A stretch of DNA of 64,000 nucleotides from Caenibius sp. Lineage in GTDB: Bacteria > Pseudomonadota > Alphaproteobacteria > Sphingomonadales > Sphingomonadaceae. The notes beneath the pieces are model-generated. The model was not told where the DNA came from. It saw nothing but the letters and a program-made list of their open reading frames with translations, and did not search any database. The stretch is from contig JAURML010000026.1 of NCBI GenBank assembly GCA_030830695.1, positions 20,372 through 84,371 of the forward strand, given 5' to 3'. Shown here one piece after another: positions 1 through 64,000 of this stretch; positions within the stretch are counted from its first letter, which is position 1, and the number at the start of each line of letters is the position of its first letter. The translations under genes and the position numbers were made by a program.

Positions 1-849
1 CCTGCGCTCCTGCAACTGAAGGACATTCCCAGGGGAACGGCGCCGGCGCAATCGCTGTTCAACGGTCAGGATCTCTCGGCCTGGGACAGCTGGCTGGGCG
101 TTGCCGACCCTAAAAAGACCTATACCCGGGACAACGGCGAACCGGGCGGCCTCAACAATGATCCGGCACATGTTTTCAGCGTGGTGCAGACCGACGGCGC
201 GCCAGCGATCCTGATCAACGGCAAGCAGTGGGGCGCGCTGATCAGCCGCCAGCCCTATTCCAGCTATCACCTGCGCCTCCAGTTCAAGTGGGGCGAAGGC
301 AAGTGGATGAAGGGGTTCGAGCGCAACAGCGGGATCGTCTATCATTCCCACGGCGAATACGGCGCCTTCTTCAAGACCTTCATGTCGGGGATCGAGTTCG
401 AGATCGTGCCGCACATGGTGGGCATGCTGTTCAAGGTCGGGCCGGGTAACGATATCATGAAGCTGACCGATACCCAGGTGGGCGCCAACGCGCTGGCCGG
501 GAAGGATGCCAGCCTCCCCTATCCCTCGCGCCGCTACTCGCCGCTGGGCAAGCTCGTGCCGCTGAAATACCCCGCGGTCAACGTGATGTCGGCGACGGAT
601 GCGGAAAAGCCACTGGGCGAATGGAACACGCTGGATCTCTACACGGTGGGCAATCGCTCCATCCACGTGGTAAACGGGGTGCCGGTGATGGCCGCGCAGG
701 ATTTCACCACCACCGATGGCTCCACCGGTAAGCCCAGGCCGCTGACGGGTGGCCGTATCCAGCTGCAATCGGAGGGTGCTGAGATCTATTTCCGCGATAT
801 CACGATCGAACCGATCAGGCGGCTGCCCCGGATCGTGGTCAGTCGCTGA
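1..849 (+). CDS. DUF1080 / 3-keto-disaccharide-hydrolase-like domain protein; 5' end lies outside the window
   Basis: Frame 1 is open from base 1 (..LFNGQDLSAWDSW..) into ORF 181..849. The C-terminal 'GRIQLQSEGAEIYFRDITIEP' is the typical DUF1080 signature. Third codon positions are GC-rich. Confidence 0.6.
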   Translation, partial: PALLQLKDIPRGTAPAQSLFNGQDLSAWDSWLGVADPKKTYTRDNGEPGGLNNDPAHVFSVVQTDGAPAILINGKQWGALISRQPYSSYHLRLQFKWGEGKWMKGFERNSGIVYHSHGEYGAFFKTFMSGIEFEIVPHMVGMLFKVGPGNDIMKLTDTQVGANALAGKDASLPYPSRRYSPLGKLVPLKYPAVNVMSATDAEKPLGEWNTLDLYTVGNRSIHVVNGVPVMAAQDFTTTDGSTGKPRPLTGGRIQLQSEGAEIYFRDITIEPIRRLPRIVVSR

Positions 850-947
850 CCCTGCATACGATACTATGCTCAGGAAGGCGGGGCCAAATAGATCTAGTCC
901 GGCTGTTTCGAGCTCTCTAACTGATTGTTCTGGTTGATCGGCTAAAT

Positions 948-1724
948 TCAATTACGGTTAGTCGGACGCTTCTTCCAGCCACTGCCATGATCCAGGCTGC
1001 CGAACATCCAATCAAACATTGGAGTTATTGTGGCGTAATTCCCCCCAGTGAACTTCGCATGATGGTAGTGATGCATTCGAGACAAGAAAGCAAAATAGCG
1101 GAACGGGAAGCGGTCAGTATCCCAAAGAGCATGGTTGTGATTATTGACCGCACCATAGATCATGAAGGCCACGGTTAACGACGCAACACTGAACGGCCCC
1201 ATGATCTGCGCCATTATGAGGACTACGATGAGAAACAGGCCAAGTCCTAATACAAGTTCGATAGGATGGAGATAGGTCGAATCTTTGGTGCAGGGCACGT
1301 GTTGCCGATGGTGTACGGCATGAATTGAGCGCAGCGGGCCGCCAATGAAACCATTATCATGAAAAATAAAGCGATGCAAAAAATAATATAGAAAGTCGTA
1401 GACCATCAATATTACAGTAATGTCAATTACTATGCACCATATCTCAGGAGTTTTTTCGGTAAGACAAAATGGAAATACAGAAGTAATGGCGAACAGAACG
1501 CCAATTAGACTCAATCTTTGATTGAATTTCTGCTTTTTTGCATAGGACTCCTTCTTCATCTTCATTTTGAACGACTCGGCATTTTGATCGAATGACTGGC
1601 GGAATACCGGTATCAGCCTCAAGAAGCGCATCCCCAGAATGGATAACACCACATAGGCTAATGCCATGGCCAGCGAAGCCTTCCATTGATAATTCGCTGA
1701 AATCCAGTCGAGCAGCGGCTGCAC
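948..1724 (-). CDS. Fatty-acid hydroxylase / sterol desaturase family integral-membrane di-iron oxygenase
   Basis: 258-aa ORF with several hydrophobic segments. It carries His-box motifs HRFIFH, HAVHHRQH, HNHALW and MHHYHH. The gene lies in a visibly AT-rich patch. Confidence 0.75.
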   Translation of the reverse strand: MQPLLDWISANYQWKASLAMALAYVVLSILGMRFLRLIPVFRQSFDQNAESFKMKMKKESYAKKQKFNQRLSLIGVLFAITSVFPFCLTEKTPEIWCIVIDITVILMVYDFLYYFLHRFIFHDNGFIGGPLRSIHAVHHRQHVPCTKDSTYLHPIELVLGLGLFLIVVLIMAQIMGPFSVASLTVAFMIYGAVNNHNHALWDTDRFPFRYFAFLSRMHHYHHAKFTGGNYATITPMFDWMFGSLDHGSGWKKRPTNRN

Positions 1725-1837
1725 TATCTTCTCCGGTCAAATCAGATGCAGACATACCAAGCATCAAAAGTCCCAACTTAAGCTGCCTGGCAGACCTGTC
1801 AATAATTTTACGTATCGTAAATTTATTTGATCTAGGT

Positions 1838-2509
1838 TCACCTTCCGAGTACGCCGTTCAGCAGGATGTCAACGCACTCCTCAGCTGCAAGCTGGCGAGA
1901 TTCAGGGCCGGTGTCCGCCCGCATCAAGTTGCGCAGGGTCAACCAGCCCGAGACCATCTCGATCAGCTTTTTTGCGACAATCTCACGGTTTTCGGGGGTC
2001 AGATGCAGAGCTTCCGGCGCTCCGTCAATTTGCCTGACGACAAGACTAAAGCTGTGGCCAAGCAGGATGCGTGAGAAGATTTGCGCCACTTCCGGGAAGC
2101 GCTCGCCTTCCTTGAGCACGAAATTTCCGAACATGCGCATTTCGGGCTCTGCCAGAAAATCGAGCGTGGTTCTCGCGAACAGCGTTAGTCGTTCAGACAA
2201 AGTACCTGTCAGGTTTTCTTCCACCGGAGAACGGGCCGCCCAGGCGCTGAGCCTGTCCTCGAGAACGGCGGCGAAAAGAGCCGACTTGTCATTGAAACGA
2301 GCATAGAAGGTCGGTTTGGAAACACCTGCAAAGGCCGCAATTGCCTCGATCGTAGCCTTGTCATACCCTTGTTCAAGGAAGGTTAGCCGAGCCGCATCAA
2401 GCAGCGCCCGATTGATATCAGCGGCGTCAGCAAGCGTTGGCCGACCGCGCGTACGCACGCCCCCCCTTGTCTGCAGTTTTGCTGGTCCAGCCTTTGCCAA
2501 CGCGACCAA
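1838..2509 (-). CDS. TetR/AcrR family transcriptional regulator
   Basis: N-terminal HTH 'ATIEAIAAFAGVSKPTFYARFNDKSALF'; about 220 aa, typical TetR size. Confidence 0.85.
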   Translation of the reverse strand: MVALAKAGPAKLQTRGGVRTRGRPTLADAADINRALLDAARLTFLEQGYDKATIEAIAAFAGVSKPTFYARFNDKSALFAAVLEDRLSAWAARSPVEENLTGTLSERLTLFARTTLDFLAEPEMRMFGNFVLKEGERFPEVAQIFSRILLGHSFSLVVRQIDGAPEALHLTPENREIVAKKLIEMVSGWLTLRNLMRADTGPESRQLAAEECVDILLNGVLGR

Positions 2510-2591
2510 TTCCCTTGCATTAAAGCGCCACTCAGGCTGACGTTATGTTGGCACTTCGAGACTGTGACTGCGCGGCATACGAACCAAGACT

Positions 2592-3116
2592 TCAAACATT
2601 GTGTGACGGCGGAACCGCCAGAGCCCACTCACCACGCAATGATTCGCAAGCTGCCGCTGCCTTGTCCCAGAAAGCCGCGCCCTTGGCCAGATTGACGAAA
2701 TTGAAATTCGTCTCATGTCGAATTTCCAGTACTTCCACACCCTGATCGCCTACCGAGTAGCGATAGGGTACTCCCGCCGGAACAAAAAAACTGTCCCGCG
2801 AGCCGAGATCTTCCGTTCCCAGACGCAAGCCGCCGGATACAATATAGTAGAGGCAATCGGAATCGTGGCTGTGAAGCGGCAACGGATAGCCCTTTTTGAA
2901 CCATGCGTGGGTGAGGCTGAACCCGGGTAAGCTGACCAGCACCTTGACCTCATCGCCATCCAACATGCCGGCGGCGATTGCCTTGTCCATGCCCGCTCTT
3001 TGCAAGTCATTGTAAGGCTCGATGTGCATGTGCCCGGATTGCATCAGTCCGGGGGCATCCGCAGCACGGAAAATCGATATGCCGGCATGAGCGGCCTTTA
3101 CAAAATCTGATGACAT
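2592..3116 (-). CDS. Cupin-domain protein
   Basis: 'PLPLHSHDSDCLYYIVSGGLRLG' followed by 'VPAGVPYRY' matches the two cupin motifs; 174 aa. Confidence 0.6.
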   Translation of the reverse strand: MSSDFVKAAHAGISIFRAADAPGLMQSGHMHIEPYNDLQRAGMDKAIAAGMLDGDEVKVLVSLPGFSLTHAWFKKGYPLPLHSHDSDCLYYIVSGGLRLGTEDLGSRDSFFVPAGVPYRYSVGDQGVEVLEIRHETNFNFVNLAKGAAFWDKAAAACESLRGEWALAVPPSHNV

Positions 3117-3262
3117 CGTGGGGTTCCAGCTATGTTCATTGTTGTGAGGGTGAACCTATGCGATACGCAAGAATAAAGCAATTCAGCTTCCTCTTTTACT
3201 GTTCGGGTGCCAGGCCCCCTTCCGCTGTGGACACCTTCGCAGGACGATTGTAGCCTACCGTC

Positions 3263-3883
3263 ATGATAACTTCAGAACCACGATCTCAGGCAAGTCCACT
3301 GTCGGTTGTCCGCCGCAAATTTACCAAAAAGCATATATGCCATATCGCTAACGAGCTGATGGTCGAACATGGCTTTGCAGGCGTGACGATGGAGCAGATC
3401 GCAACTGCCGCAGGTATCACTCGTTCCACGCTCTACAATTATTTCCGCGACAAGAGTGCTATTCTCGAAGCTATCGCCGAAGATTACATCGACGCTCTGC
3501 TACCAGTCATAGAACGACTGCCAAGTCCGACTGCCAACGCTGAGCAGGTACGCATCTGGATTGGCGAATACGCGCAGTTTGTTTCGGATAACCCTGCCCC
3601 AGCCGAACTGGTAATGGCTGTCAGTCTGAAGCTCGACCCTCCACCGGTGATGCAAACGTTCGGGCACAAGGTAATGGCCGCATTGGCACGACGCTCACCT
3701 GCTTTTGCTTCAGCATTGTGCCCCGGGGAAGATTTTCGGCTTGCATGGGCGAGAGCCACGCTTGCGGTACTTGGATCAGCACTGACTTTCGCAGCCAAGC
3801 ACGGGCATTCGGCTGAGGCTCAAAGCAAATTGGATGTTGCAGCTATGCTGTTCACCCGTTTTCTGCACGACGAACGCCAATGA
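3263..3883 (+). CDS. TetR/AcrR family transcriptional regulator
   Basis: HTH 'GVTMEQIATAAGITRSTLYNYFRDKSAIL'; divergent from the cupin gene. Confidence 0.8.
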   Translation: MITSEPRSQASPLSVVRRKFTKKHICHIANELMVEHGFAGVTMEQIATAAGITRSTLYNYFRDKSAILEAIAEDYIDALLPVIERLPSPTANAEQVRIWIGEYAQFVSDNPAPAELVMAVSLKLDPPPVMQTFGHKVMAALARRSPAFASALCPGEDFRLAWARATLAVLGSALTFAAKHGHSAEAQSKLDVAAMLFTRFLHDERQ

Positions 3884-3942
3884 CCGGCTGGGCCGCTCCC
3901 AGACGGGCCTAGATTCGGGCCCGCCTGAGAGGTTCTGCCACA

Positions 3943-5106
3943 TCAAACCAGCAGCGGGTCGCCCATGCGGGCAAAGGCATCTTCTGCCGATTTGCCCAGG
4001 AACTTCTCACGCAGAACCGGGTCCAGGTTAGCGAGACTTTCGCCATAAAGCGTCACGGGATCGGCGCTGCCTTCTGGATGCGGGAAGTCCGACGACCAGA
4101 CGATCATGTCCGGCTCGGCCTGGAGGATCTGCAGTGCATTGACATCACCCAAGCCCGGAAGGGGTGAGACCAGAACCTGCTGGCGCAACATGTCGACTGC
4201 GTTTCGCTCGTAGGGCCAGTCACCGAACATGTTGGGATAGGTCAGCATCTGCATGCGGCCCATGTAAGTGGGCAACCAGAAGGCGAACAACTCGGCGATA
4301 AGCACCGTCAGCTTGGGGTGGCGGTCAAATACACCACCGAATGTAAGCGCCGACAGGAACAGCTCGGCAGCCTGGTAACGCTGGCTGTTGGCCATGCGCA
4401 GGAAAGCCGAGGCATAGCCGGGATCGCTGAAATCGCCCCCCATCCGGCCCCAATCGCCAAACAGTGCGGGAGCAAGGCCGACGTGAACGCTCACGATCAT
4501 GCCAAGCTCGACGAGTTTGGCCCAAAGCCGGTCGAAATGCGGATGCGCCAATGACATCCCGTTGACCGGCTCCGCCATGATCGAGAACGCCCGGCTGCCG
4601 CGAGCCCGCATCCGCTCCAGTTCAGCCAGGGTCCAGTCCAGGTCATTGAGATCGGCATAGGTAACCAGGCCAACACGATTCGCCGCGCTGCCGATTTCGT
4701 CCATAACCGCGTCGTTGGCTTCACGAATGAATTCATGGCGAAGCTTCTGGTCCTCGATCAGGCTGGCGGCGCCGCCGAAGCTGGGGCCATTGGTGATCGA
4801 ATAATCGATGCCGACCCGGTTCATCCATTCCAGCCTGTCCGGCACGGTGCAAGCCTGGCGGAACCCCTCGAAGTGCTCGGGAACGATCGTCCGCTCACCA
4901 TTTGCCCGGACTCTCTCCGGGAAAATTTTCTCCATTCGCGGGCGTTCATCTTTCGGCATTGCGGCCATAATGTCTGCAGCAATGAAGAAGGCAAACAGAT
5001 CGGGTTCGGAAGGGAAGTGCGGGGTAAACCGCTTTAGAGGGCCACGATCAATGTGAAACTCCCAATCCACCGTCCAATGGCTGTCAACGTCAATGACCAT
5101 GCTCAT
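3943..5106 (-). CDS. Amidohydrolase_2 (ACMSD/LigW/LigI-type metal-dependent hydrolase/decarboxylase) family protein
   Basis: N-terminal 'VIDVDSHW' metal motif and C-terminal 'WSSDFPHPEG'. Start placed at the ATG at 5106, preceded by AAGGAG; the ORF table extends to 5136. Confidence 0.75.
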   Translation of the reverse strand: MSMVIDVDSHWTVDWEFHIDRGPLKRFTPHFPSEPDLFAFFIAADIMAAMPKDERPRMEKIFPERVRANGERTIVPEHFEGFRQACTVPDRLEWMNRVGIDYSITNGPSFGGAASLIEDQKLRHEFIREANDAVMDEIGSAANRVGLVTYADLNDLDWTLAELERMRARGSRAFSIMAEPVNGMSLAHPHFDRLWAKLVELGMIVSVHVGLAPALFGDWGRMGGDFSDPGYASAFLRMANSQRYQAAELFLSALTFGGVFDRHPKLTVLIAELFAFWLPTYMGRMQMLTYPNMFGDWPYERNAVDMLRQQVLVSPLPGLGDVNALQILQAEPDMIVWSSDFPHPEGSADPVTLYGESLANLDPVLREKFLGKSAEDAFARMGDPLLV

Positions 5107-5268
5107 GCAAAATCTCCTTGCCCTGCAGACGTCCAAGTCTGAAATGGACGCTTTGTAAAGTTATTGAACACTATGTCCGATATTCCACTACCACCAGCGA
5201 TGCTTTGAGTCTAGTATGGCCTTGAATGATAGGAATCAGCGCCGGAACAGAGCGGTGAAACAATATCG

Positions 5269-5278
5269 AGTCCGGACT
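5269..5278. promoter_or_regulatory. Candidate operator: perfect 10-bp palindrome AGTCCGGACT in a divergent promoter region
   Basis: Read directly from the sequence, between amidohydrolase (-) and alcohol dehydrogenase (+). A second inverted repeat ACGTCCA-N9-TGGACG lies at 5129..5150. Function is not demonstrated. Confidence 0.25.
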
Positions 5279-5317
5279 TAAACAGGCGCTTGGCCACACC
5301 ATGAAGAGGGGAAACTT

Positions 5318-6334
5318 ATGCAGGTTCAAACAGTAGCGCGCCTTCGCGGCCCGCGCGAGATCGGTCCGGAGCAAATCGAACTGCCGACATGCGGGCCGGA
5401 TGACATTATTCTTGGTGTCGTGGCCTGCGGCATCTGCGGGACCGACCTCTCTATGTATAAGGAAGGGCCTTCGCTGCCCGGTGCTATCCTCGGTCACGAA
5501 TTTGTCGGCCGGATCGATCAGGTAGGCGGCAATATCGGGAGCTTGACAGTCGGCCAGCGGGTCGTGGTAAATCCCATGCACAATGGCCTGGGTCTCGGGC
5601 GCACCCCCGGAGCGTTCGCACGGCAGGTGCGGGTCACCAAACCCGTGCTGGATGAAAGCATATTTGCGCTGCCAGACGAGCTTGATGATGATCAGGGAGC
5701 GCTGGTCGAGCCATTCTCGGTCGCATTGCACGCGATCAACAACGGCCGCGTCGACGCATCCGATCGCGCTGTAGTTTTTGGGGCGGGCACGATCGGTCTA
5801 TGTGTTGTTGCGGGTCTCCGTGCCCGCGGGGTACAGGATATTCTGGTGATCGATCCTAGCGAGTTGCGCCGGAATATCGCAACAAAGTTGGGCGCATCCG
5901 CAGTGCTGGATCCAAGAGACGGGGATGCGATCGAGTTTATAGCAGATCATTTCGGCCAAGACACGCTGAGCTTCGGCGGTGACCTGCGGTTATCGAAGGC
6001 AACGGTCGCTTTCGACTGCGCAGGCGCGCGAATAGTTCCAAAGCAGGCAATTCACGCACTTGCCCCTCGAGGCCGTCTGGTACTCGTCGCAGATCCGCAT
6101 GACATTCCGCTGGACGATCTGCGACTGGTCATGCTGCGCGAATTGACGGTTGTAGGAGCACTTGCCTACGATCTTGAGTTTAGCGAGGCGATCACCCTGC
6201 TGGCGTCCCGTGCAGTTGATCTTAAGCCGTTAATCACTCATCGTTTCGCTTTGACGGATATCGCCAAAGCCTTTGAAGTGCAGTTAGATGCGAGTGCGTC
6301 AATCAAGGTGATTATAGATCCCGTCCCGGGTTGA
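5318..6334 (+). CDS. Zn-dependent alcohol dehydrogenase (MDR superfamily)
   Basis: 'GICGTDLSMY', 'GHEFVGRI' and Rossmann motif 'VFGAGTIGL'. RBS GAGGGG lies upstream of the ATG. Confidence 0.85.
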   Translation: MQVQTVARLRGPREIGPEQIELPTCGPDDIILGVVACGICGTDLSMYKEGPSLPGAILGHEFVGRIDQVGGNIGSLTVGQRVVVNPMHNGLGLGRTPGAFARQVRVTKPVLDESIFALPDELDDDQGALVEPFSVALHAINNGRVDASDRAVVFGAGTIGLCVVAGLRARGVQDILVIDPSELRRNIATKLGASAVLDPRDGDAIEFIADHFGQDTLSFGGDLRLSKATVAFDCAGARIVPKQAIHALAPRGRLVLVADPHDIPLDDLRLVMLRELTVVGALAYDLEFSEAITLLASRAVDLKPLITHRFALTDIAKAFEVQLDASASIKVIIDPVPG

Positions 6335-6469
6335 GCAACGACGCCCAAACGCACTTTCGCAGCGGCAAAGACAATCAAATAACTCTATTGACAATTTTCC
6401 TTCACGGCCATAGCCGCCAAAGCAATGCGTGCCCTGGTGCGGTAACAGCTAAGTAATGGAGAATTTACG

Positions 6470-7714
6470 ATGGGCGAAGCCTATATCATAGACGCTTGCC
6501 GGACGCCGCGAGCAATCGGAAAGCCTGGCAAGGGCGCGTTCTCCGGCGTGCACCCGCAGCATTTGGGCGCTGCAGTGCTGAGCGCCATTGCCGAGCGCAA
6601 CGGACTCAACACCGCCGACGTCGACGACATCATCTGGGGCGTCAGCGCCCAGTTGGGTGGACAGGCAAGCGTGCTAGGTCGCATGGCCGCGCTCGATGCG
6701 GGTTATGATATGAAGGCCAGTGGCATCGCGATTAACCGCTTCTGCGGATCTGGCATTTCTGCAGTTGCGCTTGGTGCGGCGCAAATCATTGCCGGAATGG
6801 AAGATCTGATCGTCGCGGGCGGGACCGAGATGATGTCTGTGATTGCCGAACAGGGTGCTCAATCGAAGGGCGAAGTGCCGATGATGGACGTCGGCAATCT
6901 GCGCCTGCGCGAAAAATGGCCGCAATCACATCAGGGGCTGTGCGCCGATGCCATCGCTTCTATGGAAGGGATTACCCGCGAGGCGCTCGATGCGCTCGGC
7001 CTGGAAAGCCAGCGCCGGGCCGATATTGCGATTCGCGAAGGCCGCTTCAGCCACAGCCTGGTGCCGGTTTACCGGGAAGACGGCAGCTTGGCGCTTGACC
7101 GCGACGAATATCCGCGCCCTTCGACCACCGCCGAAGGGCTTGCAGAGCTGAAGCCGGCCTTCGCCATGCTCGCCGACATGCCTCTTAACGCCGAGGGCAT
7201 GACCTTCCGTTCGCTGATCCTCAAGCGCTTCCCCGATCTCAAGATCGACTTCTTCCACCATGCCGGCAGCTCGTCGGGCGTGGTCGATGGAGCAGCGGCG
7301 GTGTTGCTGGCCTCGCCCGAATATGCCCGTGCCCACGGCCTCAAACCCCGCGCGCGGATTGTTGCTTCTGCCAATATGGGCGATGATCCGACCCTGATGC
7401 TGAATGGCCCGGTTCCCGCAGCGCGCAAGGTGCTGGAGCGAGCCGGCCTGACCGTGGATGACATCGACCTGTTCGAGGTCAACGAAGCCTTCGCAGTGGT
7501 GGTCGAAAAGTTCATCCGGGACCTGAACATCGACCGCGATAAGATCAACGTCAACGGCGGCGCAATCGCGCTGGGCCATCCGATCGGCGCGACTGGCGCG
7601 GTCCTGATCGGCACCGTGCTCGACGAGTTGGAGCGGCGCGATCTCAAGCGCGGCCTGGTCACTATGTGCGCCGCCGGTGGCATGGCCCCAGCAATCATCA
7701 TCGAACGAGTCTAA
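6470..7714 (+). CDS. Acetyl-CoA C-acyltransferase (thiolase)
   Basis: Active-site motifs 'NRFCGSG', 'NVNGGAIALGHPIGATG' and 'CAAGGMAPA'. RBS GGAGAA upstream. Confidence 0.9.
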   Translation: MGEAYIIDACRTPRAIGKPGKGAFSGVHPQHLGAAVLSAIAERNGLNTADVDDIIWGVSAQLGGQASVLGRMAALDAGYDMKASGIAINRFCGSGISAVALGAAQIIAGMEDLIVAGGTEMMSVIAEQGAQSKGEVPMMDVGNLRLREKWPQSHQGLCADAIASMEGITREALDALGLESQRRADIAIREGRFSHSLVPVYREDGSLALDRDEYPRPSTTAEGLAELKPAFAMLADMPLNAEGMTFRSLILKRFPDLKIDFFHHAGSSSGVVDGAAAVLLASPEYARAHGLKPRARIVASANMGDDPTLMLNGPVPAARKVLERAGLTVDDIDLFEVNEAFAVVVEKFIRDLNIDRDKINVNGGAIALGHPIGATGAVLIGTVLDELERRDLKRGLVTMCAAGGMAPAIIIERV

Positions 7715-7757
7715 TGGTCAGGAGGGCCGCGCGCCTTCCCTTAAACTTGCAGTTACG

Positions 7758-7794
7758 AAAAAGGACGGTGCGACCTGGTCACCCCGTCCTTTTT
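7758..7794. terminator. Bidirectional stem-loop terminator between convergent genes
   Basis: AAAAAGGACGG-N15-CCGTCCTTTTT: complementary GGACGG/CCGTCC arms flanked by an A-tract and a T-tract. It sits between thiolase (+) and amidohydrolase (-). Confidence 0.5.
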
Positions 7795-7813
7795 ACTGCC
7801 GCGAAACGGGCGA

Positions 7814-9139
7814 TCAGACCTCTTCGGTCTCCTCGTGCTTCGAGAACATGTACATGATGTCGCGCGAGAGCACGGGACGTGGCTTTTCGCCCGGGGCCAG
7901 CGGAGATGCGCCGCCGCTGGAGATGAGCGTAGTATCGACCCCGGCAGCAGCTGCCTGGGCCCGCAACGCGCCGACATTCAGCGTTTCGCGCGGGTGGTGA
8001 TCGAACATCGGGAAATCATAGAGCCGCATGGCATTGCGGTGCGTGATCTTGTCGATCTGCTCGTCGGTCAGATGCTTGATCGTATCCCACAGCAGTTCGG
8101 GCGCATTGGGCCAGGGCGCGTCGGAGTGGGGATAGTCTACTTCGAACATCACACTGTCTTCGCCTATCTTGTCGATGTTCTGCAGGCCATAGGCATCGAT
8201 CAGGAAGCAGCTGGAAAAGTTGCGGCGAAACACTTCGCTCGGCTTCATGCCGTTGAGGTACTGCTTCGAATGGGTCCAGGCGGAATGCTGTTCATGGGTG
8301 TAGTCGGCCCGTTCAAGCAGGTAGGGAATCCAGCCGATCCCGCTTTCCGACAGGATGATCTTGAGCTCGGGGTGGCGGTGCAGCGCTTCCATGTGCATCC
8401 AGTCCGCCGCGCCCGACGAAACCGCCATCGGCATGGTAGTGATCCACGCCTCGATCGGCGATTCCTCAGAGCAATGGGGCGATTGGTTGCCGGTGCCGAT
8501 GTGGAGGTTGATCGTGGTCCCGGTCTCGCAGGCAACCTTCCACAACGGCTCCCAGTAATCACTGTGCGCGCTGGGCAGACCCGACTTGGTGGGGTTTTCG
8601 CTCATGGTGATAGCAAAGCAGCCCTTGTCGGCCAAGCGGCGGACCTCCTTGACCGTTTCGGCCATGTCCCAGAACGGCAGGATGCCGAGCGGGATGAACC
8701 GGCCGGGATAGGCACCGCACCACTCATCGACGTGCCAGTCGTTGTAGGCCCGCAGGTGCGTGAGAGCGAGCTGCTTGTTCGGCGCCATCAGGAAACGGGC
8801 ACCATCCATCATCGCCATGCTGGGGAAATTCAGCGAAGCGGCGATGCCGTTGATGTTCATGTCCTCGATGCGGGCATGAACGTCGTAGCAGCCCTTGCGC
8901 AGCTGCGATAATGCAGTCGGCTCATAGCCGTATTCCTCCTTGACCCGGCCGGTGACCGCGTTGAGCGCCACCGAGGGGATCATCTGGCCCTGATATTCCC
9001 AATAGTTCTTGCCCGTCGGCGAAGTGCGCAGCTTGGGCGCCGATGCCAGGGCTTCGCCCGAAAGCTGGTTGTCGAACATGTTGCCGGGTTCGGTGATATG
9101 ATCATCGACGCTGACGATCACCATGTCGTTCATCTGCAT
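7814..9139 (-). CDS. Amidohydrolase_2 family protein (large, 441 aa)
   Basis: N-terminal 'VSVDDHITEP' and later 'EVDYPHSD', typical of this metal-dependent hydrolase/decarboxylase family. RBS AAAGGAGAG upstream. Confidence 0.75.
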   Translation of the reverse strand: MQMNDMVIVSVDDHITEPGNMFDNQLSGEALASAPKLRTSPTGKNYWEYQGQMIPSVALNAVTGRVKEEYGYEPTALSQLRKGCYDVHARIEDMNINGIAASLNFPSMAMMDGARFLMAPNKQLALTHLRAYNDWHVDEWCGAYPGRFIPLGILPFWDMAETVKEVRRLADKGCFAITMSENPTKSGLPSAHSDYWEPLWKVACETGTTINLHIGTGNQSPHCSEESPIEAWITTMPMAVSSGAADWMHMEALHRHPELKIILSESGIGWIPYLLERADYTHEQHSAWTHSKQYLNGMKPSEVFRRNFSSCFLIDAYGLQNIDKIGEDSVMFEVDYPHSDAPWPNAPELLWDTIKHLTDEQIDKITHRNAMRLYDFPMFDHHPRETLNVGALRAQAAAAGVDTTLISSGGASPLAPGEKPRPVLSRDIMYMFSKHEETEEV

Positions 9140-9199
9140 GATACTGCTCTCCTTTGAGATTGCAGCTGGGCCAGGCCGCTCGCCCGCCCAGCTATGAGG

Positions 9200-10177
9200 C
9201 TAGGCGTAGAAACGGGCGTATTGCTCGCGGTAGGCGATGATCGGGCCATCGCCTTCGACCAGCAAAGGCTTGGGCTTGTAGACCTTGGCGTTCCAGATCG
9301 GGATGTCCTGCTCGATCTGCTTGGCCAGATCGCGCATGCGGGCCTTGGTCACGCGCATCTTGCCTTCGCTGATGCCTGCAGGGTGATAGAGCTGCCAGCG
9401 CACTTGTGTGGTTTCGGAATCGATCGGCGTGCATTCCTGGGCAAGCAGCACGTTGGTAACGTCGGTGAACTCCACCAGAGTTTGCCCCGGGCCGACGGCA
9501 AGGTTGTCGATCTTGCCATGCATCGGGCCGCGAGGCGTGTTCATCTCGGCCTCGACGACATTGCGGCGCACCCAGCCATCGATCTTGAATTCGGCCGAGG
9601 GAGCGCCCGGCACGCCGTGGACCGAAGCAAAGTGAGCATGGTCCTGACTGTTCTCGGTGATTTCCTGGATATGGACCTTGATCGTCCATTCGCGGGTTTC
9701 CGAAAGAACCCAAGTGCCCCCTTCGGGAGCCTTGCCGATGCGCTCAACTTCCCACTTTGGCGCGTCGCCATCGGGGTGGAACCAAACATAGACCACGCCA
9801 TCCGCTTCGGTCACCGGCCACTTCTTGGTGCAGCCCTTCTTCAAACGCGGCGGGATCACCTTGGTATAGGGAATCGCGGTAACCCCCCCTTCGCCATTGA
9901 AGCTCCAATGGTGATAGGGGCAGCGCAAATCATTGCGGACCACTTCGCTGTGCACGCCCAGGTGGGCACCCAGGTGCGGGCAAATCGGATCGATCGCGCG
10001 AACCTCACCATCCTGTCCTCGCCAAGCAACGAATTCCGTTCCGAAATAGTGGAGCGTGCGGATTTCGCACTCCGCCAGTTCATCGCTCAAGGCGACCGCG
10101 AACCATCCGAATGGTATCGGAAGTTCAGCAAAACCCCGCTCCAGTGCAGCCCCCGGTTCCATCACTCGCTCCAGCAT
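9200..10177 (-). CDS. Rieske [2Fe-2S] non-heme-iron oxygenase, alpha-only (KshA-like class)
   Basis: Rieske motif 'CPHLGAHLG..(17)..CPYHHW'. Mononuclear Fe motif 'ENSQDHAHFASVH' (E-x3-D-x2-H-x4-H). 325 aa. Confidence 0.85.
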   Translation of the reverse strand: MLERVMEPGAALERGFAELPIPFGWFAVALSDELAECEIRTLHYFGTEFVAWRGQDGEVRAIDPICPHLGAHLGVHSEVVRNDLRCPYHHWSFNGEGGVTAIPYTKVIPPRLKKGCTKKWPVTEADGVVYVWFHPDGDAPKWEVERIGKAPEGGTWVLSETREWTIKVHIQEITENSQDHAHFASVHGVPGAPSAEFKIDGWVRRNVVEAEMNTPRGPMHGKIDNLAVGPGQTLVEFTDVTNVLLAQECTPIDSETTQVRWQLYHPAGISEGKMRVTKARMRDLAKQIEQDIPIWNAKVYKPKPLLVEGDGPIIAYREQYARFYA

Positions 10178-10329
10178 TATCCATTTCCTCTATAGGAATT
10201 GCGAGCTATGCAGTTAGAAGTGGTTCGTCATTGATGTATGTCAAAAACCGAATCATATTAGGTTACGTCCCGGAGCCTGAGTGGCCACTACGGGCCCGAT
10301 GCAGTAAGGTTACAAGAGTGGAGAGCGAA

Positions 10330-11736
10330 ATGCAGATTAATACGCGAATGCTGATCGATGGAGAACTGGTCGATGGGGCAGACACCCTTGATGTTACCAA
10401 CCCCGCCACTGCCGCACCGTTTATAACGGTCGCTCGCGCCGACGCCGAGCAGCTAGACAAAGCCGTGGCCGCCGCGAAGGCTGCTGCCCCGGCCTGGGCA
10501 GCACTCGGTTGGGAAGCGCGCGGTGCGCTTCTGTCCCGGCTGGCCGATGCGCTGGAAGCACAGCGCGATGAGATGGCCCGCCTTCTGACCACCGAACAAG
10601 GCAAGCCGATCCGTCAGGCCACCGGCGAGGTGATCGGCGCAATCTACCAGCTGCGCTATTACGCCGCCCAGCGCGGCGAGCCCAGGGTGATCAAGGAAAC
10701 CGAAAGCTTCCGCGTGATCGAACACCGCACTCCGCTAGGGGTAGTGGCGGCGATCACCCCGTGGAACTTCCCGCTACTCATGGTGGTGCAGAAGATCGCC
10801 CCTGCCCTAGTTTCCGGCAACACAGTGGTCGCCAAGCCAGCCGCGACTACACCGGTCTGCGCGCTCAAGCTTGCCGAACTGGCAGCGGGGATATTCCCCG
10901 CCGGAGTGCTGAACATCATCGTCGATGCCAACGATCTGGGCGGCGCGCTTTCAGCCCATCCCGATGTGGCCAAGGTAAGCTTCACCGGGTCGACCGCCAC
11001 CGGCCGCCGGGTTATGGCCGCAGGCGCCGATGCGCTGAAGCGAATCACGCTGGAACTTGGCGGCAATGATGCCGCGATCATCCTTGATGATGTCGATGCC
11101 AAGGATATCGCACCCAAGATTTTCAATGGCGCGATGGTCAATGCCGGGCAAGTGTGTCTTGCGATCAAGCGGGTTTATGCGCCAGCCTCTATGTATGATG
11201 AGCTGTGCAGCGAATTGGCCCGCCTCGCTGCCGAAGCTACGGTGGATGATGGCTTCAACCAGGGGGCGCAGGTCGGTCCTGTGCAGAATCGGATGCAGTA
11301 CGAAAAGCTGCTCGATCTGCTTGCTGACAGCGCCGCCAACGGCAAGGTGATTGCCGGCGGGCAGCCAGTTGATCGCGATGGATATTTCATTGCTCCAACG
11401 ATTGTGCGAGATATCGCTGACGATGCCCGTCTGGTTCGGGAAGAGCAGTTTGGACCGATCTTGCCCGTGCTTTCCTATGAAAGCCTGGACGAGGTGGTCT
11501 CCCGCGCCAATGACAGCGAATATGGCCTTGGAGGCACGATCTGGACTAGCGATACCGATCGCGGAATCGAAGTGGCCATGCGGATCGACAGTGGGACTGT
11601 ATGGGTGAACCAGCACCTGAACCTGCCGTTCGATGTGCCATTCGGCGGGTCGAAGCAATCCGGCATCGGTCGCGAAGGCGGGGACGAAGGCATTCAGGCA
11701 TACACCCAGCCGCACATCATCAATGTCGCGCTTTGA
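10330..11736 (+). CDS. NAD(P)+-dependent aldehyde dehydrogenase
   Basis: 'LELGGNDAAII' (catalytic Glu), 'GQVCLAIKRVY' (catalytic Cys), 'EEQFGP'. Start chosen at 'MQINTRMLIDGELV' behind GGAGAG; the ORF-table start at 10111 overlaps the divergent promoter. Confidence 0.9.
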   Translation: MQINTRMLIDGELVDGADTLDVTNPATAAPFITVARADAEQLDKAVAAAKAAAPAWAALGWEARGALLSRLADALEAQRDEMARLLTTEQGKPIRQATGEVIGAIYQLRYYAAQRGEPRVIKETESFRVIEHRTPLGVVAAITPWNFPLLMVVQKIAPALVSGNTVVAKPAATTPVCALKLAELAAGIFPAGVLNIIVDANDLGGALSAHPDVAKVSFTGSTATGRRVMAAGADALKRITLELGGNDAAIILDDVDAKDIAPKIFNGAMVNAGQVCLAIKRVYAPASMYDELCSELARLAAEATVDDGFNQGAQVGPVQNRMQYEKLLDLLADSAANGKVIAGGQPVDRDGYFIAPTIVRDIADDARLVREEQFGPILPVLSYESLDEVVSRANDSEYGLGGTIWTSDTDRGIEVAMRIDSGTVWVNQHLNLPFDVPFGGSKQSGIGREGGDEGIQAYTQPHIINVAL

Positions 11737-11832
11737 ACCCGCAGTGAAGTTTCAATCCAATCCCCAGGTCGGGATAGCTCCCCTGCCCCGGAATCACGCC
11801 AATTCCCGTCAGGTTAATCGACGACCCGGGCG

Positions 11833-13356
11833 GTGGGGGCTCTTTCCGGGGTGACAGGGAGTGTTCTACTTGCTGCCGAAGAGCTTGCTCAACGGGTCCG
11901 CGTAAACCTGCAGGAGGCTGGAAGCAGTCTGGCGATTGCTTTCGATGGCCAGGAATTTGACTGGGAATGGCTGTCGGACAGCGCTGGAAAATTCGATCTA
12001 CTGATCGCTGCGGCTGCCTTGCTGCATCGCACACCCACTGCCTTGATTGCCCGCAACCGTCCCGGCCAGATCGCCATCCTGGCCAGTAACATTGCAGCGC
12101 GGCGCGCCACCCACATGATCCATGCGGCGCAGGCGCCGGCCGTTATCGCGCGCGAAATTGCCGAACTCGGGGTCTCGCTGATCGTTGCAGACGAACAGGA
12201 TTGGCATGACGACCTAATCGCAGTTGCACGGAGCGTGGGTGCGGCGGGCGTGATCATTGGCGCGGATCATGCATTGTCGTTACACCCGATGCTGGCTCGG
12301 GCCCACCCAAGACAAGCAGCAGACTTCGATCCTGAATTGGCTTTCGGCATCCTCAGCAGCGGGACCACCGGCCTACCAAAACGCACGCCCCTCGCCTGGT
12401 CAACCATCGCTGCCGCAGTAGGCGACGCAGCTCGCGCTCACGCCGGATCGGACCAGTCAGGAAGTGCGCAGATTATGTTGCATCCGCTGGGCAATATTGC
12501 CGGAGTCAGCTTTCTCGTCCCAGCTCTGGCGGCGCGCCAGCCTGTGGTTCTGCTGGAGAAATTCACCGTCGAAAGCTGGACCAACGTGGTTCAGCGCTAC
12601 CGACCGGTGCGCTCATCATTGCCCGCAGCGGCCTTGCGGATGGTGCTGGAAGCCGAGGTCGCACCGGCCCGCATCGGAAGCCTCAAGGTGGTCGCGGTGG
12701 GCGGTTCGCGGATCGAACCAGAGCTGAGGGGTGCCTTCGAGGAGCGCTATGGCATTCCTGTGCTGTTGGCCTACGGCGCCACCGAGTTTGGCGGAGTCGT
12801 CGCCAATTGGAGCCTCGATCTTTACGCCCGCTGCGGCGCGGCCAAACGTGAAAGCGTGGGCTTGCCTTCACCCGGGGTAATCTTGAAGATAGTCGATCCC
12901 GAGAGTCGTCATGAGTTGCCCGCAGGCAGCATCGGGATCATCGCCGCGCAGGTGGCGCGGCTAGGTGGACAATGGCTTTACACTAGCGATCTGGGCGCGA
13001 TCGATCAGGATGGCTTCCTGTACCTGCATGGTCGCGCCGATGGAGCGATCAACCGTGGCGGCTTCAAGATCGTACCGGAAACGGTCGAACATGTCTTGCG
13101 CGGCTTCCCGGGGGTTCGCGACGCCGTTGTGGTTGGGCTGCCTGACGAGCGACTGGGCGAAGTCCCCGTTGCCATGGTAGAGCAGGATCCTGCCGGCCCG
13201 CTTCTCGATCGGTCAGATCTGCTGAACCAGCTTAGGTCTCGGCTTACGGCCTATCAAATGCCGGTGAAGCTGGCGGTAGTGGCGCAGTTGCCAAGAACCG
13301 GCACCCTGAAAATCGCGCTGGGCGAAGCGCGCCGACAGCTTGCCGAACTGCCGTAG
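11833..13356 (+). CDS. Class I adenylate-forming enzyme / acyl-CoA synthetase (paralog of 38472..39971)
   Basis: 'LSSGTTGLPKR', 'YGATEFGG', 'DGFLYLHGRADGAINRGGFKI'. The start codon is uncertain (GTG at 11833 or 11851). Confidence 0.8.
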   Translation: MGALSGVTGSVLLAAEELAQRVRVNLQEAGSSLAIAFDGQEFDWEWLSDSAGKFDLLIAAAALLHRTPTALIARNRPGQIAILASNIAARRATHMIHAAQAPAVIAREIAELGVSLIVADEQDWHDDLIAVARSVGAAGVIIGADHALSLHPMLARAHPRQAADFDPELAFGILSSGTTGLPKRTPLAWSTIAAAVGDAARAHAGSDQSGSAQIMLHPLGNIAGVSFLVPALAARQPVVLLEKFTVESWTNVVQRYRPVRSSLPAAALRMVLEAEVAPARIGSLKVVAVGGSRIEPELRGAFEERYGIPVLLAYGATEFGGVVANWSLDLYARCGAAKRESVGLPSPGVILKIVDPESRHELPAGSIGIIAAQVARLGGQWLYTSDLGAIDQDGFLYLHGRADGAINRGGFKIVPETVEHVLRGFPGVRDAVVVGLPDERLGEVPVAMVEQDPAGPLLDRSDLLNQLRSRLTAYQMPVKLAVVAQLPRTGTLKIALGEARRQLAELP

Positions 13357-13373
13357 GGCTCCGTCGACGGGTA

Positions 13374-14213
13374 TTATTCCCGCCCGATTCGGTTGCCGAT
13401 CGCCGTCGTCGTGACAAAGCCCAGTGGCCCAGCGGTATCGTGAATCCTGCAATTGCCCACAGCAATCCCGTGCGATGCCTGGTGGCCGGTGGCTTCGAAG
13501 CCAATCCATTCTCCTTCCGGCTCGCGGTGGATGTGCAAGGTGGCATCGGTGTTGATATAGCCAGGATCACCCCTGGCTGCATGGGCCCAGGGGCTGCCGA
13601 AATCAGCCGCCAGCGCCACCCGGTCCCAGCCGCTCAGGGGCTCGCCAGCGACCAGCAAGAACTTCTCGCGCATCCACATGTGGCGGGGCAACCTTGACCC
13701 CAGCCCGCCGGAAGCATTGCGCCATTCAAATGGCGTCCCACGGTGATTGATCGGCAGAGTTTCGAGGCTTTCAGGATGAGGTGCACCCCAAGCCTCTCCG
13801 CTCCAGCGCGGCGCCTCAGGGCTTTCTCCCTGCCTCAGAAACTGACAAGTCGCGCGGGCATATTCCTCCCCCTCAATCATTAGCACGGCTTCGGCCAGGC
13901 GCAGTCGTCTGCCATCTCGCAGCAACCGGCTTTCAATCCTGACAGGGGCGAACCGGCTGAGTCGCGGCATATCGATCGTCAGGCGTGCCGGCAGCATCCC
14001 GGCTTTGCCAAAGCGCTTGACCAGCACGTGGCCAACCAACCCGACAACCGCCCGGCCATGCAACGAATCTTCCGACCACACCCCCCGTGCTACATCATTC
14101 GGGACGTAGAGATCGTCCTGAAGCGAGAACATCGCCTGCATTGGAATCGGATCCTCCCTCAAAACCGATTCCTCTATAGCAATGGCCCCGTCCAGTCGAT
14201 CAGTGATTGGCAC
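13374..14213 (-). CDS. Thioesterase-like (TesB/4HBT_3-type double hot-dog) protein
   Basis: 279 aa, the size of acyl-CoA thioesterase II-like proteins. Contains a 'SLHGRAVVGLVGHVL' segment. Lies directly downstream of the rubredoxin gene on the same strand. The family call is from weak pattern recognition only. Confidence 0.45.
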   Translation of the reverse strand: MPITDRLDGAIAIEESVLREDPIPMQAMFSLQDDLYVPNDVARGVWSEDSLHGRAVVGLVGHVLVKRFGKAGMLPARLTIDMPRLSRFAPVRIESRLLRDGRRLRLAEAVLMIEGEEYARATCQFLRQGESPEAPRWSGEAWGAPHPESLETLPINHRGTPFEWRNASGGLGSRLPRHMWMREKFLLVAGEPLSGWDRVALAADFGSPWAHAARGDPGYINTDATLHIHREPEGEWIGFEATGHQASHGIAVGNCRIHDTAGPLGFVTTTAIGNRIGRE

Positions 14214-14222
14214 AAGGCGCTA

Positions 14223-14411
14223 TCATTCGATCAGCTCGAAGCCTGACTTTTCCGCGCCGCATTGTGGACAGAACCAGTCGTCTGGCACCTCTTCCCAGCG
14301 CGTGCCGGGAGGAATGCCTTCATCGGGCATGCCCAGTTCCTCATCATAGACCTCACCGCAGAAGCGACAGGCCCACTTGCGGAATGTGCCGCCTGTTCCC
14401 GCCCGGCCCAT
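14223..14411 (-). CDS. Rubredoxin
   Basis: 'CRFCGEVYDEELGMPDEGIPPGTRWEEVPDDWFCPQCGAEK' contains both CxxCG knuckles and the conserved PDDW. Its ATG shares one base with the P450 stop codon (TGATG at 14409..14413). Confidence 0.85.
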   Translation of the reverse strand: MGRAGTGGTFRKWACRFCGEVYDEELGMPDEGIPPGTRWEEVPDDWFCPQCGAEKSGFELIE

Positions 14412-15688
14412 CAGGCCAGCTCAAAACGGATTGGCACGTGCTTGGGCCCGCACACAAAGTTGGAACGGGTGCGCTCAGGCTCGCCGGCGAGCGACACCGC
14501 CTTGATCCGGGGCAGCAGTTCCTCCCAAAACAGCTTCATTTCCATGCGCGCAAGATGCTGACCCAGACACACGTGGCTACCGAAACCAAAGGCGATCTGC
14601 CGGTTCATAGGACGATCGAGTCGAAACGCATGGGGTTCTTCATAAACCGCTTCATCACGTGCAGCGGAATGGAATGAAAGCATGATCCAATCGCCCTTCG
14701 ACACCTTTCGGCCCGCCAGTTCGGTATCGACGGCCGCAGACCGCATGAAGTGCTTGACCGGCACCGTCCAGCGGATCGATTCCTCGATGAAGGCATCGAT
14801 CAGCTCAGGGTTCCTTTGCAACTGCGGCAGCAGCGCCGGATCCTTGGCCAGTGCCCACATGCCACCCGACAGAGTATTGGCGGTGGTGTCGTGCCCCGCC
14901 GTGGCGGCGATCATGTAGTAGCCCATCAGCAGTTTGCGGCTGAGATATTCGCCCTGGTAGGTGGCATTGGCAATCAGGCTGCAGAGGCTGCTGTCGGGAT
15001 TGGCGCGGCGGTCCAGAGTCACCTTGTCGAAGTAGGCTTCGAACTCGGCGTTGATCCGCATCAGCACATCGCGCTGCTGGGCGGCGGAAACTTCGCTGCG
15101 GGTGAGGTTCAGTTCCGGATCCTCGCTAGAAAACAGTTGCTGGGTTACGCTCAGCATGAACGGCTCATCCTCGATGGGAATCCTCAGCAACTGCATGATG
15201 ACCCGCAGAGGATAGAGAAACGCTATTTCCGTCGCGAAGTCACATTCCGGCGCCTTCGCCAGCATCTGGTCAACGAACTGGCGCGACACGTCTCCCAGTC
15301 CTTCGCGCATGGTTTTCAATGCCTTGGGGGTAACATGGGGGAACAGGATCGCCCGCATGGCCTTGTGCACATCGCCATCCAGGGCGACCAGCGCGTGGAC
15401 CCAGTTCGGATCGCCACCAGTCATCGCCATCGTTTGCAGGACCTCTGCGGCCGGCCGCACGGTGTTGGCACGATCGCCCGCGTGAAAAACGTCGGGCTGG
15501 CGTTCAATCTCCACGATTTCAGCGTGCCTGGTGGCGACCCAGAACGGATCGTAGCCGTCGGGCGTGGCCACTTCGAACGGGGAATCTCGGCGGAGGGATG
15601 CGAAAGCTTCGTCGACCGCATCACCTTTTTGGAAGGCTTTGGCATCTACGATAGTGTTCGAAAGTTTCTTTGAAATCGTCATTTGCAA
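14411..15688 (-). CDS. Cytochrome P450 monooxygenase
   Basis: Heme-thiolate loop 'FGFGSHVCLGQHLA', I-helix 'AGHDTT', 'ESIRW' (ExxR). 425 aa. Confidence 0.9.
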   Translation of the reverse strand: MQMTISKKLSNTIVDAKAFQKGDAVDEAFASLRRDSPFEVATPDGYDPFWVATRHAEIVEIERQPDVFHAGDRANTVRPAAEVLQTMAMTGGDPNWVHALVALDGDVHKAMRAILFPHVTPKALKTMREGLGDVSRQFVDQMLAKAPECDFATEIAFLYPLRVIMQLLRIPIEDEPFMLSVTQQLFSSEDPELNLTRSEVSAAQQRDVLMRINAEFEAYFDKVTLDRRANPDSSLCSLIANATYQGEYLSRKLLMGYYMIAATAGHDTTANTLSGGMWALAKDPALLPQLQRNPELIDAFIEESIRWTVPVKHFMRSAAVDTELAGRKVSKGDWIMLSFHSAARDEAVYEEPHAFRLDRPMNRQIAFGFGSHVCLGQHLARMEMKLFWEELLPRIKAVSLAGEPERTRSNFVCGPKHVPIRFELA

Positions 15689-15770
15689 CTCCTTTGCAAC
15701 CAGGCTGCGCTGCCGCGGCTCAATTATTTCGTGACATATCCGTCACTGCTCCGATAAAGTTACAGGAATA

Positions 15771-15789
15771 GCGCCTGTAGTTCATACCG
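15771..15789. promoter_or_regulatory. Candidate operator: inverted repeat TACAGG-N7-CCTGTA in the P450/Rieske divergent region
   Basis: Read from the sequence. A second inverted repeat GTGAC-N6-GTCAC is at 15731..15746. No binding protein is assigned. Confidence 0.2.
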
Positions 15790-15929
15790 AAGCAGACTCA
15801 TCCGATGAGAACGCGTTAGACCAGTTCCCAGCAGTTCAATTTGATCTAGCTCAATGCAACGGTCGGGCAGGATGCAGATTGCAGGTAACAGACAGCACCT
15901 GTCACACTCTATTCGAGGACCAGGCTAAT

Positions 15930-17252
15930 ATGAATGCAACCCGGTCGCCCCAGCCCGCCGCCGCCGAAAACTTCATCCCTGCCGAATGGTACGTTGGTGA
16001 CGGCGTGACCCGGGCCGAGAACAGCAGGCTATGGCCACGCACCTGGCACTGCGCCGGGCGCATCGAAGAGCTAAAGGAAACCGGCGATTATTTCACCTTC
16101 GAGCTGCTTGACGATTCGCTGGTCATTGTACGCATCGGAGACAATGAATTCACCGCACTGCATAATGTGTGCCCTCATCGCGGTCGCCGGTTGAAGGACG
16201 CACCTCGCGGCAATGTCCGCGATGGCCTTTACTGCGGCTATCACGGCTGGGTCATGGACCTTGATGGTTCCGTCAAGTCGGCCCCCAACGCCGAAGACTG
16301 GTGTCCAGGCGAATTGGGCAAGCTGCGAATGTTGAAGGCGCAGCTCGATACATGGGCCGGGTGGATATGGGTCAACCTCGATCCTGCGGCTCCGCCCCTC
16401 AGCGAATACCTTGGTCCGGCGGTCGATATCCTTGCGCCGCTAGGGCTGGAAAAAATGCGCCGCGCCTGGCACGCGACGCTGCGGGCACCGGTCAACTGGA
16501 AGGTGCAGTACCAGGCCTTCAACGAGACCTACCACGCAGGCGCGACTCACGATGGCTTCATCAGCTACAAGAACCTCAGCTCGCAGGCCGTCCTCCACGG
16601 CGATCACGCAGTGTTCTATTCCAAGCGTACCGGCCCTTGTGCACGGCGCGATACTCTGGGCCAATGGCACGAGATTACGGACCTGCGCGAAGAACTGGCT
16701 GCCAATTTCATCCATCAGTACCGCAATCTGCATGCACTGACCCTGGAACCGACATTCCGCGCCGTAAACCGGCTTCTGGAGGAAGTGCCTACCGGAAGTC
16801 CACCCGAACAGGTGCTGGCCGAGCTGTGGCGGCTGCAGCGCGAGGAAACGGAAAAGACCGGAGCTGAATGGCCCGAAGCCCTGACGCCGGAAAACTTCGC
16901 CCGCATGGGCACCGACTGGCAGCTATTCCCTTCGACTCTGGTACTCCCGTCGGTCGACGGGGCGCTGTGGTATCGCATCCTGCCGTCAGCCGACGGCCGC
17001 TCGTGCCTCCATGATATCTGGGCGCTGGGCCGCTTTGCCCCTGGCGAAGAACCTGAAATCGAAGATCTCTATTTCGACAGCTTCGAGGACTTCAAAGGGG
17101 TCAACCCATTCCTTGAGGAAGACTTCGCGAACCTCATCGCAGTGGACAAGGGCATGCGCAGCCGCGGATGGGCAGGCGCCGTCCTCAATCCCCGTCAGGA
17201 GCCTCAGCAGCTTTCGATGATGCAGGCGATCCAACGATACATCAGCGAATAG
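15930..17252 (+). CDS. Rieske non-heme-iron oxygenase alpha subunit (paralog of 40184..41515)
   Basis: 'CPHRGRRL..CGYHGW' and Fe motif 'FNETYHAGATH'. The C-terminal block 'LPSVDGALWYRI..EEDFANL..VDKGMRSRG' is shared with 40184..41515. Start set at 'MNATRS'. Confidence 0.85.
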   Translation: MNATRSPQPAAAENFIPAEWYVGDGVTRAENSRLWPRTWHCAGRIEELKETGDYFTFELLDDSLVIVRIGDNEFTALHNVCPHRGRRLKDAPRGNVRDGLYCGYHGWVMDLDGSVKSAPNAEDWCPGELGKLRMLKAQLDTWAGWIWVNLDPAAPPLSEYLGPAVDILAPLGLEKMRRAWHATLRAPVNWKVQYQAFNETYHAGATHDGFISYKNLSSQAVLHGDHAVFYSKRTGPCARRDTLGQWHEITDLREELAANFIHQYRNLHALTLEPTFRAVNRLLEEVPTGSPPEQVLAELWRLQREETEKTGAEWPEALTPENFARMGTDWQLFPSTLVLPSVDGALWYRILPSADGRSCLHDIWALGRFAPGEEPEIEDLYFDSFEDFKGVNPFLEEDFANLIAVDKGMRSRGWAGAVLNPRQEPQQLSMMQAIQRYISE

Positions 17253-17406
17253 TTGGATATCTGGCGGCTTGGTGTTGATAGATGACAGAAAGCAACTCTG
17301 CAAAGCAGCTCTGGAATGGTTGCGAAATTGGAGTGATATTCAAATACAGGAATTGCACTGACAACGACCCCCAGCTAGGACACATCGCACAAGCGGAAGG
17401 ATCGTC

Positions 17407-18279
17407 ATGGCAAACCTCAAGGGCAAAACGGCTTTCATCACTGGCGCTAGCCGCGGCATCGGCCTTTCGATCGCGCGCCGCTTTGCCGCCGACGGTGCCA
17501 ATGTGGTGATCGCCGCCAAGTCGACCGAACCGCACCGCTACCTGCCCGGCACGATCTATACCGCCGCCGATGAAGTGCGCGAACTAGGCGGCAATGCGCT
17601 GCCGCTGGTGCTCGACGTGCGCAGCGAGGATGCGATTCGCGATGCCGTTGCCGCCGCGGCCGATCACTTCGGCGGGATCGACATCTGTGTGAACAACGCA
17701 TCGGCCGTATCGCTCAGCCAGATCGGCGAGACCACGGCCAAGCAGTACGACCTGATGCATCAGATCAACGGCCGGGCGACCTTCCTGGTTTCGGCCGCCT
17801 GCCTGCCCTATCTGCGCAAGGCGGAAAACCCGCATATCCTGAACCTCGCTCCGCCACTGACCATGGACCCGGCCTATTTCGCCGGCCATGTGGCCTACAC
17901 GATGACCAAGTTCACCATGTCGATGTGCGTGTTGGGCATGGCGGAAGAGCTGAAGGAAGACGGGATCGCGGTGAACGCGCTATGGCCGCGCTTCGGGGTT
18001 GCCACCGCAGCGATCGAACATGCCTTCGCCGACAAGAGCGAACTGCGGCGGTGCCGCAAACCGGAAATCATGGGCGATGCCGCCCACGCAGTGGTGACTC
18101 GCCCGGCGCGCGAATGCACCGGCAATTTTTTCATCGACGATATCATCCTGCATCAGACGGGAACGCGCGATTTCGACCAGTACCGCGTCGATCCGAGCAA
18201 GCCTTCGCGCATTGGCCTTTGGGTGCCCGAAGGTCTGGCACCGCCGCCGGAAGTCGACGTGAAGGGCGCGTATCGCTAA
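17407..18279 (+). CDS. SDR family oxidoreductase, HSDL2-like
   Basis: 'KTAFITGASRGIGLSIARRFAADGANVVIAAKSTEPHRYLPGTIYTAADEV' closely resembles my recollection of the HSDL2 N-terminus. RBS GGAAGG upstream. Confidence 0.85.
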   Translation: MANLKGKTAFITGASRGIGLSIARRFAADGANVVIAAKSTEPHRYLPGTIYTAADEVRELGGNALPLVLDVRSEDAIRDAVAAAADHFGGIDICVNNASAVSLSQIGETTAKQYDLMHQINGRATFLVSAACLPYLRKAENPHILNLAPPLTMDPAYFAGHVAYTMTKFTMSMCVLGMAEELKEDGIAVNALWPRFGVATAAIEHAFADKSELRRCRKPEIMGDAAHAVVTRPARECTGNFFIDDIILHQTGTRDFDQYRVDPSKPSRIGLWVPEGLAPPPEVDVKGAYR

Positions 18280-18395
18280 CTGGCCCGCAACGAAGGAGAT
18301 CAGTGACCGTGGAACAATAGCAACGATATGCACAACGCCGTTTCAAATTACAGCTCGCGCCGGAACATTTGCCGGGCATCGGTTGTGGCGGACCA

Positions 18396-19643
18396 ATGAT
18401 GATGCCGTCGTCCCGGGCAGAGCAAGCCTTGCTCAATCTGCTGCGCCCCGGCACGCGGGCCTATCTTTCGGCCGGTAGCGCAGAACCGGCGGCGTTGGCT
18501 CGCCTGCTGTCGGTTGATCCGCAGCGGCTGGACGGGGTGACGATCTCGGGCAGCTTTGTTCCCGGCGTCAACACCACCGACTATGCCGCACTGCATCCCG
18601 GGGCCCGGATGGAGACGCTGCTGATGCTTCCAACGGCGCGAGAATCGCTCAAGGCGGGGCGGATCGATATCCTGCCGATGTCCTACACCGGCTATGCCGC
18701 GCATCTGCAGCGGCTGCCGTCCGACCTTGCCATCGTGCAGGTTTCCCCGCCAGACGCGGCAGGGCGCTGCCATCTGGGCCCTGCTTCGGATTTCGCGCCG
18801 CTGGTCTGGTCGTCAGCTGCCACGCGCATTGCCTTCGTCAATCCCGACCTGCCCGCCGCGCCGGGCAGCCATGCCCTGCCATTTGCCGAGATTGATCTGG
18901 CCATCGAATGCGACGGGGCAGCGATCGTGCTTCCCCCGGCCCGGCCTTCGGGCGTGCTCGATACCATTGCCGGCCATGTCGCCGCGCTGGTCGCCGATGG
19001 CGATGCGGTGCAGACTGGCCTGGGCGGTGCGCCGGCCGCAGCGCTGGCCGCAATGACCGGCCACCGCAATCTTGTGATCCATTCAGGCATGGTCAGCGAT
19101 GAATACCGCACCCTTGCCCAAGCAGGAGCGCTGGCGCCCACCGGGCACCGCACCGGCATGGCGTTGGGTTCGGCCTCGTTCTACGATTGGCTGGCCGCGG
19201 CCGATGGGCTGGAATTCGTGCCAACACCGCTGACTCACGGTGCGCCTGCCATCGCTGCCCTGCCCCGCTTCATCGCCATCAACAGCGCGCTGGAAGTGGA
19301 CCTGTTCGGACAGGCGAACCTGGAATGGCGCAGCGGCGAACTGGTGAGCGGCATGGGCGGCGCGCCGGATTTTGCCGGTCATGCAAGGCTTTCCAATGGC
19401 GGGCGTTCGGTGATCGCCCTGCCTGCCGCCACCCGCACCGTATCGCGGATCGTGCCGCGCATCATGGCACCGACTGTTTCGCTACCGCGCAACACTGTTG
19501 ATATCGTCGTGACCGAACACGGCGTCGCCCATATCCGCGACCTTGGCATGGAGCGGCGTGCCCAGGCGCTGATCGGCATCGCCGCGCCCGAACATCGCGA
19601 TGCGCTGCAAGAGGCATGGCAGGGCCTGCGCGACGCGATCTGA
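18396..19643 (+). CDS. Acetyl-CoA hydrolase/transferase (family I, 4-hydroxybutyrate CoA-transferase-like) protein
   Basis: About 415 aa with 'FIAINSALEVDLFGQANLE' and 'GGAPDFA', as in this family. Start at the first ATG (18396) within TTG-initiated ORF 18369. Confidence 0.7.
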   Translation: MMMPSSRAEQALLNLLRPGTRAYLSAGSAEPAALARLLSVDPQRLDGVTISGSFVPGVNTTDYAALHPGARMETLLMLPTARESLKAGRIDILPMSYTGYAAHLQRLPSDLAIVQVSPPDAAGRCHLGPASDFAPLVWSSAATRIAFVNPDLPAAPGSHALPFAEIDLAIECDGAAIVLPPARPSGVLDTIAGHVAALVADGDAVQTGLGGAPAAALAAMTGHRNLVIHSGMVSDEYRTLAQAGALAPTGHRTGMALGSASFYDWLAAADGLEFVPTPLTHGAPAIAALPRFIAINSALEVDLFGQANLEWRSGELVSGMGGAPDFAGHARLSNGGRSVIALPAATRTVSRIVPRIMAPTVSLPRNTVDIVVTEHGVAHIRDLGMERRAQALIGIAAPEHRDALQEAWQGLRDAI

Positions 19644-19692
19644 TCGCGGCGAGCCGGATGCCTTGCCATCCGCGCGGCTGGGGCGTCGGATC

Positions 19693-20481
19693 CTAACTTG
19701 TCTTGCCAAACAGGGGGCGCCGCTTCTCAAAAAAGGCTGCGACGCCCTCGGCGTGATCGTCCGATCCCATGGCAATCGCCTGAAACGCGGCTTCCATCTT
19801 GCAATAGCCATCAAGATCAACATCAGTCGCAGCACGCAGGAGGGTCTTGGTCAGGCCGGTCGCCGGTTGCGGAGCTTCAGCAAGCAGCCGTGCCGTATTC
19901 ATCGCTTCGTCGAACAGGGCATCATCGGCCACAACCCGGGAGACCAGACCCAATCGGGCAGCCTCTTCCGCAGCGACCTTGCGATTGGTCAGCAGTATCT
20001 CGCGCGCGCGCGGAGCCCCGACAGCCCGCTGCAGGGTTATGCCAAGCAATCCGTCTGGACACATTCCAACCCCCGCGAAGCCCGGTTGGAAGAACGCGCG
20101 CTGCGAGGCAATGATAATATCACCCAGCATCGAGAGGCCGAAGCCGGCACCGACGGCCGGACCATTCACGGCCATGACAACCGGCTTCGCCCCGGTCAGC
20201 AGCTTGCGCGCCCAGTTCTGGGTAGACTCGATTCTGCGCTGGTTGACGTCGGGCGGTACCTTCTGGCCGAAGCTGGACACATCGCCGCCGGCGCAAAAAC
20301 AGTCCCCCACGCCTGCCACCAGGAGACAACGCTGGGCCGGATCATTGAAAAACGCATCGAGTGCGCCCGGCAGTGCAGTCTTGATCTCCTGGACGAGGGC
20401 ATTGCGCTGCGCCGGGCGGTTTAGTTGCAGCACAGTCACCCCGCCCTCATGGCTTACCAGCAGGGGCGCATCGCTGCTCAT
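19693..20481 (-). CDS. Enoyl-CoA hydratase/isomerase (crotonase fold)
   Basis: 'VLQLNRPAQRNAL', 'CFCAGGDV', 'GPAVGAGFGLSMLGDIIIAS'. ATGA overlap with the upstream ACAD small-subunit gene. Confidence 0.85.
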   Translation of the reverse strand: MSSDAPLLVSHEGGVTVLQLNRPAQRNALVQEIKTALPGALDAFFNDPAQRCLLVAGVGDCFCAGGDVSSFGQKVPPDVNQRRIESTQNWARKLLTGAKPVVMAVNGPAVGAGFGLSMLGDIIIASQRAFFQPGFAGVGMCPDGLLGITLQRAVGAPRAREILLTNRKVAAEEAARLGLVSRVVADDALFDEAMNTARLLAEAPQPATGLTKTLLRAATDVDLDGYCKMEAAFQAIAMGSDDHAEGVAAFFEKRRPLFGKTS

Positions 20482-21485
20482 GCCGTTGGGCCGTCTGCGG
20501 CAATGATCCGCGCCTGTTCGATCCGTTCGCTGCTGGTTAGCGCTGAAAGCAGCCAGGCGCGCTTAAGGAACAAGTGGGCATCGGCCTCGTAGGTGAAGCC
20601 GATGCCGCCATGGATCTGGATGTTGAAGCGGCCATTCTCGCGCGCGGCATCACCGGCCAGCAGGCGGGCAGCAGCCACTTCGAACAGGTTGCCGTCTTCT
20701 CGCTCCAGCGCGTCGAGTGTGGCAAATAAGGTCTGCGCCACGGCGGCTTCGGCCCGCCGAGCCATTTCCGCGCAATAGTGCTTGATCGACTGGAAGCTGC
20801 CGATTGGCTGGCCGAACTGTTCGCGAAACTTGCCGTATTCGACTGCCATGGCGCAGGTCGCTTCGGCATTGCCAGCGAGCGCGGCAGACAGCATCAGGCT
20901 GGCCGCGCGCAGCATCCACGGGCCCTCGCGGCGGGCGGCTGGCGAACCCAGATCAAGCACGGCGCGCGCCAGGCCGACCGTATCATCGAGGCATTCCGCC
21001 TGACGCGCATCGGTGGGCGCGCGATAGAGGCGTGCTTCCTGTGCATTCCACAGCAGCACATAGTCCACGCCCTCGGCGTCAATCAACTGGACGTCGGCGG
21101 TGTCGTTTGAAAAATCGACGGGCTTCAACGGATTGGCGAAAGCCACGCGGGTTTCGCCCGCCATGATCGCGGGCAGGATATCATCGCCCGCCACATGGGT
21201 CGCCAGCATGGTCGAGAGCACCGTGGGTGAAACCAGATGCTTGCCGAATTCGCGAGCGACAGTGACCTCTTCGGCCAGCGTGCAGCCGAAGCCGCCGCGC
21301 GCCTCGCTGACGGAAAGACCAAACAGGCCCAGTTCGGCAAGCGTGCCCCAGATCGCCCGTTCGGCTGCCCCGCCGAATGCGGCCTCTTCGTGCAGCCGGG
21401 CAATCGGTAGTTCGTCAGCCAGCAGCGCGGCAACAGAATCACGGAAAGCTTCCTGGTCTTCGGTCGGCAGCAGGTCAACGATCAT
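20478..21485 (-). CDS. Acyl-CoA dehydrogenase, small (beta-type) subunit of a split ACAD pair
   Basis: ACAD-like 'IQIHGGIGFTYEADAHLFLKRA', but it lacks the C-terminal GGTxEI motif. Start 'MIVDLLPTEDQEAF' overlaps the stop of 21482..22660 (ATGA). Confidence 0.8.
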   Translation of the reverse strand: MIVDLLPTEDQEAFRDSVAALLADELPIARLHEEAAFGGAAERAIWGTLAELGLFGLSVSEARGGFGCTLAEEVTVAREFGKHLVSPTVLSTMLATHVAGDDILPAIMAGETRVAFANPLKPVDFSNDTADVQLIDAEGVDYVLLWNAQEARLYRAPTDARQAECLDDTVGLARAVLDLGSPAARREGPWMLRAASLMLSAALAGNAEATCAMAVEYGKFREQFGQPIGSFQSIKHYCAEMARRAEAAVAQTLFATLDALEREDGNLFEVAAARLLAGDAARENGRFNIQIHGGIGFTYEADAHLFLKRAWLLSALTSSERIEQARIIAADGPTA

Positions 21486-22660
21486 GCCCGGGGTCCTCTC
21501 GGCAGGCCGAGCAAACGCTCGCCAATAGCGTTGCGGCGGATTTCGGTGGTCCCGCCGCCGATCGCCCACTTGAAGCATTCAAGATATTCCAGCGCCCATT
21601 CGCCGAAACGGGTTTCCCGCTCAAGCCCCTCGGCGCCCAGCAGACGAAGGGCAAATTTCATCACCTTGCGGATCAGTTCGCCGAACTGCAGCGCTACAAG
21701 GTTGCCTTCCGGACCGGGAATCGGCTGGCGCATGTTGCGCGAAATGGTCAGCGCCGTCATCGAGCGTAGCGCCGCCACTTCGGCGCGCAGGGTCGCCAGT
21801 TCACCGGCGATAGCATCGTCCTCGATCGCCCGGCGCCGTCCGTCTGGCGCCTGGATTTCGCCGGCGATGACGATCAGTCGTTCAACGGTACGCGACAGTT
21901 CGATCTGGTGGGCGATATTGGCTGTCCCGCGCTCGAAGCCCAGCGTGGTCATGGCGACCGACCAGCCGTTGTTCAGCCCGCCCACGACATTGCTCAGCGG
22001 AATTCGGGCATTGTCGTAAAAGCACTGGGCGAAATGAGTGATGCCCGACATCGCCCGGATCGGGCGCACCTCAATGCCCGGCGTGTCCATCGGGCAGATT
22101 ACCCAGCTGATACCCTTGTATTTGCCCGCCGAGGGATCGGTGCGGACCAGCAATTCCTGGAAGTTGGAGCCAGGCGCATAGGTCGTCCAGATTTTGCTGC
22201 CGTTGACCACCAGATGATCGCCATCAATCTCGGCCCGCGTTCTGAGGCTGCCAAGATCGGAGCCGGAACCCGGTTCGGAGAAGCCTTGGCACCAGGTTAC
22301 CTCACCTTTGAGGATGCGCGGCAGGTGCGCGGCCTTCTGCTCGTCCGAACCTTCGTTGATCAGGGTCGGCCCGGCATGGCTGAGCGCAACGAACATGTTG
22401 CCCGATGACGGCGCGCCGGCCCGGCTATATTCCTCGTGCCAGATCATCTGCTCGACCAGCGGCAGGCCGCGCCCGCCAAATTCGACGGGCCAGCTGATCC
22501 CGGCCCAACCGGCATCATATTGGGCCCGCTGCCAGGCCATGTCGAATTCCCGCATAGCGGGGCCGTCGTGCGGGCGCTTGTCGCGCGGCACATTGGTTTC
22601 TAACCATTCGCGCACTTCCTCGCGGAAGGCTCGTTCGGCTGAGGTTTCGATGATCTTCAT
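21482..22660 (-). CDS. Acyl-CoA dehydrogenase, large (alpha-type) subunit
   Basis: 'GFSEPGSGSDLGSLRT' and 'GGGTTEIRRNAIGERLLGLP'. 392 aa. Confidence 0.9.
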   Translation of the reverse strand: MKIIETSAERAFREEVREWLETNVPRDKRPHDGPAMREFDMAWQRAQYDAGWAGISWPVEFGGRGLPLVEQMIWHEEYSRAGAPSSGNMFVALSHAGPTLINEGSDEQKAAHLPRILKGEVTWCQGFSEPGSGSDLGSLRTRAEIDGDHLVVNGSKIWTTYAPGSNFQELLVRTDPSAGKYKGISWVICPMDTPGIEVRPIRAMSGITHFAQCFYDNARIPLSNVVGGLNNGWSVAMTTLGFERGTANIAHQIELSRTVERLIVIAGEIQAPDGRRRAIEDDAIAGELATLRAEVAALRSMTALTISRNMRQPIPGPEGNLVALQFGELIRKVMKFALRLLGAEGLERETRFGEWALEYLECFKWAIGGGTTEIRRNAIGERLLGLPRGPRA

Positions 22661-22693
22661 GCAAGTGTTCCGATTGATTCGGGGGTCCGGCCG

Positions 22694-23485
22694 TCAGCGG
22701 CCGGTAAAGACCGGGCTGCGCTTAGCCACGAAGGCCTCGACTGCGGCCCGGTGGTCTTCACTGAGGTGCGACAAGGTTTCCAGCCCGAGGTGGGCATCGA
22801 TCATCGCATCGAGCTGCTGGCGCAAGACCATGTTGAGGGCCCGCTTGGTGCCGCGAATAGCGACCTGCGCGCCATTGGCCAGGCGCTGGGCAATTTCCTC
22901 CACCCGGTCATCAAGCGTTTCGGCGGAATGCGCCTCGGTCACCAGGCCCCATTCGGCAGCCTTGGCACCGGTGATCGCGTCGCCGGTCAGCAGCGGCAGT
23001 CGGGTACGGGCATGGCCGGCCAGCAGCGGCCAGATGATCGCCCCGCCATCGCCCGCAACCAGACCGACGCCCACATGGGGATCGGCAATCTTGGCTTCAT
23101 TGAGGGCAATGGTGATGTCGCAGAATAGCGCCAGAGTGGCCCCCAGGCCGACCGCGTGGCCATTGATCTTAGCGATCACAGGAACCTCGACGTCGATCAG
23201 GTTCGATAGCAGGCGCCGCGCTTCGCCCATTGCCTCGATCCAGCGGCCATGATCGTCGATCCCTTCCTGCATCTGCCTGAGATCGCCGCCCGCGGAAAAG
23301 GCCCGGCCGGCGCCGGTCAGCACTACGACACGCGCCTCGGAATCGGCATTGATTTCAGGAAACACGCGCTCAAGTTCGCGGTGCATCTCGGGATTAGTGG
23401 CGTTCTTCACTTCGGGGCGATTGAGGGTGACAGTCACTATGCCATCGACCCGCTCAACCCGCAAAAATTTGTAGCTCTCGTACAT
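22694..23485 (-). CDS. Enoyl-CoA hydratase/isomerase (crotonase fold)
   Basis: 'VTLNRPEVKNA', 'AFSAGGDL', 'GHAVGLGATLALFCDITIA'. Start taken at the ATG at 23485; the ORF-table start at 23515 is a TTG. Confidence 0.85.
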   Translation of the reverse strand: MYESYKFLRVERVDGIVTVTLNRPEVKNATNPEMHRELERVFPEINADSEARVVVLTGAGRAFSAGGDLRQMQEGIDDHGRWIEAMGEARRLLSNLIDVEVPVIAKINGHAVGLGATLALFCDITIALNEAKIADPHVGVGLVAGDGGAIIWPLLAGHARTRLPLLTGDAITGAKAAEWGLVTEAHSAETLDDRVEEIAQRLANGAQVAIRGTKRALNMVLRQQLDAMIDAHLGLETLSHLSEDHRAAVEAFVAKRSPVFTGR

Positions 23486-23710
23486 CACTTGGCCCTGCCC
23501 ATTGGAGTAATTCAATTTCGTCCGCTAATGCCGCCACAGTATTTCTTCAAGCCTTCTTTTTCGGCACTATTTGCGCTACGTTCGTCTTTCCGCGATTGAC
23601 GCGAATGCAGCTTAGCTTGTAATCGGTGTCGAAACGAATTCCGCTATTGAGATAACAGATTAACGATGCCGGCAGCAGAACGGCACCGACCGAGCTAGAG
23701 GCATGCCGCT

Positions 23711-24910
23711 ATGAGTTTCTTCACCGCCGAAGACGAAACGTTCCGCTTAGAGGTACGCCGGTTCATCCAAACTGCCCTGCCGCTAGAAATGCGCGAGCGC
23801 AACCATCGCGCCTATCACCCCACCCGTGATGATGTCGTGCTGTGGACTAAGGCCCTACAGCAAAAAGGGTGGTCAGTGCCGAGCTGGCCAATCGAATATG
23901 GCGGTCCCGGTTGGACGGTGCGCCAGCGCCATATCTTCGAGGAAGAATGTTTCCTCGGCGGCGCGCCTGAACTTTCACCGCAAGGGAATTCGCTGGTCGG
24001 ACCTGTGATCTACACCTTCGGCAACCAAGAGCAGAAGACCCGTTTCCTGCCCGGAATCATCAGCGCCGATCAGTTGTGGGCTCAGGGCTTTTCGGAGCCG
24101 AACAGCGGATCGGACCTCGCCTCGCTGCGCACCCGCGCCGATCGCGACGGTGACCATTATGTCGTCAACGGCCAAAAGACATGGACCTCGGAAGGCCACT
24201 TTTCGGACTGGCTGTTCCTGCTGGTGCGCACGCGCCAGGACGGCAAACCGCAGGCCGGGATTTCGTTCCTGCTGGTCGACATGAAAACCCCGGGCATCAC
24301 GGTGCGGCCAATCATTTCGATCGACGAAGGTCACAGCCTCAACGAAGTCTTCCTCGAAGACGTGCGCGTGCCCGTCGAAAACCTGGTCGGAGAGGAAAAC
24401 CAAGGCTGGACCTATGCCAAAGTGCTGTTGGGCGAGGAACGCTCGTTTTCGGCCATGGTGCCGCGCTGCAAGATGGAATTCGAGCGGTTACGCCGAAACG
24501 CCAGTTTTTCGCGGACATCGAGAGGCAGGCTGATCGATGACCCGCATTTCGCCAAGCGTCTGAGCGCGCTGGAGATCGAACTGCTGGCTCACGAAACCAC
24601 CACCTGGCGTGTCTTGGCCGAAGAAGAGAGCGGCCATGCCGGGGCTATGCCCACTTCCTCGATCATCAAGATCAAGGGCACCGAACTGCTCCAACAGATC
24701 GAGCTGCTCTCGGTCGAGGCGCTGGGGCTCGACGCCATGCCGGTCTATCCGGAAGAGGAATATCGCGAAGCCCTGCCTGCCACGATGCCTGGGCCGGTCC
24801 ATGCCGTCGGTGTGACCTCGGAAATGTTCTACCGCCGCGCTGCCACGATTTACGGCGGCACCAATGAAATCCAGCGCAATCTGATTGCCGGCACGCTTCT
24901 GAAGGGCTGA
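23711..24910 (+). CDS. Acyl-CoA dehydrogenase, large (alpha-type) subunit
   Basis: 'GFSEPNSGSDLASLRT' and 'IYGGTNEIQRNLIAGTLL'. 399 aa. Confidence 0.9.
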   Translation: MSFFTAEDETFRLEVRRFIQTALPLEMRERNHRAYHPTRDDVVLWTKALQQKGWSVPSWPIEYGGPGWTVRQRHIFEEECFLGGAPELSPQGNSLVGPVIYTFGNQEQKTRFLPGIISADQLWAQGFSEPNSGSDLASLRTRADRDGDHYVVNGQKTWTSEGHFSDWLFLLVRTRQDGKPQAGISFLLVDMKTPGITVRPIISIDEGHSLNEVFLEDVRVPVENLVGEENQGWTYAKVLLGEERSFSAMVPRCKMEFERLRRNASFSRTSRGRLIDDPHFAKRLSALEIELLAHETTTWRVLAEEESGHAGAMPTSSIIKIKGTELLQQIELLSVEALGLDAMPVYPEEEYREALPATMPGPVHAVGVTSEMFYRRAATIYGGTNEIQRNLIAGTLLKG

Positions 24911-24917
24911 ATGGACC

Positions 24918-26030
24918 ATGCAGTTTTTACCAGACGAAGCGCAGTCGATGATGCGCGACACTGTCCGCCGCTGGGTCGAGAAGGACTATTCGGCCGAGGG
25001 CGACAGCACGCTGGGCTGCGATCCCGATCGATGGGCATTCTTGGCCGAACAGGGTTGGCTCGCCGCCGGCGTGTCAGAGGAAGCCGGCGGATTGGGCGGC
25101 AATGCCTTTGACCTGTGCACCATCGCCGAAGAACTGGGCCGCGGGCTGGTCCGCGATGCCTTTGTTCCCTTTGCTGGGGCAACCGCCAACCTGCTGGCGC
25201 AAATCGCGCCGGGCTCGGACCTGCTCCAAGAGCTGTTGTGGGGTGGCGGTCGGCCCTTGCTGGCCCACAGCGAAGCCGCTGCGCGCGGCGAGCAGCTATT
25301 CATCGAAACCACGGCCCGCGCAGACGGGGACGGCTTTGTCCTCGATGGCCGCAAGGATGCTGTACTTGGCGGCCCATTTGCGACGAGCCTGTTGATCTCA
25401 GCCAGGATCGAAGGCGAAGATGGAATTACAATCTTTCAGATCGACCCGGGGCAGCCAGGGCTAACCCAGCAATCCTTCCGCACGATCGACAATCGCTCTG
25501 CATGCAACCTGGTTCTCGACGGCGTGAAGCTGGCGAGCGATGCACTGGTCGGGCCGCGCTCGGGCGCGGACAATGCGTTGATACTGGCACTGGACCAAGC
25601 CATCCTCGCCTCCTGCGCGGAAGCAGTGGGCGCGATGGAGGCAGCCATGCTGATGACCCGCGACTATCTGCGCACGCGCAAGCAATTTGGCTCCGAAATC
25701 GGCAAGTTTCAGGCACTCCAACATCGGCTGGCTGATATGTTCATCGAAACCGAACAGGCGCGCTCGATCGTCCTGCGCGCCATTGATGCCGCCTGCGGTG
25801 AAGACGTCGCGCAGCGCCAGCGCCTTGCCGCCGCTGCAAAGTCGCGGGTGGCACAGGCCGGCCTATTTGTTGGCGGGCAGGCTATCCAGCTTCATGGAGG
25901 CATTGGAATGACCGAGGAATACGGTGTCGGCCATTATTTCAAGCGGCTCATGGCTTTCGATCTCTATTTGGGATCGGGCAACGCTCATCTCGAAAGGTTC
26001 GCTGCACTGCAACAGGCTGAACGTACTTAG
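24918..26030 (+). CDS. Acyl-CoA dehydrogenase, small (beta-type) subunit
   Basis: 'AIQLHGGIGMTEEYGVGHYFKRL' without the terminal GGTxEI motif. Starts 7 nt after the stop of 23711..24910. Confidence 0.8.
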   Translation: MQFLPDEAQSMMRDTVRRWVEKDYSAEGDSTLGCDPDRWAFLAEQGWLAAGVSEEAGGLGGNAFDLCTIAEELGRGLVRDAFVPFAGATANLLAQIAPGSDLLQELLWGGGRPLLAHSEAAARGEQLFIETTARADGDGFVLDGRKDAVLGGPFATSLLISARIEGEDGITIFQIDPGQPGLTQQSFRTIDNRSACNLVLDGVKLASDALVGPRSGADNALILALDQAILASCAEAVGAMEAAMLMTRDYLRTRKQFGSEIGKFQALQHRLADMFIETEQARSIVLRAIDAACGEDVAQRQRLAAAAKSRVAQAGLFVGGQAIQLHGGIGMTEEYGVGHYFKRLMAFDLYLGSGNAHLERFAALQQAERT

Positions 26031-26121
26031 GGTCAGGACCTATTAATCGCACCTTCGAGGCGGCGGAATGGTGTTGAGACGGTTCATTTGATGTGCCCTC
26101 GGCACTCCGGAAGGGCGTGCT

Positions 26122-26922
26122 TTAGTTCATACCGAAAACCTCTAACAACATCGAACCACGCTTGCCTCCAAGGTCGTCCGAATACCAATCTGCTGAGATC
26201 ATACTGCAGCGGCGGGCAGCCACGGCTGCCAATTCTTCGTCCTGTTCCAAGATAGCTTCGGCCAGCTGGTTGCGGCGGATGCGATAATCGCTGACTCGTT
26301 CCGGGTTCTTGACGTAGATATCCTCGTCAACGCTCAGCATGGAGGAGAAGTCATAGAGCGTTTCCATGAAAAGTGCGATCACGCGATTTTCGCCCAATTC
26401 CCCCAGCAAGCGACCGAATTCGCGCTCAGCCTTTACAAAATCCTTGAAACGCTGTTCCGGCCCCTGCTCCATTTCCTTGTCAAGGAAACGCCTGAGGCTG
26501 GCTAACAGTTTCTTGTCACCATTGTTCGACGCAAAGCGGGCAAGCGCAATGCGGATCGGTGCCACGGCCTCGATGATTTCGCGCACTTCGGTACGGCGGC
26601 TGCGAAGGTAGATAGCAGCCATGTGCGCCACAGCACGCGTGCTGGGCTGTCGGGCAAAATAACCACCTCCAACACCACGCTTGACCTTGAGGAGATTTTC
26701 CTGACTGATCAGGGCTGCAGCCTGGCGAAGGGTGGGGCGGCTGACGCCATAACGTGCGATCAAATCGTCTTCCGATCCCAGCAGCTCTCCGTCACTCATG
26801 TTAAAAACATCGCGCCTCAATTCTGCAGCAGCAGCCGACACTGCTGAAGGGCGCGCTTCCGGTTTTCTGCTCATCACCATTTTCTCGATCAGGTTTGTTG
26901 CTCTTAGAACTGCCTTTATCAC
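26122..26922 (-). CDS. GntR/FadR family transcriptional regulator
   Basis: wHTH 'SEDDLIARYGVSRPTLRQAAALISQENLLKVKRGVGGGYF' plus a helical FCD-like C-terminal domain. The true start may be an internal Met (MVMSRK..). Confidence 0.8.
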   Translation of the reverse strand: MIKAVLRATNLIEKMVMSRKPEARPSAVSAAAAELRRDVFNMSDGELLGSEDDLIARYGVSRPTLRQAAALISQENLLKVKRGVGGGYFARQPSTRAVAHMAAIYLRSRRTEVREIIEAVAPIRIALARFASNNGDKKLLASLRRFLDKEMEQGPEQRFKDFVKAEREFGRLLGELGENRVIALFMETLYDFSSMLSVDEDIYVKNPERVSDYRIRRNQLAEAILEQDEELAAVAARRCSMISADWYSDDLGGKRGSMLLEVFGMN

Positions 26923-26987
26923 ATTTCGAACGGCGATCCGTCAACCTGTCCCCGCCCTGTTATGTGCCGGTACAGCCAGAGCTGCAT

Positions 26988-28172
26988 CTATATCACCTTT
27001 GCGGCACGCAATTTGATGATTTCGGACGGATCGAATCCCAATTCCACCATGATTTCATCGGTATGCTCCCCCAAGGTGGGAGGACGATTGCGGATCGTTC
27101 CCGGTGTCTCCGACAGATCGAAAGGCGTCGTCGACACTTTCGCCGGTTTCGTCAGGCCGGGAAAGTCGACTCCCTGCATGAAATTGAGTGCGCTGATATG
27201 CGGATCGTCCAGCGCCTGCTGCGGCGAAAGCAGCGGCCCGGCCGGAACCCGCGCCGCATCGAGCGAAGCCATGACTTCGGCCTTCGATTTCGCACTGCAC
27301 CAATCCTGCATCACATCGTTGAGGATATCCCCGTTCTCGGCGCGCAGGTCGTCGTTTGTGAAGCGCGGATCCTCGAACAGATCGAGCCTGTCGACCATGC
27401 GGCACCAGCGTTTAAACATCGCCTGCCCTATGACCTGGACCAGCACGAAACCGTCGGTCGCCTTGAACAGATCGCACGGAGCAACTGCCTGCCCGCGGTT
27501 GCCAACCGGCAGCCGATTGGACTGCATCAGATCCTGTTCGACCAGCATGGCATTGGTATAGACCAGTGCGGAGGCCAGCAGCGATGTTTCGACCTTCTGC
27601 CCTTCGCCCGTCGCGAGGCGGTGATAGAGCGCCATCATAGTCCCCAGCGCCATGTTCATCGAGGTGCCAAAATCAACCCATGGCACTGCCGAACGCATCG
27701 GCATGTCGGGAAAGCCTGAACGATAGACGCCGCCGGACATCACCTGGCCCAGCCCATCAAACCCGATCCGGTCGCTATAGGGGCCCCCGTTACCATAGGC
27801 TGAGGCGCTGGTGAGGATGATGTCGGGCTTCACGGTCCGCAGGCTTTCGTAGTCGAGGGCGTTTGCCCGCAGCGAAGCTTCGGGCATGTTGGCAATCACC
27901 ACGTCGGCGCCTGCCACCAGCTTCCGCACGATTTCCTGCCCTTCGGGCGTGGTGCTGTCGAGGGTCATCGAGCGCTTGTTGCGATTGCATTGCAGGAAGG
28001 TTGCCCCTTCGCCGCTCGGGGTCACCGGCTGGACCCAGCGATCTTCGCCCCCTTCACGCTTTTCGACGCGGATCACGTCGGCACCCATGTCGCCCAGCAG
28101 CGCGGCGCACCAGGGTGCCGCGATGAAGCGACCGAAATCCAGCACACGCACACCGTTCAATACCGCAGCCAT
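26988..28172 (-). CDS. Family III CoA-transferase (CaiB/BaiF/alpha-methylacyl-CoA racemase-like)
   Basis: N-terminal 'GVRVLDFGRFIAAPWCAALLGDMGADVIRVE' is typical of family III. 394 aa. Confidence 0.9.
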   Translation of the reverse strand: MAAVLNGVRVLDFGRFIAAPWCAALLGDMGADVIRVEKREGGEDRWVQPVTPSGEGATFLQCNRNKRSMTLDSTTPEGQEIVRKLVAGADVVIANMPEASLRANALDYESLRTVKPDIILTSASAYGNGGPYSDRIGFDGLGQVMSGGVYRSGFPDMPMRSAVPWVDFGTSMNMALGTMMALYHRLATGEGQKVETSLLASALVYTNAMLVEQDLMQSNRLPVGNRGQAVAPCDLFKATDGFVLVQVIGQAMFKRWCRMVDRLDLFEDPRFTNDDLRAENGDILNDVMQDWCSAKSKAEVMASLDAARVPAGPLLSPQQALDDPHISALNFMQGVDFPGLTKPAKVSTTPFDLSETPGTIRNRPPTLGEHTDEIMVELGFDPSEIIKLRAAKVI

Positions 28173-28175
28173 GGT

Positions 28176-29042
28176 TCAGTTCCCAACGGTCTGGCGGATT
28201 GCCTGCTCGGCTATCCGGCGCATGATGACATAGCCATCGCGATTTGGGTGCAGGCCATCGTTGCCGAGATCACGACGTAATTTGCCCGTGCCATCATCGA
28301 GCGGCCCAAAATAGTCGACAAAGCGCACGTGATTGCGCCTCGCCAGGTCCTTGATCTTCAGATTCACGACTTGGGTGCGGGCGTCGCGGGACATGCTCAG
28401 ACCGGTCGGTGTGAGCCCGCCGAGGATCACCTTGATGCGGTGCTGTCTGGCCAGGTCGACCATTGATTGCAGGTTATCAAGGATCATTTCGTCGGAGGAA
28501 GGGCCGGTGTTGCCAAATACATCGTTGGTTCCGGCAAGGATGTGTACTGCCTTGGGTTTCAGTGTGATCACGTCCTGCTGGAAACGCAACAGTATCTGCG
28601 GCGTCGTCTGACCCGAAATACCCCGGTTTACGATCCCGGCAGAAAACAGCTGCGGATCGGCTATGCCCCAGTTTTCGGTGATGGAATCGCCCAGAAACAC
28701 AACCTGCACCAGCTCGCCCGATGCAAGTAACTCGCGATTGGCGGCAAGATACTTGCACAGGTTCGGGAAATCCTTGGTCTGCTTGGCTTTCTCAGCAATA
28801 CTGAAATCCATCAGCCGCTTTAGCTCTTCCGGCGGGAACTTGCTGTAATTGATCTGCTTGCCCGGCTCCAGCAGCTCGTTTGTCAGCTTCTGCACTTCAG
28901 GCGGCATAGCGCTCACTCCGCAGATCGCCTCAAACCCTTCCGACGCGCTGGCATGACTGGCCAAATAGAACGGCGAAATTGTTAGTGCGCTGGCTACGCC
29001 GAGTACGCGAAACTTGTTCATGACAGACCTCTCTTGTGACAT
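28176..29042 (-). CDS. Secreted SGNH/GDSL-type hydrolase (esterase)
   Basis: 'VVFLGDSITENWG' (block I) and 'GNDGLHPNRDGY' (block V DxxH). Signal-peptide-like 'MNKFRVLGVASALTISPFYLASHASA'; the start may be the Met at 29021. Confidence 0.75.
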   Translation of the reverse strand: MSQERSVMNKFRVLGVASALTISPFYLASHASASEGFEAICGVSAMPPEVQKLTNELLEPGKQINYSKFPPEELKRLMDFSIAEKAKQTKDFPNLCKYLAANRELLASGELVQVVFLGDSITENWGIADPQLFSAGIVNRGISGQTTPQILLRFQQDVITLKPKAVHILAGTNDVFGNTGPSSDEMILDNLQSMVDLARQHRIKVILGGLTPTGLSMSRDARTQVVNLKIKDLARRNHVRFVDYFGPLDDGTGKLRRDLGNDGLHPNRDGYVIMRRIAEQAIRQTVGN

Positions 29043-29146
29043 GCGAGCAGCGCAGGGGTTTTCAACCGTTCGCGAAAAAACTGAACCGTCGTGGCGGCTA
29101 CGAAAATGTGCAAGATGCAGTGGGTTATGATCATGATCGGCCCGGC

Positions 29147-29941
29147 TCAGCAGAAATCCGAGCCACCATCGACGTTGATCGCAGCGCCGGTCATGTAGGT
29201 GCTGCGAGGCGAGGCGACGAAAGCGATTACGGGACCAATTTCCGAGGGATCGCCCGCTCGCGGCAGATGTGCGGGATGGCCGAAATGATCGCGGATTCCG
29301 TCCATCACCGATGCCATGTCATCGGGATCATAACCTTCGCGTGCGGCCCACTTCTTGAGCGCAGGGCTGGCATAACTGCCGGGCAGGATCGTGTTGACCA
29401 GGATGTTTTCCGGCGCAAGCGAAAGCGACAGATTCTTGGTCACGCTGGCGACCACCGCCTTGGCCGCAGTATAGGCGACGAGGTTCGGTGCTTGGCGCTT
29501 GATCGAATGCGCCGACAGATTGACGATGCGGCCCCAGCTGGCCTTGCGGATCAGCGGCAGGCCGGCACGTACACAGCGGATCATACCCATGGCACCCAGA
29601 TCGATGATATCGAACCAATCCTTATCGGTAAGCTGGTCGAAGGTGCCGACCCCGGTCGGACCGGTGCAGTTTACCAAGCTGTTGATGTGGCCCCAGCGTT
29701 GGCCGATCGCGGCAAACGCGGCATCGACTTCATGGGCCTTGGTGATATCGGCAGCGAAACCGGCGGCATCGGCAGCGCCTAGCGAGAGCAGTTCGGCCAC
29801 GACCTCGTCCAGAGTCTCGCGGGTTCGCGCTATGATGCCGACCTTGGCACCCTCTTCGGCAAAGCAGCGCGCAGCGGCAAGGCCCATGCCCATGCTCCCG
29901 CCCTGTACGATGACCACCGCGTCCTTCAAACCGAGGTCCAT
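29147..29941 (-). CDS. SDR family oxidoreductase
   Basis: Rossmann motif 'VIVQGGSMGMGLAAARCF' and catalytic 'YTAAKAVV' (YxxxK). 264 aa. Confidence 0.85.
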   Translation of the reverse strand: MDLGLKDAVVIVQGGSMGMGLAAARCFAEEGAKVGIIARTRETLDEVVAELLSLGAADAAGFAADITKAHEVDAAFAAIGQRWGHINSLVNCTGPTGVGTFDQLTDKDWFDIIDLGAMGMIRCVRAGLPLIRKASWGRIVNLSAHSIKRQAPNLVAYTAAKAVVASVTKNLSLSLAPENILVNTILPGSYASPALKKWAAREGYDPDDMASVMDGIRDHFGHPAHLPRAGDPSEIGPVIAFVASPRSTYMTGAAINVDGGSDFC

Positions 29942-29981
29942 ATTCCCTCCATATTACCGACAGCCGAAGGAGTCCGGCCGC

Positions 29982-31385
29982 TTATTCTTCGACTGTGACC
30001 ACCTTGCCCGGATTAAGGATGTTCGCCGGATCCAACGTGCGCTTGAGCAGACGCATCAGTTGCAGCTCCTCAGCATTGCGCGACCAGCCGAGCCAGGCTT
30101 GCTTTTCCAGCCCGATCCCGTGCTCGGCACTGATCGATCCGCCCCGGCGGGTAACCTCACCATAGATGATGTCGTTCAGCGCCTTCTTGGTCGCCTTGTC
30201 GCGCGCGCCCACCCCAGCAACCAGATGCAGATTGCCATCGCCCAGGTGGCCGAACACGGTCAGCGTGGCCTTGCCCGGCCAGGCAGCTTCCAGTGCGGTG
30301 CGGACGCTGGCGACATAATCTTCCATGTCGCCCAGCCGCAGCGAGACGTCATAGGTAAAGATCGGCCAATTGCGCGCGGTCTGCCCGATATCGTCGCGCA
30401 GCTCCCACATGGCGTTGCGTTCCGCCTGGGACTTGGCGAGCGCGGCGTCGGCGAGGAGGTCCTTTTCGAAGGCCTCCATCAGCACGGCTTCGAACCGCTC
30501 GCTGTCCGCCTGCTGGTCCTGGCCCTGGGCCTCGATCAGCACATAATAGGGGTGCCGCCCCTCAAGCGGAGCTCGGCCTAGCGCCGGCGGCGCGGTCACG
30601 AGATCGTAGAAATCACTCCACATCACTTCATAAGCGGACAGCGACCCGGACAGTCGCTGCTCCATGTGGCGCAGCAAGCGAGGTAGATGTTCGAACGATT
30701 CGACCCCGACGAATGCGGTGTCCTGGCTGGTCGGCAGCGGTTTCAGCCGCAACACGGCGCGGGTGACGATGCCCAGCGTCCCTTCCGAACCGATGAACAG
30801 CTGCTTCAGATCGTAGCCGGCGTTGTTCTTGATGAGATGGTTCATCGAAGACACCACTGTGCCATCGGCCAGCACCGCCTCCAACCCGAGCACCATCTCG
30901 CGCACCATGCCATAGCGGATCACTCGGTTGCCGCCCGCATTGGTGGCGATCACGCCGCCTATCATGGCCGAACCGCGCGCGCCAAGATCAAGCGGCAGCA
31001 GCAAGCCTTCGCGCTCCGCCGCCTCTGCCGCGGTCTGCAGGATGCAGCCGGCCTCCACCGTGATCGTCCCGCCGATCGCATCTACCTCTTCGATCGCGGC
31101 CATGCGCTCAAGGCTCAGCGCGATGTGGCCGTCCGAAAAGATGCCGTGGACCAATCCCGTCTTGCCGCCCCATGCAGTCACCGGGATTCTGGCCTCGTTG
31201 CACAATTTGAGCGCAGCAGAGACTTCGCTGGTCGACGATGGACGGACAACGGCCAGTGGCGTCCCGACGCGACTCCAGTCGCTGACCGCCTTTTCCTTGG
31301 CCGCTTCGCCGAGCAGCACGCCGCCAACCGCTGGAACGGCCTGCGCCAGAGCCTCAACTAGGTCAGCGGGAAGCTCGGTCATCAT
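29982..31385 (-). CDS. FAD-linked oxidase / GlcD-type (D-2-hydroxyacid) dehydrogenase
   Basis: 'VVRPSSTSEVSAALKLCNEARIPVTAWGGKTGLVHG' (FAD_binding_4) and C-terminal 'SISAEHGIGLEK'. Start 'MMTELP' overlaps the stop of 31382..32935 (ATGA). The ORF-table N-terminal extension to 31664 is rejected. Confidence 0.85.
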   Translation of the reverse strand: MMTELPADLVEALAQAVPAVGGVLLGEAAKEKAVSDWSRVGTPLAVVRPSSTSEVSAALKLCNEARIPVTAWGGKTGLVHGIFSDGHIALSLERMAAIEEVDAIGGTITVEAGCILQTAAEAAEREGLLLPLDLGARGSAMIGGVIATNAGGNRVIRYGMVREMVLGLEAVLADGTVVSSMNHLIKNNAGYDLKQLFIGSEGTLGIVTRAVLRLKPLPTSQDTAFVGVESFEHLPRLLRHMEQRLSGSLSAYEVMWSDFYDLVTAPPALGRAPLEGRHPYYVLIEAQGQDQQADSERFEAVLMEAFEKDLLADAALAKSQAERNAMWELRDDIGQTARNWPIFTYDVSLRLGDMEDYVASVRTALEAAWPGKATLTVFGHLGDGNLHLVAGVGARDKATKKALNDIIYGEVTRRGGSISAEHGIGLEKQAWLGWSRNAEELQLMRLLKRTLDPANILNPGKVVTVEE

Positions 31386-32935
31386 CCGATGATGGCTTCG
31401 ATCAGGCGCGGTCCGGGCGTAGCCATGGCCTTGGCGAACTGCTCGGTGAATTCCGTGATCGAATGCGCCTCGCTCGCCTCGACCCCCATTGAACGAGCCA
31501 AGGCCGCCCAGCCGATATCCGGATTGCGCAGCGACAGCATGTCCTTGGCGCGTTCGCCCGGATTTTCCACGCCGACCCGACCCAGTTCGACGTTGAGGAT
31601 GCGGTAGGAACGGTTGGCAAAGACCACCGTTGTCACATCGCATTTTTCCCGGGCCATGCTCCACAGCGCCTGCGGGGTGTACATGCCCGAACCATCGCCG
31701 GTGATGCAGACCACCTTGGCCTCAGGCGCGGCAATCGCGGCACCCAGCGCAAGCGGCAGCCCCTGCCCGATCGACCCGCCGGTGAGCGGCATGTGCAGGT
31801 GCCTGCGTCCGGCATGACTGGCCGCCATGGTCGGCCCGGAAGAGGTTGCCCCGTCATCGGAAATGATCGCGCCTTCCGGCAGAAAATGGCCGATCACCTG
31901 ACCGATGGTATGGGCGTTGAACTTGGCCCCGGCGGGCGGCAGTTCCGGCAATAGCAGCGTGGTGCGCGACTGTGCACTGGCAGGCGCCCCTACAGCATCG
32001 GCCAGCGCGGCCAATGCCGCCACGCCACCTTCGTGCGGCTGCGCCAAGTTGAGCACTTCGCACTGCGGCGGCAGGCACCAACTGGGCTTGCCGGGATACG
32101 CAAAAAAGGCAGTCGGAGGCTTGGCCCCGACGAGCACGATAGCATCGAGATCACCGAGGAATTCGACGATCTGTTCGGCGAAATAAGGGATCCGCTCAAC
32201 CGGAACGACCCCGTCGCCGCGTTCGAGCACCGGGGCAAAGGTATCACACAGCAGCCGGGTGCCGGTGGCATCAGCAATCCGGCCAGCCTGCTCAAGTCCG
32301 GCAAAGCGCAGGGCATCGCCGCGCATGAGGATCGCGGTCTTGCCGCCCCTGCCCAGTGCATTGGCCACGCGCGCAACCGCATCGCCGGACACCGCCGAAG
32401 GGCCATTGACCGGCAGGCACGGGGCCGCGCCTTCGGCATCAAGCCAAGCGGTATCGGCGGGCAGGATCAGCGTGGCGATCTGCCCCGGTGCGGCGCGGGC
32501 CGCCTGAACAGCCCGAGCAGCATCGGCCGCGACGGTCAGGGGCGAAAGACTGGCCTCGACCCAAGCTGAGACCGGACGCGCGAAACCCGCGACATCGGAT
32601 GCCAGAGGCGGATCATACTGCGCGTGATAGGTCGCGTGATCGCCAACGATGTTGACCACTGGAGAGCTCGCCCGGCGGGCATTGTGCAGGTTGGCGAGGC
32701 CATTGGCGAGGCCCGGACCGAGGTGCAGCAATGTGGCGGCAGGCCGGCCGGTTACCCGCGCATAACCATCGGCAGCGCCGGTCACCACGCCTTCGAACAG
32801 GCCCAGCACGCAGCGGATCCCCTCGACCGAATCGAGCGCAGCGACAAAGTGCATCTCCGATGTGCCGGGATTGGCGAAACAGGTGTCGATTCCTGACGCA
32901 ACCAGCGTCCGGACAAGGCTTTCAGCGCCGTTCAT
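31382..32935 (-). CDS. Thiamine-diphosphate-dependent enzyme, benzoylformate-decarboxylase/acetolactate-synthase-like (517 aa)
   Basis: N-terminal 'GIDTCFANPGTSEMHF' and cofactor-activating Glu in 'LFEGV'. ThDP motif 'GDGSGMYTPQALWSMAREKCDVTTVVFANRSY' (GDG-x25-N). Confidence 0.85.
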   Translation of the reverse strand: MNGAESLVRTLVASGIDTCFANPGTSEMHFVAALDSVEGIRCVLGLFEGVVTGAADGYARVTGRPAATLLHLGPGLANGLANLHNARRASSPVVNIVGDHATYHAQYDPPLASDVAGFARPVSAWVEASLSPLTVAADAARAVQAARAAPGQIATLILPADTAWLDAEGAAPCLPVNGPSAVSGDAVARVANALGRGGKTAILMRGDALRFAGLEQAGRIADATGTRLLCDTFAPVLERGDGVVPVERIPYFAEQIVEFLGDLDAIVLVGAKPPTAFFAYPGKPSWCLPPQCEVLNLAQPHEGGVAALAALADAVGAPASAQSRTTLLLPELPPAGAKFNAHTIGQVIGHFLPEGAIISDDGATSSGPTMAASHAGRRHLHMPLTGGSIGQGLPLALGAAIAAPEAKVVCITGDGSGMYTPQALWSMAREKCDVTTVVFANRSYRILNVELGRVGVENPGERAKDMLSLRNPDIGWAALARSMGVEASEAHSITEFTEQFAKAMATPGPRLIEAIIG

Positions 32936-32961
32936 GGGACCGGGGACCTCCTCGCCTCAAT

Positions 32962-34197
32962 TCAGTCGCACCGGTGGACCGGCGGCGGCGGCGGATCGGG
33001 AAGCTTGCACAGGCCGGTCTTGCGCGAAGCGACGAGAATCGTTGCCGAAGCCCGGATATTCTCCTTGCCGCGCTGGTTGACTCCGCGCACATCAAGCTCG
33101 ATCAGGGGTCCCAAAACGTCATCGACCCGCACATCGGTGATCGTTCCCGTCAGCCAGGTAGTATCGCCCATATAGTTGAAATTGCGGAATTCGTACCGCA
33201 TGCGATAAACCCACGCATCGTCGCCAGAATAGTTCGAGAGGTAGTGGCAGACCATTGTCTGCCGCAGCGCGCCGATATCGTAGATATTGGGAATGCCCAC
33301 TTCGCGTGCGAGGTCAGCCTCCCAGTGCACGCGCTGGACAGTATCCCAGGCTCCATAATGGTTTTTGCTATAGAAGCCGCGCAGGCGCTTGCGGTTTTCA
33401 TAGGCAAGACGATAGGCCCAGTTGCCATAAATCAGCCAGCCCGCGCCCATGTGGAAGTTGATGAGATCGGTGATCGTGAGCGGACCCTTGACCATGCGCG
33501 GCAGCACCTGACCGACCGCGACATCCTCGATGTAGAGGGTATCGCTGCCACGGACATATTCGGCATCGTAGGCGGCTTCAATTTCGTCCAGTTCCGCGTC
33601 AGTATAGCTGGCCGGCGCATCGGGTTCGCGCTTGCTTTTCGACAGTTCGTCCTTATGCTTGCGGCGCTCGGCATGGACAAACCATTCCATGCCATCGGAA
33701 TAGACGACATCGTCCTTGTCCCACAGCGCCAGGCCGTTGGTGACAATTGCCGAACGGCCGGCGAATTCCGATTCCTTCACCTCCACTCCGTCGACCCACT
33801 TGGTGCGGTAGAGCTTTACCCCTTCGGTGATCGGGCGGTAATAGAAGTTCTCCCCACCCGAATAAAACAGCTGGACACCGCGGAGCGCCTTGTTCGTGTC
33901 TTTCATGTCCTCCGGCAATTCGCGGGTGCGCAGGATGCCCATCGACTTCTCGAAGCCTAGCGGAGCAATAGTTTCGCTCCAGCGGGTCTTGCTGGCATAT
34001 TCGGGGTCGATGTAGAGTGGATTATCATCACCCATGCACAGCGACCAGCGACGCACGGCATCGGCAGTTGCAATCTCGTTCCAAGCGCCACCGTGAATCC
34101 CGGCGCGCAGCGTGGGATTGGGATAGCCAATCCGCCGCCGCATTAATTCCACCGATTCGTCCGTGATCCGTCCCCGGATCAGACTTTGACTCGACAT
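32962..34197 (-). CDS. Double hot-dog fold (FAS1-like/MaoC-like) acyl dehydratase/hydratase
   Basis: 'ADAVRRWSLCMGDDNPLYIDPEYASKTRWSETIAPLGF' matches the MaoC_dehydrat_N pattern. About 410 aa. Start at the ATG at 34197; the ORF-table start at 34218 is a TTG. Confidence 0.6.
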   Translation of the reverse strand: MSSQSLIRGRITDESVELMRRRIGYPNPTLRAGIHGGAWNEIATADAVRRWSLCMGDDNPLYIDPEYASKTRWSETIAPLGFEKSMGILRTRELPEDMKDTNKALRGVQLFYSGGENFYYRPITEGVKLYRTKWVDGVEVKESEFAGRSAIVTNGLALWDKDDVVYSDGMEWFVHAERRKHKDELSKSKREPDAPASYTDAELDEIEAAYDAEYVRGSDTLYIEDVAVGQVLPRMVKGPLTITDLINFHMGAGWLIYGNWAYRLAYENRKRLRGFYSKNHYGAWDTVQRVHWEADLAREVGIPNIYDIGALRQTMVCHYLSNYSGDDAWVYRMRYEFRNFNYMGDTTWLTGTITDVRVDDVLGPLIELDVRGVNQRGKENIRASATILVASRKTGLCKLPDPPPPPVHRCD

Positions 34198-34272
34198 CCG
34201 TGCAACGCCCCCATTCAATAGAGTTATTCGTTTTACTAGCGCCCATCTTTGTACATGGGAAGCGAAGATCGC

Positions 34273-35073
34273 CTATCTTTTTGACAAAGCCTCGCGTGAC
34301 AGCAGCATATGCGTGGCTTCGAGATCAAGAAGGCTTTCGAGCGTGCCTGTCTCGGCCGCGTTGAGATTGCGTTTCATATAACCGTATGCCGTCCGTGGCC
34401 CATCGGCAAAGCGCCGCGCCAAAGCCATGACCTGGGCTGCGAGATCGGCATCGTCATGCACCGCCGAAACCATCCCGGCAGCAAGCGCTTGACGGGCATC
34501 GATCCTTTCACAAAGCAAATAAAGCTCACGAGCCTTGGCCGTGCCGAGGATTCGCGTCCAGAACCAGCTTCCGCCGTAATCTCCGGAAAGGCCGGCCCGG
34601 GCAAACACACTGGTCAGCATCGCCGATTCCCCCGCGATGCGGATATCGCACGCCCCGGCGAGGCTCAGCCCGGCACCGGCACAGGCTCCATTGATCATGG
34701 CGATCGTCGGTTTGGCCATGTCATGGAGCAAGCGCGCCGCCTCGGTCGACCGACGCAGCCATTCCGCGCGCGCCTGGAACGAGGTCTGCCTCGATGGCTT
34801 GGAGGCATCTTCGGCAAGCTTTTCAGCAGCCTGCTCACGCGCCGCCTTAGATGCCTTCATATCGCCGCCTGCGCAGAAGGCTCGGCCTGCCCCGGTCAGG
34901 ATCACGCAAGCGACACCGGGATTGTTGGCAGCCCGAGCTACCGCATCGTTGAGCAGCCGCATAAGCGAGGTGTTGAGTGCGTTCAGATTGTCAGGCCGGT
35001 TAAGCACCAGCGTCAAGACGCCCTCGTCCTCTAATTCCAGCAGCTCGGGCTCTGCTTCATTGGCCTCAGTCAT
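34273..35073 (-). CDS. Enoyl-CoA hydratase/isomerase (crotonase fold)
   Basis: 'LVLNRPDNLNAL', 'AFCAGGDM', 'GACAGAGLSLAGACDIRIAG'. ATGA overlap with the upstream synthetase gene. Confidence 0.85.
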   Translation of the reverse strand: MTEANEAEPELLELEDEGVLTLVLNRPDNLNALNTSLMRLLNDAVARAANNPGVACVILTGAGRAFCAGGDMKASKAAREQAAEKLAEDASKPSRQTSFQARAEWLRRSTEAARLLHDMAKPTIAMINGACAGAGLSLAGACDIRIAGESAMLTSVFARAGLSGDYGGSWFWTRILGTAKARELYLLCERIDARQALAAGMVSAVHDDADLAAQVMALARRFADGPRTAYGYMKRNLNAAETGTLESLLDLEATHMLLSREALSKR

Positions 35074-36641
35074 CCGAACTCTCCTGCCTGCAATCTGAAT
35101 TTCTGTACCTTTCCGGTCGAAGTCCGCGGCAGTGCGTCAACAAGGACAATAGAACGCGGAACCTTGAAGTTGGCCATGTTTTGGCGGCACCAATCAATGA
35201 TCTGTGCCGGATCAGGCTTGCCCCCGTCTGATCGCGCCACCACAAATGCCTTACCGACTTCGCCCATCCGGTGATCGGGAACACCTACCACCGCAACTTC
35301 GACTACAGCTGGATGATGAGCCATCATGGCTTCGATTTCCGCAGGATAACAGTTGAAGCCGCCGACGATGTAGACGTCTTTCTGACGGCCAGTGATGAAC
35401 AGATATCCACGCTCGTCGATCTTGCCGAGATCGCCAGTATGCAGCCAGCCTTCGGCATCGATTGCCTCGGCCGTGGCCGCGGGATCGTTGAAGTAACCCT
35501 GCATCACGTTATCGCCGCAGATCACAACCTCGCCCTCCTGTCCGGGACCCAGCAAGGCACCATCGGCATCCTTGATGGCGATCTCGGTGCCTGCGATCGC
35601 CTTGCCCGGCGAGGTGATCAGAATCTCGGTCGGATCGCTGGCGCTGGTCATGGTGGCCGTGCCGCAGCATTCGGTGAGGCCATAGCCAGTCAGGATCTGT
35701 TCGATCCCTAGGTCGTCATGCATGGCCTGGATAAGTGAGGGCGCCACCATGGTCGCACCGGTTATGGCGACCCTCAGCGAGGACAGTGCCCCCGCGCGGG
35801 CTTCCTCGGATTCGAGCAGGGACTGGAAGAGCGTGGGCGGCCCCGGTAGCATCGTGATCTTCTCGTCAGCGACAAGCCGCACCAACTTGCCGGTTTCGAA
35901 AACCGCCTGCGGATAAAGTGTCGCGCCTGCCAGCAGGCTCGCCAGCCAGCCCGATTTGTAGCCCGAGCAATGAAAGAACGGCCAGATCAGCGCATAGCGG
36001 TCATTGGCGGCCAGACTTGTCGCCCGATTCCACTCCCGATAGGTCCGGACGTTTTGGCCATGCAGGGTCAGAACCCCCTTGGGCGCTCCGGTAGTGCCTG
36101 AGGTGAACAGGATGTCCGATGGGCTTTCTCCGGTCAGCGCGGCGAGCCGCCGTGCAGCCTCGGCACCTGCTTGTTCGTCATTCGCAGCTGCTGCGATGAA
36201 ATTGCGCCATTCATCCGTGTCGGCTTCGGCCGTCGGGATCGCAATGACCTGGCCGAGCTGGGGCAGATCAAGCCCCCTGAGCATTGCGCGATAATCAATT
36301 CCAATGAACAGGCTGGAATGAACAAGAAAACGCGCACCGCTGTGTGCCAGCGCATATTGCGCCTCCAGCCCCTTCAATCGCGTATTGATCGGAACGACGA
36401 TGCCGCCGGCAGCTTGTGCGCCAAGGCAGGCGATGACCCAGTCGATCCCGTTGTGCGCCCAGATCGCGACGCGGTCCCCAGGTTCCAGACCAGCCCGTAC
36501 GAATGCCCGGGCCGCAGCAAGCATTTCTTCGGCCAGCGCGGCGTAACCGATCTGTCTGCTATCTTCGATGATGGCCGGGTGATTGCCCCGATCTGCAGCC
36601 GCCGCCAGCACAACATGAGGCAAGGTCACAGCCTCAGACAT
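35070..36641 (-). CDS. Acyl-CoA synthetase (AMP-forming)
   Basis: 'ILFTSGTTGAPKGV', 'GYGLTE', 'TGDLGKIDERGYLFITGRQKD'. Start 'MSEAVTLPH' at 36641 overlaps the aldo/keto reductase (AKR) stop by 8 nt. The longer ORF (to 36863) is rejected. Confidence 0.9.
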   Translation of the reverse strand: MSEAVTLPHVVLAAAADRGNHPAIIEDSRQIGYAALAEEMLAAARAFVRAGLEPGDRVAIWAHNGIDWVIACLGAQAAGGIVVPINTRLKGLEAQYALAHSGARFLVHSSLFIGIDYRAMLRGLDLPQLGQVIAIPTAEADTDEWRNFIAAAANDEQAGAEAARRLAALTGESPSDILFTSGTTGAPKGVLTLHGQNVRTYREWNRATSLAANDRYALIWPFFHCSGYKSGWLASLLAGATLYPQAVFETGKLVRLVADEKITMLPGPPTLFQSLLESEEARAGALSSLRVAITGATMVAPSLIQAMHDDLGIEQILTGYGLTECCGTATMTSASDPTEILITSPGKAIAGTEIAIKDADGALLGPGQEGEVVICGDNVMQGYFNDPAATAEAIDAEGWLHTGDLGKIDERGYLFITGRQKDVYIVGGFNCYPAEIEAMMAHHPAVVEVAVVGVPDHRMGEVGKAFVVARSDGGKPDPAQIIDWCRQNMANFKVPRSIVLVDALPRTSTGKVQKFRLQAGEFG

Positions 36642-37665
36642 AGCTGTCACGCGCCGAAGAGGATCCACGCACGGCCCAGGGGCCATAGTCCATCGTGAGA
36701 TCGCCAACGGCATTGATCGCCGCGGCCTGCTCGTCCGAAAGGACCACCTTGGCCGCCCCGAGGTTATCATCCACCTGCGCCACGCTGCGGGCACCGAACA
36801 GAACGCTGGTGATCGGCTCCTGTCGCAGCAGCCAGGCCAGCGCGACTTGAGCGCTGGTCGCACCGACCTCAGCGGCCACCACGCCGATAGCCTCTACCAC
36901 GTCGAATAGCTTGTCGCGATCGACAACCGGGGGCACGTTGCCACCGCTGCGGCCTTCGCCTGCCCCGCCGCCATCGCGGCTGTACTTGCCCGAAAGCAGT
37001 CCCCCCAAGAGCGGCCCCCAGGCAAGGATGCCGAGCTTCTGGTCGCGCGCCATCGGCGCAATCTCACGTTCGATGCCTCGCGTGGCGGCCGACCAGTTCG
37101 CCTCTATCACCTCAAGCCGCGCAAGACTGCCGAGGGCAGCAATGCCATTGGCTTTCATCACCTGCCACGCCGCGAAATTGGAACAGCCCAGATAGCGGAT
37201 CTTGCCTGCCCGGACGAGGCCGTCGAGCGTTTCCATCGATTCCTCCAACGGGGTCGCCGGGTCGAAATAGTGGATCATGAACAGGTCGAGATAATCGACA
37301 TTCAGCCGACGCAGGCTGTCATGGACAGAACGCAGCAGATGCGCCCGCGATGCGCCCAGCTGGTTGGGCCCCGGCCCCATTCGCCCGCCCGCTTTTGTGG
37401 CAATCACGATATCGGCGCGATCGATTGCCAGGTTACGGATCGCCTGACCGACGCATTGTTCGGATTCGCCCGCAGCATATACATCTGCAGTATCGAGGAA
37501 GTTTATCCCGGAATCGACCGCATGGCCGACGATCCGGTCCACATCAGGCTGGCGCAAACCGCCCAGAGTCGACCAGAATGGTGAATCCGCACCGCCGAAG
37601 GTGTTTGTGCCGAGGCAAAGTTCAGAGACCAGCAGGCCGCTGTTGCCAAGCCGCTTATACCGCAT
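36634..37665 (-). CDS. Aldo/keto reductase (AKR)
   Basis: 'MRYKRLGNSGLLVSELCLGTNTFGG', 'INFLDTADVY', 'IRYLGCSNF'. Start at 37665 overlaps the upstream gene by 11 nt. Confidence 0.85.
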   Translation of the reverse strand: MRYKRLGNSGLLVSELCLGTNTFGGADSPFWSTLGGLRQPDVDRIVGHAVDSGINFLDTADVYAAGESEQCVGQAIRNLAIDRADIVIATKAGGRMGPGPNQLGASRAHLLRSVHDSLRRLNVDYLDLFMIHYFDPATPLEESMETLDGLVRAGKIRYLGCSNFAAWQVMKANGIAALGSLARLEVIEANWSAATRGIEREIAPMARDQKLGILAWGPLLGGLLSGKYSRDGGGAGEGRSGGNVPPVVDRDKLFDVVEAIGVVAAEVGATSAQVALAWLLRQEPITSVLFGARSVAQVDDNLGAAKVVLSDEQAAAINAVGDLTMDYGPWAVRGSSSARDSYV

Positions 37666-38479
37666 GTCCCGCCTCCATCCGCGTAAGCTGAGTTCGCCCC
37701 GGCGGCGGACCGTCGGACGGTGCACCAGCGAAACACTGCGCGATCTCCATCCAGTGGCGCGCACCGTCACCGGTCACGGACAGGGCCGTATCGGCAAGGT
37801 TGCGCCGCTGGGTAACGATTGCGGCGAAATCCTCGGCCGGACCGGAAATGTAGCCTCCTGTCGCGCCCTCATTCCATAGCCACTGATCCCCTGAAGGGGC
37901 CATGAGCGCCACCTCCGGCGGGGCGGTCGGAACGGTCAGCCCGCGATTTGAAAAGCTCCAGCCGAACGTTCGGACACCCAATTCGCAGATATTGCGAATT
38001 CGGTCGGCATTTCGCCGGTGCTCGCCCAAAAGATCGTAAAGGTCTTGCCCGTGAGCCCAGACCTCCATCTGCCGCGCCGAAGAGGCAGAGACAATGCTCA
38101 TATCCGGGCCGAACCACTTCATCCGCGCCTTCGGGTCGCAAGCGGCCAGGCGCGCAGCCAGGGCTTCGAAACCGCTTTGCCAGCGGGCTACCAGCCCATC
38201 GCGATCAAGCCCGGCATAGCGTTCGCGCATGAACTGGCTGAGTTCGCCGATGTCGCGCTGATAGACACGTATTTCGGCCAGCAGATCGAGAAAGCCAGCC
38301 TCGTCCTCGATCGAAAGCAATGTGATCTCATCGAGGAACATCAGGTGCATCACCTCGTCCCGCACAGTCCAGCCATAAAAATCGGTCACCCGTGCGAAAG
38401 TGGCGGCATCCAGCCGGTTGACCAGCCTGTCGAGCGCGAGGCATTCTTCGAGAAAGGCCTGCCCCGGCAAGTCAGACAT
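37655..38479 (-). CDS. DinB/maleylpyruvate-isomerase-N-like (TIGR03084-type) protein of unknown function
   Basis: 'FARVTDFYGWTVRDEVMHLMFLDE' resembles the metal-binding N-terminal domain of that family. About 274 aa, GC3-rich. Start is ATG 38479 or GTG 38488. Confidence 0.5.
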   Translation of the reverse strand: MSDLPGQAFLEECLALDRLVNRLDAATFARVTDFYGWTVRDEVMHLMFLDEITLLSIEDEAGFLDLLAEIRVYQRDIGELSQFMRERYAGLDRDGLVARWQSGFEALAARLAACDPKARMKWFGPDMSIVSASSARQMEVWAHGQDLYDLLGEHRRNADRIRNICELGVRTFGWSFSNRGLTVPTAPPEVALMAPSGDQWLWNEGATGGYISGPAEDFAAIVTQRRNLADTALSVTGDGARHWMEIAQCFAGAPSDGPPPGRTQLTRMEAGHAV

Positions 38480-39971
38480 GGCCGTCACTCAACATGTCCT
38501 TCAGGGCTGGCAGACTGACCTTCATCGAGGGCGTGCGCGGCAGTTCATCGACCGCGCGAATTACAGCGGGAACCTGATATGGCATGAGCTGCTCGCGCAG
38601 CCACGCCTTCATCTCATCTTCGGCTGGAGCCACAGCTCCGGAACGGACGATATAGGCCGCCGCTGGTACGGCGCCGAGTCGGCGATCCGGCAGACCGACG
38701 ACCGCAGCCTCAAGTACGGCCGGATGCTCTTGCAACGCCTTGACAACATCATCCGGCAACACCTTGAATCCACCGCGAATAATCGCGTTGTCCGCCCGCC
38801 CTTTGATGTAGAGGAACCCATCGGCGTCGACGATCGCAAGGTCGGTCGTCCGCACCCAATCGGTGCCATTGCCGATATTGGGTGCGCGAATCTCCAACAA
38901 GCCGACATTCCCGGCAGCCAGTACGTCGCGGGTTTCCGGATCGACGGTGCGTGCCTCCGTATTGCGATTCAGCCGTCCCACGCTGCCGCGCTTGGCTTTC
39001 CAGTGGGCCTTGAAATCGTCAAGAGTCCATCCTGCGGCGCCGCCTGCGAATTCCGTGGCGCCATAGTTCTGAAGCACCGGGATGCCGTACTTTTCATAGA
39101 AGGCATCAGCCAAATCGGGATCGAGCGGCGCAGTTCCGGTGCGGTAAGCGACCAGGCTCGACAGGTCTTCGGCCGGCACATTGGCATCAAGGATCATGCG
39201 CAGCGCCGATGGCGGCGCGCCCGCCACCTTGGGCCGATGTCGAGCCACGGCATCGCGAAAGCCTTCGACCGAGAATTTTTCCAGCAGGCAGATCTTCCGC
39301 CCCGCCAGCAGGTTGTTCATTACCCCGGTGATCCCGGCGATGTGCGCCATCGGCGCGGTAACCAGCGAAACCCCGCCGCGCAGGCGCATCGGCGCGCCTT
39401 CATCGCGGCCCTTCTCATAGGATGCGGCCGACAGCAGCGCCTTTTCGAAATTGCGAGCCGGCAGCGGAATGCGCTTCGGCGCACCGGTGGTACCGCTGGA
39501 CAGCATCTCGATCGCAATGCCTGGAGCTGCGGGAGCCACCACCCTATCCGGGTCGCCGTCGTGCAGGATGCGCGAGGCACCGTCGATCGCAATGCAGGTC
39601 GCATAGGCACCGGCTGCAGCGTCAATCAGCCCTGGGCGGGCCCAGTCTTCGGACAAGCCGAGAATTACCGGGGCGCCCACTTGGCCAAGATCCTGTGTCA
39701 GCTTGTCGTCCGGCGCGGCGGCGTTAAGTGTAGCTAGGCAGCGTTCGCTCATCAGCAACGACAGCAGGGCCGCAACCATCGCGGGCCGATTGCGCAGCAG
39801 GACAGCAACCCGCGCGCCCTGTGGCAGGTGAAGCCTATCCAGCAAGACCCCGATCTCGCTTGCTTGTTGCGCCAAATCCGCCCAGCTCAACCAGATCTTT
39901 TCGAATTCAAGCGCGGGAGCCGGAGGATCGATCGCCACCACATCCCTGATCATGGTCGATAGACTGCCCAT
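38472..39971 (-). CDS. Class I adenylate-forming enzyme / acyl-CoA synthetase (paralog of 11833..13356)
   Basis: 'MLSSGTTGAPKR', 'YGATEFAGG', 'DGFLYIKGRADNAIIRGGFKV'. Start at 'MGSLSTMIRD' (39971). Confidence 0.85.
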   Translation of the reverse strand: MGSLSTMIRDVVAIDPPAPALEFEKIWLSWADLAQQASEIGVLLDRLHLPQGARVAVLLRNRPAMVAALLSLLMSERCLATLNAAAPDDKLTQDLGQVGAPVILGLSEDWARPGLIDAAAGAYATCIAIDGASRILHDGDPDRVVAPAAPGIAIEMLSSGTTGAPKRIPLPARNFEKALLSAASYEKGRDEGAPMRLRGGVSLVTAPMAHIAGITGVMNNLLAGRKICLLEKFSVEGFRDAVARHRPKVAGAPPSALRMILDANVPAEDLSSLVAYRTGTAPLDPDLADAFYEKYGIPVLQNYGATEFAGGAAGWTLDDFKAHWKAKRGSVGRLNRNTEARTVDPETRDVLAAGNVGLLEIRAPNIGNGTDWVRTTDLAIVDADGFLYIKGRADNAIIRGGFKVLPDDVVKALQEHPAVLEAAVVGLPDRRLGAVPAAAYIVRSGAVAPAEDEMKAWLREQLMPYQVPAVIRAVDELPRTPSMKVSLPALKDMLSDGHV

Positions 39972-40183
39972 ATGCTTCGCCTGAACCCTCGCCTGTTGCC
40001 TACGCCGACGGCTCCCCACCGGCGACCTCATCGAGCAGACCCTTTGCCAGCGATTCTCAGGATGATCAATTGCTATAACTGTATTTGCGCGCTAAATGTA
40101 GCAGAGTGCCTAGGCGGAGCTCGGCCAATGGCGGAATTGCAGGTAAAAGGACCGTTCATCCGGCAGGAGAGGTGACAAGTACA

Positions 40184-41515
40184 ATGAGTGATGCGCACAT
40201 CGATTCGGCCCGACCTGACTTTCTGCCGGCCGCAGACTATCGCGATCCGGCGCGTCACCGGGCAGAACTTGACCGTCTCTGGCCGCGCGTATGGCAGATG
40301 GCCTGCCGTGAATCCGATCTCGCCCATGTCGGCGCATTCGTGCGCTACGATATTGTCGATGACAGCATTCTGGTGGTGAAGACCGGCGATGGTGCAGACG
40401 ATGTCGTGGCCTACTACAACGTCTGCCAGCACCGCGGTCGTCGCCTGAAGGAAGACTGGAGCGGAACGATCTCCACGACACTGGCCTGCCGATTCCATGG
40501 CTGGCAGTGGCATATCAACGGCGACCTCCACAGCGTCTATGTTCCCGAGGACTGGGACGGCTGCCCCGAGATGGACTCCGCCTCGCTGGGTCTGCCGAAG
40601 GTAAAAGTGGGGCGCTGGGGCGGCTGGGTCTGGATCAACCAGGACCCGGATTGCGAACCTCTCGCGGACTACCTGGGCAGCGTGCCGCAGTTTCTTGATC
40701 CGTTCGAGCCGGAAAACATGCGTCCGCTGTGGTGGAAGACTATCATCGCGCCGGTCAACTGGAAGATCGTGATAGAGGCCTTCAACGAAGGCTACCACAG
40801 CTGGGCAACCCATGCGTCCGGGGTTAACTACCGCAATTCTCGCTCGCCGGGCATCGCCCACGGGCTCCATTCGATGTTCTATTCCGAATCTGTCGGCCCC
40901 GGAGAATTCAAGGACCCCCTGGGCAAGTGGCGCCTGCCCAAGTCGACTCAGGAATATATCTGGGCGAACAACAACCACCTTTTCAACACGCTGGGCGCGT
41001 TAGCACTGGAGCCGGGCATGGCGGCCAATAACCGCCTGCTCGAACTGCCCGCCGACACACCTTCGGGCGAAGTCGTGGCGACCATGTTCCGCTTCTATGC
41101 CGAAGAGTTCGAGAAGCGCGGAGTCACCTTCCCTCCGAACCTGACAATCGAGAACTGGGCCAAGGCGGGGACCGACTGGCACATCTTCCCGCACAGCATC
41201 TGCCTGCCCTCGCTGGACGGGGCATTGTGGTATCGCCTGCGCCCGAACGGCCATGATCCCGACAGTTGCATCTTCGATATCTGGTCGCTAGGCCGGTTCA
41301 AGCCGGGTGCAGAACCCAAGGTGGTGAACGATATCTATGAAGGCTTCGATGCCTTCCGCGGCCAATGCGCCTTCCTCGAGGAGGACTTCGCCAACATGGA
41401 AGCCGTGCACCAGGGCGTGAAAAGCCGGGGCTTCCGGGGCGCGCGGACCAACCCACGTCAGGAAGTCCCTGTCATCAATTTCCACCGCGCACTCGCCGAA
41501 TTCACCAGATCTTGA
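40184..41515 (+). CDS. Rieske non-heme-iron oxygenase alpha subunit (paralog of 15930..17252)
   Basis: 'CQHRGRRL..CRFHGW' and 'FNEGYHSWATH'. Start 'MSDAHIDS' sits behind GGAGAG. Confidence 0.85.
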   Translation: MSDAHIDSARPDFLPAADYRDPARHRAELDRLWPRVWQMACRESDLAHVGAFVRYDIVDDSILVVKTGDGADDVVAYYNVCQHRGRRLKEDWSGTISTTLACRFHGWQWHINGDLHSVYVPEDWDGCPEMDSASLGLPKVKVGRWGGWVWINQDPDCEPLADYLGSVPQFLDPFEPENMRPLWWKTIIAPVNWKIVIEAFNEGYHSWATHASGVNYRNSRSPGIAHGLHSMFYSESVGPGEFKDPLGKWRLPKSTQEYIWANNNHLFNTLGALALEPGMAANNRLLELPADTPSGEVVATMFRFYAEEFEKRGVTFPPNLTIENWAKAGTDWHIFPHSICLPSLDGALWYRLRPNGHDPDSCIFDIWSLGRFKPGAEPKVVNDIYEGFDAFRGQCAFLEEDFANMEAVHQGVKSRGFRGARTNPRQEVPVINFHRALAEFTRS

Positions 41516-41563
41516 AACACCAGCGGCAACGCCCGCAGCGTTTTCCGAGTTAGAGGAACAGCC

Positions 41564-42439
41564 ATGCCCTTCCCGTCAGACATCCGGGCCATCGACCTGA
41601 TGGTCAACATCCCGACCGACGAACACAACGAAGGCGGCTATTCAGGCTTTCGCCCACTTCTGCGTGACAAGGAAAGCCTCGATGCGTTCCATATGCCGGC
41701 GCAGTACATGTTTCGCAACATTCCCTCGCTGGGTTCGGACAGCCGCGAATATGTCGGTGCGATCATCGCCGAGATGGACAAGTGGGGCGTCGAAACTGCC
41801 CTGATCCCGGTCAACGACGCGATTCGCCATCCCGAGACCATGACCCGCTATCCCGGCCGCTTCATCACCCAGACTTCGATCAACCCATCGGGCGGCATGG
41901 AGGAAATCCGTCGTATCCGCGAGTTGCACCGCGAGCACGGCCTGCGCGCGCTGACCTATTTCCCCGCAGCCTCATTCCCGCAGGTGCCGATCGACGGCAA
42001 GGAAATGTACCCCCTCTATGCGCTGTGCTGCGATCTGGACTTGCCGATCCTGATCAACGTCGGCGTGCCCGGCCCGCGCGTACCGATGGCGACCCAGAAG
42101 GTCGAACTGATCGACGAGGTTTGCTGGTTCTTCCCCGAACTCAAGCTGATCATGCGCCACGGCGCCGAACCCTGGGTCGATCTGGCGGTCAAGCTGATGC
42201 TGAAGTACCCGAACCTCTACTACGCGCCCAGCGCTTTCGCACCCAAGCATTATCCCAAAGCGATCATCGATTTCGCCAATACGCGCGGATCAGACAAGAT
42301 CATGTACGCCGGCTATTTCCCGGCCGGCCTTTCGTTGGAACGGATATTCACCGAATTGCGCGCGGTGCCCTTCAAGGACGAAGTCTGGCCCAAGTTCCTG
42401 CGTGGCAATGCAGCCCGCGTGCTGGGCCTGCCAGCCTGA
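41564..42439 (+). CDS. Amidohydrolase_2 family protein (291 aa)
   Basis: TIM-barrel hydrolase-like, with 'LKLIMRHGAEPW' and 'DKIMYAGYFP'. Lies 48 nt downstream of the Rieske gene. The family call is moderately confident. Confidence 0.7.
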   Translation: MPFPSDIRAIDLMVNIPTDEHNEGGYSGFRPLLRDKESLDAFHMPAQYMFRNIPSLGSDSREYVGAIIAEMDKWGVETALIPVNDAIRHPETMTRYPGRFITQTSINPSGGMEEIRRIRELHREHGLRALTYFPAASFPQVPIDGKEMYPLYALCCDLDLPILINVGVPGPRVPMATQKVELIDEVCWFFPELKLIMRHGAEPWVDLAVKLMLKYPNLYYAPSAFAPKHYPKAIIDFANTRGSDKIMYAGYFPAGLSLERIFTELRAVPFKDEVWPKFLRGNAARVLGLPA

Positions 42440-42471
42440 ACCGTCCTACTTCTGCAAACAAAGGACATCCC

Positions 42472-43263
42472 ATGTCAGAACCCGCAACAGACCCCGTCGT
42501 CATGTTCCAGATGATCGAGCCGCATATCGCGCTGGTCACGCTCAATCGCCCGGAAAAGCGCAATGCGATCAATGGCGACGTGGCCAAGGCGATAGACGCC
42601 ATCGTGAAGAAGACCGAAGCCGATCCCGATGTCCGCGCCGTGATCCTGACGTCTTGCGACGACCGCGTCTTCTGCGCGGGGGCTGACCTTGCCGCCTTGG
42701 CACAAGGCGGCGGGTCGGTGCTAGAAACGCCTCAAGGCGGCTTTGCTGGTCTGGTCTATGCCAATCGCATGAAGCCGTGGATTGCCGTCGTCGAGGGCAA
42801 GGCACTCGCGGGCGGATTCGAGCTATGCTTGGCCTGCGACATGATCGTTGCCTCCAACGCCGCGATGTTCGGACTGCCGGAAGTTTCGCGCGGCCTGATC
42901 GCCGCTGGCGGCGGTCTTGGCCGTCTTGCGCGCAGAATGCCGACCGCGATCGCAAGCGAAATCATCGCCACCGGCGCCAGCTTCGGTGCCCAGCGTGCGC
43001 TTGCCTTTGGTCTGATCAACCGCATCGCCGAGCCAGGCCAGGCCCTTGCCGCAGCCCGCGAGCTGGCCCGGCAGATCGTCCCCAATGCGCCGCTTGCGGT
43101 GCAGTATTCGCTGGCCGCGGCGCGCACTGCATCGGCTTTGCCCGATGGCGCGGGCCGCACAGTCGTGAACGAATGGATAGCTCTTTTGATGAAAACCGAA
43201 GATTTCCACGAAGGCCCGCAGGCCTTCGTCGAGAAGCGCGAGCCGGTCTGGAAGGGTCGCTAG
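42472..43263 (+). CDS. Enoyl-CoA hydratase/isomerase (crotonase fold)
   Basis: 'VTLNRPEKRNAI', 'VFCAGADL', 'GKALAGGFELCLACDMIVAS'. It is the last 263 codons of ORF 41782..43263. Confidence 0.85.
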   Translation: MSEPATDPVVMFQMIEPHIALVTLNRPEKRNAINGDVAKAIDAIVKKTEADPDVRAVILTSCDDRVFCAGADLAALAQGGGSVLETPQGGFAGLVYANRMKPWIAVVEGKALAGGFELCLACDMIVASNAAMFGLPEVSRGLIAAGGGLGRLARRMPTAIASEIIATGASFGAQRALAFGLINRIAEPGQALAAARELARQIVPNAPLAVQYSLAAARTASALPDGAGRTVVNEWIALLMKTEDFHEGPQAFVEKREPVWKGR

Positions 43264-43275
43264 CTCGGCATTCGA

Positions 43276-43297
43276 GGGCGGACGCAAGCGCCCGCCC
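43276..43297. terminator. GC-rich hairpin between convergent genes (possible terminator)
   Basis: GGGCGG-N10-CCGCCC, read from the sequence between the crotonase (+) and the SDR (-). There is no clear U-tract. Confidence 0.3.
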
Positions 43298-43309
43298 CAT
43301 ATCAGGTAC

Positions 43310-44089
43310 TTACTTGGCCGAGAAGCGCACCCCGGCATCCAGCCGGATCGACTGGGCATTCATGTAGCCGTTGCGGCACAATTCCATCGCGAGGCTTGCA
43401 TATTCTTCAGGTTCACCGAAACGGTTCGGGAATGCGGTCATCGCGCAAAGCCGGTCGCGCATTTCCTGCGGCGCACCGTTCATCAGCGGGGTGCCAAAGA
43501 TACCTGGCAGGATCGTGTTGACGCGGATGCCGAAGCGCGAAAGATCCCGTGCGATCGGCAAGGTCATGCCCGAAATCGCGGCCTTGCCGGCTGCATAGGC
43601 GGCCTGACCCATCTGCCCGTCCTGCGCCGCGACTGATGCCGTGCAGACAATCGCGCCGCGCTCGCCGTCGACAGGGTCAAGCGTGGCTGCACCGGCAGCA
43701 AAGCGTGTGATCGTCGCGAAAGTGCCTACCGCGTTCAGCGCCACAACCCGCGCGAAATCGGCGGTCGGAAAAATGTTGATCGCACCGGTTTCGCGGTCCT
43801 TGCGCAGGGTCGCCTTGGCATTGCCGCCGCCCGCACAGGACACCAGGATGCGCTCCTGCCCATTGGCCGCACGCGCTTTGGCAAAGGCCACATCAAGGCT
43901 TTCATCCGAAAGGACATCCGCCTGACAGAAAAGTGCGCCGGTTTCGGCAGCAGCGGCTTCGCCTGCCTGAGGATTGAGATCAAAGATTGCTACCTTGGCG
44001 CCAACTGCGCGAAGGGCCTTCACCGTAGCCAGGCCGAGACCAGAGGCTCCGCCGGTGACTACTGCAGAAACAGAGGAATCTATCTTCAT
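43310..44089 (-). CDS. SDR, HSD17B10-like 3-hydroxyacyl-CoA dehydrogenase type
   Basis: 'SAVVTGGASGLGLATVKALRAVGAKVAIFDL' resembles the type-2 3-hydroxyacyl-CoA dehydrogenase N-terminus. 'YAAGKAAI' (YxxxK). Start at 44089 (AAGGAA 6 nt upstream) or 44095. Confidence 0.85.
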   Translation of the reverse strand: MKIDSSVSAVVTGGASGLGLATVKALRAVGAKVAIFDLNPQAGEAAAAETGALFCQADVLSDESLDVAFAKARAANGQERILVSCAGGGNAKATLRKDRETGAINIFPTADFARVVALNAVGTFATITRFAAGAATLDPVDGERGAIVCTASVAAQDGQMGQAAYAAGKAAISGMTLPIARDLSRFGIRVNTILPGIFGTPLMNGAPQEMRDRLCAMTAFPNRFGEPEEYASLAMELCRNGYMNAQSIRLDAGVRFSAK

Positions 44090-44134
44090 TGCCATTTCCT
44101 TTAGTTGAATTAACGCAAGCCTCATTGCACCACT

Positions 44135-44152
44135 GCATTGCTCTTGCAATGC
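44135..44152. promoter_or_regulatory. Palindrome GCATTGC-N4-GCAATGC upstream of the SDR gene (candidate operator or RNA hairpin)
   Basis: Read from the sequence, inside the 400-bp non-coding spacer. A tandem TTTGCAGGTTTGCAGG lies at 44208..44223. Confidence 0.2.
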
Positions 44153-44495
44153 CGGAGAGTGTCCAGAGGATCAAAAACGGATCGAATTGGCAAAGGATCA
44201 ACGGGAATTTGCAGGTTTGCAGGAAAGTGTGCTGTGGTCAGGGGCGGATCGGTTGGATTTGACGCAACAATATTGGCGCGCATGGTCTCAAAAAGCGCTC
44301 GGGTTGCCTTCATCCAGAGTCAGCATTGCGTCCTCGGAACTCACCACGCCCCGGAGCATTGTCGATAACGGTGCGAACCGAGGTAGCGAGACAATTTCCG
44401 TCCGATATATTCGTCATCCTGCCGCCTCGAAGGTGCGGTTAATGGGTCCTGACCCTATCGTAAACGCCAGTAAAAAACTGCCGCTTTGCACCGAT

Positions 44496-45383
44496 TCACG
44501 GCTCGGCACCCGCGGCAGTGGCGGCGGCTACGTGCATGGCAGTCTGTTCACGCACAGTCTGCGGCACCACCGAATGCTCGCGCGCCTCGACCTCGGCAAA
44601 ACGGGCAGAGAGCGTGGCGGCAACATCGCCTTCCGGCGCAATGTAAATCCCCGGCGTCAGGGTGACGTGTCCAGCCGCGAACGAGCTACCGCCAGCGCAA
44701 AGGATGGCACGGCTGGGCGCTTCGGCAGAAGCAAGGAAGACCACGCCAGGCGAGACCAACTCGGGCCGCACGAAGCTGAGCATTTCGGGGGGCATCACGT
44801 TCTCGGTCATGGCCGTGGCGGCAACGGGCACCAGCACATTGCAGCGGATGTCGTACTTTGCACCTTCGATCCCGAGGCTCTGCATCAGGCCAACCACGCC
44901 CATCTTGGCCGCGCCGTAATTGCTCTGGCCGAAATTGCCAAACAGACCGCTGCCCGATGCGGTGAAAATCACTCGCCCGAACTGCTGCGCCACCATATGC
45001 GGCCAGACCGCCTTGGTGCAGATGAAGCTGCCGATCAGATGCACTTCCAGCACTGCGCGAAAATCAGCCAGTTCCATCTTGGCGAAGCTTTTGTCGCGTA
45101 AGATGCCAGCGTTGTTGACGAGGATATCGATCCGCCCCCAGGTTTCCAGCGTGCGCCCGACCATCGCGGCCACCGCCGCTTCATCTGATACCGATGCCGC
45201 ATAGCCAATAGCCGCTCCGCCTGAGGCCTCGATTTCCGCCGCTACAGCATTGGCCGCTTCGGCGTTCATGTCGTTGACGACCACCTTCGCTCCGGCTGCC
45301 GCCAGCGCCAGCGCATGGGCTCTACCCAAACCGGCTCCGGCCCCAGTGACGATCGCGACGCGTCCTTCGCAGTGCTGTGTCAT
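44496..45383 (-). CDS. SDR, MFE-2/HSD17B4-like (3R)-hydroxyacyl-CoA dehydrogenase type
   Basis: 'GRVAIVTGAGAGLGRAHALALAAAGAKVVVND' closely resembles the HSD17B4 dehydrogenase-domain N-terminus. 'YGAAKMGV' (YxxxK). Start 'MTQHCEGR' lies 1 nt after the ACAD stop. Confidence 0.85.
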   Translation of the reverse strand: MTQHCEGRVAIVTGAGAGLGRAHALALAAAGAKVVVNDMNAEAANAVAAEIEASGGAAIGYAASVSDEAAVAAMVGRTLETWGRIDILVNNAGILRDKSFAKMELADFRAVLEVHLIGSFICTKAVWPHMVAQQFGRVIFTASGSGLFGNFGQSNYGAAKMGVVGLMQSLGIEGAKYDIRCNVLVPVAATAMTENVMPPEMLSFVRPELVSPGVVFLASAEAPSRAILCAGGSSFAAGHVTLTPGIYIAPEGDVAATLSARFAEVEAREHSVVPQTVREQTAMHVAAATAAGAEP

Positions 45384-45384
45384 C

Positions 45385-46545
45385 TCAATAGCTCTTTGGC
45401 AGGCCGAGCACACGCTCGCCGATGAAGTTGAAGATCATTTCGCGACTGACCGGCGCGATCCGGGCGATCATCGATTCGCGCATGTAGCGTTCGACATCAT
45501 ATTCCTTGGCATAGCCCATGCCACCATGGGTCATCACCGCAGTTTCGCAGGCGTGGAACCCGGCTTCGGCGCCGAGATATTTGGCCGCATTGGCAAAAGC
45601 GCCGCAATCCTCCCCGCGATCGTACATCTCGGCAGCATTGAAGGCCATCAGGTTCGCTGCCTCGAGCTCGGCCCAGGAGCGTGCCAGCGGGTGCTGGATG
45701 CCCTGATTCTGGCCGATCGGACGACCGAACACCACCCGGTCTTTGGCATATTGCGTCGCCTTGCGCAGCGCGGCACGTCCCAGACCGACCGATTCCGCAG
45801 CGAACAGCACGCGCTCGGGATTGAGCCCATGGAGCAAGTAGGTGAAGCCCTTGCCCTCTTCGCCAACAAGGTCTTCCTCACGCACCGGCAGGTCTTCGAT
45901 GAATACTGCGTTGGAATCAACTGCCTTGCGCCCCATCTTCGGGATGCGCTTGATCTCGCAATATTGGCGATCAAGATCAGTGTAAAACAGTGACAGCCCC
46001 TGGTGCGGCTTGGCGCACTGGTCACGTGGGGTGGTGCGCGCGATGATCAGTATCTTGTTGGCGTTCTGCGCGCCGCTTGTCCAGATCTTGCGGCCGTTGA
46101 TCACCCAGCCCTCGCCATTGCGGATGGCCTTGGTTTCGAGGCTTGCCGTATCGAGGCCGCTATTGGGCTCCGTCACCCCAAAACAGGCGCTATCCTCGCC
46201 GGAGATGATCCGAGGCAGGTGGGTGCCGCGCTGCACCTCGTTGCCGAATTTCACCAGCGGCATCAGGCCGAATATGTTGAGATGAATCGACGACGCGCCC
46301 GAAAAGCCCGCTCCGGATTCGGTGACCGCCTGCATCATGGTGGCAGCTTCGGTCAGCCCTAGCCCGGCCCCACCGACTTCCTCCGGCATGGCGATACCCA
46401 GCCAGCCGCCATCAGCCATGGCCTTGACAAATGCGTGCGGAAATTCGCCACTTTCGTCGGTTTGGCGCCAGTATTCATCATCGAAGTCACTGCAAACGCG
46501 AGATATGGCATCCCTAATCGAATCAAGTTGTTCGCTCTGACTCAT
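45385..46545 (-). CDS. Acyl-CoA dehydrogenase (stand-alone)
   Basis: 'GVTEPNSGLDTASLET' and 'HGGMGYAKEYDVERYMRE'. 386 aa. Confidence 0.9.
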   Translation of the reverse strand: MSQSEQLDSIRDAISRVCSDFDDEYWRQTDESGEFPHAFVKAMADGGWLGIAMPEEVGGAGLGLTEAATMMQAVTESGAGFSGASSIHLNIFGLMPLVKFGNEVQRGTHLPRIISGEDSACFGVTEPNSGLDTASLETKAIRNGEGWVINGRKIWTSGAQNANKILIIARTTPRDQCAKPHQGLSLFYTDLDRQYCEIKRIPKMGRKAVDSNAVFIEDLPVREEDLVGEEGKGFTYLLHGLNPERVLFAAESVGLGRAALRKATQYAKDRVVFGRPIGQNQGIQHPLARSWAELEAANLMAFNAAEMYDRGEDCGAFANAAKYLGAEAGFHACETAVMTHGGMGYAKEYDVERYMRESMIARIAPVSREMIFNFIGERVLGLPKSY

Positions 46546-46710
46546 CGCTTCACTGGTCCTTAGCTTGGTTGCCGCCCCGCCCTAGACACCGCGAAAAGCA
46601 GTGACAAGCATTAAAGCTATATCTGAATTGGCACACTAGACGGCCAGTTGCCCCTGCGCCACAATAGCCTAATGTTGGCCTGATCTTGCGCCACTAACGA
46701 CGGAAAAAAA

Positions 46711-47550
46711 ATGCCTGAATTGCTGACATGGGAAGATGCGAAGATTGTGGGCGAGATTCTTTCTGCCCGCTTACCCCATGTCGCGGACGTCGCTCCGGCC
46801 AACCTGTACCTGTTTCGCCGAGAGCACGAATACCAACTCCATAGGGGCTCACTGCCCTACCTTACGGGCCGCGCCTATGACGGGGCGCGGCTGATCATGC
46901 CGCTGTTCGCGCACGCCGACGCCAATCCGACGCAATGGATAGAATTGCTGGGGCAGGATGGCTGGCTTTTCCCGCTACGCCAAGAAGAGTTGTCCACCCT
47001 GCCCCCGGACTGGCAGATGCACTGCAATCCGGACGACAGCGATTATGTCTATCAAACCAGGCAGCTTGCCAGTCTTTTCGGAACGCGCGACCGGCGACGA
47101 CAGGCCGCGCGTTTCCTTGGTTCGGGCAGGATCACCGGGCTGTCCTTCGACGATCCGGCTGCGCCCGCACTAGCGCTGGAGGTGCTGGAAGGCTGGCAAG
47201 CACAATCGGGGAAGGATCCTGCCGCGACCGACCTGACCAACAGCCGAGAAGCGATTGAACGAGTCGCCGCACTGAAGCTGTTTGGCGAAGTAATATTGCG
47301 CGATGATGCTCCTGTCGGCTTCATTCTCGCCAGCACGCCCTGGTCAGACATGACCGTAATACACTTCGCCAAAGGCCTGGCGGAGGCCAACGGCGTCTAC
47401 CCGGCTATGTTCAGCCGAATTGCCGCGCGGCCGGACGCGCCCATTTGGACCAGTTTTGAGCAAGACCTCGGCAATCCGCGATTCCGACAGGCTAAACGCG
47501 CTTATGGCCCGGACCACTTGCTCGCCAAGTACCGCGCTCGTCCCACTTGA
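46711..47550 (+). CDS. Hypothetical protein, DUF2156 (LPG-synthase C-terminal/GNAT-like) type
   Basis: 'NLYLFRREHEY', 'DSDYVYQTRQLASLFG' and C-terminal 'EQDLGNPRFRQAKRAYGP' fit my memory of the DUF2156 pattern. This is not verifiable here. Confidence 0.45.
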   Translation: MPELLTWEDAKIVGEILSARLPHVADVAPANLYLFRREHEYQLHRGSLPYLTGRAYDGARLIMPLFAHADANPTQWIELLGQDGWLFPLRQEELSTLPPDWQMHCNPDDSDYVYQTRQLASLFGTRDRRRQAARFLGSGRITGLSFDDPAAPALALEVLEGWQAQSGKDPAATDLTNSREAIERVAALKLFGEVILRDDAPVGFILASTPWSDMTVIHFAKGLAEANGVYPAMFSRIAARPDAPIWTSFEQDLGNPRFRQAKRAYGPDHLLAKYRARPT

Positions 47551-47624
47551 CGCACGCAACAAGGCAATTCAGATAGCGGAATTAAAAGTCGACACATAAC
47601 AGTTGGCCTAGATGGAGAAATGCG

Positions 47625-48335
47625 ATGCCCGATTTTGCCGTCATGCACTTTCACAATCCTGCCCACGGCAAGGCCGAAGCCCTGGGAGAAGCCTTTGCCG
47701 GGACTCATCTGGCCCGACTGCGCCAGATGCGCGGTTTTACAGGGGTTCAGCGCTTCGCTGTCGCCCAGACCCAGCTGATGCCAGGTGCACAGCCATGGGC
47801 CAACCTGACGACCTATGAATTCACACTCGATCAGCCGGAAATGCACCTGCCGGCGCTCGCCAGCCCGCTTGCCGACCTGCGCGATGCAGGCCTCATCGCC
47901 AGCGACGGAACCGAGCGGGTCTATAGCTACGGCCTCTATTCGCCGTGGAAGTTCAGCACGAACCTCGATCCGGCTCAGCCGTTCAGCCACATGATGGTCC
48001 TGCTGGCCAATGTCACCGCCGGTCAAGATGCCGAGTATCATCAATGGTACGATGATGTGCACTCGGTCGAAGTGACTAATTCCCCCGGTTACGTCGGCAT
48101 GAAGCGCGGCGCCCTGCTCGACGTGCCGGTGGCGCCGGTCCACTATTGCCCGGGCAGCCAGTTGATCCTCGGCGCGATGCAGACCGATGACCTGACTGCA
48201 ACCTTTGCCGAATTCATCGCCCGCGCCAATGGCAAGAGCACCTCGGGCGTCAACTGGGGCCCGCGCCCGCAATCAGCCTCGGTGGCGCGCACAGTGCATA
48301 TCTTCGCGTCGGTCCAGGGTCCGTTCGCGGGCTGA
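47625..48335 (+). CDS. Hypothetical protein with two tandem ferredoxin-like (EthD/Dabb-type) halves
   Basis: 236 aa, GC3-rich, RBS GGAGAA. The second half, 'QDAEYHQWYDDVHSVEVTNSPGYVGMKRG', resembles dimeric alpha/beta-barrel proteins. The gene ends 4 nt before the Mo-enzyme start. Confidence 0.5.
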   Translation: MPDFAVMHFHNPAHGKAEALGEAFAGTHLARLRQMRGFTGVQRFAVAQTQLMPGAQPWANLTTYEFTLDQPEMHLPALASPLADLRDAGLIASDGTERVYSYGLYSPWKFSTNLDPAQPFSHMMVLLANVTAGQDAEYHQWYDDVHSVEVTNSPGYVGMKRGALLDVPVAPVHYCPGSQLILGAMQTDDLTATFAEFIARANGKSTSGVNWGPRPQSASVARTVHIFASVQGPFAG

Positions 48336-48339
48336 TCCC

Positions 48340-50469
48340 ATGACCGGTCCCGCCTCTTTCAGCGTGCATACCAGCTTCTGCCGGCTGTGCGAGGCTCTTT
48401 GCGGACTGGAGGTCGAGGTGCGCAATGGCACGGTCACGCGGATCGGGCCGGATCGCGCCCATGTCGTTTCCGAAGGCCATATGTGCGTGAAAGGCGCGCG
48501 CATGGTCGATGTGGTCAACGATCCGGACCGCGTGCTCACCCCGCTGCGGCGTTCCGGCGCGCCGGGCGAATTTGCGCCAGTCAGCTGGGACGAAGCGCTC
48601 GACAATATCGCTGCTCGACTGCAAGCTGTGATCGCGCAGACCGGGGGCAACAGCGTCGCGTCCTACCTCGGCAATCCAGCCTCTTTCGCGACCATGCACC
48701 CGGCCTGCCTGTCCGGTTTCATGGCGAGCCTGGGCAGCCGCCGCAAGTTCAACGCATTGCATACCGATACGGCCGCCAAGAACCTCGCGCTCGAACTGAC
48801 CTATGGCAATCCTTACCGCTTCACCTTCCCCGATCTGGAAGGCTGCGACTTTCTGATCGTCATCGGCGCAAATCCGGCGGTTTCGCACATGTCGCTGGTT
48901 TCAGAGCCCCGCGCTATGCAAAAGCTCGACGCGATTGCTGCGCGCCGCGGGGTGGTCGTCATCGACCCTCGGCGGACGGAGACGGCGCGACGCTATGAGC
49001 ATCTGCCGGTCCGGCCGGACAGCGATGTCTGGCTGGTTGCCCTCATGCTCCAGACGATCTTTGCCGAAGGCCTCCACGACGAAGCGATGCTTGAGCGGAC
49101 CACGATCGGCTGGCGCGAGCTTCGGAGCGCACTGGGCGCCATTGATGCCGAAGCCGCAGCCGCGGCCTGCAACGTCCCGCTCGATCAGGTCCGCAGCCTC
49201 GCCCGCCGTTTCGCCGGGGCCAGAACCGCCGCCTGCTATACCCGGCTCGGCACAGGTCGGGGCCGCTATCCCACCCTGACCAATCTGCTGATCGAGGCAC
49301 TCAACATTGTCACTGGCCGGTTCGGCCAGCCCGGCGGCTGGGTCATCGGCCAGGGCCCGATCGACCTCATGAGCCACAACACCAACCCCTATGGCTCGAT
49401 GCACTCGCGCCTCGGCAATCTCCCGCTGATCATGGGAACGGCACCGGGCGGTTCGCTCGCGAATGAAATCCTGACACCCGGCGATGGGCAGATCCGGGCG
49501 CTGTTCGTCGATTCCGGCAATCCGGTAATATCCTATCCGCGCGGCGACCGGCTGGCCGAAGCGCTCGAACAGCTCGAACTGATGGTCTCGCTCGATCTAT
49601 ACGTGAACGAAACCAATCGCCACGCGCACTACATCCTGCCTGCCGCCACCTTCCTCGAACGGGCTGACCTTAACGAGCTATGGGGCGCCAATGCGCCGCG
49701 TCCGTGGATCCAGTACAGCGATCCGGTGATCCCGCCGCGCGGCGAGGCCCGGCTTGAATTCGACGTCTATGCCGCCATCGCACGGCGCATGGGCCTTCCC
49801 GGCCCGCTCGCCCATTTCGCCACGCCCGCCTGCCCCGAGCCAGGGCCGATCGAGGCCGCCGCAGTCCTGTTGCGGACGGGCAAGTGGGGCGCGGCGGCGG
49901 GCGAGGATGAGCTTACCATCGACCGGCTGCGCGACGAATTCCCCCACGGCATGCGCTTTCGCGATTCCGTCGACGCCGCCGGCAGCCATGCCTTCGTCGC
50001 CCACGCCGATGGCAGGCTGCATCTGTGGAGCGAATTGCAGGCCGGGGAACTGAACCGCCTGCTCGCCGACAAGGCCGCCGCCGGGGAGCAGATGCGCCTG
50101 TTCGGCCGCCGCCGCCTGCAGGCCCTCAACAGCTGGATGCACAACAGCGAGCGGCTGAGCCGGGGCGATCGGCCCACCCTACAGATCCATCCGGATGATG
50201 CCGCGCGGCTGAACATCGCGGATGGCGCCATGGTCCGGGTGACGAGTTCGACCGGCTCCCTCTCACTGTTGGCCGAAGTGACCGACCAGGTGGTTCCCGG
50301 ATCGGCGAGCTATCCGCACGGCTATGGCCACGAAGGCGGCTGGCAGCGCGCCAATGGCATCGCCGGAGCCAATATCAACCTGCTTGCATCAGACGACATC
50401 GCCGACTGGGAACAGGTATCGGGGATCTGCCTGCTCGATGGCATCCCGATCTGCATCGAGACAGCGTGA
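48340..50469 (+). CDS. Molybdopterin (MopB superfamily) oxidoreductase, cytoplasmic single-subunit type
   Basis: N-terminal 4Fe-4S motif 'CRLCEALCGLEV..(26)..CVKG'. C-terminal MGD-binding barrel 'LQIHPDDAARLNIADGAMVRVTSSTGS'. No twin-arginine signal. Start at 'MTGPASF' (48340), not 48205. Confidence 0.85.
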   Translation: MTGPASFSVHTSFCRLCEALCGLEVEVRNGTVTRIGPDRAHVVSEGHMCVKGARMVDVVNDPDRVLTPLRRSGAPGEFAPVSWDEALDNIAARLQAVIAQTGGNSVASYLGNPASFATMHPACLSGFMASLGSRRKFNALHTDTAAKNLALELTYGNPYRFTFPDLEGCDFLIVIGANPAVSHMSLVSEPRAMQKLDAIAARRGVVVIDPRRTETARRYEHLPVRPDSDVWLVALMLQTIFAEGLHDEAMLERTTIGWRELRSALGAIDAEAAAAACNVPLDQVRSLARRFAGARTAACYTRLGTGRGRYPTLTNLLIEALNIVTGRFGQPGGWVIGQGPIDLMSHNTNPYGSMHSRLGNLPLIMGTAPGGSLANEILTPGDGQIRALFVDSGNPVISYPRGDRLAEALEQLELMVSLDLYVNETNRHAHYILPAATFLERADLNELWGANAPRPWIQYSDPVIPPRGEARLEFDVYAAIARRMGLPGPLAHFATPACPEPGPIEAAAVLLRTGKWGAAAGEDELTIDRLRDEFPHGMRFRDSVDAAGSHAFVAHADGRLHLWSELQAGELNRLLADKAAAGEQMRLFGRRRLQALNSWMHNSERLSRGDRPTLQIHPDDAARLNIADGAMVRVTSSTGSLSLLAEVTDQVVPGSASYPHGYGHEGGWQRANGIAGANINLLASDDIADWEQVSGICLLDGIPICIETA

Positions 50470-51278
50470 GCCAGTCGGCACAACCCGATCCAGCCCGGCT
50501 CGCTGCGTGGCTGACCGAACTGGTCGGCGCGCCGGTCGTGGTGGAAGAGCTGCGCGCGCCCGATGCGGGCATGTCCAACACGACGATGCTGGTCGATGCC
50601 CGTGTCGACGGTGCGTTGTGCAAACTGGTGGTGAAGCTGCTCTCGCCCGCCAGCGTGGTTTATCGCTTCGATCCCGTGCGGGAGGCTGCGGTGCTTGGGT
50701 ATCTGCGCGAGGCGGGCACGCCGGTGCCGACGATCGTCGGGATGGAACCTACTGGCAAACGGTTGGGCCGCCCCGCTGTAGCGATGGAGCGGGTCGACGG
50801 GCGCAGCCCGCCTGATGTGGGCGTGCTGGGCTATGTTGCTGGCGGCTGGGTGACAGAGCTGCCTCCTGAGCAACGGCGCGCCGTGTGCGAGGCCTATGTC
50901 GATGCCCTCGCCGCCATGCACAACCGTACCAGCGGCCGGCCCTGCCCTGCCGCCACCCACGGCGACGGCACCGTATCGGCCATGGTTGCCCATTGGCGCG
51001 AGGGACTGCTCGATGCGCTGCGCGGCGAGCCAGCACCACGCCAGCTGGCGGCACTCGACTGGCTGGCGCGCGAAGCGCCGAGCCAGAGCGCAGTCACTCC
51101 CGCGCTGTGCATGGTAGATGCGCGGTTGCAGAACGCGATCTATGACGGTGACCGGGTCGCCGCGCTGATTGACTTCGAGATTGCGCAGATCGGCAATGCG
51201 AAGGCCGCAACCGCGTCGGGTGAGTCTTTGGAGAGAAGAAACAACAACGGCATAACGCCACCTACTGTCGAAAAATGA
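50466..51278 (+). CDS. APH/ChoK-fold phosphotransferase-like protein, degenerate and C-terminally truncated (possible pseudogene)
   Basis: GTGA overlap with the Mo-enzyme stop. The catalytic loop reads 'CMVDARLQN' rather than the 'CHGDYRSGN' of the paralog 56105..57118. The ORF ends about 33 residues after the 'DFE' motif; the paralog continues for about 105. Confidence 0.5.
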   Translation: MSQSAQPDPARLAAWLTELVGAPVVVEELRAPDAGMSNTTMLVDARVDGALCKLVVKLLSPASVVYRFDPVREAAVLGYLREAGTPVPTIVGMEPTGKRLGRPAVAMERVDGRSPPDVGVLGYVAGGWVTELPPEQRRAVCEAYVDALAAMHNRTSGRPCPAATHGDGTVSAMVAHWREGLLDALRGEPAPRQLAALDWLAREAPSQSAVTPALCMVDARLQNAIYDGDRVAALIDFEIAQIGNAKAATASGESLERRNNNGITPPTVEK

Positions 51279-51393
51279 TTCTGTCGTTCGAGAGTTTCTT
51301 CAAACTCGCTGCATGACGCCCGCGTGCGAAACCTTGTGTCAACGCGGCCAAGGCTTCAGGCGCAAATTTGAGAGCGCGATGCAAACCAAAATT

Positions 51394-51415
51394 ACATTAG
51401 CCATTGATTTAATGT
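51394..51415. promoter_or_regulatory. Candidate MarR operator: ACATTA-N10-TAATGT just upstream of the marR-like gene
   Basis: Inverted repeat read from the sequence in the AT-rich leader, 14 nt before the start codon. Confidence 0.3.
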
Positions 51416-51428
51416 CTCTAGTTACTAT

Positions 51429-51884
51429 ATGCACCGTTACATGTTTTCTGCAGCATATCTTCTTAGCGATACCGCACGGCTGCTTCGTCGCGCATTCGAT
51501 GAGCGCGTGAGACAACTGGATTTGACCAGCACTCAAGCTAGATTGCTTCTAATCCTCTCACGTGATGAAGGGCAAAATCAGGCATTCTATGCTGAGAGAC
51601 TCGAAGTTGAGCCAATTTCTCTTTGCCGATTGCTTGATCGGATGGTTGCAACCGGGCGGATTGAGCGACGTCCGGATCCGGCCGACCGCCGGGCCTGGCG
51701 CGTGTTTCTTACCGCTGACGGGCACAAAATCATTAAACAGGTCAACACGTCCTCGATCGGACTCGAAGCGGAGCTATTGTTAAACTTAAGCGACGAACAA
51801 AAAGTCGCGCTGGTGACGGCCCTTGAGACGATTCGCGACAATCTGTCGCATCCTAAGCGAGAAGTGGCCGCCTCCGATGTCTGA
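51429..51884 (+). CDS. MarR family transcriptional regulator
   Basis: 'LTSTQARLLLILSRDEG..QNQAFYAERLEVEPISLCRLLDRMVATGRIERRPDPADRRA' is a typical MarR wHTH. 151 aa. Confidence 0.85.
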   Translation: MHRYMFSAAYLLSDTARLLRRAFDERVRQLDLTSTQARLLLILSRDEGQNQAFYAERLEVEPISLCRLLDRMVATGRIERRPDPADRRAWRVFLTADGHKIIKQVNTSSIGLEAELLLNLSDEQKVALVTALETIRDNLSHPKREVAASDV

Positions 51885-52944
51885 GAGCGATCCGCGGATT
51901 GAACTTCCCATCGAGGCCGAAGCACATGTGCCGAAGCCGCGGCGCCAATGGGGCAGACTTGCATTAATGCTTTCGTTGCCAATCGCTCTAATCGTTGGCG
52001 GCACGGTCTACTGGAATAGTCTGCAAGGCAAAGTTTCGACCGACAATGCGTATGTCCACGTCGACAAAATTTCGGTAAGTAGCGAGGTCGGCGGCAAGAT
52101 CATCGAAGTGATGGTCAAGGAAAACCAACATGTGAATGCCGGTGATTTGCTGTTCCGGATCGATCCTGCAACCTACCAGCTGCAGCTGGCACAGGCCGAT
52201 GCCGCAATAGCGTCTGCGCAAGCGAACCAGAATGCGCTAGCCAATTCTAGTGCTCTTTCAGGTGCCGACGTCTCAGCTGCGCGCGAGCAGATCGCCTTCG
52301 CGCGGTCCAATCTTTCGCGTCAGGAAGAATTGTGGAAACGCGGGTTCACGACAAAGGCTGCCTATGAAGCGGCGCAGCACCAGGTAGCTATCGGGCAGGA
52401 AGCTCTGCGCTTGGCTGACGCCAAGAGCCAAGAGGCCGCGGCCAAATTGGCCGCTGGTGCGCAGGTGCCCGGAGTCTATCCGCAAGTTGCCGCGGCAAAG
52501 GCGCAGCGCCGGATGGTTGAGCTTAACCTGTCTCGCACCGAGGTACGCGCTCCGGCTTCGGGTATCGTCGGCCAAGCCGACCGCCTGCAGGTGGGAGGCG
52601 ACATGATCACCGGGCTGCCCGCGCTGACTCTCATGGTTGATGGGTCCAGTTACATTGAGGCCAATTTCAAGGAAACCGATCTCGCCCAGATGCGTCCGGG
52701 TCAGCGAGCTGAAATCAAGTTCGACGCCTATCCCGGCCTTAAGCTCACAGCCCGCGTAGTTTCGATAGGTGCTGGCACGGGCAGCGAGTTCTCAGTGCTG
52801 CCGGCCCAGAATGCTACTGGCAACTGGGTCAAGGTGACCCAGCGTGTACCAGTCCGGATCGCACTTGACGAACCCACTCCGCGGCAATTGATAGCGGGTA
52901 TGTCGGTAACAGTTACGGTCTTCACCGATAGCGTCAAGCGCTAG
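51877..52944 (+). CDS. HlyD/EmrA-type membrane fusion protein of a multidrug efflux pump
   Basis: An N-terminal TM segment is followed by 'TDNAYVHVDKISVSSEVGGKIIEV' (lipoyl-like), a coiled coil, and 'TGNWVKVTQRVPVRI'. The start overlaps the marR stop (ATGTCTGA). Confidence 0.9.
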   Translation: MSESDPRIELPIEAEAHVPKPRRQWGRLALMLSLPIALIVGGTVYWNSLQGKVSTDNAYVHVDKISVSSEVGGKIIEVMVKENQHVNAGDLLFRIDPATYQLQLAQADAAIASAQANQNALANSSALSGADVSAAREQIAFARSNLSRQEELWKRGFTTKAAYEAAQHQVAIGQEALRLADAKSQEAAAKLAAGAQVPGVYPQVAAAKAQRRMVELNLSRTEVRAPASGIVGQADRLQVGGDMITGLPALTLMVDGSSYIEANFKETDLAQMRPGQRAEIKFDAYPGLKLTARVVSIGAGTGSEFSVLPAQNATGNWVKVTQRVPVRIALDEPTPRQLIAGMSVTVTVFTDSVKR

Positions 52945-52950
52945 GCGAAA

Positions 52951-54582
52951 GTGATGGCAAATGCTGCCGCCAAAGACGATAAGAAGAGAAATATCTCCGG
53001 ACAAGCAATGTTCGCCGCAACCGACGACGTCGCCACACTGCCTGCCAAAAACCCCTTCCTGCTTTCTGTCGGAGTTATGCTGGCTTCGTTGCTGCAGATC
53101 CTCGATACCACGATTGCCAATGTTGCGATCCCGCATATGCAATCGACTTTGGGCGCCACCAGCGATGAGATCAGCTGGGTTTTGACGAGTTACATTGTAG
53201 CAACAGCCATTGCTATGCCGATCACGGGCTGGCTTGCCGATCAGGTCGGTTCGCGGCGCCTGTTCATTTTCTCGGTAGCTGGGTTTATCATCTCCTCGAT
53301 TATGTGCGGCATGGCCCAGAATATCACCCAAATGGTTCTGTTTAGGGCACTACAAGGTGCCACCGGCGCATTTATCTCTCCCCTCAGCCAAGCTGCGATG
53401 ATCGACACCAACAAGCCATCAAAACAGTCGCAGATGATGGCGGTCTGGGGCATGGGAATTATGGTTGGCCCAATCCTCGGGCCGATACTGGGCGGTTGGC
53501 TTACGGAAAACTGGAACTGGCGCTCCGTCTTTTACGTCAATCTGCCAGTCGGGATGATCGCGCTTGTAATCCTAATCGCAGAGCTTCCCTCACGACAAAT
53601 TCTTCGGCGGCGTTTTGATATAGCCGGGTTTGCCTTGGTCGCCATCGCACTGACATCGCTCCAATTGTTGCTGGATAGGGGCAACCATATCGATTGGTTC
53701 CAGTCCATCGAGGCATGGGTGTACATGTTTCTTACTCTTTCCGCCGCCTGGATTGGGGTCATTCATCTCGCAACGGCGAAAGAGCCATTGTTCAACCGCC
53801 AGTTGTTTGCCGATTCCAATTTCGTTGTTGCAGGCTTGTTGAGTTTAGTGATCGGAATCGTGATGTTCGCGACAATGGCGCTCCTTCCACCAATGCTCCA
53901 GCGGCTTTTCGGTTACGGAGTGATCGATACGGGTGAGGCGCTGATGGCGCGCGGGTTCGGAACTCTCATTTCAATGCAGATTGCCGGATACCTTTTGAGG
54001 ACAGGCTTCGATCCCAGGGTTTTGTTGAGCACGGGATTTGCGATCGCTGGGATTTCACTTTGGGAAATGTCACAGTGGTCGCTTCAAACCGACTATTATC
54101 ACATTGCCATGTCGGGATTTGTCCAAGGCTTCGGCATGGGTGCCGTCTTTGTTACAGTCAACGCGAGCGCTTTTGTCACTTTGGCTCCAAGCATGCGCAC
54201 GGACGGATCGAGCCTCATGAACCTCATGCGTTCGATCGGCTCTTCGGTGGGCATTTCAATAGTCACCACCTTGCTTGCACGGAACGTGCAGGTCGCACAC
54301 TCGGACCTGGCAGGGCATGTCACCGCATCAGTCACCGAGGCGATCGATTTTTCCACTCTCGATCGATTTCAAGACCTTGGCGAAGCGACCTTAAGAATGG
54401 TCGATGCCGAGGTAAATCGCCAAGCTGCCATGATTGCCTATATCGACGACTTCTATTTGATGATGTGGATCACCTTTGCTACCATTCCATTAATCGCTTT
54501 GATGCGCAAAGCAGATTTGAGCCAATTCAGTCCACGCAGCGGCGAACAAGTCGAGCATCGCTCTGTTGACATACCGCACTAA
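52951..54582 (+). CDS. MFS transporter, DHA2/EmrB family (14-TMS multidrug exporter)
   Basis: 'LQILDTTIANVAIPHM', 'GWLADQVGSRRLF' and 'WRSVFYVNLPVG' are typical EmrB/QacA signatures. 543 aa. Confidence 0.9.
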   Translation: MMANAAAKDDKKRNISGQAMFAATDDVATLPAKNPFLLSVGVMLASLLQILDTTIANVAIPHMQSTLGATSDEISWVLTSYIVATAIAMPITGWLADQVGSRRLFIFSVAGFIISSIMCGMAQNITQMVLFRALQGATGAFISPLSQAAMIDTNKPSKQSQMMAVWGMGIMVGPILGPILGGWLTENWNWRSVFYVNLPVGMIALVILIAELPSRQILRRRFDIAGFALVAIALTSLQLLLDRGNHIDWFQSIEAWVYMFLTLSAAWIGVIHLATAKEPLFNRQLFADSNFVVAGLLSLVIGIVMFATMALLPPMLQRLFGYGVIDTGEALMARGFGTLISMQIAGYLLRTGFDPRVLLSTGFAIAGISLWEMSQWSLQTDYYHIAMSGFVQGFGMGAVFVTVNASAFVTLAPSMRTDGSSLMNLMRSIGSSVGISIVTTLLARNVQVAHSDLAGHVTASVTEAIDFSTLDRFQDLGEATLRMVDAEVNRQAAMIAYIDDFYLMMWITFATIPLIALMRKADLSQFSPRSGEQVEHRSVDIPH

Positions 54583-54775
54583 CGGAATTGGCGGAGCGAA
54601 TTTTTTAGATAAGCGACGCTTGTGAATGCCCCACAGTTGACACATGCGCTGACGGCGTTGTGTTGAGCTTATTGAGGGCATGATGCCGGTATCCAAGCCG
54701 CAAATCTGCCGCGCACTAGGGGAATATCCATCGACGCCGGGCTACCTCGTCACTGCCCCCCTCAACCGTTCCGAC

Positions 54776-55951
54776 TCAGGCAACCCCGTCGGTCATGCCC
54801 GCAAGACCAGCGGGTTCATAGGGGCCGAGGATCACCTGTTCCATTGTGCCAATCCCGCTGCGGGCGCCGTCACTGACCCGGACGACTTGCTGGACATGGA
54901 AGTTTTCCATCTGCAGCAGATCGAGGCGCGCAGGATCGAAACAGTCATGTCCGATCGCCAGTTCACCCTTCCAGCGGCCATGGCCCCATTCAGGGTGACC
55001 ATATCCGATGCCTTTCATGTGGAACCGCAGGATCGGCTTGCACGATATCGAACGCAGGCTATCGTCATGGGCGCGCAGATCGAACTGCGCGCTTCGGGCT
55101 AGGCGGGTCTGCGGGTGGTAATCGACCTGGTGGCGCACGGTGGCGTAATGCTTAAGCAGCCCATCTTCGGCGCTCGTCCCATCCGGCTCGACGGCATGCA
55201 ACGGCGAAATCATCGCCTCGCGCATTAGCGGGCGGCCCTGACGATCATCGAATATGATGGCCTGGGTGATGTGATCGTCCCAGAACAGCGGTAGCCACAG
55301 AAAGAAGCTGCTGAACAGCCCAGTCAAGGGCGCGCCGCCCACTTCCGGCTCGCCCACCCGGCGAATACCCCATGACCGGTCCTTGATACCAAGGCAGCGA
55401 TCGGCGCTGACTGCGATATCGCCTTCGGGGGTACGGATCGTGCCGCTCCAGCGCCCGAAGAGATCGAAGCGGGTAGCGTCCATGGTGCGGCGGCTCCCGC
55501 TCCACAGGGTCTGGCGTGCTTCCGCAATCGCCCCGGTCCGGGCCGAAAACACCAGATCGCACGCCAGCCCGCTTTCGTTATCGTCAAGCGTCACGCGGGT
55601 GCGGCGCATCGGCACTTCGTTGACCATGCGGAACGGCCCGACATCCATGACCGTACGTTCGGCGGGTGCGCGGCGCGAGGCGAAGAAGGAGCGTTGCAGG
55701 CCATCCCGTCGCACCAGGCTGAACGCGCAATCGAGCACGCTGCGATGGGGATAGAGCCCCATGGCGATGCCGAAATACCATTCGCCATCATCGGAGAAGC
55801 CACACATCCAGAAGCGATCATAGGCATTGCGATCGGTCGTTGCCAAATGAGCTACCGGTTCGCAGGTCTGATGGATCGGGAAATCATCGAGCAAGTTGAG
55901 CAACACGGCCTCCCATATCGTACAGCCCGCCGCAATTTCGCGCCGATGCAC
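54776..55951 (-). CDS. Hypothetical protein (possibly CrtC/AttH-like beta-barrel hydratase fold)
   Basis: 391-aa GC3-rich ORF with a GTG start (an alternative TTG lies near 55903). 'LGIKDRSWGIR' resembles the G..D.xWG motif of CrtC/AttH-type proteins. Weak recognition only. Confidence 0.5.
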   Translation of the reverse strand: MHRREIAAGCTIWEAVLLNLLDDFPIHQTCEPVAHLATTDRNAYDRFWMCGFSDDGEWYFGIAMGLYPHRSVLDCAFSLVRRDGLQRSFFASRRAPAERTVMDVGPFRMVNEVPMRRTRVTLDDNESGLACDLVFSARTGAIAEARQTLWSGSRRTMDATRFDLFGRWSGTIRTPEGDIAVSADRCLGIKDRSWGIRRVGEPEVGGAPLTGLFSSFFLWLPLFWDDHITQAIIFDDRQGRPLMREAMISPLHAVEPDGTSAEDGLLKHYATVRHQVDYHPQTRLARSAQFDLRAHDDSLRSISCKPILRFHMKGIGYGHPEWGHGRWKGELAIGHDCFDPARLDLLQMENFHVQQVVRVSDGARSGIGTMEQVILGPYEPAGLAGMTDGVA

Positions 55952-56104
55952 ATGGCCTGTCTTTTTCGGTAAGCCAGCGCTGAGTCAAGCTGGCAATCGA
56001 CCCCGCAATCAAATAGCGGTATCTCTAATGTTGTGTCAGGCTACCTTGCTGGGCTAGGAACTCTGGCAAACAAGACAATGCGCTACATCAGGAGAGGCAT
56101 TACG

Positions 56105-57118
56105 ATGGACTTCGAAACCCGGATTGCTGAATATCTGATGCACCGCAATCCCGATGGTGGCAGCGTGACCATAGATCAGTTCGCCCGGATCCACGGCGGC
56201 TCCAGCCAGCAAACCTACCGCCTGCGCGCCACCTGGAATAAGGACGGGGCGCATCGCGAACAGCGCCTTATCCTGCGCCAGCCCCCCGAGGCCGGTATGG
56301 TCGAGGCGGACAACGATCTCGAATACCTAGTCTATTCCGCGCTGAACGGGGTGGCAATCCCCGTGCCGGTACCGCACTATATGGAACAGGACGCGAAGTG
56401 GCTGGAGCGCCCGTTCTTCATCATGGACATGATGCCGGGCAAACCGGGCCATTTCTATGTGCCGGGCGATCCCTATGAGGGACAGGGCCTGAAGGTGGCC
56501 GAGGCCTTCTGGCGGCACCTAGGCGATCTGGCGAAACTCGATCACCGCCTGCCCGGGCTGGACCGGCTGCGCGGTGCCGCCGAAACCGCGCTGCACTGGC
56601 GCGATGAGCTCGATTTCTGGGAAGCCACGCTCGATGCCGCTGAGGCCGGGGTGGAGCCCGTGGTTCGCGGCGCGATCCGATGGCTGCGCGCCAATCCGCC
56701 GCCCGCGCCGGCCAAGCCGGCGATCTGCCACGGCGATTACCGATCGGGCAATTTCCTGTTTCTGGACGATGGCTCGATCAGCGCGATCCTCGATTGGGAA
56801 ATGTGCCACGTCAGCGATCCGCTGGAGGACGTAGCATGGGCGATAAATTCGATGTGGACCATGGAGCGCCACCTGCCGCTCGCCGAAGGTCTCGCATTCT
56901 GGGAAGAGGCCAGCGGGCTGAAGGTCGATCCGCTGGCGCTGGACTGGTGGCGCCTGTTCACCGCGGTCAAGTGCTGCGGCCTGTGGACCAATGCCGAGGC
57001 CAGTTTCGAAGACGGTATCAACCGCGAAATGTCGATCGCGCTGACTGCGGTGCGCGCCACCCATTTCCACCACATGGAAATCCTCGACCGGATGGAAAAG
57101 CTCGGAGCCATGGCATGA
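56105..57118 (+). CDS. Phosphotransferase (APH/ChoK-fold kinase) family protein
   Basis: Brenner motif 'ICHGDYRSGNFLF' and 'ILDWEMCHVSDPLEDVAW'. RBS AGGAGAGG before 'MDFETR'. 337 aa. Confidence 0.8.
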   Translation: MDFETRIAEYLMHRNPDGGSVTIDQFARIHGGSSQQTYRLRATWNKDGAHREQRLILRQPPEAGMVEADNDLEYLVYSALNGVAIPVPVPHYMEQDAKWLERPFFIMDMMPGKPGHFYVPGDPYEGQGLKVAEAFWRHLGDLAKLDHRLPGLDRLRGAAETALHWRDELDFWEATLDAAEAGVEPVVRGAIRWLRANPPPAPAKPAICHGDYRSGNFLFLDDGSISAILDWEMCHVSDPLEDVAWAINSMWTMERHLPLAEGLAFWEEASGLKVDPLALDWWRLFTAVKCCGLWTNAEASFEDGINREMSIALTAVRATHFHHMEILDRMEKLGAMA

Positions 57119-57552
57119 AACTGACCGAAAAGACCGTGCTCGCCGGCGTGAGCGATGCCTTGCGCGACCTGGTGATGCCCAACGTTGCCGATGGCTATAC
57201 CCGCGAGGCCGTGCGCCTGGCGCAGCAGCTGGTCCAGCAGCTGGCTCGCGGCATAGACGATGCGGCCGAACGCCGGGTCGAGGAAAACCGCGCCATCCGC
57301 GTTCTGCTGACCCAGGGCGCCGAAAACTGCACCGCTCCCGAACTCGCCGCCCGGCTGGCGCAAGGTGCCGCTTCGGCTGATCCCGGACTGAAGCTCAGCG
57401 TACTCGATGCCGAAACCGCCCGATTGCGCGCCCAGTTGGTCGAATTGCAGGAATGGCTCGAAACACAGGATTCTGTTGAGACGCAGGCACTATCCGCCCG
57501 CATCTGGCGCGAACTGCGCCTCTTCGAGCAAGCGCGCGCGCCGCGGGACTGA
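57115..57552 (+). CDS. Small helical protein translationally coupled to the kinase (LvaB/DUF6285-like, tentative)
   Basis: 145 codons with an ATGA overlap to the kinase stop; GC3-rich. The N-terminus 'VSDALRDLVMPNVADGYTREAVRLAQQLVQQLAR' resembles small partners found next to APH-fold kinases. Confidence 0.5.
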   Translation: MKLTEKTVLAGVSDALRDLVMPNVADGYTREAVRLAQQLVQQLARGIDDAAERRVEENRAIRVLLTQGAENCTAPELAARLAQGAASADPGLKLSVLDAETARLRAQLVELQEWLETQDSVETQALSARIWRELRLFEQARAPRD

Positions 57553-57701
57553 TCGGTCTTCAGGAAGACTTGGCACGGTCCGCTACCAAGCTGGCTCCGG
57601 AGTCAAACCGGATGAGCGGGCGGACAGACAGCGCTTGCACATCAAACTCCGCTGCAGGACAAAGTACAGACTTCAACTGAACTTCATAACACTACTATCT
57701 G

Positions 57702-59198
57702 CTAAGAAATGATTTTTTTAACCTCACGGCGCAGCAGCTTACCCATTTCGTTATAGGGTAGCTCCTTCACGAAGACGATCTTCTCGGGAACGCGGCTTGA
57801 GCGCAGGCGGGCACGGACCAGTTCCCGGAGTTCGGCTTCACGGGGAATGGCATGATCTTCGCGAAGGACCAGCGCGACGCCCACAGCTTCACCCCATTCG
57901 ACCGACGGCACTGCGCAAGCGCAGGCATCGGCTATGGCGGGATGGGTCAGCAGCACATCCTCGATCTCGCCCGGCGACATGTTCTCGCCGCCACGCACGA
58001 TCACGTCGTCTGCCCGGCCCGACAGGAACAGGTAGCCGTCTTCGTCGATAAAGCCGGCGTCGCGGGTAGGGAACCAGCCGCCTTCGACCAGTGCTGACTT
58101 GCCCTTATATTCGCCCGAAACTTGGTCGCCACGGACGTAAATCTCGCCCGCTTCGTTGGGTCCGAGAATATTGCCGTCCTCGTCGCGAATCTCGATCTCG
58201 ACAGTCGGCAAGGGTTGGCCGAGCGAGGTCAGTCGCGCGCGCACCTTCGGATTGTCGCTTTCCAACGCCGCGCGGTGATCCTCTGGGCCAAGCAGAGCAA
58301 TGGTGCTGCTGGTCTCGGTCAGGCCATAGGCATTGGTGAACCCGGCCCCGGGGAACCGATCGAGCGCTTTGGTGATGACCTCGAGCGGCATCTTCCCGCC
58401 ACCATAGGCAATGGCGCGCAAGGAAGAGACGTTGGTCTCAGGCGCCTTATCGAATGCATCGATGATGCGGCCCAGCATGGTCGGCACGACGAAGGCGTTG
58501 GTTACAGCCTCCTGTTCAACCAGGTTGAGCCAGCCTTTGGGCGAGAAGCTGGGCAGCATGACGATGCGGCGACCGGCGTAGATCGAGCTCATCAGCGCCG
58601 AGATGCCGGCGATGTGGTACGGTGGGACGACGACCAGGGCGGCATCGCTCTCTCCAGCCGAGGCGAATTCGACCGAGCCAAGGATGTAGCCCAAAAGGTT
58701 CGAATGGCGCAGGATCGCGGCCTTGGGCGCGGCCGTCGTGCCGCTCGTGAACAGCTGGACCGCGACACCTTCGCCTGGATCATATTCGCGGGAATCGTCG
58801 GCGGGGACGGTTCCCTGCGCCTTGAGCGCGAAATCTTCGCGGCTGAGAACGGTGTGCCCCTGATCACCTGCAATGCGGGCGACACGCTCTTCATCACCGA
58901 CCACGAGGGCCGGGGCGATCCGGCCGAGCAAAGCGGCGAGGTCTTCGTCGGCGAGGCGGTAGTTGAGCGGGCAATAGGGAACGCCCGCCAATGCCGCGCC
59001 AAACAGGCCGATCACTGCCGCTTCGCTGCTTTCATCAAGCAGGGCGACATATTCCGCATTGCACTCCTGGATCAGCTCGAACGCCCCGCGCGCAGCAGCA
59101 AGCAAGTCGCCATAGGTCCAGCGCTTGCCATCGCAGACCAGCGCAATGCGGTCAGCCCCGGCCTCGGCGGCCATTTCTAGTAGCAGCGAGATGTTCAT
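57702..59198 (-). CDS. Acyl-CoA synthetase (AMP-forming)
   Basis: 'QLFTSGTTAAPKA', 'NAYGLTETSS', 'TRDAGFIDEDGYLFLSGRADD'. 498 aa. Confidence 0.85.
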   Translation of the reverse strand: MNISLLLEMAAEAGADRIALVCDGKRWTYGDLLAAARGAFELIQECNAEYVALLDESSEAAVIGLFGAALAGVPYCPLNYRLADEDLAALLGRIAPALVVGDEERVARIAGDQGHTVLSREDFALKAQGTVPADDSREYDPGEGVAVQLFTSGTTAAPKAAILRHSNLLGYILGSVEFASAGESDAALVVVPPYHIAGISALMSSIYAGRRIVMLPSFSPKGWLNLVEQEAVTNAFVVPTMLGRIIDAFDKAPETNVSSLRAIAYGGGKMPLEVITKALDRFPGAGFTNAYGLTETSSTIALLGPEDHRAALESDNPKVRARLTSLGQPLPTVEIEIRDEDGNILGPNEAGEIYVRGDQVSGEYKGKSALVEGGWFPTRDAGFIDEDGYLFLSGRADDVIVRGGENMSPGEIEDVLLTHPAIADACACAVPSVEWGEAVGVALVLREDHAIPREAELRELVRARLRSSRVPEKIVFVKELPYNEMGKLLRREVKKIIS

Positions 59199-59219
59199 GG
59201 GAAAGAACCGGTTTCCAGA

Positions 59220-59510
59220 TCAGTCCGAAGCGGGCAGAGGCTTGGCGTCCTTGACCGACAGCGCCACGCCATCGACTGAAAGCGAGCCCTTGCCAGGCTT
59301 GACGCAGAGCAGTTCGTACTTGCCGTCGGAATCGACATAGCGCTTGCCCATCAACGTGCCATTGGCGTGATCGGCGCTCATGGCACCCGCCTCGGCAGGT
59401 TTGGCCTCACCCATCGGCGCGCCGCCGCATTCGATGGTGCCATCGGCGCTCTTGATAACCATGACTTCGGTGTCACAGATCGCGCTCTTCAAACGGGTTC
59501 CGGGCTTCAT
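59220..59510 (-). CDS. Small hypothetical protein with an internal duplication (96 aa)
   Basis: Strong RBS GGAAGGAAA before 'MKPGTRL'. It is wedged between the CoA-transferase and synthetase genes. The two halves align: 'EVMVIKSADGTIECGGAPM' with 'ELLCVKPGKGSLSVDGVAL'. Confidence 0.5.
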   Translation of the reverse strand: MKPGTRLKSAICDTEVMVIKSADGTIECGGAPMGEAKPAEAGAMSADHANGTLMGKRYVDSDGKYELLCVKPGKGSLSVDGVALSVKDAKPLPASD

Positions 59511-59530
59511 CTCTGTTTCCTTCCTGCTCG

Positions 59531-60760
59531 TCAGGCGATTGCGCCCTTGGCCTTCAATTCCTCGATCTGGTCCCATTCGAGCCCCAATTCCATCAGGAAC
59601 AGCTCGGTGTGTTCCGAAGCCTGAGGGCAGCGACTTGTAGTGACCGGCTGGTGGTTGAACTGCACCGGGTTTCGCACCAGCCTCATCGGTGGCTCGCCTT
59701 CATCGATAGCTTCGACCTCGATCAACATGTCATTGGCGAGCGCCTGCTCGTCCTGGGTCAGTTCCAGCAGGCTGAGCGCCGGGGCCCACTGGCCGGTGTA
59801 GGTCTTCAGCCGTTCGAGCCAATAGGCAAACGGCTGGCTTGCAAAGGCTTTGGTGAGGATATCGCTCATCGGTTCCCAGTTGGACATGATCGACCGAGCG
59901 TCGGCAAAGCGCGGGTCCTGCGACAGTTCGGGCTGACCAATGGTATCAAACAGATTTTGCGCATAGGTTCCCGGGGTGAGCGTCGTAAGATTGATTACGC
60001 GCCCGTCCGAGGTCTTGAAATTGCCAAGGAACGGGTTGCCCATCATCGCACCCGAACGCGGCAGACGGGCCTTGGCCGAAACACCGGTCTCCATCGCCTG
60101 GTTGATCGCGAGGCCCGCCGACCACCATGCGGTGGACAGCAGCGAGACGTCGAGTTCCACAGCCTCTCCCGTCCTCTCACGATGAAACAGCGCTGCCGAA
60201 ATGCCGCCCGCGATGTACATTCCTCCGATCGAATCGCCGAACGCGCCGATTGGCTGGCCGATAACGCCATCAAGTTCCTCAGGCGTGACGGCATCCGCAA
60301 TCCCGCCGCGAGTCCAGAAGGCCGTACTGTCGAACCCTCCAGCTTCGCGCTCAGCTCCCTTGTCACCAAAAGCACTGCCGCGGGCATAGATGATATTCGG
60401 ATTGACCGCGCGGATATGCTCGATGTCGATCCTGTTTTTCTGACGGATCGCGGGAAGGTAATTTGTCAGGAAGACATCGGCTGTCTTGGCGATCTCGTAG
60501 ATCAGTTCCTGGCCTTCGGGCGTGCTGATATCGACCCCGACCGAACGCTTGCCTCGATTGGGGTGTTCCATCATCGGGTTGCGGTTCGCGTTCACGCCCT
60601 GGCCATTCATCGCAATGAAGCCCCGCTGGGTATCGCCGCGTACCGGGTGTTCTATCTTGATGACGTCTGCCCCCCAATCCGCCAGCACTGCACCTGCTGC
60701 CGGAACGAAGGTGAACTGGGCCAGTTCGAGGACCCGGACGCCTTTCATCACTTGTACCAA
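59531..60760 (-). CDS. Family III CoA-transferase (CaiB/BaiF-like)
   Basis: '[31 protein letters not shown]'. 409 aa. Confidence 0.9.
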
Positions 60761-61080
60761 AACTTGCTCTCCACTGATCGAGAATCCGGCTTAGCCGAAC
60801 ACATTCCGCAAATAGCGGCTTTTGCAGCAGATGAAAGAGATATCGCTTTTGAGTCAAGTCGAGTTTGCTTTAATACAAGCGCGCGGCGAGGCGGAGAGAC
60901 GGGCTGTTGTGGAAATTGTCACGCGCATGCTCGAGGTCAGCTTGCGCCCTTGCAGACGACTGCCTAAACCCACATACGCAGAACGAAAGGCATTTCTGCG
61001 ATATCTGCCCTTCGTCGACCAGATGCGCAATGGGCAATATCGTCAACAACGCCAGTATCAATCACCTTGGGAATAAGCGA

Positions 61081-61890
61081 ATGACCTATCCACAATATGA
61101 GACACTGCTAGCCGAGCAACGCGACCGCGTCCTTTGGCTAACCCTCAATCGTCCCGACGCACTGAACACGCTGTCGCTGCAAATGGCAGCAGACCTGCAC
61201 GACTGCCTCGACCGACTCTACCATGATCGCGATGTGCACCTGGTTGTGCTGCGTGGGGCCGGTCGGGCATTCTGCGCAGGACTGGACCTTAAGGAAACTA
61301 CGTCAGGAGCATATAATCAGGCGCCTTTTGCCGGCGGATTCGGCCTGCAGTCGCATCTCGCCGACATCTTTATCAAGATGCGTCGCTGCCCACAGCCGAT
61401 AATCGCCCTTATACATGGCGCGGCCTGCGGCGGCGGCTTCGCCTTGGCGCTTGCTAGCGACATCCGGATTGCCGGCGAAAGCGCCCGGATGAGCACATCG
61501 ACCATCCGGCTCGGTCTCTCCGGCTGCGAAATGGGGATGAGCTGGTTCCTGCCGCGCATCGTGGGGAGCTCGATCGCCTCGGAGCTGATGCTGACCGCGC
61601 GCTTTATCGAGGCCCCCCGCGCCCTCGCGACTGGGCTGGTTTCAGAAGTCGTTGCCGACAGCCAACTCGAAACGGCAGCCCAAGGCTATCTGGACGACAT
61701 GCTCACCGGAACCCCTGTGGGCCTCCGCCTGACCAAAGAAGGCATCAATGCCTCGCTTGGAGCCGCGAGCCTTGAGTCATGCATGATGCTCGAAAACCGG
61801 AATCAAATCATAGCAGGAACAAGCGACGATGCTCGAGAAGCTCGGCGCGCATTTGTCGAGAAGCGCAAGCCAATCTACGGGACCAAGTGA
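61081..61890 (+). CDS. Enoyl-CoA hydratase/isomerase (crotonase fold)
   Basis: 'LTLNRPDALNTL', 'AFCAGLDL', 'GAACGGGFALALASDIRIAG'. Start at 'MTYPQYE' (61081) within ORF 60907. Confidence 0.85.
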   Translation: MTYPQYETLLAEQRDRVLWLTLNRPDALNTLSLQMAADLHDCLDRLYHDRDVHLVVLRGAGRAFCAGLDLKETTSGAYNQAPFAGGFGLQSHLADIFIKMRRCPQPIIALIHGAACGGGFALALASDIRIAGESARMSTSTIRLGLSGCEMGMSWFLPRIVGSSIASELMLTARFIEAPRALATGLVSEVVADSQLETAAQGYLDDMLTGTPVGLRLTKEGINASLGAASLESCMMLENRNQIIAGTSDDAREARRAFVEKRKPIYGTK

Positions 61891-62358
61891 CCCTGTCGAG
61901 CCGACTACGGCTCTTTTTGCATTGCTCTGTGCCAACTTAATCATCTGCAGAAACCATATGATCGGTACTTTTGACCACCACGATGTGGCTGCTCGATCGG
62001 GCAATCTGCTTCATTAAAGGGGCGCGAGACACACTCTTCCTTTAGTTCCCAGCTGTCGCATCGAAACACAATCTGTTATCTCTATAGGAGACCCACCGTA
62101 CGTTTTCGGCTTGATATTTGGCCCTTGCGCAGTAAGTCTGGAACTTAAAGTTATCTTAAATGCAGGGAAAGGCATGGATCGGTTCCACTGGAGCCTTCAA
62201 CAAAATTTGACACGTGGCGACCAAATTCTGACGACAAGCCAATTGTCAAGCAATGCCTGGAGAATATTGAAAGTATTTCTTACGATATATGGAATGCTTC
62301 GATATTTTTCTGCAGTAAATTTGTAAAAATGCCAATTAACATATCCGAGGTAGAAATA

Positions 62359-63099
62359 ATGACTGCAAGATTTGAGGGAAAAGTAGCGATCATCACGGGA
62401 GCTGCTAGCGGAATTGGCAAGGCAACCGCAAAGCGTTTGTCTGATGAAGGCGCGGCCGTTGCAATTCTGGACCTGAATGAGGGGCTCGCAAAAGAAGTTG
62501 CTGACGGGCTTCCCAAGGCTCTCGCTTTCAGTGTCGATGTAACCGACGAAGGTGCCGTGAAGGCCGCCGTTGCACAGGTGCTCGCCAAATGGGCACGGAT
62601 CGATATTCTCGTCAACAATGCGGGCGGAATGGCAGGCATACTCCCGATCGAACATATGACCATGGAAGTGGTCCGGCGCACGACCGAGGTTAACTATCTG
62701 AGTCAGTGGATTTGCACCTTGGCAGTCCTGCCCTCCTTGCAAGTCGCAGGTGGTAACATTGTCAATATTTCGAGCGGCTCTGCGCAAACACCGGTTTACG
62801 GAATGGGAGCTTATGGTAGTGCAAAAGCCGCCGTCTCTAACTTCACCGAAGCATGCGCGCGGGAATTCGGCGGCAAGAATATGCGCGTCAATGCGATCGT
62901 GCCCGGCTACATACAATTTGATGGCAAGAAGCCGAGCTTCACGGAAGAGCAAGCCGAAATGATTGCCCAGCAAGCGATGCAGAGGCAGGCTCTCAAGCAA
63001 ATAGGAATGCCGAGCGACATCGCCGCTGCGGTGGCGTTCCTTTGCTCTGAAGATGCACGTCACATCACCGGGATCGAATTGCGGGTCAGCGGCGGCTGA
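62359..63099 (+). CDS. SDR family oxidoreductase (FabG-like)
   Basis: 'KVAIITGAASGIGKATAKRL', 'NNAG', 'YGSAKAAV'. RBS GAGG before the ATG. GC content is lower than in the core island. Confidence 0.85.
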   Translation: MTARFEGKVAIITGAASGIGKATAKRLSDEGAAVAILDLNEGLAKEVADGLPKALAFSVDVTDEGAVKAAVAQVLAKWARIDILVNNAGGMAGILPIEHMTMEVVRRTTEVNYLSQWICTLAVLPSLQVAGGNIVNISSGSAQTPVYGMGAYGSAKAAVSNFTEACAREFGGKNMRVNAIVPGYIQFDGKKPSFTEEQAEMIAQQAMQRQALKQIGMPSDIAAAVAFLCSEDARHITGIELRVSGG

Positions 63100-63234
63100 C
63101 CATCGGGCCAAAAGCCGCCGCAGCCCAAGCTATGCGGAGAAGTTGGGGCTAAATATCGATCCCGCCGCGTCGAACAACATCGGCATCATGCCTTGCTTAT
63201 TCTCCAGTGTGCGGGCGCGACCAGCCAGAGGCAA

Positions 63235-63262
63235 AAAGGCCGGCGATCGCTCGCCGGCCTTT
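63235..63262. terminator. Perfect 12-bp stem-loop between convergent genes (bidirectional terminator)
   Basis: AAAGGCCGGCGA-TCGC-TCGCCGGCCTTT, read directly from the sequence. A- and T-runs flank the stem. Confidence 0.6.
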
Positions 63263-63287
63263 CGCATTACTTGTAACTCGTGCAGTG

Positions 63288-64000
63288 TTATTTCGAACCC
63301 CACTGGACCCTGACACTGAGGCCAAACTCGCGTAGAGCGTTCCTGCGGGTTTCGAAGTATCCGCTGCCAACCGTGGGAGAGAAACTGCCCAACGGGTTCT
63401 GCGCCGTAGCGATCAACCCACCGAAATCGGCAAAGGGACTGGCAGCACGGAACAGCTCAACATCTGCGTTGAAAACGTTCTTTGCATAGAGGCTGATATC
63501 CGCAACGTCGCCAATCCGTACACCCGCAAACAGGTTAACAGTGGCAAAGTCCTGTGCAGTGAATTTGACGGCCTCGTTAGTCGCCTTATTGCGATAAGTC
63601 GTCAAAGTCCGCAGATAGCCGACATTGTTGCCAAACGGGACGCGGTATTCCGCTTGCAAGTTTGCACTAAACCGAGGCTGACTCGAACTCGAACCATTGC
63701 TCCTGCAAAATGCGATTGGAGCTGCCGCGGTGGGCTGGATCGGAATGCCAGCTGCGGTAAAAGTTTGGCACGGAATAAGCGCGTCGCGGAACTTTCCATC
63801 GGCATAATTCGCGTTCAACGAAAAGTCAAAATTATCCCCAATTCGCGCGCCCAGCTCGGCCTCGAAGCCTCGAACCCGGGCATCGGCTCCATATACGATA
63901 TCCCGCGGTGTCACCACGCCATTAACCAGAACCGGTACGCCAGAGATTTGCACGATCAGATTCTTGAAGTCCTGCTGGAATACGGCAGCGCTGAAACGCA
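63288..64000 (-). CDS. TonB-dependent receptor, C-terminal beta-barrel part (5' end outside the window)
   Basis: The frame stays open to base 64000. Alternating beta-strand pattern 'FDFSLNANYADGKF', 'ANLQAEYRVPF' and terminal 'REFGLSVRVQWGSK' fit the last TBDR barrel strands. Confidence 0.7.
   Translation of the reverse strand, partial: RFSAAVFQQDFKNLIVQISGVPVLVNGVVTPRDIVYGADARVRGFEAELGARIGDNFDFSLNANYADGKFRDALIPCQTFTAAGIPIQPTAAAPIAFCRSNGSSSSQPRFSANLQAEYRVPFGNNVGYLRTLTTYRNKATNEAVKFTAQDFATVNLFAGVRIGDVADISLYAKNVFNADVELFRAASPFADFGGLIATAQNPLGSFSPTVGSGYFETRRNALREFGLSVRVQWGSK

Follow-up and report, generated by a model that had tools for sequence, protein, structure and literature searches.

Does the protein encoded beside a Rieske oxygenase gene of Caenibius sp. 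cleave what the oxygenase makes, or is it an oxygenase itself? A sequence-only reading of the 64,000-nt stretch analyzed here (the window) had described a minus-strand Rieske oxygenase gene (10177 to 9200) and, 60 nt downstream of it, a PF04909 (amidohydrolase_2) gene for a 441-aa protein (9139 to 7814), and had proposed that the second enzyme acts on the hydroxylated product of the first in a hydrolytic, decarboxylating or retro-aldol-type cleavage. Checking the ORFs of the window showed both genes and their coordinates to be exact. As we now read it, the pair consists of the following elements:

7814..9139, minus strand: ARO1, predicted DitZ-like amidohydrolase-related dinuclear oxygenase (di-iron type), 441 aa (8UYR match, motifs)
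9140..9199, minus strand: intergenic spacer, 60 nt, holding the ribosome-binding site of the downstream gene (AAGGAGA)
9200..10177, minus strand: predicted KshA/Neverland-type Rieske non-heme-iron monooxygenase, alpha-only, 325 aa (Pfam Rieske and KshA_C)

By comparison with solved and characterized proteins, these two genes are predicted to specify a pair of O2-dependent hydroxylases and not an oxygenase feeding a hydrolase. Both members belong to known families, and the pair is not a new kind of system.

The upstream protein matches the Pfam families PF00355 (Rieske, 67.6 bits) and PF19298 (KshA_C, 99.3 bits) and carries the Rieske motif C-P-H-L-G...C-P-Y-H. From the KshA literature we take an H-x4-H and an Asp to be the iron ligands of the KshA-type catalytic domain, and in an alignment with KshA 4QDF (E 9e-31) the segments D-H-A-H-F-A-S-V-H and E-Q-D-I-P-I-W of our protein fall on the conserved stretches that hold these ligands. 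On these features it is predicted to be a complete, intact KshA-type monooxygenase. It resembles KshA, the oxygenase of 3-ketosteroid 9-alpha-hydroxylase, in its Rieske and KshA_C domains, its alpha-only form (no flanking beta-subunit gene is present) and its iron-ligand segments, but it is shorter (325 vs ~390 aa), only distantly alignable at the E-value just given, and unlike KshA has no KshB-type reductase nearby; a motif scan of the 64-kb window found no ORF with a ferredoxin or FNR-type motif. It has >1500 homologs, the nearest beyond its own lineage being 76% identical, and is one of a large sphingomonad radiation of 320-340-aa paralogs. In Sphingobium sp. Chol11 a KshB-type reductase has been reported missing too, and Rieske paralogs of that strain catalyze differing reactions.

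The downstream protein is a member of PF04909 (107 bits, E 1.5e-30). By the published definition, an amidohydrolase-related dinuclear oxygenase (ARO) has the PF04909 TIM-barrel fold, a D-x-H on its first strand near the N terminus and, after ~200 or more residues, a C-terminal D-x-P-H-x-D/E; a mid-barrel His and a bridging Glu are the other ligands. In ARO1, D12-D13-H14 falls on the D-D-H of DitZ, H213 and E265 correspond to H217 and E269 of the latter, and D335-Y-P-H338-S-D340 is likewise present and aligned. These motifs are invariant across 11 family members and agree with the published ligand lists of LynB7 and of AibH2, whose ligands include H211 and E265, the counterparts of ARO1 H213 and E265. 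In a search of solved structures, residues 1-402 of ARO1 matched the di-iron diterpenoid hydroxylase DitZ (PDB 8UYR; E 4e-96), and the match of ARO1 to PtmU3 had E 1e-35. A solved homolog at E 4e-96 settles the predicted fold and ligand set, and the Asp between D and H, as in DitZ, marks ARO1 as a presumptive member of the di-iron, high-potential class. The 39% identity with RrDitZ (over 402 residues, E 2e-106) does not establish a DitZ-like reaction, and the two share a superfamily clade, orthology not being demonstrated. NCBIfam has no model for ARO1, for a second ARO of the window (ARO2, below) or for a short PF04909 protein at 41564-42439.

Cleavage of the Rieske product by the 7814-9139 protein, whether as a hydrolase, decarboxylase, lactonase or retro-aldolase, is thus extremely unlikely. 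Enzymes of these kinds do occur in PF04909, and the weak matches of ARO1 (E 1e-5 to 1e-12) include LigW, ACMSD and resorcylate decarboxylases, but they lie >80 orders of magnitude in E-value behind its top solved relatives, which are hydroxylases. The authors who described the AROs report the D-x-H and D-x-P-H-x-D motifs in no characterized hydrolase or decarboxylase of this fold, so that the motifs rule out a classical PF04909 hydrolase, decarboxylase or hydratase (ACMSD, LigW, LigI, LigJ), a class whose active sites are mononuclear or metal-free. A further point in favor of cleavage is that sphingomonad bile-salt clusters conserve a short PF04909 protein beside their KshA-like Rieske genes, and a cleavage role has been proposed for it there; ARO1, however, is unrelated to that protein (23% over a fragment, E 0.02). 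The cleavage role suggested earlier for this product therefore falls, and the gene, elsewhere annotated as an amidohydrolase, appears to be a misread ARO gene.

The short class also occurs in the window, where the same gene order had been seen a second time:

40184..41515, plus strand: alpha-only Rieske oxygenase of module 2 (Pfam Rieske and Ring_hydroxyl_A)
41564..42439, plus strand: short non-ARO protein of module 2, 291 aa (PF04909)

The repeated order is real, and the members of the two modules are non-orthologous as had been stated (KshA_C vs Ring_hydroxyl_A Rieske, ARO vs short PF04909), but the recurrence holds at the Pfam level only, as the PF04909 functional classes differ. The module 2 Rieske protein has the motif C-Q-H...C-R-F-H and weak GbcA-like similarity (NCBIfam). 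Where AROs have their ligands, the neighboring short protein carries N165, H199, Y251, A254 and L256, and it lacks the C-terminal motif; its sole solved relative is the uncharacterized BB4693 (3IRS). At 57-58% identity (58% with N. aromaticivorans SARO_RS18870), it is by sequence a homolog of the amidohydrolase of the sphingomonad bile-salt side-chain clusters. For this short class a hydrolase or lyase role still stands as a published hypothesis. Its usual setting, beside a KshA-like Rieske gene and an SclA-type CoA ligase gene, occurs in L086, L088 and L089 and, among 49 metagenome loci that could be evaluated, in 21; a Ring_hydroxyl_A Rieske gene adjoins a short PF04909 gene in 0 of 80 metagenome loci. 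One Pfam label thus covers two classes, ARO-type oxygenases and the short, ligand-less PF04909 proteins of bile-salt clusters.

Whether the Rieske and ARO1 genes work together is a separate matter. They lie on the same strand, AAGGAGA stands 8 nt upstream of the ARO1 ATG, and scanning of 9140-9199 found no promoter-like or terminator-like site; the two genes are therefore likely co-transcribed. A naive permutation within the window (56 genes, 3 Rieske, 3 PF04909) gave P = 0.03 for at least two adjacent Rieske/PF04909 pairs; when two such pairs also had to be same-strand and Rieske-first, P was 0.002. Beyond the window, we examined 80 species-level loci of ARO1 homologs (53-73% identical) and found a KshA-like Rieske gene within 10 kb in none (0/80), so that for this module the outcome which the sequence-only reading had named as refuting its proposal, no conserved adjacency in related genomes, largely holds. 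The Rieske/ARO adjacency was met again only in a near-identical relative (L172), whose ARO is 99% but whose Rieske protein is only 93% identical, and in one paralogous pair (L176/L177), in which a KshA-like Rieske gene with its own Fer2 ferredoxin (L176) adjoins an ARO gene, probably in the same genome. Plasmid records with both families have them far apart. The closest Rieske homologs (69-76%) have immediate neighbors that differ from those in the window, and a PF04909 gene lies ≤5 kb away in 6 of 10 Rieske homologs examined. Rieske/PF04909 adjacency exceeds chance within the window, and related genomes show that the specific pairings are not fixed.

Commoner neighbors of AROs are P450s and Ltp2-like thiolase/DUF35 genes. 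An Ltp2-like or true thiolase lies within 6 kb in 21 of the 80 loci, about 20 of the loci have a common operon (SDR, P450, DUF35, Ltp2-like, DUF2889, ARO), and CoA ligases and CoA transferases are recurrent; on Massilia and Rhodococcus plasmids the ARO adjoins a thiolase-family or OB-fold gene, together with CoA enzymes. Otherwise the neighbors vary (P450, BVMO, TauD-like, Ring_hydroxyl_A Rieske, housekeeping genes). The closest ARO1 homologs (68-75%) have housekeeping genes or a lactonase-like gene as neighbors and lie outside catabolic operons, and so the role of the ARO family may exceed CoA-ester catabolism.

These surveys bear on the view that the adjacency is incidental, reshuffling within a catabolic island rich in oxygenases having brought together two independent enzymes of different substrates or pathways. 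The empty count among the 80 loci, their highly varied neighbors, the other immediate neighbors of the nearest Rieske homologs and the unequal identities in L172 all speak for it. We nevertheless regard it as possible but rather unlikely, given the shared strand, the short spacer with its ribosome-binding site and no terminator, the frequency of PF04909 genes near Rieske homologs, the second, paralogous juxtaposition and the permutation values.

The genes around the pair suggest what the two hydroxylases might do:

3263..3883, plus strand: TetR-family regulator flanking the unit (TetR_N)
3943..5106, minus strand: ARO2, predicted PtmU3-like dinuclear oxygenase, the second ARO of the window, 387 aa counted from MSMVIDVDSH (PF04909, motifs)
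5318..6334, plus strand: Zn-dependent alcohol dehydrogenase, its gene preceding the thiolase gene (ADH_N and ADH_zinc_N)
6470..7714, plus strand: degradative 3-ketoacyl-CoA thiolase, convergent with ARO1 (Thiolase_N and Thiolase_C)
10330..11736, plus strand: aldehyde dehydrogenase, divergent from the Rieske gene (Aldedh, 504 bits)
11833..13356, plus strand: acyl-CoA ligase, downstream of the aldehyde dehydrogenase gene (AMP-binding and AMP-binding_C)
15879..17252, plus strand: third Rieske alpha gene of the window

With a thioesterase and a P450, the TetR, ARO2, Zn-dependent alcohol dehydrogenase, thiolase, aldehyde dehydrogenase and CoA ligase genes form a compact unit around the pair, one that same-lineage contigs conserve as well. 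The ligand set of ARO2 comprises D8-S-H10, H208, E272 and D340-F-P-H343-P-E345, and its best solved relative is PtmU3 (E 5e-17). The aldehyde dehydrogenase likely starts at M74 of a long ORF (the Aldedh match begins at residue 91 of the ORF at 10111), and its gene is divergent from the Rieske gene in L172 as well. The thiolase matches NCBIfam PRK06025 (743 bits, over the cut-off). Thiolases 69-71% identical to it are encoded near ARO1 homologs in L015, L016 (directly downstream) and L045, and the order Zn-dependent alcohol dehydrogenase then thiolase is repeated on metagenome contig L081. The window thiolase gene, being convergent with ARO1, lies outside its transcript.

On balance we favor a reading in which the pair are two hydroxylases of a CoA-dependent unit, ARO1 hydroxylating a bulky acyl-CoA at the beta position and the Rieske enzyme acting elsewhere on the scaffold. 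The substrate would be a bulky alicyclic compound, terpenoid- or steroid-like. A Rieske or P450 enzyme would oxidize it, the alcohol and aldehyde dehydrogenases would convert it to a carboxylate and the ligase would form the CoA thioester. ARO1 might then hydroxylate an unactivated carbon at the position beta to the thioester. PtmU3 does so with its substrate: it hydroxylates C-5 of a diterpenoid-CoA and is described as a beta-hydroxylase. A beta-hydroxyacyl-CoA would thus arise without an acyl-CoA dehydrogenase and hydratase, and a dehydrogenase and then the adjacent thiolase could cut the C-C bond. Most likely, ARO1 would stand in for the dehydrogenase and hydratase that otherwise precede the thiolase step. 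The Rieske enzyme probably places its hydroxyl group elsewhere on that scaffold, and we infer that it is not an obligate partner of ARO1. Points against this reading are the modest identity with DitZ, the non-catabolic surroundings of the closest ARO1 homologs, the convergent orientation of the thiolase gene, and a window in which no ferredoxin or reductase gene accounts for the supply of electrons. The idea that this module substitutes for a missing hydratase/aldolase step is in part retained, since a bypass is still plausible, but it would work by insertion of a hydroxyl group and not by cleavage of the Rieske product.

Closer ties between the two enzymes can be imagined. The Rieske protein could be the electron donor of ARO1, in the manner of the Rieske ferredoxins AibG and SfbR, making the pair a single multicomponent monooxygenase. 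PF04909 genes are among the commonest neighbors of small Rieske proteins, which were proposed as ARO reductants, the motif scan found neither ferredoxin nor reductase in the window, and in L176/L177 a paralogous Rieske gene adjoins an ARO gene. Such a role is nevertheless very unlikely: at 325 aa, with its full catalytic domain and iron ligands, the Rieske protein is larger than the ferredoxins (<250 aa); high-potential AROs such as DitZ mostly have no Rieske-ferredoxin neighbors; ARO1 has Ala341 (DitZ Ser) where AROs that dock Rieske ferredoxins have an aromatic residue; adjacency to a KshA-like Rieske gene is missing in 80 of 80 ARO homolog loci; and the L176 Rieske protein has a ferredoxin of its own. 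At the docking position of ARO2, after the C-terminal motif, stands Gly346, also not aromatic. A broader proposal is that a KshA-like Rieske protein and a PF04909 protein, either ARO or short form, are recurrent partners in sphingomonad CoA-dependent catabolism, and that here they act in obligate succession or as an electron-sharing complex, enabling a thiolase cut beyond normal beta-oxidation. We consider this improbable; if true, it would also hint at the mechanism of the unexplained bile-salt side-chain removal in Sphingomonadaceae.

The main consequence is a correction. "Amidohydrolase" genes in sphingomonad terpenoid- or steroid-type clusters can be di-iron hydroxylases, two of them in this window, and their reassignment to AROs alters which pathway steps seem "missing". 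It also narrows the candidates for side-chain cleavage in Sphingomonadaceae and points to a possible route through direct beta-hydroxylation of CoA esters.

Among known systems, DitZ (8UYR, the Rhodococcus form) is like ARO1 in its D-D-H, D-Y-P-H-S-D, His and Glu ligands and in the small residue after the C-terminal motif. The identity is low for the pair, and the proteobacterial relatives of ARO1 form a separate large clade (53-75% identity) apart from DitZ, with several paralogs per genome. Dit-type contexts include a three-component ring-hydroxylating dioxygenase and an extradiol dioxygenase; a beta subunit, a ferredoxin and an extradiol dioxygenase are not among the annotated ORFs of the window. 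A dit-type cluster was not found around the 53%-identical Stutzerimonas homolog (L077) either, which has a Zn-dependent alcohol dehydrogenase, a ferredoxin reductase and a TetR gene.

The side-chain core of Sphingobium sp. Chol11 comprises the CoA ligase SclA, Scd4AB, the Rieske protein Nov2c228 and the "amidase" Nov2c229. As in the window, a KshA-like Rieske gene there adjoins a PF04909 gene in a CoA-dependent cluster without canonical side-chain hydratase and aldolase, and the published Chol11 hypothesis is the same Rieske/amidohydrolase idea that the sequence-only reading put forward. Bile-salt clusters, however, pair the KshA-like Rieske protein with the short, ligand-less PF04909 form, whereas the window pairs it with ARO1 and, unlike Chol11-type clusters, gives its short PF04909 protein a Ring_hydroxyl_A partner. 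The window Rieske protein is 37-40% identical to that of the bile-salt clusters. We rejected the window as an ortholog of the Chol11 cluster, the specific matches being only the short PF04909 protein (57%) and the Rieske protein (37%) and the others generic (~30%), and we also rejected a Chol11-type side-chain module at 7814-10177, where the 441-aa partner is an ARO and has no relation to the short (~290-aa) form.

The AibH1H2/AibG/AibF and SfbO/SfbR systems likewise set a PF04909 dinuclear oxygenase beside a Rieske-cluster protein, but AibG and SfbR are small ferredoxins that go with low-potential, Mn-capable AROs, whereas the window has a full Rieske oxygenase and a predicted high-potential ARO. 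PtmU3 (6OMP), from platensimycin/platencin biosynthesis, is a di-iron TIM-barrel enzyme that hydroxylates a CoA-linked diterpenoid at the carbon beta to its thioester, and ARO2 shares with it the Ser between D and H and the terminal Glu. PtmU3 serves biosynthesis in Streptomyces, whereas the setting of the window, with its thiolase, dehydrogenases and regulators, is catabolic.

On the minus strand, the Rieske gene at 9200-10177 is followed after a 60-nt gap by the PF04909 gene at 7814-9139, exactly the open reading frames that the sequence-only reading had given. Amidohydrolase-related dinuclear oxygenases are called AROs here, and the Rieske and PF04909 genes are as follows:

9200-10177, minus: KshA-type Rieske protein, 325 aa, with a Rieske domain and a KshA_C catalytic domain
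7814-9139, minus: PF04909 protein ARO1, 441 aa, starting 60 nt downstream of the Rieske gene
40184-41515, plus: Rieske protein of the second module, with Rieske and Ring_hydroxyl_A domains
41564-42439, plus: PF04909 protein of the second module, 291 aa
3943-5106, minus: third PF04909 gene (ARO2), absent from the sequence-only reading
15879-17252, plus: third Rieske alpha gene, likewise absent from it

The 60-nt spacer contains an AAGGAGA ribosome-binding site 8 nt ahead of the ATG; neither a promoter-like nor a terminator-like site was found in it, and thus the Rieske gene and ARO1 are likely co-transcribed. In a naive permutation of 56 genes, two adjacent Rieske/PF04909 pairs have P = 0.03, and P = 0.002 when both pairs are required to be same-strand and Rieske-first.

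Among solved structures, ARO1 matches DitZ (8UYR; E 4e-96, residues 1-402) and PtmU3 (6OMP; E 1e-35), and decarboxylases and hydrolases of the same fold match at 1e-12 or weaker. DitZ and PtmU3 are AROs, which have a TIM barrel with a two-metal site and use O2 to hydroxylate C-H bonds. Two motifs define the family, D-x-H near the N-terminus and D-x-P-H-x-D/E near the C-terminus; its authors report them in no characterised PF04909 hydrolase or decarboxylase and estimate that ~17,000 proteins of the family are wrongly annotated as amidohydrolases. ARO1 carries D12-D13-H14, H213, E265 and D335-Y-P-H338-S-D340, all of which align with DitZ residues and correspond to the published ligand lists of AibH2 and LynB7, and the ligand motifs are invariant across 11 homologues. 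The proposal that the PF04909 enzyme is a hydrolase or decarboxylase that cleaves the Rieske product is contradicted by these motifs and structure matches. The residue between D and H of the first motif is Asp, as in DitZ, which places ARO1 by its sequence in the high-potential, di-iron class; since identity to Rhodococcus DitZ is 39%, it is a family member and not a demonstrated DitZ orthologue. ARO1 and its proteobacterial relatives also have a conserved C-terminal tail beyond the barrel (ARO1 residues ~385-441; VGALRA...GVDT...GGA.PLA.GE.PRP...), part of which is found in DitZ.

The Rieske protein at 9200-10177 is part of a large radiation of sphingomonad proteins, 320-340 aa long, and has more than 1500 homologues, the closest outside its own lineage among the matches listed being at 76%. 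Its C-x-H...C-x-x-H cluster motif, together with the segments D-H-A-H-F-A-S-V-H and E-Q-D-I-P-I-W that match iron-binding segments of KshA in the alignment, indicates that it is a complete oxygenase and not a ferredoxin. It is thus unlikely to serve as electron donor to ARO1; moreover, Rieske-ferredoxin partners are largely missing for high-potential AROs, ferredoxin-docking AROs have an aromatic residue at the position of Ala341 in ARO1, and a paralogous Rieske protein (L176) has its own Fer2. The window holds three Rieske oxygenases, one P450 (14411-15688) and two AROs, the second recognised by the motifs of the 3943-5106 product (D8-S-H10, H208, E272 and D340-F-P-H343-P-E345), which follow the PtmU3-type pattern, PtmU3 being its best solved match. 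The ARO2 gene is divergent from a Zn-ADH/thiolase operon and adjoins a TetR gene. A motif scan of the whole 64 kb found no ORF with a ferredoxin or flavin reductase motif; electron supply for these oxygenases must come from elsewhere.

A scan of one genome per species gave more than 595 ARO1 homologue loci, and the best 80 of them, at 53-73% identity, were inspected together with their 10-kb flanks. A tblastn search at E 1e-10 found no KshA-like Rieske gene anywhere in these 80 loci, and this makes incidental adjacency of the Rieske gene and ARO1 a serious alternative. A Ring_hydroxyl_A Rieske gene lies within 6 kb in 16 of the 80 (directly adjacent in 8), a P450 within 3 kb in 22 and a thiolase-superfamily gene within 6 kb in 21. 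About 20 of the 80 share an operon of SDR, P450, DUF35 (ChsH2-type OB fold), Ltp2-like thiolase, DUF2889 and ARO, which suggests coupling of the ARO to an Ltp2-type C-C cleaving enzyme; its hosts are Halieaceae, other gammaproteobacteria and sphingomonads (examples L010-L012, L020, L026, L027, L038, L041-L043, L045, L047 and L053). The closest homologues (68-75%) lie beside a lactonase-like gene or among housekeeping genes, hinting at an ARO1-family role beyond catabolic islands. At those outside the lineage (L174, L175, L003, L004, L006 and L039), a single ARO gene stands amid RsmB-like methyltransferase, ferrochelatase or pseudouridine synthase genes, or after a lactonase-like beta-propeller gene.

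Of ten homologues of the Rieske protein that were inspected, six have a PF04909 gene within 5 kb, and in only two is it directly adjacent. One of these is a near-identical relative (L172; Rieske 93% and ARO 99% identical to the window), in which the two likely co-transcribed genes of 7814-10177 have diverged unequally. The other is a paralogous pair (L176/L177; Rieske 66%, ARO 53%), probably on the 153,570-bp contig that also holds the window, whose two genes are convergent and have a Fer2 ferredoxin, an ACAD pair, a CoA ligase, and DUF35 and Ltp2-like genes upstream. The order of that cassette is DUF35, Ltp2-like, CoA ligase, ACAD, ACAD, Fer2, KshA-like Rieske and convergent ARO; L182 and L184 share the core from ligase to Rieske, L183 has it without the ligase, and in L183 and L184 a short PF04909 gene lies divergently upstream. 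Thus, the Rieske-ARO pairing is recurrent in the window's lineage and not fixed in the family, and the tight operon structure and paralogous recurrence argue, against incidental adjacency, for at least a shared pathway.

The surrounding unit (3.2-15.7 kb) comprises TetR, ARO2, Zn-ADH, thiolase, ARO1, Rieske, aldehyde dehydrogenase, CoA ligase, thioesterase and P450 genes. Fold and ligand sets of ARO1 and the Rieske protein are read directly from the comparisons, and for the rest of the mechanism we infer the following. The Rieske enzyme or P450, then alcohol and aldehyde dehydrogenases, then the ligase, would convert an alicyclic precursor to an acyl-CoA; ARO1 would put a beta-hydroxyl straight into this hindered acyl-CoA, in place of a dehydrogenase and hydratase; and a dehydrogenase followed by a thiolase or Ltp2-type enzyme would cut the C-C bond. 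PtmU3, which hydroxylates C-5 of diterpenoid-CoA intermediates, has been described as a beta-hydroxylase accepting CoA-linked substrates, and direct beta-hydroxylation by the ARO fits the way in which ARO1 relatives repeatedly occur together with CoA ligases or transferases and with thiolase-type enzymes that cleave C-C bonds. In this respect the earlier idea that something stands in for the hydratase step may be right, but through hydroxylation by the PF04909 enzyme, not cleavage of a hydroxylated product. Elsewhere, a long minus-strand run (26988-37770) has an unusual combination of genes: family III CoA-transferase, GDSL lipase, SDR, FAD-linked oxidase, ThDP-dependent enzyme, MaoC-like dehydratase, enoyl-CoA hydratase, CoA ligase and aldo-keto reductase.

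The gene order does recur at 40184..42439, but the PF04909 members are two different kinds of enzyme, with ARO ligands only in the 441-aa protein. At the aligned positions the 291-aa protein has N165, H199, Y251, A254 and L256, none of them ARO ligands, and its sole solved relative is an uncharacterised Bordetella protein; its short family also lacks the usual mononuclear ligands. The side-chain cluster of Sphingobium sp. [quoted passage not shown] Its authors proposed an unknown mechanism with hydroxylation, of which a literature search found no later resolution. Induction of a comparable cluster is reported for Caenibius tardaugens. In annotated replicons of N. aromaticivorans, Novosphingobium ES2-1 and Sphingobium TomTYG72 the layout is CoA ligase, 288-aa PF04909 (57-58% identical to the 291-aa protein), (SDR), KshA-like Rieske and PF01425 amidase. 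The short PF04909 gene is beside the Rieske gene, or one gene apart, in all 15 sphingomonad replicons matching the window Rieske. Among 80 metagenome loci of the short family (L092-L171), 21 of the 49 evaluable ones have a KshA-type Rieske gene as immediate neighbour, 21 of 54 have an SclA-like ligase gene immediately upstream, and a Ring_hydroxyl_A Rieske was found in none of the 80. Thus, it is the KshA-like Rieske with the short PF04909 that makes up the conserved pair, which had already been published.

Comparison with the cluster genes led us to reject the window as an orthologous bile-salt cluster. Two adjacent-ACAD gene pairs (20478-22660 and 23711-26030) resemble heteromeric steroid-type ACADs, share 31-34% identity with the Scd4AB-like pair of TomTYG72 and have enoyl-CoA hydratases on their flanks. 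Overall, the earlier observation of the genes is confirmed and its interpretation is borne out only in part: the locus pairs a DitZ/PtmU3-type ARO with a KshA-type Rieske oxygenase, both of known families, and matters mainly as an annotation correction and a pointer for sphingomonad side-chain chemistry. Whereas bile-salt clusters join the KshA-like Rieske to the short PF04909, the window joins it to an ARO and gives the short PF04909 another type of Rieske; relative to those clusters, the two partners are re-assorted.

Follow-up and report, generated by a model that had tools for sequence, protein, structure and literature searches.

The 64,000-nucleotide stretch of Caenibius sp. DNA analysed here (the window) carries on its minus strand a ThDP-dependent enzyme gene (31382..32935; 517 aa, ATG start) followed by a gene for an FAD-linked oxidase (29982..31385; 467 aa counted from ATG). 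The junction reads ...ATC GGA TGA / ATG ATG ACC..., so the stop codon of the first gene and the start codon of the second overlap as ATGA (31382..31385). This overlap, already noted in an earlier sequence-only reading, would couple the two genes translationally. Both products were also called independently on an identical metagenome contig.

The pair belongs to an 11-gene minus-strand array that runs from 40031 to 26988, in which neighbouring genes overlap (−17 to −4) or stand no more than 104 nt apart; a GntR/FCD regulator gene comes after it, across a 188-nt gap. Upstream of the pair are genes for a FadD3-like acyl-CoA synthetase (35070..36641, with the start set at ATG 36641; Pfam AMP-binding), a crotonase-family enzyme (34273..35073; Pfam ECH_1) and a 411-aa double hot-dog protein (32962..34197; Pfam FAS1_DH_region). 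The synthetase scores 644.8 bits against the NCBIfam FadD3 family (cutoff 657). The crotonase is PaaG/oxepin-CoA-hydrolase-like, with 172 bits against the NCBIfam PaaG model (under cutoff) and a PDB match to 4fzw_C at E 9e-39. The hot-dog protein is MaoC/FAS1-DH-like, matches HadA/HadB weakly, and has the hydratase motif GDDNPLY, in which Tyr replaces the usual His. A 26-nt spacer containing GAGGAGG separates its stop codon from the ThDP ATG.

Downstream of the pair lie genes for an SDR oxidoreductase (29147..29941; Pfam adh_short), 40 nt from the FAD-oxidase gene, an SGNH esterase (28176..29042) and a family III CoA-transferase (26988..28172; Pfam CoA_transf_3, E 6e-109). All six neighbours named in the sequence-only reading are thus in place and on the same strand. 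The array further includes an aldo-keto reductase gene and a second acyl-CoA synthetase. The CoA-transferase is of the dicarboxylate/formyl-CoA-transferase type, matching 4ed9, 10uh (Frc) and 9br6 (SUGCT) at E 1e-46 to 1e-53; an assignment as racemase was rejected, as MCR racemases reach only ~1e-15 in the PDB comparison.

Family and fold of the ThDP protein

The ThDP protein contains the motif GDGSGMYTPQALW...VVFANRSY, as first reported, and matches Pfam TPP_enzyme_N and TPP_enzyme_C; no match to the central domain was obtained even at E ≤ 10. It passes NCBIfam NF005760 with 733 bits (cutoff 363) over profile positions 1–514 of 514. On these sequence criteria it is a full-length member of the large, bioinformatically defined orphan family PRK07586 (NF005760), and not of IlvB/IlvG. 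Copies with 50–68% identity occur in hundreds of alpha- and betaproteobacterial genomes. A literature search found no assayed activity for any PRK07586 member, or for any member of the paired FAD subfamily.

PRK07586 bears the database name “acetolactate synthase large subunit”, which JGI and NCBI records likewise use; the related PRK12474 is named ‘hypothetical protein’. The name conflicts with the closest characterised relatives of the family. To judge from sequence and predicted fold, those nearest to the ThDP protein are benzoylformate-type decarboxylases (BFDC). The NCBIfam BFDC model gives 186 bits, missing its equivalog cutoff of 493, against 101.6 bits for the biosynthetic acetolactate synthase (ALS) model TIGR00118 (cutoff 538) and at most 107 bits for all acetolactate synthase models other than NF005760. 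The top PDB sequence matches are full-length BFDC (E about 1e-33, ~25% identity), while alignments with ALS structures are confined to the N-terminal ~100–200 residues. In a Foldseek search with an AF2 model (pLDDT 90.8), the top 50 matches were all BFDC-type (TM 0.80–0.84); they include benzoylformate and 4-hydroxybenzoylformate decarboxylases and formolase variants. The earlier impression that the protein is nearer to BFDC than to biosynthetic ALS therefore holds. So does the statement that an ALS small subunit is missing: neither such a gene nor an ACT domain is present among the ~48 predicted genes of the window.

The cofactor site is complete (E48; GDG...N with D414 and N441). Residues T25, E27, E48, H71, D414, N441, I446, L447 and E450 are invariant in the family. 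Of the four catalytic residues of BFDC, three are retained, the equivalents of S26, E28 and H70 being T25, E27 and H71, each invariant in 85 family members. The fourth, His281, which in BFDC donates a proton to the enamine, is lost; its position is occupied by F278, and by Phe throughout the family. The invariant E450 stands at the position of BFDC F464, and Ile replaces Ala at position 460. With Ile at 460, the pocket would resemble those of pyruvate decarboxylase type, which take aliphatic 2-oxo acids, in line with work on BFDC A460I and with the PDB titles of the structural matches. Together, H281→F, A460→I and F464→E suggest a pocket that is not aromatic. Replacement of His281 by Phe, combined with Glu at the F464 position, also implies that the steps following decarboxylation could be different ones, such as carboligation.

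Active site of the FAD protein

The FAD protein has the architecture of D-2-hydroxyglutarate dehydrogenase (D2HGDH), with Pfam domains FAD_binding_4 and FAD-oxidase_C, and its PDB matches include the R. palustris enzyme 3pm9 (E 7e-96) and human D2HGDH 6lpn (E 7e-85). Against the GlcD model TIGR00387 it scores 240 bits (cutoff 568). By sequence, it descends from D2HGDH, with a remodelled distal pocket.

Residue roles can be assigned from the human enzyme (PMC7801405). The window protein conserves the three Zn ligands (H434, H441, E475), the catalytic H476 and R386, which binds the carboxylate; all residues that in the human enzyme bind the C1-carboxylate, the C2-hydroxyl and Zn are invariant. 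Substitutions relative to human D2HGDH are T390→G, K401→T, Y432→F and N443→V. In contrast to the proximal site, the C5-carboxylate binders K401 (→T/N/V) and N443 (→V/I) are replaced in the window copy and in 18/18 non-redundant orthologues adjacent to a ThDP gene, whereas both are retained in 3pm9 and in 12 non-adjacent homologues from the same loci. Since both are replaced in every paired orthologue, specificity for D-2-hydroxyglutarate or D-malate is not expected. In the window's clade G or S takes the place of T390, which would make the pocket larger rather than filled.

Conservation and context of the gene pair

Co-occurrence of the two genes extends beyond this strain: of 130 loci that could be assessed, 19 carry the pair (at least 17 non-redundant loci, in unrelated contexts), or ~15% of ThDP-family loci, and it is present in all eight relatives at ≥71% identity that have enough downstream sequence. 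In the family tree the window's clade is paired throughout (6/6); L088, L089 (metagenome) and one further contig are paired too. The same 4-bp overlap recurs in five diverged loci (72–82% identity; L084, L085, L086, L087 and a fifth contig) whose flanking genes differ, and the pairing therefore appears to exceed chance. Paired relatives span five different contexts, one of them, L085, amid ribosomal and housekeeping genes.

Some neighbours travel with the pair. The hot-dog gene adjoins it in L084 and L089 and is nearby in L086; it appears to be a syntenic partner in the window's sub-clade, and hot-dog, ThDP and FAD-oxidase genes remain grouped where the surrounding genes are inverted. Although gene order is rearranged, crotonase orthologues (60–72% identity) remain close to the pair in L084, L086, L088 and L089, and an SDR gene is also downstream on the fifth overlap-bearing contig. 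Loci L084, L085 and L087 contain a CoA-transferase along with the pair, of another family in L085, and L087 has a TauD-type dioxygenase besides.

Dehydrogenases of other types flank family members elsewhere. In L010, L016, L111 and L131 the direct neighbour of the pair is an FMN-dependent L-2-hydroxyacid dehydrogenase from the MdlB/LldD superfamily, and a homologue (50%) in C. sphaeroides has genes for an NAD-dependent 2-hydroxyacid dehydrogenase and three CoA-transferases upstream. Aldehyde dehydrogenase (ALDH) genes lie downstream of the ThDP gene on a Paraburkholderia plasmid and ~3.5–5.5 kb upstream in L005, L014, L022 and L058. Unpaired ThDP clades adjoin acyl-CoA synthetase/AcuI or GCDH-like/PhaC genes.

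A candidate two-step module and its alternatives

From what the sequences show (gene structure, family assignment, residue patterns at the active sites and the conserved pairing), we propose, as the best reading and with about even confidence, that the two enzymes form a mandelate-pathway-like module acting on free acids. In the first step, suggested by the conserved active site, the FAD/Zn enzyme would oxidise a D-2-hydroxy monocarboxylic acid to the 2-oxo acid; the substituent would be neutral or apolar, and not a carboxyethyl group as in 2-hydroxyglutarate. In the second, to which fold, retained catalytic residues and gene context point, the BFDC-like enzyme would decarboxylate the 2-oxo acid non-oxidatively, giving CO2 and the aldehyde with one carbon fewer. 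The shortened acid might then re-enter CoA-dependent degradation through an aldehyde dehydrogenase and an acyl-CoA synthetase. The dehydrogenase–decarboxylase logic anticipated in the sequence-only reading agrees with the complete 2-hydroxy-carboxylate/Zn site of the FAD enzyme, and with the dehydrogenase and ALDH genes that flank family members elsewhere. Its more specific extensions fared less well. The proposed ALDH (10330..11736, plus strand), the nearest one, is generic, 20 kb away and on the opposite strand, and the operon itself contains none; a role of the island in degrading steroids or branched acids is conjectural. Because the module would be co-transcribed with the hot-dog protein, the crotonase, two acyl-CoA synthetases and the CoA-transferase, it probably serves to remove a carbon that beta-oxidation of the island's substrate cannot handle. 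The free-acid model leaves unexplained where a 2-hydroxy acid would come from in a hydratase/crotonase pathway.

In the mandelate pathway (MdlB, (S)-mandelate dehydrogenase; MdlC, benzoylformate decarboxylase; MdlD, aldehyde dehydrogenase; PMC7760541), and in bzf clusters with 4-hydroxybenzoylformate decarboxylase, the order of reactions is the same. The ThDP fold is shared (TM 0.80–0.84 to 1bfd, 6qsi and 7orx), the equivalents of S26(T), E28, E47 and H70 are conserved, and some pair loci add an FMN enzyme from the superfamily of MdlB and LldD. The differences are the low ThDP identity and missed BFDC model, the three pocket replacements, embedding in acyl-CoA operons, and a D-specific FAD/Zn dehydrogenase in place of an FMN enzyme plus racemase.

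It is possible, though unlikely, that the same chemistry serves small general metabolites: a D-lactate (or D-2-hydroxybutyrate/glycolate) dehydrogenase with a pyruvate- or 2-oxobutyrate-converting ThDP enzyme, either a decarboxylase or an FAD-independent acetolactate/acyloin synthase, the pair merely riding along in the operon outside the island's pathway. The housekeeping surroundings in L085 would fit, as would the ThDP family's 61–68% identity over a wide range of taxa, a hint of a shared substrate. The FMN enzymes of L010 and L016 pass an L-lactate dehydrogenase subfamily model (521–532 bits, cutoff 376) but miss the LldD-specific one (460–473 bits, cutoff 550). In those clades V or L stands at the T390 position and I at that of N443, the pattern described for D-LDH and GlcD (PMC7801405), whereas the window's clade has the G or S of a larger pocket. 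The NCBIfam family name also points this way, but it stems from a legacy model, other acetolactate synthase models falling far under their cutoffs. The persistent grouping with the hot-dog gene amid inverted surroundings argues against a passenger.

There is a smaller chance that the ThDP enzyme works chiefly as a carboligase, forming an acyloin from a 2-oxo acid and an aldehyde, or a C–C hydrolase that cleaves a 1,2-diketone, as does cyclohexane-1,2-dione hydrolase (CDH); a ring-derived intermediate would then be made or opened rather than a chain simply shortened. The lost His281 and gained Glu450 allow for this, carboligation is easy for BFDC-type scaffolds (compare the formolase variants), and acyloins or diketones could be substrates for reduction by the operon's SDR and aldo-keto reductase. 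Neither CDH nor benzaldehyde lyase showed specific similarity in the NCBIfam, PDB or structural comparisons, and the conserved coupling to 2-hydroxyacid dehydrogenases and ALDH genes better matches aldehyde release.

Action on a CoA thioester, an option in the sequence-only reading, seems improbable. Here the ThDP enzyme would resemble oxalyl-CoA decarboxylase (OXC) or 2-hydroxyacyl-CoA lyase (HACL) and release formyl-CoA to the family III CoA-transferase, the FAD enzyme serving a separate step. Peroxisomal and actinobacterial alpha-oxidation (PhyH with HACL1/2; OXC family) likewise takes one carbon off a 2-hydroxylated acid via a ThDP enzyme beside CoA-dependent degradation. The formyl-CoA-transferase and SUGCT-like relatives of the operon's CoA-transferase, the CoA-transferases of L084, L085 and L087, and the TauD-type dioxygenase, which could produce a 2-hydroxyacyl-CoA, are all in keeping with it. 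Acyl-CoA synthetase and acyl-CoA dehydrogenase genes beside unpaired members suggest that the general family substrate may involve CoA esters, a point that the free-acid model does not explain. Yet no OXC/HACL model is among the 25 best NCBIfam matches of the ThDP protein, OXC is absent from the top 60 PDB sequences, BFDC-type decarboxylases of free acids fill the whole top 50 of structural matches, and the central (nucleotide-binding) Pfam domain is undetectable. The protein thus falls outside the OXC/HACL lineage; its translationally coupled partner, whose site takes a free alpha-carboxylate, implies a 2-oxo-acid route that would release CO2, not formyl-CoA.

That the gene encodes a genuine ALS large subunit (IlvB/IlvG type), as the NF005760 match and database names would have it, is highly improbable in view of the failed TIGR00118 and other ALS models, the N-terminal-only structural alignments, the missing central FAD-binding domain and small-subunit gene, and the location in a catabolic operon.

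Gene structure of the pair and its operon

The ThDP enzyme gene (31382..32935; 517 aa) and the gene for the FAD-linked oxidase (29982..31385; 467 aa) lie on the minus strand and are joined by an ATGA, in which the stop codon of the first overlaps the start codon of the second; the junction reads ...GGA TGA / ATG ATG ACC. Upstream, 26 nt containing the motif GAGGAGG separate the ThDP ATG from the stop codon of a double hot-dog protein (32962..34197, minus strand; 411 aa). These genes belong to an array of 11 on the minus strand, extending from 40031 to 26988, in which neighbouring genes overlap (−17 to −4 nt) or stand no more than 104 nt apart. In order, the array encodes an acyl-CoA synthetase, an MDMPI/DinB-like protein, an aldo-keto reductase, a FadD3-like acyl-CoA synthetase, a crotonase, the hot-dog protein, the ThDP enzyme, the FAD oxidase, an SDR, an SGNH esterase and a family III CoA-transferase. 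Beyond its end, after a 188-nt gap, lies the gene for a GntR/FCD regulator. None of the window's predicted genes encodes an ACT or acetolactate synthase (ALS) small-subunit domain. Every particular that the sequence-only reading had recorded at this locus, including the ORFs, their overlap, the neighbours and the missing small subunit, is borne out. A scan of 26000..41000 for promoters and terminators returned sites no more numerous than in shuffled sequence.

Two products of the array have features of their own. The hydratase-2-type motif of the hot-dog protein is GDDNPLY (34012-34032, minus strand, in gene 32962-34197); its Tyr occupies what we take to be the position of the catalytic His in MaoC-type hydratases. 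The hot-dog orthologues in the surveyed loci L084 (GDENPLY) and L086 (GDDNPFY) likewise have Tyr, and a PDB search with the protein gave a marginal MaoC match only (E 0.005). Its reaction may be other than standard enoyl-CoA hydration. The SGNH/GDSL esterase (28176-29042, minus strand) begins with a signal-peptide-like N-terminus, MSQERSVMNKFRVLGVASALTISPFYLASHASA, and would be exported, unlike the cytoplasmic products of the rest of this acyl-CoA operon.

Relationships and active sites of the two enzymes

Pfam matches both the N- and the C-terminal ThDP domain of the ThDP protein; the central domain, TPP_enzyme_M, gives no Pfam match even at E≤10. Residues 1-516 align with profile positions 1-514 of 514 in NF005760, also known as PRK07586 (733.3 bits vs a cutoff of 363), a legacy model named "acetolactate synthase large subunit" whose members are here called the ThDP family. 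All other ALS models in NCBIfam score at most 107 bits against cutoffs of 509-1084, TIGR00118 among them (101.6 bits vs 538), and the Xsc model gives about 80 bits. After NF005760, the highest-scoring characterised NCBIfam family is benzoylformate decarboxylase (BFDC; NF005485), with 186 bits, under its cutoff of 493.

Searches of the PDB with the protein sequence place 48 BFDC-type sequences on top, aligned over their full length with E 1e-24 to 3e-34. ALS structures rank below these (E 1e-18 or worse) in partial alignments, which cover only the N-terminal 100-210 residues or C-terminal stretches of the ThDP protein. Structure prediction points the same way: the predicted fold (AlphaFold AF2; pLDDT 90.8, pTM 0.92) is the three-domain fold of BFDC, and each of the best 50 PDB structural matches (TM 0.79-0.84) is of BFDC type. 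These include BFDC from P. putida, the 4-hydroxybenzoylformate decarboxylases of P. fluorescens Pf-5 and R. jostii RHA1, BFDC-like proteins of M. smegmatis and Polynucleobacter, and formolase variants. Oxalyl-CoA decarboxylase/2-hydroxyacyl-CoA lyase (OXC/HACL) does not appear in the 25 top NCBIfam families, nor in the top 60 PDB sequences or the top 50 structural matches. With BFDC-type relatives closest in both sequence and predicted fold, the earlier impression of a decarboxylase-like enzyme is upheld.

When 85 ThDP-family members are aligned to BFDC, the cofactor-binding Glu47 corresponds to an invariant E48, and the Mg ligands D428 and N455 to an equally invariant D414 and N441. Also invariant are T25 (a conservative change from S26), E27 (E28), H71 (H70), I446 (A460), L447 (L461) and E450 (F464), and G456 is replaced by Arg in most members (R442 here). 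The BFDC catalytic set is not complete in the family, as H281 is Phe in 85 of 85 members (F278); nor is the aromatic substrate pocket formed by A460 and F464 kept, I446 and E450 standing in its place. The likeness to BFDC (MdlC, EC 4.1.1.7) lies in the fold, the cofactor residues and three of the four catalytic positions, and the difference in the score, in H281 and in A460/F464. By these comparisons, the ThDP protein is a catalytically equipped sister of BFDC, being neither a BFDC orthologue nor an ALS nor an OXC/HACL enzyme.

NF005760 is typed 'equivalog' in NCBIfam and names every member, for example those at the surveyed loci L001-L167 and the plasmid matches H1-H25, as an ALS large subunit. 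This looks like a systematic mis-annotation over hundreds of species, because the closest characterised relatives are BFDC-type and all other ALS models are missed widely. That the ThDP protein is nonetheless a true ALS is hardly credible, since it fails every ALS check made, whether by models, central domain or small-subunit gene.

The FAD protein carries FAD_binding_4 and FAD-oxidase_C domains (Pfam), and the structures closest to it are an R. palustris homologue (3pm9, E 7e-96) and human D-2-hydroxyglutarate dehydrogenase (D2HGDH, E 7e-85). For the human enzyme, residue roles have been described for binding of Zn, the C1-carboxylate, the C2-hydroxyl and the C5-carboxylate of the substrate (PMC7801405). 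R386, H434, H441, E475 and H476, which make up the Zn/C1-carboxylate/C2-hydroxyl site, are shared without change by the FAD protein and all of the aligned full-length paired orthologues; the fragment at L115 is without the last two columns. At the distal C5-carboxylate positions, T390 is replaced by G, K401 by T, Y432 by F and N443 by V. The protein thus has the Zn/2-hydroxy-carboxylate site in common with D2HGDH and lacks the means of distal-carboxylate recognition. K401 and N443 are lost in all 18 non-redundant orthologues adjacent to a ThDP gene as well as in the window's copy, and retained in 3pm9 and in 12 non-adjacent homologues from the same loci (38-45% identity).

A true D2HGDH was rejected on account of the replaced distal-site residues, and GlcD on its model scores (TIGR00387, 239.6 bits vs a cutoff of 567.9; PRK11230, 136 vs 897); no glcE/glcF-type genes are found in the operon. 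Both enzymes of the pair fail to fall within the characterised families that they resemble, namely BFDC for the one, and D2HGDH and GlcD for the other. For the FAD enzyme, the prediction is oxidation of a free D-2-hydroxy acid with a side chain other than carboxyalkyl, because the 2-hydroxy-carboxylate/Zn site is kept and the distal K401 and N443 are lost.

Distribution and genomic contexts

The ThDP family is large. All 8000 of the scored candidates lie at E≤1e-20, more than 500 relatives appear in a genome scan and likewise more than 500 in a metagenome scan, and copies with 50-62% identity are carried on 84 plasmids or chromids. Among the 130 loci with enough downstream sequence, an FAD orthologue (62-79% identity) follows directly downstream on the same strand in 19, of which 17 are non-redundant. 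In a neighbour-joining tree, the window's ThDP protein falls into a clade whose members are all paired (6/6), and the other paired loci form two further clades. Residues V50, A54, V243, L263, A265, R324 and R445 set paired apart from unpaired ThDP proteins, a signal that may be functional or phylogenetic.

Pairing is general among close relatives. At 71% identity or more, each of the eight assessable relatives is paired, seven of them in the tblastn survey (L084-L089) and one on a further contig, and the 4-bp overlap is present in all five of these that have gene calls. The expectation that the pair is conserved outside this strain holds.

The surroundings of the pair vary. In L084 it lies within the same acyl-CoA operon, and L088 and L089 have the same gene set, but here the synthetase/crotonase/reductase block is inverted and comes after the hot-dog/ThDP/oxidase trio. 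SnoaL and MFS genes sit between the hot-dog and ThDP genes in L086; in L087, an IclR regulator and a divergent CoA-transferase/FadB/TauD block are near the pair. On the further contig, the pair is preceded by an acyl-CoA dehydrogenase gene and followed by one for an SDR. L085 provides a housekeeping setting, by ribosomal protein genes, where the sole extra is a CoA-transferase of the acetyl-CoA-hydrolase family. The pair recurs in differing contexts, and the ThDP and FAD genes are therefore a mobile, co-inherited unit, which in the window's sub-clade includes the hot-dog gene.

About 85% of ThDP-family loci are without the FAD partner. Two kinds of unpaired neighbourhood, both very stable, stand out, given here in gene order: a Parvibaculum type (L001, L004, L007 and similar) with an AcuI-like reductase, a 620-aa long-chain acyl-CoA synthetase, a LysE exporter and the ThDP gene, and a Bradyrhizobium type (L020, L030, L044 and similar) with an acyl-CoA synthetase, PhaC, an alpha/beta hydrolase, a GCDH-like acyl-CoA dehydrogenase and the ThDP gene. 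That these two neighbourhoods are not accounted for is a weakness of all models discussed below.

Several neighbours bear on the chemistry. An FMN-dependent L-2-hydroxyacid dehydrogenase gene lies directly beside the pair in four loci (L010, L016, L111 and L131), and D- and L-specific dehydrogenases are thus found around one ThDP enzyme, an arrangement known from the Acinetobacter dehydrogenases for mandelate and lactate. In C. sphaeroides KD131, a 50% identical ThDP homologue follows three CoA-transferase genes and one for an NAD-dependent 2-hydroxyacid dehydrogenase. An aldehyde dehydrogenase (ALDH) gene is immediately downstream of a 56% ThDP homologue on a Paraburkholderia plasmid, and in four paired loci one lies approximately 3.5-5.5 kb upstream. 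That three unrelated superfamilies of 2-hydroxyacid dehydrogenases, and ALDHs, recur near family members is what a 2-oxo-acid decarboxylase would predict. In the window itself, the operon holds no ALDH gene and the closest one is 20 kb away; the link once drawn to a specific ALDH is not supported.

Family III CoA-transferases accompany the pair in the window, L084 and L087, and an enzyme of the acetyl-CoA-hydrolase family does so in L085. The window's family III protein resembles true transferases (4ed9, Frc and SUGCT; E 1e-46 to 1e-53); an MCR-type racemase, as in steroid side-chain degradation, was rejected for it, racemases giving only about 1e-15.

Proposed reaction and the surrounding island

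The arrangement of the genes, the families of their products, the residue patterns and the conservation of the coupling are shown, and a mechanism is inferred from them. The FAD/Zn enzyme would turn a D-2-hydroxy monocarboxylic acid into the corresponding 2-oxo acid, which the ThDP enzyme would decarboxylate to an aldehyde one carbon shorter. In the latter, T25, E27 and H71 would take the roles of their BFDC counterparts, and E450 may stand in for His281. The CoA-transferases found with the pair could supply the free acid from its CoA ester, while the shortened product would re-enter CoA-dependent degradation through an ALDH and an acyl-CoA synthetase. The Ile at position 460 (BFDC numbering) and the remodelled dehydrogenase pocket argue for a substrate that is aliphatic or alicyclic rather than aromatic or dicarboxylic. 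The pair would work in a way similar to the mandelate/4-hydroxybenzoylformate route (outlined in PMC7760541), in that a gene for a 2-hydroxyacid dehydrogenase is coupled to one for a ThDP decarboxylase. The outcome would resemble alpha-oxidation, reached with free acids and release of CO2 in place of the HACL/formyl-CoA route.

More specifically, the trio and the CoA-transferase may form a bacterial free-acid alpha-oxidation bypass in a beta-oxidation-type island whose substrate is an acid of alicyclic, steroid-like or branched structure; we put this forward tentatively, as a rather unlikely reading. CoA would first be removed from a 2-hydroxylated intermediate; a re-purposed D2HGDH descendant would then oxidise the free acid, and the member of the BFDC-sister family would decarboxylate it. 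Such a bypass would be separate from the HACL/formyl-CoA alpha-oxidation of eukaryotes and actinobacteria.

Other reactions are conceivable for the same genes. That the pair handles small generic substrates, at the level of lactate and pyruvate, is rather improbable. The FMN-dependent neighbours score above the cutoff of the L-lactate dehydrogenase subfamily model and below that of the LldD-specific model. Clades with such a neighbour show a D-LDH/GlcD-like dehydrogenase pocket; in the window's clade, the T390 position is occupied by Gly or Ser. Loss of His281 would suit a ThDP enzyme acting as a carboligase or diketone hydrolase, which we consider unlikely. A CoA-ester lyase of the OXC/HACL type, which the sequence-only reading had kept as an option, is very improbable, as neither specific similarity to OXC/HACL nor the central domain was found in the ThDP protein and the FAD partner needs a free carboxylate.

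No function was found in the literature assigned to the ThDP subfamily, the FAD subfamily or the gene pair. In V. paradoxus TBEA6, VPARA_05550 ('IlvX'), a candidate relative of the ThDP family, lies beside four crotonase genes and is induced on thiodipropionate and 3-sulfinopropionate; its deletion was without phenotype (PMC6370202). M. tuberculosis Rv3509c, also called IlvX and likewise a candidate, is located within the cholesterol region (PMC6429209).

If correct, the proposed decarboxylation would give a testable function to a large ThDP family that annotation pipelines name ALS large subunit, and would reveal that a D2HGDH lineage has been adapted to a substrate other than a dicarboxylic acid, the loss of K401 and N443 being a two-residue signature usable for sorting annotations. 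Bacteria would then be able to insert a CO2-releasing, free-acid alpha-oxidation step into CoA-dependent catabolic islands. Should the bypass itself be true, what is annotated as 'ALS large subunit' in hundreds of proteobacterial species would be aliphatic 2-oxo-acid decarboxylases. BFDC-type enzymes are established carboligation scaffolds, and for this reason a BFDC relative with an aliphatic pocket could interest biocatalysis.

The array is part of a large catabolic island. This encodes three Rieske oxygenases, one with a KshA-type C-terminal domain (9200-10177, 15879-17252 and 40085-41515), a P450 (14411-15688), three Amidohydro_2 proteins (3943-5136, 7814-9139 and 41564-42439), a thiolase and several acyl-CoA dehydrogenases, including at least one PimC/PimD-like pair. 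Such a gene content is as compatible with steroid as with terpenoid, alicyclic or lignin-derived acids, and the initial framing of the island around steroids or branched acids is unproven.

Two further groups of genes may be mentioned. APH-family phosphotransferase genes (50466-51278 and 56033-57118, both plus strand) are found among acyl-CoA synthetase, CoA-transferase and crotonase genes, in a setting that we presume to recall the kinase-dependent 4-hydroxyacyl-CoA route (LvaA/ACAD10-11 type); a 391-aa protein encoded at 54776-55951 has no Pfam match. The island also holds a gene for a protein with an LPG_synthase_C (lysyl-phosphatidylglycerol synthase C-terminal) domain (46711-47550, plus strand), and such a protein occurs again beside the GntR regulator in L084 (82% identity; 11171-12037), odd company for degradation genes.
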